Positions 1-18,050 of a DNA stretch of 18,050 bases are shown here, in pieces. Origin of the DNA: Thermodesulfovibrionales bacterium (GTDB lineage Bacteria; Nitrospirota; Thermodesulfovibrionia; Thermodesulfovibrionales; SM23-35); assembly GCA_963715195.1 (NCBI GenBank), contig CAVQRT010000027.1, forward strand, positions 1 to 18,050. Reading direction: 5' to 3'. Numbering within the stretch: position 1 is the stretch's first letter; each line of letters starts with the position of its first letter. Below the pieces are notes generated by a model, which ran no database searches, had not been told where the DNA came from, and saw only the letters and a program-made list of their open reading frames with translations. Position numbers and translations under genes: made by a program.

Positions 1-75
1 CCACCAAAAGAATGTAGTAATTTCAAGCAGTTACGCTTTTCTATTTTACATAACTACCGTCACCAAACTGTCACC
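1..75 (+). mobile_element. Probable tRNA 3' end followed by attL/P'-arm-like motifs
   Basis: Window opens with CCACCA; IHF-like TTTCAAGCAGTTA at 21-33 (consensus WATCAANNNNTTR); GTCACCA at 59-65 and 70-76 (11-bp spacing). Only 6 nt of the putative tRNA are visible. Confidence 0.45.
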
Positions 76-123
76 AGAAGACCTGTTCAGATAGCAAGTT
101 ATTAACACCAGAAAGGGGGGGGT

Positions 124-403
124 ATGGCTGAAGCTGATGAATTGCTGAAACCATCCTTTAAAGAATTAAATGTTTGACGACTATGCAGACATAAAAGTCC
201 TCTTAAAAGACTACTGTTCCAGAACGACGGAGGTCTACAAGGAATGTCCCTGCGGATGCCCGTTGTTCGGCACGGACATTATCAGGAAGAACAGTGTATG
301 GTGTGTACGGGGAGGAGACATTTCTATAGATATGTGGATGGGAAGACAAGGCATATGGGGAGCCCACGATGAAAGAATCGAAAGGTTCTCAGAATATTCT
401 TGA
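124..403 (+). CDS. Hypothetical protein, probably frameshifted near 165-170
   Basis: ATG at 124 follows a purine-rich SD-like run (GAAAGGGGGGGGT); that frame stops at ~177 while the 170-403 frame continues (CPCGCP motif). No family recognised. Confidence 0.35.
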
Positions 404-439
404 AATAGACAAGGAACTCCGGATGTTGTAACAGTTACA

Positions 440-503
440 CCCTTATCTTATTTCGATATAGTTCGATATATTTATACCGTTTTCGCTATGTTTTTTTCAC
501 GTT
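440..503. repeat. Truncated copy 1 of dispersed att-arm-like element
   Basis: Aligns without gaps to 11146-11209 with 3 mismatches in 64 nt (hand count); contains TTCGATATAG-type 10-mers and TCACGTT. Confidence 0.9.
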
Positions 504-535
504 ATTATATTCTCTCCATGATTCTGCAGGTCTTG

Positions 536-564
536 TTGACATTCTACTAAATACGTTCTACCAT
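536..564 (+). promoter_or_regulatory. Sigma70-type promoter, possibly for a leaderless mRNA starting at ATG 572
   Basis: TTGACA (536-541), 17 bp, TACCAT (559-564); in-frame ATG at 572 lies at the expected start site; no SD seen. Confidence 0.5.
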
Positions 565-1375
565 GACTTCAATGAACTACAGACTCACCCCATCAGAACT
601 CACGTTTCTATATGACGGCTGTAAGCATTGCTTTGTTATGAAAGTCAAACATGGCATTGCACAGCCATCAATCCCTATCCCTGGGGTATTTAGTGTAATT
701 GCTTCCCTCCAGAAGGAGTATTATTCAAATAGACGCCTTGAGGAAATTTGTCCAGGGTTTCCTCCTGGAACTATTAAATATGGAGAGAAATGGGTCAAAT
801 CAAACACCTTACAATTACCCGGCACTGAGAGTACTTGTTATATAAGCGGAAGATTTGACATTGTTGCTGAATTAGACGACGGAACATATGCAATCCTGGA
901 TTTCAAAACAGGAAGTCCAAGCAATGAAAAGTCTGCAATGTATTCAAGACAATTGCACAGTTATATTGTAGCCTTAGAAAACCCTGCAGAAGATGCACTC
1001 AAGCTTACCCCAATATCCAAACTTGGCCTAATTTATTTCACTCCTGACAAGTGTGAGAAGTTGGACATGTCACGTCAGCGTCTTGAGGGCCAAATAGATT
1101 GTGTTGACATAAAACGTGATGACAACGAATTCTTAAGCTTTCTCACAGAGGTTGTGAATTTGCTTGACGGACCGTTGCCTGCAATAGAAGCAGATAAGTG
1201 TGATTGGTGTAAATACCATACTAAAAAGGCTAATTTAAAGGACAGCATTGAAGTTGCTGGTGCTAATCCAAAATGTCCCAAATGTGATAGCGATATGCAA
1301 CTGAAATCAGGAAAGTATGGTGATTTCTGGTCTTGTGTGAAATTCCCTGACTGCAAGGGGACAAGGAATATTTAG
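563..1375 (+). CDS. PD-(D/E)XK (RecB/Cas4-like) nuclease with C-terminal topoisomerase-type C4 zinc finger
   Basis: GRFD...ILDFKTG and QLHSY motifs; N-terminal CKHC and CDWC cysteines; C-terminal CPKC..M.LKSGKYGDFWSC..FPDCK typical of zf-C4_Topoisom. True start may be 572. Confidence 0.85.
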   Translation: MTSMNYRLTPSELTFLYDGCKHCFVMKVKHGIAQPSIPIPGVFSVIASLQKEYYSNRRLEEICPGFPPGTIKYGEKWVKSNTLQLPGTESTCYISGRFDIVAELDDGTYAILDFKTGSPSNEKSAMYSRQLHSYIVALENPAEDALKLTPISKLGLIYFTPDKCEKLDMSRQRLEGQIDCVDIKRDDNEFLSFLTEVVNLLDGPLPAIEADKCDWCKYHTKKANLKDSIEVAGANPKCPKCDSDMQLKSGKYGDFWSCVKFPDCKGTRNI

Positions 1376-1508
1376 AAAGTCACGCATGTACCTGACTCGT
1401 ATCTGTAAATTTACTTCTTTCAAATCAATAACTCTTCCGGCTCTATAAATGGCGAATCAGAGGTGGTTGGGTTTATTTAGACAGCTAACAGATAAGGAGA
1501 TATTAGAG

Positions 1509-1892
1509 ATGAGTGAAGAAAACAAAGTTATCGTGACTTCTGCGGATAAAGTTCCAAAGAAAAATGTGCCAGCAGGCAAAAGTACCTCAATACAGATTCT
1601 TATTGGTTCTGATGTTGCCCCTAACTTTGCAATGAGACGCTTTATTATGGAACCTGGCGGAGGTATGCCCAACCACACAAATACTGTAGAACACGAACAA
1701 TTTGTTCTTGAAGGACGAGCCAAGGTAGGTATTGGGAATAAAGTCTATGACGTGAAAAAAGGGGATGTTGTATTTATCCCTAGGGACATTCCACACTGGT
1801 ATAGTGTAGAGGGAGAGGAGCCTTTTGAATTTCTATGTCTTGTTCCTAATATCCCTGATAGCATAGAAATTCTTGACAAGAGCAAGTCATAA
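1509..1892 (+). CDS. Cupin domain protein
   Basis: PGGGMPNHTNTVEHEQFVLEG and GDVVFIPRDIPHWY cupin motifs; SD AAGGAG before ATG 1509 (ORF track starts at 1449). Confidence 0.9.
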   Translation: MSEENKVIVTSADKVPKKNVPAGKSTSIQILIGSDVAPNFAMRRFIMEPGGGMPNHTNTVEHEQFVLEGRAKVGIGNKVYDVKKGDVVFIPRDIPHWYSVEGEEPFEFLCLVPNIPDSIEILDKSKS

Positions 1893-1941
1893 CAGTTGAA
1901 TAACGCTACCTCCCTACTAATGTGTTGAACTGATGAAAGGG

Positions 1942-1975
1942 GCCGGAGTCGAACCGACGACCTGCTGATTACGAA
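1942..1975 (-). pseudogene. tRNA-Thr(CGT) 3' fragment, anticodon loop to T-arm (att core-like)
   Basis: Minus strand TTCGTAA TCAGC AGGTC GTCGG TTCGACT CCGGC; no 5' half and no matching acceptor stem. Confidence 0.8.
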
Positions 1976-2116
1976 TACTTTTCAGGGGACTATACAAGGT
2001 CTTGAAAATACTGAATAAAGCCTTACCAGTAAAGGATTTAAGGCACTTTTTGTTTCGATATAGTTCGATATAGTTCTACCCTTTTCGATATAGTTCTATC
2101 ACGTTTTTATCACGTT
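1976..2116. repeat. Copy 2 of 141-bp att-arm-like element
   Basis: Gap-free alignment to 11080-11220 (24 mismatches in 141, ~83%, hand count); TTCGATATAG 10-mers; TATCACGTT twice at 11-bp spacing. Confidence 0.92.
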
Positions 2117-2306
2117 ACTTTGTTGACTCCCCAAAAAGTCTTTACTACAACAAATCTTTACCTTTCCTTACTACTTACTGAATGCGGCATTAGAAAGAGG
2201 TATTCAGGCAGTGGAGCAGATTTTATAAGAGCACATATGAATGATTTCGCAGAAGTATTGATGGAGATACTTTATACTAAGGTTTGAAGTGTTAAAAAAT
2301 GTGAAA

Positions 2307-2507
2307 ATGAACGGTTACCAAAAAATTGTCTTAATCTTTGGAATATTGATTCTGTTCATAAGCCTTATTCCATCTGATGACATAAGTCACGCTGCTTTCC
2401 CGATGGAAACACTGCTCAAAGGGTTGGGAATTGCACTGGTAATGGGTCTTTTTCTTTATGCATTTAAAGACCTCGGGAAAGGAAAAGTAAAGGGGAAAAA
2501 GAAGTAG
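2307..2507 (+). CDS. Small two-TM membrane protein with basic tail
   Basis: MNGYQKIVLIFGILILFI..., second hydrophobic segment, K-rich C-terminus; N-terminus resembles the ORF at 8829-8665, which favours ATG 2307 as start. Confidence 0.7.
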   Translation: MNGYQKIVLIFGILILFISLIPSDDISHAAFPMETLLKGLGIALVMGLFLYAFKDLGKGKVKGKKK

Positions 2508-2522
2508 AGCAAACAGACATAA

Positions 2523-2747
2523 CTCAAATTACACCTTTCTTACCATAAGACCCAACTTTTTGATAAGTCTACTGAAGTTGTAGTGGATGATGCTCCACAG
2601 GTATTGGAAAAGGCAGTTGATAAGGGAATTGTGGCTACCGGACTATTGTTTCCATGGAATCGAGAATTCGCAGACAATGGATTCAGGCTTTTTAATAATC
2701 TCAATGAGATTCTGGAATACATCCTTGGGGGGTCGGATGATTATTAA
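2523..2747 (+). pseudogene. 5'-truncated remnant of a HAD-superfamily 5'(3')-deoxyribonucleotidase-like gene
   Basis: Frame absent from the ORF track reads LHLSYHKTQLFDKSTEVVVDDAPQVLEKAVDKGIVATGLLFPWNREF...*; hhhDD plus PWN resembles the NT5C-like C-terminus; in-frame TAA directly upstream. Confidence 0.6.
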
Positions 2748-3020
2748 GAAATATGAGAAAGCGTATTAAATGTATATTAAATTGCGTTAGAAGTGAAATA
2801 CAGTAGTTAAGAAAAGCGTTTCAAGTAACCCTTACCATAAGTCGCTCATTTTTGCTTTGAGGATTTTTTCATAATTTGTATATCTTGGAGATTGCGGGGC
2901 AACTCCTATTCTATCTTTACCGATACTTATAGGTTCTGTTCATTCATCGGACCAAGTGATTCCTCTGAGAGATTCTTTCTGTAAGTATCGTATGATGCAT
3001 TTAATCTTGGTGCTGTCCAC

Positions 3021-3179
3021 AAAAAAAGTGGTGCTTACCTCCCCCCAGAACTCAGTTGATTGTACATCCTGAGACATACAGCTTTAGACTTTTACATCTA
3101 CGACCTACGTCTACGACCTTACAACGTATCTGAGTTTGAGAGGAGGAAGACCACCACTTGTGGGAATCTCTCTCTTCTT
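3021..3179 (-). ncRNA. Candidate structured ncRNA (long rod hairpin), family unknown
   Basis: Own promoter; ~40-bp interrupted stem (AAGUGGUG/CACCACUU, CCUCC/GGAGG, AACUCAG/CUGAGUU, UUGUA/UACAA) with G-U pairs on the minus strand; U7 tract; no credible ORF. Confidence 0.6.
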
Positions 3180-3185
3180 GATTTA

Positions 3186-3214
3186 CTTATACCGCACTTT
3201 GGAGTGGTTGTCAA
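3186..3214 (-). promoter_or_regulatory. Near-consensus sigma70 promoter
   Basis: Minus strand TTGACA-17 bp-TATAAG. Confidence 0.75.
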
Positions 3215-3292
3215 CTGCTTTTTGATAAGAACTCGTTGAGGTAGAAAAGAGGCTTTGACAGTTACAAGAAACTCTCTGTCCGATGAATGACC

Positions 3293-4274
3293 TTAAGCGG
3301 TTTGCTTGTTCCTTTTATGCTCATACATTGCTTTATCAGCTTGCATCAACAATTCATCAAGGGAACACGGGTTTTCGGGGTCATAATATGCTAACCCATA
3401 ACTTAATGAGAGCTTATATTGACGATTACTCGTTGCGTTATACGTCTCAATACATTTTTCAAAACGAGAAGTGATTATGCCAATGTTATCTTTGCCAGTG
3501 CCAATCGGAATGATGGCAAACTCATCACCACCAATCCGGGCTATGACATCTGATTCCCGATAATTCCTTTTCAGGATATTGGCGGTTTCAATTAACGCAC
3601 GGTCTCCTTCCTTGTGACCAAACGTATCATTAATTTCCTTTGAGATTATCCAAGTCAGCATACAGCATAAATATCCCTTCTTTTTGCCTTCTCGCAAGCT
3701 TTAAAAACTGTTCAGCTACCGCAAAGAATCCCCTCCGATTGTGTAGACCCGTTAGCTCATCAGTAAATGACATGGTATGCAGCGTCTCTTCTGCGATTTT
3801 GTAATCTGTAATGTCTTTTGAACAAACCGTAACCGCTTTGACTATTCCATTGTCCTTTCTTATCGGGCTAAGGGTTAGAAGGAAATATCTCCCATCCTTA
3901 TTACTTTTATATTCATGTGTGCTTGATTCACCGCTATCAAATACAGCATTTGCCTTTGCAGTAAATAATTCTGTTTCTTCGGGGGTGTGGTATTTACTAT
4001 ATTCTTTACCGAGGTACTCATTTCCAGAAAAACCCATCCGTCCTATGTGCTTTTTATTCATAAAAAGGTATTTTAAGGCTCTGTCTACCACATAGATGGA
4101 ATCATTCGTGGATTCAACTAATGAACGGTATTTTTCTTCAGCAAACTGAATCAATTTAGCCGATTTTTCTTTTTCTTTATTCTTTTCCGCTTCCTTCTCT
4201 AACTTCGCAATGCGTCTGCGGAATTTTTGCAATTCGTTGATTAGTTGTGTCTTCGTCTTCTTCTCATCGTCCAT
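3293..4274 (-). CDS. PAS-GGDEF diguanylate cyclase, split by a 1-nt frameshift near 3637
   Basis: Coiled coil plus PAS, then TDELTGLHNRRGF and ADLDNLK in 3630-4274; INDTFGH..GD, RESD I-site and ARIGGDEF in 3293-3697; SD AAGGAG upstream. Confidence 0.92.
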
Positions 4275-4440
4275 TTCTTACTCCTTCACAACTGATAATC
4301 AAAAGCACACATGGCATATGTGAGCAAATTATATTCATGTGGTATGGTCATTTTCAAGTATTCATATCACACTATCATTAGTAATGCACCAGATATCCTT
4401 GGGTTTCCCACTACATAACGAGAGGCACGCCTACCCACGT

Positions 4441-4505
4441 GTAGTAAAACTACTACAGCCCTACTTGAAAAATTACTACAAGACCTATTGAAGGAATACT
4501 ACAGA
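4441..4505. promoter_or_regulatory. 23-bp-periodic TACTACA repeats and GTAGT-N3-ACTAC palindrome (putative regulator sites)
   Basis: TACTACA at 4451, 4474 and 4497; intergenic, upstream of the GGDEF gene. Confidence 0.5.
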
Positions 4506-4513
4506 TTTGACTA

Positions 4514-4696
4514 TCAATAATCAGGGTTCAAAACCCCTCTACGCAAATCTTGCTCTTTTTCATACTCTTTTATAAGTCCTTGATAGTACTCCGTCAGTTT
4601 TGATAGCAAGGAACGGCGTTCCCTTACAGTAAGAGTAAAATAAAACGGCAGTTCCATTAATAGTGAAATGAATGTCTTTTCTACGCTGTTGCTCAT
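4514..4696 (-). CDS. Small hypothetical protein (60 aa)
   Basis: MSNSVEKTFISLLMELPFYFTLTVRERRSLL...; purine-rich AGGAG/AAGGA upstream of ATG 4696; the ORF-track extension to 4795 runs through palindromic sites. Confidence 0.6.
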   Translation of the reverse strand: MSNSVEKTFISLLMELPFYFTLTVRERRSLLSKLTEYYQGLIKEYEKEQDLRRGVLNPDY

Positions 4697-4857
4697 AACG
4701 AATACTTTCCTTACTCCTATTGTAGGGTTGCCTACAGGATAATCAACCCTCCCTACGTAGGATTGAATACATATGATGCTATCAGTAAGATACAACGTAA
4801 GGGCAGAGTACTTACGATATGACTCAGATAGGGCTAAATTAGGATAAAGGGGGACTT

Positions 4858-5478
4858 ATGGCTCAAACATTAGAAAACATACAAAGCCACGAAAGCAAAA
4901 TGCCCCCCACACAGGAAACCGTTCATAAGGGGAAGGTTCTCATCGTTGATGATGACGTTAATGTCGTAAATGCTATGCAAGATTACCTTACAGCGTGTGG
5001 CTATATGGCAGTTGGATGCACATCGGGGAAGGAGGCTATTGAGAAACTAAAAACGCATGATTTTGAGTTGCTGCTTACAGACCTTATGATGCCAGAAATG
5101 AACGGGGTTGAACTGTTGAAGGCAGCACAGGAATTAGACCCGCACCTCATGGGAATCATTCTAACCGGAAAGGGGACACTTGAAACTACCACAGAAATGA
5201 TGAAAGAAGCGGCTTTCCTTTGTTCTTTGAAACCCTTTAGTTTCAAAATGATGCAAATGATATTGTCTTGTGCATTAAAAAAGAGACGGCTCAGCAAACT
5301 GGAGGCGAAATATCATCTCCTTAATGATGAGCTTACAAACAGTATATCGGAACTTCAGAACCATAATAAGGAAACCGCAGATAAACAACTTGAAATTATT
5401 GAATTGAAGGAGGAAATAGACAATCTGAAAAAAGAGAAACAGTGCTACGAATATCTTGAAAAGCATTGGAAGCTATAA
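4858..5478 (+). CDS. Response regulator receiver protein with C-terminal coiled coil
   Basis: VLIVDDD, LLLTDLMMPEMNG, IILTG and KPF receiver motifs; SD AAAGGGGGA; no DNA-binding domain seen. Confidence 0.9.
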   Translation: MAQTLENIQSHESKMPPTQETVHKGKVLIVDDDVNVVNAMQDYLTACGYMAVGCTSGKEAIEKLKTHDFELLLTDLMMPEMNGVELLKAAQELDPHLMGIILTGKGTLETTTEMMKEAAFLCSLKPFSFKMMQMILSCALKKRRLSKLEAKYHLLNDELTNSISELQNHNKETADKQLEIIELKEEIDNLKKEKQCYEYLEKHWKL

Positions 5479-5495
5479 CGTGCATTAGTTGAAAA

Positions 5496-5531
5496 AAGGG
5501 GTCGGAGGTTCAAATCCTTTCGCCCCGACCA
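5496..5531 (+). pseudogene. tRNA-Pro-like 3' fragment (att core-like)
   Basis: AAGGGGTCGGAGGTTCAAATCCTTTCGCCCCGACCA matches the typical tRNA-Pro variable loop, T-arm, acceptor strand and CCA; D-arm and anticodon absent. Confidence 0.8.
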
Positions 5532-5583
5532 GCAATTTTTCTTTTATTCCAGTAGGTTGCATGTTTTACCTTACCTATATATC

Positions 5584-5605
5584 GCTGTCAAAATGCTGTC
5601 AAAAT
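5584..5605 (+). repeat. Perfect 11-bp tandem repeat GCTGTCAAAAT x2 (integrase arm-site-like)
   Basis: Seen directly, ~55 bp downstream of the tRNA-Pro fragment. Confidence 0.75.
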
Positions 5606-5748
5606 TTTCACAATTACTTCCTGGACTTAACAGTTCTGAGGTATTATCAAAAAGTGCATAGTCCAATTGGAAATCAATAAACTAACTCAATATATTACCC
5701 AACTTGTATAATATGGATATACATTGAAGAAAAGAGGTAAAACATACA

Positions 5749-5958
5749 ATGTTTGGTTCACAGGAGCTAATAATTATCGGGATAATAGTTGTTATTCTAT
5801 TTGGTGCAACAAAGCTTCCAAAACTTGGAAGTGGCATGGGTGAGGCAATCAGGAATTTCAAAAAAGGCATATCTGAAGCTACAAAAGACACATCTGAATC
5901 TGAAGAAATAGAAGCACCCAAGGAAAGCTCTAAGGAGGATAGCTCTAAAGAAGAATAG
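5749..5958 (+). CDS. tatA: Twin-arginine translocase TatA/TatE family subunit
   Basis: MFGSQELIII...ILFGATKLPKLGSGMGEAIRNFKKG signature; SD AAGAGGT. Confidence 0.95.
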   Translation: MFGSQELIIIGIIVVILFGATKLPKLGSGMGEAIRNFKKGISEATKDTSESEEIEAPKESSKEDSSKEE

Positions 5959-6032
5959 ACACAAAAAAGAAAGTCATTTAAAAGCTATTTTAGTGAATAT
6001 GTACCCCTTGGGGATGGTCGATTGAACTTGAA

Positions 6033-6695
6033 TTACCAACCTTTTGCAAGGTCTATTTGGTAACGATGGGATTCATCAAAAATTACAAAACCATTCAATT
6101 CTGACAATTGCTCATTTAGATATTTTTTTACCTCTTGTCTATATGCTTCTTTTTCTTCTTTACTTACATCTTGGTTAATTGGTTCCTTATCGGTTTTACT
6201 TACATCTTGGTTAATTGGTTCCTTATCGGTTTTACTTGCATCTTGGTTAATTAGTTCCTTATCGGTTTTACTTGCATCTTGGTTAATTAGTTCCTTATCG
6301 GGGTATTTGTATTTGAGAACTACAAAAAGGCGTGTGCGTTGTTTTGCTGGAATAAACAGGGGGGTTTTTATATATATGGAATCTTTCATTTCACTTATAA
6401 AGACATTATTGGGAAGTTTCCCCATAATTTTATAATCGCTAAATTCTCTAATTTCAAAGTCAGATTCAGATTTATTTTCTAATGTGTAGACAAACAAGAA
6501 ATGATTATCTGATGCTGTCGTAGTAACATAATCGAAAGAGGCTGTAATCGTTTTATTATCCCAATCTTTAGGTTTTCCTTCAGCCCAATAAAAAAGGAGG
6601 GAGAATATAGCAATGGTTATTGCAACTCCCGCAATAAATGCTACAGCTATAATTATTGCTGTTTTTCTACCTGAATATTGTTGCTGATAGTACAT
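6033..6695 (-). CDS. Membrane-anchored hypothetical protein with 12-aa tandem repeats
   Basis: N-terminal TM helix; DKE(L/P)INQD(A/V)SKT x4. Confidence 0.8.
   Translation of the reverse strand: MYYQQQYSGRKTAIIIAVAFIAGVAITIAIFSLLFYWAEGKPKDWDNKTITASFDYVTTTASDNHFLFVYTLENKSESDFEIREFSDYKIMGKLPNNVFISEMKDSIYIKTPLFIPAKQRTRLFVVLKYKYPDKELINQDASKTDKELINQDASKTDKEPINQDVSKTDKEPINQDVSKEEKEAYRQEVKKYLNEQLSELNGFVIFDESHRYQIDLAKGW
6159..6301. repeat. 36-bp coding tandem repeat, 4 copies
   Basis: TTTACTT(A/G)CATCTTGGTTAATT(G/A)GTTCCTTATCGGT units. Confidence 0.95.
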
Positions 6696-6869
6696 TTATT
6701 TTTGCAGTTTGATTGATTGAATATTATAATGCAAGCGAAAGATATTAGATAAGAACTCATCATTCAGAAAATCCTTTGTAATAACCTTTCAACAACTGCC
6801 CCTTCTTTGCCCTGCCAACTTTTCACGGTGGGAATAATGTACTTTGACGGTTATCAATGTGAGAATCTC

Positions 6870-6960
6870 TTGACAGCGATAAAGTAGTCTGATACATTTG
6901 GGGAAATAACCCCAATCTTTTCTCCTTTTATTTGGGGGCCTATTCAGCCCCCTTTCTTTT
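6870..6960 (+). ncRNA. Candidate ~55-60 nt sRNA unit (promoter, anti-SD stretch, intrinsic terminator)
   Basis: TTGACA-17-TACATT (TG-extended), TTGGGG/CCCCAA hairpin, TCTCCTTTT, then GGGGGC-N7-GCCCCC followed by TTTCTTTT. Confidence 0.45.
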
Positions 6961-7013
6961 GCACGGCAGATTTTTACTCTTGTTATGCTTGACCGCTCAT
7001 GCTATAATAAAAT

Positions 7014-7262
7014 ATGGATAAGAAGAAAAAGAAACAAACTGCCGATACAAAGTCCATTGTAGTTAGGGCAACTCATGAAGAATTATTGCCCGAAGTTGTC
7101 AAGGAATACTTACCTGCAATCAAAGAAAAGAATCCTGCTGCTGTAATATTAGGCCGCCTTGGTGGGATTAAAGGCGGTAAGGCAAGAGCCGAGAAGCTGT
7201 CTCCCAAGAAGCGGAAGGCGATAGCTAAAAAAGCCGCAAAAACCCGTTGGGCTAAGAAATAA
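7014..7262 (+). CDS. Small basic protein of the KNPAAVxLGRxGGxKGGKARA family (mobile-element associated)
   Basis: KNPAAVILGRLGGIKGGKARAEKLSPKKRKAIAKKAAKTRW; TGcTATAAT ends 5 nt before the ATG, suggesting a leaderless mRNA. Confidence 0.8.
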   Translation: MDKKKKKQTADTKSIVVRATHEELLPEVVKEYLPAIKEKNPAAVILGRLGGIKGGKARAEKLSPKKRKAIAKKAAKTRWAKK

Positions 7263-7346
7263 CCTATACACTCCATCTTCGGACATTTCTCTCTATATGT
7301 CCAAAATGTATCTGCTTTATTGACACTCGATTTATTTACTAACGAC

Positions 7347-7520
7347 TCAGGGCAAATCTTTGGAAAGCTCCTTCGCCCATATATGCTGAGCGGTGGCCAT
7401 TAATACTGGATACTGACTACATGCATCTCTGTATTTATCGGCGATTTCACCTGTGGTTGTACCTTTTTCTTCGTCGAAATATTTATCCTTTACTAATAGC
7501 AGCGCTTCTGAAATCTTCAT
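7347..7520 (-). CDS. Hypothetical protein (57 aa, possibly frameshift-truncated)
   Basis: SD GAAAGGA then MKISEALLLVKDKYFDEEKG...; directly downstream of 7541-7738. Confidence 0.4.
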   Translation of the reverse strand: MKISEALLLVKDKYFDEEKGTTTGEIADKYRDACSQYPVLMATAQHIWAKELSKDLP

Positions 7521-7540
7521 ATTATTTTCCTTTCTGAACT

Positions 7541-7738
7541 TTATTGCTCAGTTCCTTTTGAATCTCTCTGTGAAGCCCTCTGCTCCTTTTTCTTCGTCTT
7601 CCCCAACAAAGTTGCAATAACTTGGCCAAGAATCCCTCCAACAGCCGTCACCAGGATTGTCGGTATAAGACTGAATTTGAGAATATAATGAGTAACTGCA
7701 AATGCGATTATAGCTCCTGCAATGGAATATTTTGTCAT
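7541..7738 (-). CDS. Small two-TM membrane protein
   Basis: Two hydrophobic segments and a basic tail; SD AAGGGGGA. Confidence 0.7.
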   Translation of the reverse strand: MTKYSIAGAIIAFAVTHYILKFSLIPTILVTAVGGILGQVIATLLGKTKKKEQRASQRDSKGTEQ

Positions 7739-7991
7739 AGCGTATCCCCCTTAGCCCTCTGTCGGTTAACAGTTATTAGATTGGATGAGAATACCTCAAA
7801 TATTTTGAATCGGGATATGTTTCTAAATATAGCAAATTTATTTATGAAGTCAATCTTTTTTGAAGCTTCAAAGGCCAGCGAGATGGGCAGTCTGACTTAT
7901 TTAATGGGTAGTCTCAGCAGTATCGGTGAGGAAATTAATGAGTAGGCTCGGAATCGACTCTAACACTGTCAGCCATTCTCAGCTTTTCCTT

Positions 7992-8495
7992 TCAATTTTT
8001 TTCAAATAAGGATTCTATTAACTTAGTTACGATTGCCCAAAAAAGAAATCTACCCAATAAATATAGAGGATAGGCAATGAAAAGAAAAAATAGAAAAACA
8101 TAAAAATAATCAATCTTATAAATAATATTATCAAAGACCCTCTCGCCCTTATCATTGTAAGATGCATTGATATTTTTACCAATTGGAGAATCCCCAATAT
8201 ACCAAGTATCGAATTTGATATTGGGGAAGTCTCTTTTTATGGTAATTTTGATAACATTGTCGTTTGTGTTTTTCGGGAAATGTAGATTAATGTCTTCTGG
8301 TTTAGGTAGTTTTCCACCTATCTGTGGGACTTTGTCGCCGACGAAGACCGGCGTTATTACTTGAACATCGACTTCATAAAGTCTCCTTTCTTCACTAAAC
8401 CAATAACTGAGAAAAAATGAAATTCCAGCCAAAAACAACAGAAAAATTATAATCAATCTGTCTCTTGCAATTATCTTCTTAACAGCTGGTTTCAT
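7992..8495 (-). CDS. Hypothetical membrane protein (N- and C-terminal TM helices)
   Basis: 167-aa ORF with two hydrophobic stretches; ATGA overlap with the upstream ORF. Confidence 0.75.
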   Translation of the reverse strand: MKPAVKKIIARDRLIIIFLLFLAGISFFLSYWFSEERRLYEVDVQVITPVFVGDKVPQIGGKLPKPEDINLHFPKNTNDNVIKITIKRDFPNIKFDTWYIGDSPIGKNINASYNDKGERVFDNIIYKIDYFYVFLFFLFIAYPLYLLGRFLFWAIVTKLIESLFEKN

Positions 8496-8668
8496 AATCT
8501 TTTCTTATTACTTCTCGCTATTTTTTTCTTCGTAAACTTTGCAGACCCATATCCCTGATGTTCGCTTAATGGTTCAATGCACCGGTGAACAATGTTTCCA
8601 TTTTTATCTGTAATAATTTCTTTGTATGAGTTGTTTTCTCTGTCTATCACTCGGTCTAGGTTGTTCAT
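8492..8668 (-). CDS. 58-aa ORF, possibly the C-terminal part of a conserved hypothetical protein
   Basis: MNNLDRVIDRENNSYKEIITDKNGNIVHRCIEPLSEHQGYGSAK...; ATGA overlaps on both sides; family resemblance is from recall only. Confidence 0.5.
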   Translation of the reverse strand: MNNLDRVIDRENNSYKEIITDKNGNIVHRCIEPLSEHQGYGSAKFTKKKIARSNKKRL

Positions 8669-8829
8669 TTCTTCTCGCCAATACCTTTTAATGCCTAAAA
8701 GATTAGAATAGTTGGAACGACAATCATGGTTGTATGCTTGATGATTGCTATTGGATTGTAATCTTCCCTGATAACTAAAAATAACAATAGACCTCCGACT
8801 ATTAAGACAATCCTCTGATAAATGTTCAT
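8665..8829 (-). pseudogene. Small membrane protein similar to 2307-2507, with an in-frame TAG
   Basis: MNIYQRIVLIVGGLLLFL...PTILIF*ALKGIGEKK*; SD-like GAAGGT. Confidence 0.55.
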
Positions 8830-8876
8830 ATCAATACCTTCTATTGGTTTTTTCCTTCACATAGAAGGAAGGGGAG

Positions 8877-9140
8877 TCATTTTTTGCTCCTCTTTATAAA
8901 TTCATCTAATGGGTTAGGCTTTGGAATACATTCGTTCCAAGCAAAGGCAGCACTCTCTGCATTTAAATTTGGTGGCCCGCTGGCACCACAATTATCACAA
9001 TGAACATAATAAGCTTTTTTTGTTTTGACCACAGAAGGGAAATCTACGGAGTATGTCGACATCTTGAGAACAACCGAGCCACAAAATGGGCAATTATTTA
9101 AACGATACTTTATTTTATCTCTTGTTTCACCAAATGTCAT
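8877..9140 (-). CDS. Lar-family restriction alleviation protein (zinc ribbon)
   Basis: LNNCPFCG...YYVHCDNCGASGP...AAFAWN matches the Lar_restr_allev pattern. Confidence 0.8.
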   Translation of the reverse strand: MTFGETRDKIKYRLNNCPFCGSVVLKMSTYSVDFPSVVKTKKAYYVHCDNCGASGPPNLNAESAAFAWNECIPKPNPLDEFIKRSKK

Positions 9141-9528
9141 CGTTATGTCACCAAATAGGCTTTACGTTTTTACTGACATTTCACTGACACTTGTTAGGGT
9201 ATTGGATGGAATTTATCTATTTGAATTTTCTATTTTTTCAATAGTGAAATGCTTCAACATCCGCAGTTCCTTTCAAGTTGAGTTTTCAAGTTGTTATAGA
9301 ATTCCGCCCTTTTTGAAGAGCGTTATGGATTATTATGCATAATCTTGACCGACTTTTCTCATCAACGATGAAACAATGACTGTTGCTGAAATCGTGGAAA
9401 AGTGGACTGAAGAAACTTACTCTGATAGGACGAGAAAAAGATTCTTTATAGGATAGTAGCCAGAAGAAGATGTTACTGGCTGCCTCTGCCTGTTAACATT
9501 TCCAGCATTTCTTTTCACTTGCTAAATT

Positions 9529-9837
9529 CTATTCTTTGAGGACTTTCTTCTTTTCTTCAAATTCTTCTCTGTTAATTTCTCCCTTGGCATATCTTTCCTT
9601 AAGAATATCAAGTGCAGTATTTTCTTTTGTTTCCTTGCTGCCTTGTTTTGAAGATGCAGAAAGCCATTTTATGAGATAAATAACACCTATGATTACTGCA
9701 ACCCAGAATATGATATTAATGATACCCATAACCCAACCTGCTCCATATCCCATCATACCTGGCCCCATTCCTCCGCCATATCTGTCGTAACCACCCCATT
9801 GAAGCACTATGTTATTAATAAATGAAAATGAACTCAC
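9529..9837 (-). CDS. SHOCT-domain membrane protein
   Basis: G/M-rich N-terminus, TM helix, ALDILKERYAKGEINREEFEEKKKVL; GTG 9837 follows SD AAAGGAG. Confidence 0.9.
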   Translation of the reverse strand: MSSFSFINNIVLQWGGYDRYGGGMGPGMMGYGAGWVMGIINIIFWVAVIIGVIYLIKWLSASSKQGSKETKENTALDILKERYAKGEINREEFEEKKKVLKE

Positions 9838-10195
9838 AATTGCTCCTTTCCTCAACTTTTTTTGTCATGCAAGTTCCTCATGAACCATTGTACTCCTTTT
9901 GAAGGTAATGGGGAAGAATGGCGAAGCTGGAATGCGTAGCAGGTATATCCAAGGAATGATTTGAAAGTATTATCGCTTAAACTCTAATCAACCTCGTAGG
10001 CAACCTTGCCAATATTTTGTTGCCATCTGACCGTAGCCTTCTGAGAATCCCTTTACAGGGCAACAACTGTCCAAACCATCGCATAAGATTTGGCAGATTT
10101 ATGATAGAAAATACATTCTGAATAAAGTAAGCAGTCAATGATTTAGGAGTAGCTTTATTAATAAATAAATGCAGTAAATTGAGGGAAAATATTTA

Positions 10196-10651
10196 ATGGG
10201 TGAGATGATAGAAATATTCTGTAAGGAGTGCGATTACAGAAAAGGTTTTTCGCTTGGCGTGGGGATGGAGTATTATTCTGTCGAAAATGTTTTAGAGCTT
10301 GTCCATCCTTCGTGCTGGAAGGAAATTAAGGATATTTTCCATAATCATGAAGTTCTGGTACAAGACGGCTGTCATACTCTATTTCGTTGCGTCAAATGCA
10401 ATGCGTTGTATGAACGGTTCTATTTGAAAATTTACTATCAAACGCACGATGGCGAGAAAAGGACATATGAGACGCCTCATTTCTGCTCCAAATGTCGGAC
10501 AGAATTGACTCCGGTGAATGTCGTCGAAGAAATTGATGAAGACGATTACGGAGGAGAACAAGAAAAATTAGCTTCCTTTGTTGAGCAATTACCCTGCCCA
10601 AAGTGTGCGAAGAAATCCCTTGCCATTCAGAATACAGGTTATTGGGACTAA
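10196..10651 (+). CDS. Cys-rich hypothetical protein with four CxxC motifs (probable Zn binding)
   Basis: CKEC, CVKC, CSKC, CPKC; ends GYWD; SD GAGGG. Confidence 0.8.
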   Translation: MGEMIEIFCKECDYRKGFSLGVGMEYYSVENVLELVHPSCWKEIKDIFHNHEVLVQDGCHTLFRCVKCNALYERFYLKIYYQTHDGEKRTYETPHFCSKCRTELTPVNVVEEIDEDDYGGEQEKLASFVEQLPCPKCAKKSLAIQNTGYWD

Positions 10652-10700
10652 CTGCATATCAAAACAGACGGAGTAAAAATACTGTGGATACGTTAGGGAG

Positions 10701-10969
10701 TTATCTCTGAATCTCTAACCCTATCTTATATGTACCATTCCCAAACTTCTTATACCATCTGACAACTGCCTTCTTTGCCTTAGGCACGACAACGCTGCTC
10801 ACAATGATTTCTTGACCCTCATCGAGAGGCTGATGTGCTATCAGACACAGTCCCGAAGCACTCCAATCCTTTATCATTCCCTTCAACACGGTATCAGATA
10901 TATCCGGTGATGGAGCTAACGAACCATTTGCATAAGGTCATCTCTTTTATATGTTCTCCGCTCTATCAT
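10701..10969 (-). CDS. Stand-alone PilZ-domain protein, frameshifted near 10916
   Basis: ATG 10969 gives MIERRTYKR (RxxxR); after a 1-nt shift, APSPDISDTVLKGMIKDWSASG (DxSxxG)...AVVRW...YKIGLE. Confidence 0.75.
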
Positions 10970-11045
10970 CTGTATGACCTTTTTTCTGCGGAATAGATTG
11001 CGGGAAAAAGGAGTGGTTTGTCAATATTGATTCGCTCAGTAATCG

Positions 11046-11079
11046 GTAGGAATCGAACCTGCGACACCAGGTTTAGGAA
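11046..11079 (-). pseudogene. tRNA-Arg(CCT) 3' fragment, anticodon loop to T-arm (att core-like)
   Basis: Minus strand TTCCTAA ACCTG GTGTC GCAGG TTCGATT CCTAC; no 5' half and no acceptor stem. Confidence 0.8.
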
Positions 11080-11220
11080 AACTAATACGGGGACTACACA
11101 AGGTCTTGAAAATACCGAATAAAGCCTTATCAGTCAAGGGTTTATCCCCTATCTTGTTTCGATATAGTTCGATATATTTCTACCGTTTTCGCTATGTTTT
11201 TTTCACGTTTTTATCACGTT
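11080..11220. repeat. Copy 3 of 141-bp att-arm-like element
   Basis: Colinear with 1976-2116 at a constant offset of 9104; IHF-like AGTCAAGGGTTTA at 11132-11144. Confidence 0.92.
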
Positions 11221-11530
11221 TCTTCCATATCTTCTTCATGTTTCCTTCACATCTTTTGTCTAACCTAAGATTAGGACAGTTTGATTTTCACTCCTTTCTC
11301 TCAACGAGAGTCTCCCCTGCTCTGGTTGACTCAAACTGTCCCCTCTATTCCTTTCTGAAGTCTGCAGGACTAACGTCCGGTAAGAAATAGCGGAGTACTC
11401 CTGAAAATCACTACCCACACGAAAAATATTTTCAAAACAGCAATTTCCCCAAGAAAAAAAGCAATATTTCTGTTGCAATACACTAATTAAGTGATAGTCT
11501 ATAAATAAGAGTGAAAAATGGGGGGAGAAG

Positions 11531-11580
11531 TGGGCAGGGATAAAGTTCTTCCGTGAAAGATTTCTCTGCCCATTTATTTT
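11531..11580 (+). terminator. Stem-loop with T-rich tail (terminator-like)
   Basis: TGGGCAGGGA...TCTCTGCCCA followed by TTTATTTT. Confidence 0.45.
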
Positions 11581-11604
11581 GCCTGATTGTCACCTTGCCA
11601 TACA

Positions 11605-11633
11605 TTGACAATAATCCTACCGTCTGATATAAG
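11605..11633 (+). promoter_or_regulatory. Sigma70 promoter of the TSP3-repeat gene
   Basis: TTGACA-17-TATAAG with TG extension; SD AAAGGGGGA before ATG 11674. Confidence 0.75.
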
Positions 11634-11673
11634 TGAATTAGTCTGCCGCAACTAATATCCAAAGGGGGAAGTC

Positions 11674-13933
11674 ATGTTTAGGGGGAGATTTCATAATTCT
11701 GTAGTAGTCGCAATTGCCTGTATTACAATCGCAATGTCTTTTTGCGGATATGCTTCAGCACAGGAAGTTGAGCCGCCATATTCTTATCCAATAGCAGTAG
11801 GTAGCACTTTCTGTAGCGCCAATTGCCCAAGCGGTATCTATCCTACAATGTGCGAGCTGAGCCTACCGATAGCTTTATTCTCAGCACCAAGCCCAGTCCC
11901 TGATAATCTAAAATTTGGTTGGACAAGTCTTTTATCTCAGCCTGGCAGCACAAGTGAGTATGGTGCTTTAATGTGTGCTGGAATACCTTATCAGGATATC
12001 TGTGCATCGGGCGGCATTTGGGGTGTACCAGGCACTTCAACTGCGACTATGCGGAATTTGGAGTCTCTGATGTTTGACCCTTCCTTTGATGCAGCAAACA
12101 AGGAAAAGGATATTTCGGGTAATGTGACAGGTTGGTGGACCCTTCTTCCTCAGACTATGCACCTTGACCCAATGTCTCCACCCGACCCAAATCCTGTTAT
12201 AGGGCATGTTTTAACACGCATAATTGCAGTTTGCGCACTCGGAATTTCTGGGTGCAGGGCCTTTGATGCCCCGCCTGGCTTATGTTCTGCGTTCCCAGTT
12301 AATTCGGTCGTTATTGACCGAATTTCTTGTTTGCCCTGTTCTGGGACTCCAAATCTTCATATAATGACTCAGTATCCAATAAATTTTGGTGAAGTAAATG
12401 TAGGAGATTCATCAACCGCGCAAGAAGTAAGGATATTAAATGCGGGTAGCAATATATTGTACATCAATGAAGTCGACATTACAGGCTCTGACTCATCAGA
12501 GTTCACCATACAGAGCAATGACTGCTCCGTTAGACTTTTAATGCCATCATCAGAATGCACCATCCAACTGGGTTTCTCTCCGACTAACGGCGGTCAAAGA
12601 AATGCTACACTCGCTATATCATCAAATGACCCATATAATCCAGTTACTGAAGTGTCTTTAAATGGGTGGGGTATGGTTCCGTCATATAATCTCTCCGTTA
12701 CAAACATAATGGGCTCTGGCAGCGTCTCAGCAATTGGTATTGCTTGTCCAGCCGACTGCTCTGAAACTTATAATTCTGGAACGAATGTCGAGCTCACAGC
12801 AAACCCTGATTCCGGCTGGTACTTTGATTATTGGGGAGGCGATATATCTGGGGATGCGAATCCGTATAGCCTATTGATAGATGCGAATAAGAGTATTACG
12901 GCTGCATTCCAAGAAATTGATACTGATGGCGATGGTGTCCCTGATTCGAGGGATAACTGTCCGCTTGACCAGAATCCTGACCAAAGCGACATGGACAGCG
13001 ACGGTAAAGGAGATGTGTGCGACACTTGCCCTAACGATGAAGACAATGACATAGATTCAGACGGTATATGCGGAGATACCGACAATTGTCCAAATGTATC
13101 CAATTCTAATCAATTAGATTCTGATGCAGATGGAATAGGTGATGCGTGTGATACTTGTCCTTACGACAAAGATAACGATATTGATGGGGACGGTGTGTGC
13201 AGCAATATCGATAATTGCCCCAATATAGCTAATCCTGGGCAGAGCGATGCGGACCAAGACGGGATTGGTGACGACTGTGATATCTGCCCTCATGATTCTC
13301 AAAATGATATTGACTCGGACGGAGTATGTGGTGACACAGACAATTGTCCATCGATTGCAAATTCAAATCAGGCGAACTCAGACGGGGATGGGTTAGGGGA
13401 TGTCTGTGACCCATGCCCGTTTGATTCTCAAAATGATATTGATGCGGGATGGAGTTTGCGGAGATGTTGATAATTGTCCGGGATTCCAAATTCAAGTCAG
13501 TCTGATGCAGATGGGGATGCTTTTCGGAGATGTATGTGACTCATGCCAGTATGATGCAGATAATGACATCGACGGAGACACATCTGTGGTGATACGGACA
13601 ATTGCCCCAATGTTGCTAAATGCTGACCAAGCCGACATGGATGGTGATGGTGTGGGCAATGTCTGCGACGATGATGCTGACGGAGATGGCTTTACCAATA
13701 ATGTTGACTGTAATGACTTGAATCCAAATATCAATCCACAAGCCTGTGACATCAGGAACGACGGTATTGACCAAGACTGTGACGGTGTAGACAGGACAAA
13801 GGGTAAGCCGTGTGTTACGGAAACCGATGAAGGGTTAAAAGAAAGGGCGTGCTCTGATGGCGTTGATAACGATAATGACGGATTTGTAGATTGTGCTGAC
13901 TCTGACTGTGTTAAGAAGAAGGAGTGCAGATAA
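11674..13933 (+). CDS. Large secreted protein: Cys-rich N-region, choice-of-anchor-D/Ig-like domain, InlB-B-type repeat, thrombospondin type 3 repeats, MopE-like metal-binding motif; several frameshifts in ~13440-13620
   Basis: Signal peptide ending ASA-Q; INFGEVNVG...F.PT..G.R.ATL.ISSNDP; VELTANPDSGWYFDYWGGD; repeated D.D.DG.GD.CD.CP; DCND.NP.INP...DGIDQDCDG. Confidence 0.85.
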
Positions 13934-14040
13934 AGGCGGGCTCAGATTATTCTCTGGTATTAGTCTAATTCACACTGTATGCTTCGGATACTTTCTTTCT
14001 GATATAATTTACCTGTAAAGTTCCAGATGTTTTTAACAAT

Positions 14041-16184
14041 ATGATGACAAGGGAGATAATTGAAAGCACAATCCATATATGTCAATTAATCTCAGAGCAT
14101 AATCTTTCCAAAGCAAAACTGGACAAAACCCAAAATAAGACACATTGGGAAAATTATAATAATTTTATTGTTCCGGCAATAAACGAATTTAAATCTCAAA
14201 ACAATACTGCAACTCCCAACAAAATCCTCTCGAGATTTTTGAATGACTATATTGAAAAAAATAATCTTACTGGAGCATTTGCTTCCAGTGATTTTCATAT
14301 TGTCGGCAGATTCATCAACCCGTACTTTTGGGCTTGCATCCATGAAAAACACTCTGAATCCCAACAGTATACGAAATCACCACAGCTATATATTCTTATC
14401 AATAAACACGGGATTAAATTTGGCTTTGATTACGGCAATGCTGTTAAGAGGACAGACCCAGCAGTCCAATTAGTTCTATCAGATGTAAGGTTACAGAAAA
14501 AGGTCTTGGACGCATATAAACAAGTAGAAGGTCTTAAAATCTATGCAGACGTCGAAGCGAGCGAAGAACCAGAACCAAGAAACGAACTAAAAAGTTTCAA
14601 TCAACAAGACGTTGGAGAAAATTGGGATGAAAATACACACGTTATAGCTTATTACCCCATTTTAAATCTGCCAGACAATTTAGATGGTAAGATTACCGAG
14701 ACTTTTGACCAACTTCTAGAATTATTTAAAATGACATCCTCAGATACTGCCAATAAAATTGACACGGCCAAATCGGATAGACAGGAAGATGAAGAACCAT
14801 TGAGAATGGGTCTTTCGAGTGAAAAGAATAAATACTGGCTTTATGCCCCCGGGGAAAGAGCTAGGTTATGGGAAGAATTTTATGAAGAAGGGATTATTGG
14901 CATCGGTTGGGATTATCTAGGAGAATTATCATCCTATAGAACAAAACAAGACATAGCTAATGCTATCAAGACGTACAAAGGTGGCGATAGTTCAAGAAAA
15001 AATGATGCAAGAGCTTGTTATGACTTTATTTATACACTCAAGCAGGGCGATATAATTATTGCAAAAAGGGGAAGAAAAGAATATTTGGGATATGGCGTCG
15101 TAAAGTCTGAATATATTTTTGATGCCAGTCGGCCCGAATACAAAAATATCAGAAAAGTAAACTGGCTTAAAAAAGGCAGGTGGCAGGAAACAGCAAATTC
15201 AAATAGCCTTAAAAACATTAACGGATATTACTCAATACAAGGATTATGTCAAGAGACTGAGCAACCTTCTTGGCATAGATTTAACCGATACTGAACGCCC
15301 ATCTCCACAGGAGAGTCCTGTTTCCATCGAGGAAATTCTTTCAGATTTATTTATAGACAAAGAGGAATTTTTAAAAATACTCAGTCGTTTCAGAACTAAG
15401 AAGAACCTTATACTTCAAGGCCCCCCGGGAGTTGGAAAGACTTTTTTTGCAAAGAAACTTGCTTATTCATTAATAGGTATTAGGGACATATCAAGGGTTC
15501 AAATGGTTCAGTTCCACCAGTCCTATGCTTATGAGGACTTTATTCAGGGTTATCGTCCTAGTGATGAAGGAAAGTTTGTCTTGAAGGACGGAATCTTTTT
15601 TAACTTCTGTCAGCTTGCCAAGAAAGACCCTCAACAGAAGTTCGTTTTTATCATAGATGAAATAAATAGAGGTAATCTGAGTAAAATTTTTGGTGAAGTA
15701 ATGTTGCTTATCGAGTCAGACAAAGAAGTGGTGATTGGTCTATACCGCTTGTTTACACATCGGACAATAATATCAAGTTTTATGTTCCAGAGAACTTATA
15801 CTTACTCGGATTGATGAATACCGCTGACCGTTCGTTGGCAATGGTCGATTACGCTCTGCGGAGACGGTTCAGTTTTGTCAGCCTTGTCCCCCAATTCCAC
15901 AATGACAAATTCCGAAGAATGCTGAGAGAAAAAGGGACACTGGATACGCTTGTTGATAAAATCGTTAATAGGATGTCTTCGTTAAACGAGAAGATTGGAA
16001 ATGATAATAACTTGGGTGATGGATATAAAATTGGTCATAGCTATTTTTGTCCAGACAACTCAGTAAAACCTGATGATAAATGGTATAGGGATGTAATAGA
16101 GACAGAAATAGCCCCCTCCTAATGGCATATTGGTTTGACCCGCCCGAAAAAGCTGCAAAAGAGATAAGATATCTTCTTGAATAA
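14041..16184 (+). CDS. mcrB: McrB-like AAA+ GTPase with extended N-terminal region; frameshifts near 15195, 15727 and 16117
   Basis: NLILQGPPGVGKT (Walker A at 15419-15442, outside the ORF track), VQFHQSYAYEDFIQG, IIDEINRGN, MNTADRS..DYALRRRF, IGHSYF; extended -10 TGaTATAAT at 14000-14008. Confidence 0.9.
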
Positions 16185-16189
16185 CTGCA

Positions 16190-16720
16190 GTGGAAATCCC
16201 AATTCAAAACATCTATTACTTACTTTGTTACGCATATAACAAACTTGAAGAAAGGGTAAAATCCTCGATGTCGAGACGGAAAAATGTGGAAACATAGAAA
16301 ACCTTTTTGCACGAGTCTTATCTAGCGGGATATCCCTATTAATCAGAAGGGGTCTGGACAGAGGTTATGTGGCCTTTGATGATGAGTTAAGTGGTATTCG
16401 AGGGAAAATTAACTTCAGTGTCTCAATAAGGAAGCGACTTTTTCATCAGGCAAGAGCCTTTTGTGAGTATGACGAGTTACATTTCAATGTTCTACATAAC
16501 AGAATTTTAAAGGCTGCAATTAAACTCCTCCTCGGTACAGAGGGGTTAGATTCATTATTTAAGGATAAATTATCACAGATATATCGCATTTTTTCTGAAA
16601 TAGATGAGATTAAACTCCATAAGAGAGATTTCCGTTTAGTCCAACTTCATGCCAATAACAACTTTTATGATTTTTTATTAAACATATCAGAACTTATACT
16701 AGATAACGTCTCGGTTTCAG
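16190..16720 (+). pseudogene. mcrC: McrC-like restriction subunit, 5' portion, interrupted by IS256
   Basis: GTG 16190 gives EIPIQNIYYLLCYAY (McrC-like N-terminus); later IRRGLDRGY..IRGKINF..C.YDE...N.LHNRILKA; frame ends at the IS left end; additional frameshift near 16255. Confidence 0.85.
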
Positions 16721-18049
16721 GATAGTGCAAAATTGATTGTGTGAAAAGGTAAAAAGGGCGCACCTCCTATAAAATATTTTGTTACGACCAATAACAAAAC
16801 AAAAGGAGGAGCACCCATGAAAATTAAAATCAGTGTACCAGAAGTAGTGGAATTAATCAAAGAGCTGCAGAGTAATCCGACGAGAATATTTGAGATGATC
16901 GGCATGAATGTACAAAAGGATGTAGGGGATTATCTGACGAACCTGATGAAAGCAGAGTTGACGCACTTTTTAGGTCGGGGTGAATATGAGCGTGGAAACG
17001 GGGAGAGCGAATCATCGCAATGGCAGCTATCCCCGTGGATTCTGCATAAAAGGGATTGGAGAGGTAGGGGTAAAGGTTCCGAGAGATCGGAATGGTGACT
17101 ACCAGACACAGGTACTGCCTCGTGGGAAGCGGTATGAGGATCGAATTACCGAGGATCTGTCGATCATGTATCTGACAGGGATCAGTACAAGGACCTTGTC
17201 ACTGCTGAGCAAGCGGCTTATCGGGAGGAAAATATCCCATGCAGAGGTCAGTGCAGCCAACCGGGAATTGACCGAAGCGGTAGAGAAATGGCGCAACCGT
17301 GATCTGTCGGAAGAGAAGATCAAGTATCTGTATATAGACGGAGTGAACTTCAAGATGCGGACAGGCCGGGCGATAGAGAATGTTCCGGTATTGGTAGCAA
17401 TAGGGGTAACAGAGGAAGGGATAAAGATTATCGTAGGGCTGCAGAGCGGGGATAAGGAATCTGCAACGAACTGGAGGGAGTTTTTCCGTGATCTCAAGGG
17501 CAGAGGACTGAACGGCTCTTTGGTACAGTTGGGGATTATGGATGGGTTATCGGGATTAGAGATGGTATTCCGGGAAGAGTTTCCGAATGCAAAGGTACAG
17601 AGGTGTCAGGTACATGTGGCGCGGAACGTACTTGCAAAGGTTCCTCATAAACTGAAACAGACGGTAGCGGATGACCTGAGGTCTATCTTTTACGCATCAT
17701 CGAAGGAGAAGGCAGAAGAGTTTTACAAAGAGTTCCAGGAGAAATGGGAAAAGGAGATTCCCTCAGCGGTAAAGTCACTCAGCCAGGCGATTGATTCCTG
17801 CCTGACCTTCTTCTCTTTTCCTCAGGAGGAATGGATATCGTTACGGACAACGAATGTTATTGAACGGTTAAACAAGGAATTCAAGCGAAGGATCAAATCG
17901 ATGGAGATTGTAGCCGGTGAGCATGCCTGTTACCGGCTACTGGCGTTTATTTCATTAAAGATGGAGATGAACTGGAGAACAATGAAGGTTGGAAAGGTGC
18001 GTCCCAATTTACCTTTCTATGGAAGTCACACAAAATAGTTGACTCTATC
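16721..18049 (+). mobile_element. IS256-family insertion sequence (1329 bp)
   Basis: Imperfect terminal IRs: left GATAGTGCAAAATTGATTGTGTGA, right (reverse complement) GATAGAGTCAACTATTTTGTGTGA; base 18050 (G) fits the first base of an 8-bp target duplication GGTTTCAG. Confidence 0.9.
16817..18038 (+). CDS. IS256-family (Mutator-type) DDE transposase, frameshift near 17005
   Basis: AELTHFLG, RNGSY, VPRDRNG, YLYIDG, IMDGLSG, QRCQVH, RTTNVIERLNKEFKRR. Confidence 0.95.
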
Positions 18050-18050
18050 G

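What the first reader, a model, noticed from the sequence alone, without database searches (positions are those of the whole stretch)
440..11220. One non-coding att-arm element repeated three times, fused to different tRNA anticodon loops, with no integrase: possible tRNA-att-based gene accretion system
Seen: a 141-bp element at 1976-2116 and 11080-11220 (gap-free, ~83% by hand) plus a truncated copy at 440-503, all in the same orientation. Both full copies abut, in identical register, a 34-nt tRNA fragment running from the anticodon loop to the T-arm end, but from different tRNAs (Thr-CGT, Arg-CCT). Moving away from the core, the order is an IHF-like site, four to five 10-bp-periodic TTCGATATAG-type units, then (A/T)TCACGTT twice at 11-bp spacing. 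Established: this parallels a lambda-type P arm (~150 bp with IHF, Xis and Int arm sites), and many tyrosine integrases cross over in 7-bp tRNA anticodon loops. Inference: these are att scars or non-autonomous sites of one integrase family acting in trans. They bracket small unrelated cargo genes and may work like an integron-style cassette array.
Basis: partly seen in the sequence, partly recalled or inferred. Interest (0 to 1): 0.85.

Follow-up and report, generated by a model that had tools for sequence, protein, structure and literature searches.

The report
Scrambled island integration scars in Nitrospirota
The three repeats are leftover docking ends of small mobile DNA islands that normally insert into tRNA genes, here stranded without their integrase in a shuffled island; this is a known way for genomic islands to build up, seen in a little-studied group of bacteria.

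Summary
The repeat is real (117/141 identical). It is the long att arm (attR side) of a family of tyrosine-integrase elements of Nitrospirota. Of 156 distinct arms collected, 117 abut a tRNA half starting at the anticodon loop, 116 of them 25-28 bp from the IHF-like box, over 11 tRNA target classes; others abut dapB or a tRNA-Ser 5' end. The cognate integrases exist: they carry the same TCACG pair in their last codons, and one complete 19-kb island ends in this arm. Relatives show tandem integrase-less islets at one target, as known for CIMEs and tycheposon islands. The window is not such an array. Its cores come from different tRNAs, are cut short by secondary joins, have no partner att site, and no intact cognate integrase was found in the genome. 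I read the copies as displaced scars, not an integron-like system. Most interesting by-product: the arm and the integrase N-terminal domain stay together while the catalytic part and target change. The scan noted similar scar arrays on other DNA. New member of a known kind.

The parts
1..85 (+). Contig start: CCACCA (looks like a tRNA 3' end), IHF-like box and a GTCACC pair; short att arm of a different family
   Evidence: 34/40 identical to the DNA after tRNA-Leu(GAG) on contig C29; which tRNA precedes it cannot be seen
388..444 (+). Gene remnant joined to the truncated arm at a CCCTT microhomology
   Evidence: 82% match to C3:293425-293481, inside the tRNA-Ser(TGA) island, ending where copy 1 begins
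440..508 (+). Copy 1: distal half of the arm (10-bp units, one TCACG); core and IHF boxes lost
563..1375 (+). Cargo: PD-(D/E)XK nuclease with C-terminal zinc ribbon
   Evidence: Pfam PF12705, PF01396
1449..1892 (+). Cargo: cupin protein
   Evidence: Pfam PF07883; none of the 10 homolog loci examined showed a tRNA piece
1936..1948 (+). 13-bp junction, one mismatch to 5495-5507 (start of the tRNA-Pro piece); place where the Thr half is cut
   Evidence: one Logan contig joins 1913 to 5495
1944..1975 (-). tRNA-Thr(CGT) piece, anticodon loop to T stem; loop 1969-1975 is the inferred 7-bp overlap
1976..2116 (+). Copy 2: full arm (IHF-like boxes at 1995-2007 and 2028-2040, 10-bp units at 2054/2064/2084, TCACG pair 2099-2114)
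   Evidence: 76% identical to the attR arm of the complete island in G067
2104..2528 (+). Arm end plus 72-aa membrane ORF; also present behind tRNA-Pro(TGG) on C31 with an arm remnant
   Evidence: 93% identity
5495..5544 (+). tRNA-Pro 3' piece (T arm to CCA) plus 13 bp of its flank; scar of a T-arm-type event, opposite orientation
11048..11079 (-). tRNA-Arg(CCT) piece, anticodon loop to T stem; loop 11073-11079
11080..11220 (+). Copy 3: full arm, TCACG pair 11203-11218
11219..11356 (+). Non-coding block also found behind tRNA-Leu(GAG) on C29 and on C30
   Evidence: 88% and 80% identity
16817..18038 (+). IS256-type (Mutator family) transposase at the contig end; anything beyond, including a possible attL and integrase, is not visible
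   Evidence: PF00872

Best explanation
The repeat is the long (P-type) attachment arm of a family of small tyrosine-integrase elements of Nitrospirota. In a working element the integrase gene, with an excisionase-like HTH gene, points at the target; its last codons hold a TCACG pair, then an IHF-like box and the target (short arm). The far end holds the long arm: TCACG pair, 10-bp units, two IHF-like boxes, and the displaced half of the target, starting at the 7-nt anticodon loop. This anatomy is shown by sequence; protein binding and the crossover point are inferred from the lambda model. Elements pile up at a target and often lose the integrase end. The window copies are such attR ends that were later moved with neighbouring cargo into a mosaic island by other events (T-arm-type recombination or short-homology joins). 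They are probably inert here.
For: Fixed register: 116 of 117 tRNA-linked arms start the tRNA half 25-28 bp from the anchor. Complete island in G067: intact tRNA-Arg, integrase with TCACG pair, HTH_17 gene, D5-type primase-helicase, 19 kb, arm 75-76% identical to the window copies. Integrases ending in the TCACG pair lie at Ala, Arg, Glu and Ser tRNAs. Conservation over 163 arms peaks at the IHF-like box and the TCACG pair. 97 of 115 3' halves are complete; only the two window copies stop at 32 nt. The Thr cut lies in a 13-bp match to the Pro scar, and one contig of another run lacks exactly that segment. Copy 1 is joined to a gene remnant at a 5-bp microhomology. Host tRNA-Thr(CGT) lies mid-contig on C30 and tRNA-Arg(CCT) on C7. 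Many window blocks have 68-95% paralogs elsewhere in the genome, several beside tRNA genes.
Against: Both full copies stop at the same base, which chance joins do not readily explain; I could trace the Thr junction but not the Arg junction. The arms are still well preserved. The contig ends at an IS, so an attL and integrase may lie just beyond. The genome is 6.6% contaminated, so the contig may come from a sister strain. The 1913-5495 joint rests on one contig with 36 letters on its short side, from a run holding 0.31 of the sampled words.
Confidence: 0.72

Rival explanations
1. Integrase-less mini-elements of this family are maintained and moved in trans by cognate integrases, so the family is a cargo shuttle; the window copies are its debris.
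For: All 10 arms whose intact tRNA was visible bound islets of 0.7-4.5 kb with no integrase. L314 (dapB) and L071 (tRNA-Glu) keep both arms; L314 keeps only the last few dozen integrase codons. The same Fic cargo (324/349 aa) sits at dapB and at tRNA-Arg, and the same ATPase (92%) at tRNA-Lys and tRNA-Arg. Tandem arm-bounded units occur in L055, L476, L516, L576, L464.
Against: The count is biased: flanks of 8 kb or less hide long, integrase-bearing elements (only 39 of 132 arms had 5 kb of distal flank). Only 1 of the 10 islets keeps the cognate short arm. Integrases of different targets are only 36-39% identical overall, so their core recognition probably differs. No mobility data.
Confidence: 0.15
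2. One reading: the window is an integron-like array in which a trans-acting integrase inserts cassettes at these sites.
For: Three same-orientation copies among small unrelated genes; equal truncation of both cores.
Against: Overlap regions differ (Thr and Arg loops) or are missing; no short partner arm was found; units are 1.6 and 9.1 kb with genes on both strands; no integrase on the contig and no intact cognate one found in the genome (N-domain HMM best E 0.54; no hit at 1e-40); the one traced boundary lies at the T arm.
Confidence: 0.05
3. The contig comes from a co-binned sister strain or is misjoined, and the copies are ordinary attR ends near their own tRNA genes.
For: 6.6% contamination; some tRNA genes occur two or three times; several split ORFs; no long record spans the window.
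Against: Its 4-mer profile matches island segments of the long host contigs (r 0.95). Even in another strain, Thr and Arg cores in series with T-arm cuts need secondary events.
Confidence: 0.07
4. The repeat is an IS end, a non-coding RNA, a promoter or part of a gene.
For: None specific.
Against: No Rfam match at the copies; fixed fusion to anticodon loops and sharing of the TCACG pair with integrase gene ends.
Confidence: 0.01

Closest known systems
tRNA-targeting tyrosine-integrase islands with anticodon-centred (A) sites, Islander (PMC4383910; parts 1-2 of 3 read)
   Same: Displaced tRNA fragment marks the end; A-site crossover (2083 of 3919 islands); 5' fragments occur (159); tandems occur; targets are said to switch often.
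   Different: Window copies have no integrase, no intact tRNA on the contig, and mixed targets, so Islander would reject them. The family also uses dapB.
CIMEs and microCIMEs, accretion at att sites (PMC7563491, PMC5704250; passages read)
   Same: Decayed elements that lost recombination genes, 1.2-13 kb with cargo, stacked at one target. L314, L071, L055, L476 fit this picture.
   Different: CIMEs derive from conjugative elements and keep attL and attR. Parents here look satellite-like (primase-helicase, HTH genes), most islets lost the short arm, and the window copies keep attR only.
Tycheposon islands of Prochlorococcus (10.1101/2020.12.28.424599; passages read)
   Same: Small cargo or satellite-like elements at several tRNAs; islands strewn with partial tRNAs and integrase fragments.
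   Different: Other phylum; relationship of the integrases not tested.
HE-PICI integrase clade (PMC10111431; passages read)
   Same: A doubled motif at fixed distance from the crossover is kept across many target groups.
   Different: Targets prophage late genes, not tRNAs; there the integrase tree follows the site groups.
Lambda-type att arms (PMC2951348, PMC8138268; passages read; binding-site layout recalled)
   Same: N-terminal domain binds arm sites, C-terminal part binds the core; IHF and an excisionase assist.
   Different: Binding is untested here.

Membership tests
A-site tRNA-targeting integrase elements | tRNA fragment begins at the anticodon loop in fixed register | tested here: met
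   window copies and 116 of 117 tRNA-linked arms
A-site tRNA-targeting integrase elements | Arm repeats shared with the integrase-bearing end | tested here: met
   TCACG pair at integrase 3' ends in relatives
A-site tRNA-targeting integrase elements | Intact cognate tRNA gene, same orientation, same replicon | tested here: not met
   none on the window contig; host genes lie on C30 and C7; met in relatives
A-site tRNA-targeting integrase elements | Integrase gene inside the element | tested here: not met
   none on C27; met in G067, where the gene is in two ORFs in the assembly. The copies are remnants of members, not members.
A-site tRNA-targeting integrase elements | Int, IHF and Xis binding; excision | not testable with these tools
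   needs experiment
CIME | Recombination genes lost | tested here: met
CIME | Both attL and attR retained | tested here: not met
   no further TCACG or CGTGA pair on C27 beyond the two long arms; met in L314 and L071
CIME | Tandem at one target gene | tested here: not met
   window has Thr, Arg and Pro pieces; met in L055, L476, L516, L576
CIME | Derived from an ICE or IME and cis-mobilised | not tested
   relaxases were not searched for; the parents seen carry primase-helicase genes
Integron | Integron integrase beside the array | tested here: not met
   no PF00589 match on C27
Integron | Single-gene, co-oriented cassettes | tested here: not met
   units of 1.6 and 9.1 kb, genes on both strands
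Integron | attC single-strand hairpin | not tested
   repeat was not folded
Tycheposon | Tycheposon integrase clades and hallmark genes | not tested
   no comparison with their profiles

The most novel reading that the evidence does not exclude
The TCACG arm and its matching integrase N-terminal domain form a shared chassis that has been coupled to different core-binding and catalytic domains, reaching at least 13 target classes in both orientations. Arms at different loci can then be engaged by the same proteins, so integrase-less islets and their cargo are actively shuttled between tRNA and dapB sites, and mixed loci like this window are products of that cross-talk.
Probability: 0.2. Interest if true: 0.65.

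Novelty: new member of a known kind. Interest (0 to 1): 0.3.

Why it matters
As scars, the copies are ordinary. The family behind them is a usable natural data set on how integrases change targets: over 150 arms with a fixed register, 11 tRNA target classes plus dapB and a tRNA-Ser 5' end, both orientations, and integrases whose N-terminal and catalytic parts have different trees. This bears on retargeting tyrosine integrases. It also shows island material that tools requiring an integrase (Islander) skip in Nitrospirota.

Tried and rejected
1) The integrase next to the arm on contig C26 first looked cognate. Rejected: different N-terminus, no TCACG pair at its end; it belongs to the neighbouring element of a tandem. 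The same holds for the L056 integrase. 2) search for related loci with the C26 C-terminal piece found nothing. 3) Arm pattern in viral contigs: 0 hits. A shorter pattern gave 121 unspecific hits that I did not analyse and left out of all counts. 4) A strict pattern for the window's sub-lineage: 0 in metagenomes, 1 in genomes, so no close strain was available to map module gain or loss. 5) Cargo searches in 57 family genomes: no real homolog of the nuclease or 72-aa modules outside this genome; cupin homologs in 10 genomes showed no tRNA piece, which counts against the cupin being a standing cassette. 6) Read laying gave only short contigs from runs holding 0.11-0.31 of the words; joints 11141-435 and 11223-2119 reflect the repeat itself; uncovered parts say nothing. 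7) The partner of the Arg junction was not found. 8) Rfam: one chance hit elsewhere. 9) Papers: searches on Thermodesulfovibrio or Nitrospirota with tRNA islands, dapB as a target and arm-domain shuffling listed nothing on this family; the library lacks most subscription journals, and no supplements were read.
Full report
OBSERVATION. The window is the whole contig C27 of a 2.8-Mb draft genome, 39% GC against 45-47% on the long contigs. The repeat is as described: 1976-2116 and 11080-11220 agree at 117 of 141 positions without gaps, and 440-503 agrees with the third copy at 61 of 64. The BLAST score is 153 bits against a maximum of 29.2 in 30 shuffles. Both full copies abut minus-strand tRNA pieces, Thr-CGT (1944-1975) and Arg-CCT (11048-11079), each 32 nt from the start of the anticodon loop. 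Each arm has two IHF-like boxes (consensus recalled), three clean 10-bp units and a TCACG pair. No integrase lies on the contig.

THE FAMILY. The genome holds two more full arms, on C26 with a whole Lys-CTT 3' half and on C29 with a whole Arg-CCT 3' half, and a remnant on C31. A model of the arm matched 34 of 57 genomes of the family and 33 of 151 of the order at a stricter cut-off, this genome included. A pattern scan gave 46 loci in species genomes, 44 titled as Nitrospirota taxa, 119 stretches in metagenomes and none in viral contigs. I infer that the host is a Nitrospirota bacterium. Among 156 distinct arms with enough flank (5 too short and a few without the anchor motif were dropped; the listing was cut and the totals come from the printed summary), 117 abut a tRNA half. 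3' halves: Arg-CCT 36, Glu-CTC 27, Ala-GGC 22, Glu-TTC 11, Lys-CTT 5, Thr-CGT 4, Arg-ACG 1. 5' halves: Arg-CCT 5, SeC 4, Arg-ACG 1, Gly-CCC 1. In 116 of the 117 the loop starts 25-28 bp from the anchor. The other 39 include damaged halves, a tRNA-Ser 5' end and the 3' end of dapB. These arms are kin and some are the same natural site in several assemblies, so the counts are not independent.

THE INTEGRASE. The integrase beside the arm on C26 is a neighbour in a tandem, not the owner. The owners are recognised by a TCACG pair in their last codons, followed by an IHF-like box and the target. Five of 122 distinct full-length integrases showed this. In a search of family genomes 7 of 30 loci did, at Ala, Arg, Glu and Ser tRNAs, three of them repeats of the former set. 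G067 holds a whole element: intact tRNA-Arg(CCT), integrase (two ORFs in the assembly), an HTH_17 gene, a D5-type primase-helicase, about 19 kb in all, ending in an arm 75-76% identical to the window copies plus the Arg 3' half. A second class points the integrase at the tRNA 5' end and appears to supply a promoter, leaving the 5' half on the arm. In this genome an HMM of the cognate N-terminal domain found nothing (best E 0.54) and only a C-terminal remnant with a TCACG pair lies on C7; a whole-protein search found no hit at 1e-40.

DOMAIN PATTERN. The TCACG integrases share the N-terminal 50 residues (51-76% to L114) while whole-protein identity between targets falls to 36-39%. On 34 rows that I chose (6 TCACG, 28 others), one clade is rejected for the core-binding and catalytic part (p 2e-5) and not rejected for the N-terminal part (p 0.39). 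The second result does not prove a clade: only 53 columns were used, and similar N-termini occur in integrases with other repeats (L236, L141, L241). It fits the known division of labour, arm binding by the N-terminal domain (PMC2951348, PMC8138268, passages), and suggests domain exchange.

INTEGRASE-LESS ISLETS. For 10 arms the intact cognate tRNA was visible; all bound islets of 0.7-4.5 kb without integrase. This is biased toward short units, since only 39 of 132 arms had 5 kb of distal flank. Only 1 of the 10 (L071) keeps the cognate short arm. L314 is a clean two-armed case at dapB with a stump of the integrase. Tandems at one target occur in L055, L476, L516, L576 and L464. Near-identical cargo appears at different targets (Fic 324/349 aa; ATPase 92%), mostly toxin-antitoxin and ATPase genes. 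This matches CIMEs and microCIMEs (PMC7563491, PMC5704250, passages) and the partial tRNAs in tycheposon islands (10.1101/2020.12.28.424599, passages). Islander already counts A-site islands, 5' fragments and tandems (PMC4383910, parts 1-2 of 3).

THE WINDOW ITSELF. It departs from these arrays. The host tRNA-Thr(CGT) lies mid-contig on C30 and tRNA-Arg(CCT) on C7. Of 115 3' halves, 97 are complete and only the two window copies stop at 32 nt. The Thr cut lies within 13 bp that recur, with one mismatch, at the start of a tRNA-Pro piece at 5495; one Logan contig joins 1913 to 5495, skipping the Thr-arm segment (single contig, 36 letters on the short side, weak). Copy 1 is fused to a gene remnant at a 5-bp microhomology. 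The Arg junction could not be traced. Many blocks have paralogs elsewhere in the genome, several beside tRNA genes, among them the arm end plus 72-aa gene behind tRNA-Pro(TGG). So the traceable boundaries that placed the copies here are not at the anticodon loops, where this family recombines. Shown: anatomy, register, family, absence of an integrase on the contig. Inferred: protein binding, crossover point, order of events, inertness.

VERDICT. Displaced attR scars of a new family of a known kind of element (0.72). A family-wide shuttle of integrase-less islets is possible (0.15), an integron-like array at this locus unlikely (0.05), a co-binned or misjoined contig possible (0.07). The equal truncation of both cores remains unexplained. 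My searches (listings only, plus passages of two papers) showed nothing on this family, but a conserved doubled motif across target switches is described for HE-PICIs (PMC10111431, passages). Williams 2002 and Pavlovic 2004 were seen only as references. Earlier notes of this scan describe like arrays in other genomes; I did not check them. Interest 0.3.

Noticed in passing
L314:5012-7610 (G028:C19): The arm family also uses the 3' end of dapB; a 2.5-kb two-armed islet with a Fic gene and an integrase stump. About ten arms abut this target. One paper search found nothing on dapB as an integration site.
   Followed up: partly
L211, L208, L210 and L004:4400-4534 (G000:C7): Intact tRNA-Arg(CCT) genes preceded by an arm-repeat pair and a TATAAT-like box; in L211 an integrase points at the tRNA 5' end. 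The tRNA seems to be driven by element DNA, with the displaced 5' half left at another locus.
   Followed up: partly
L203:9646-9861 and L197:16976-17147: Short and long arms fused through their shared CGTGA pair directly after tRNA-Ala: the whole element body appears deleted between the arm repeats.
   Followed up: no
L012, L051, L054, L057, L081, L103: Dead tRNA halves carry short palindromes (CCCGA...TCGGG type) inserted into or replacing the T arm, like REP sequences.
   Followed up: no
G000:C7:440055-440882: Integrase remnant before tRNA-Leu(TAG) whose N-terminal half is replaced by an HU-like gene (read from the translation, not tested by profile).
   Followed up: no
window 1-85; G000 C29:16280-16350, C31:74046-74130, C30:37374-37490: Several intact tRNA genes of this genome are followed by short arms of other repeat types with no integrase.
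   Followed up: partly
window 3293-4274, 11674-13933, 14041-16725, 16817-18038: PAS-GGDEF, thrombospondin-repeat surface protein, McrBC-like and IS256 genes are each split; sequencing errors or decay.
   Followed up: no
window 11422-11578 and 9348-9447: Non-coding block repeated on six contigs; the two parts lie close together on C30 and are joined in contigs of two runs.
   Followed up: no
window 6123-6302: 36-bp tandem repeats (12 aa) inside a 220-aa ORF of no known family.
   Followed up: no
window 411-436 and 9247-9272: 26-bp inverted repeat beside the cut end of copy 1.
   Followed up: no
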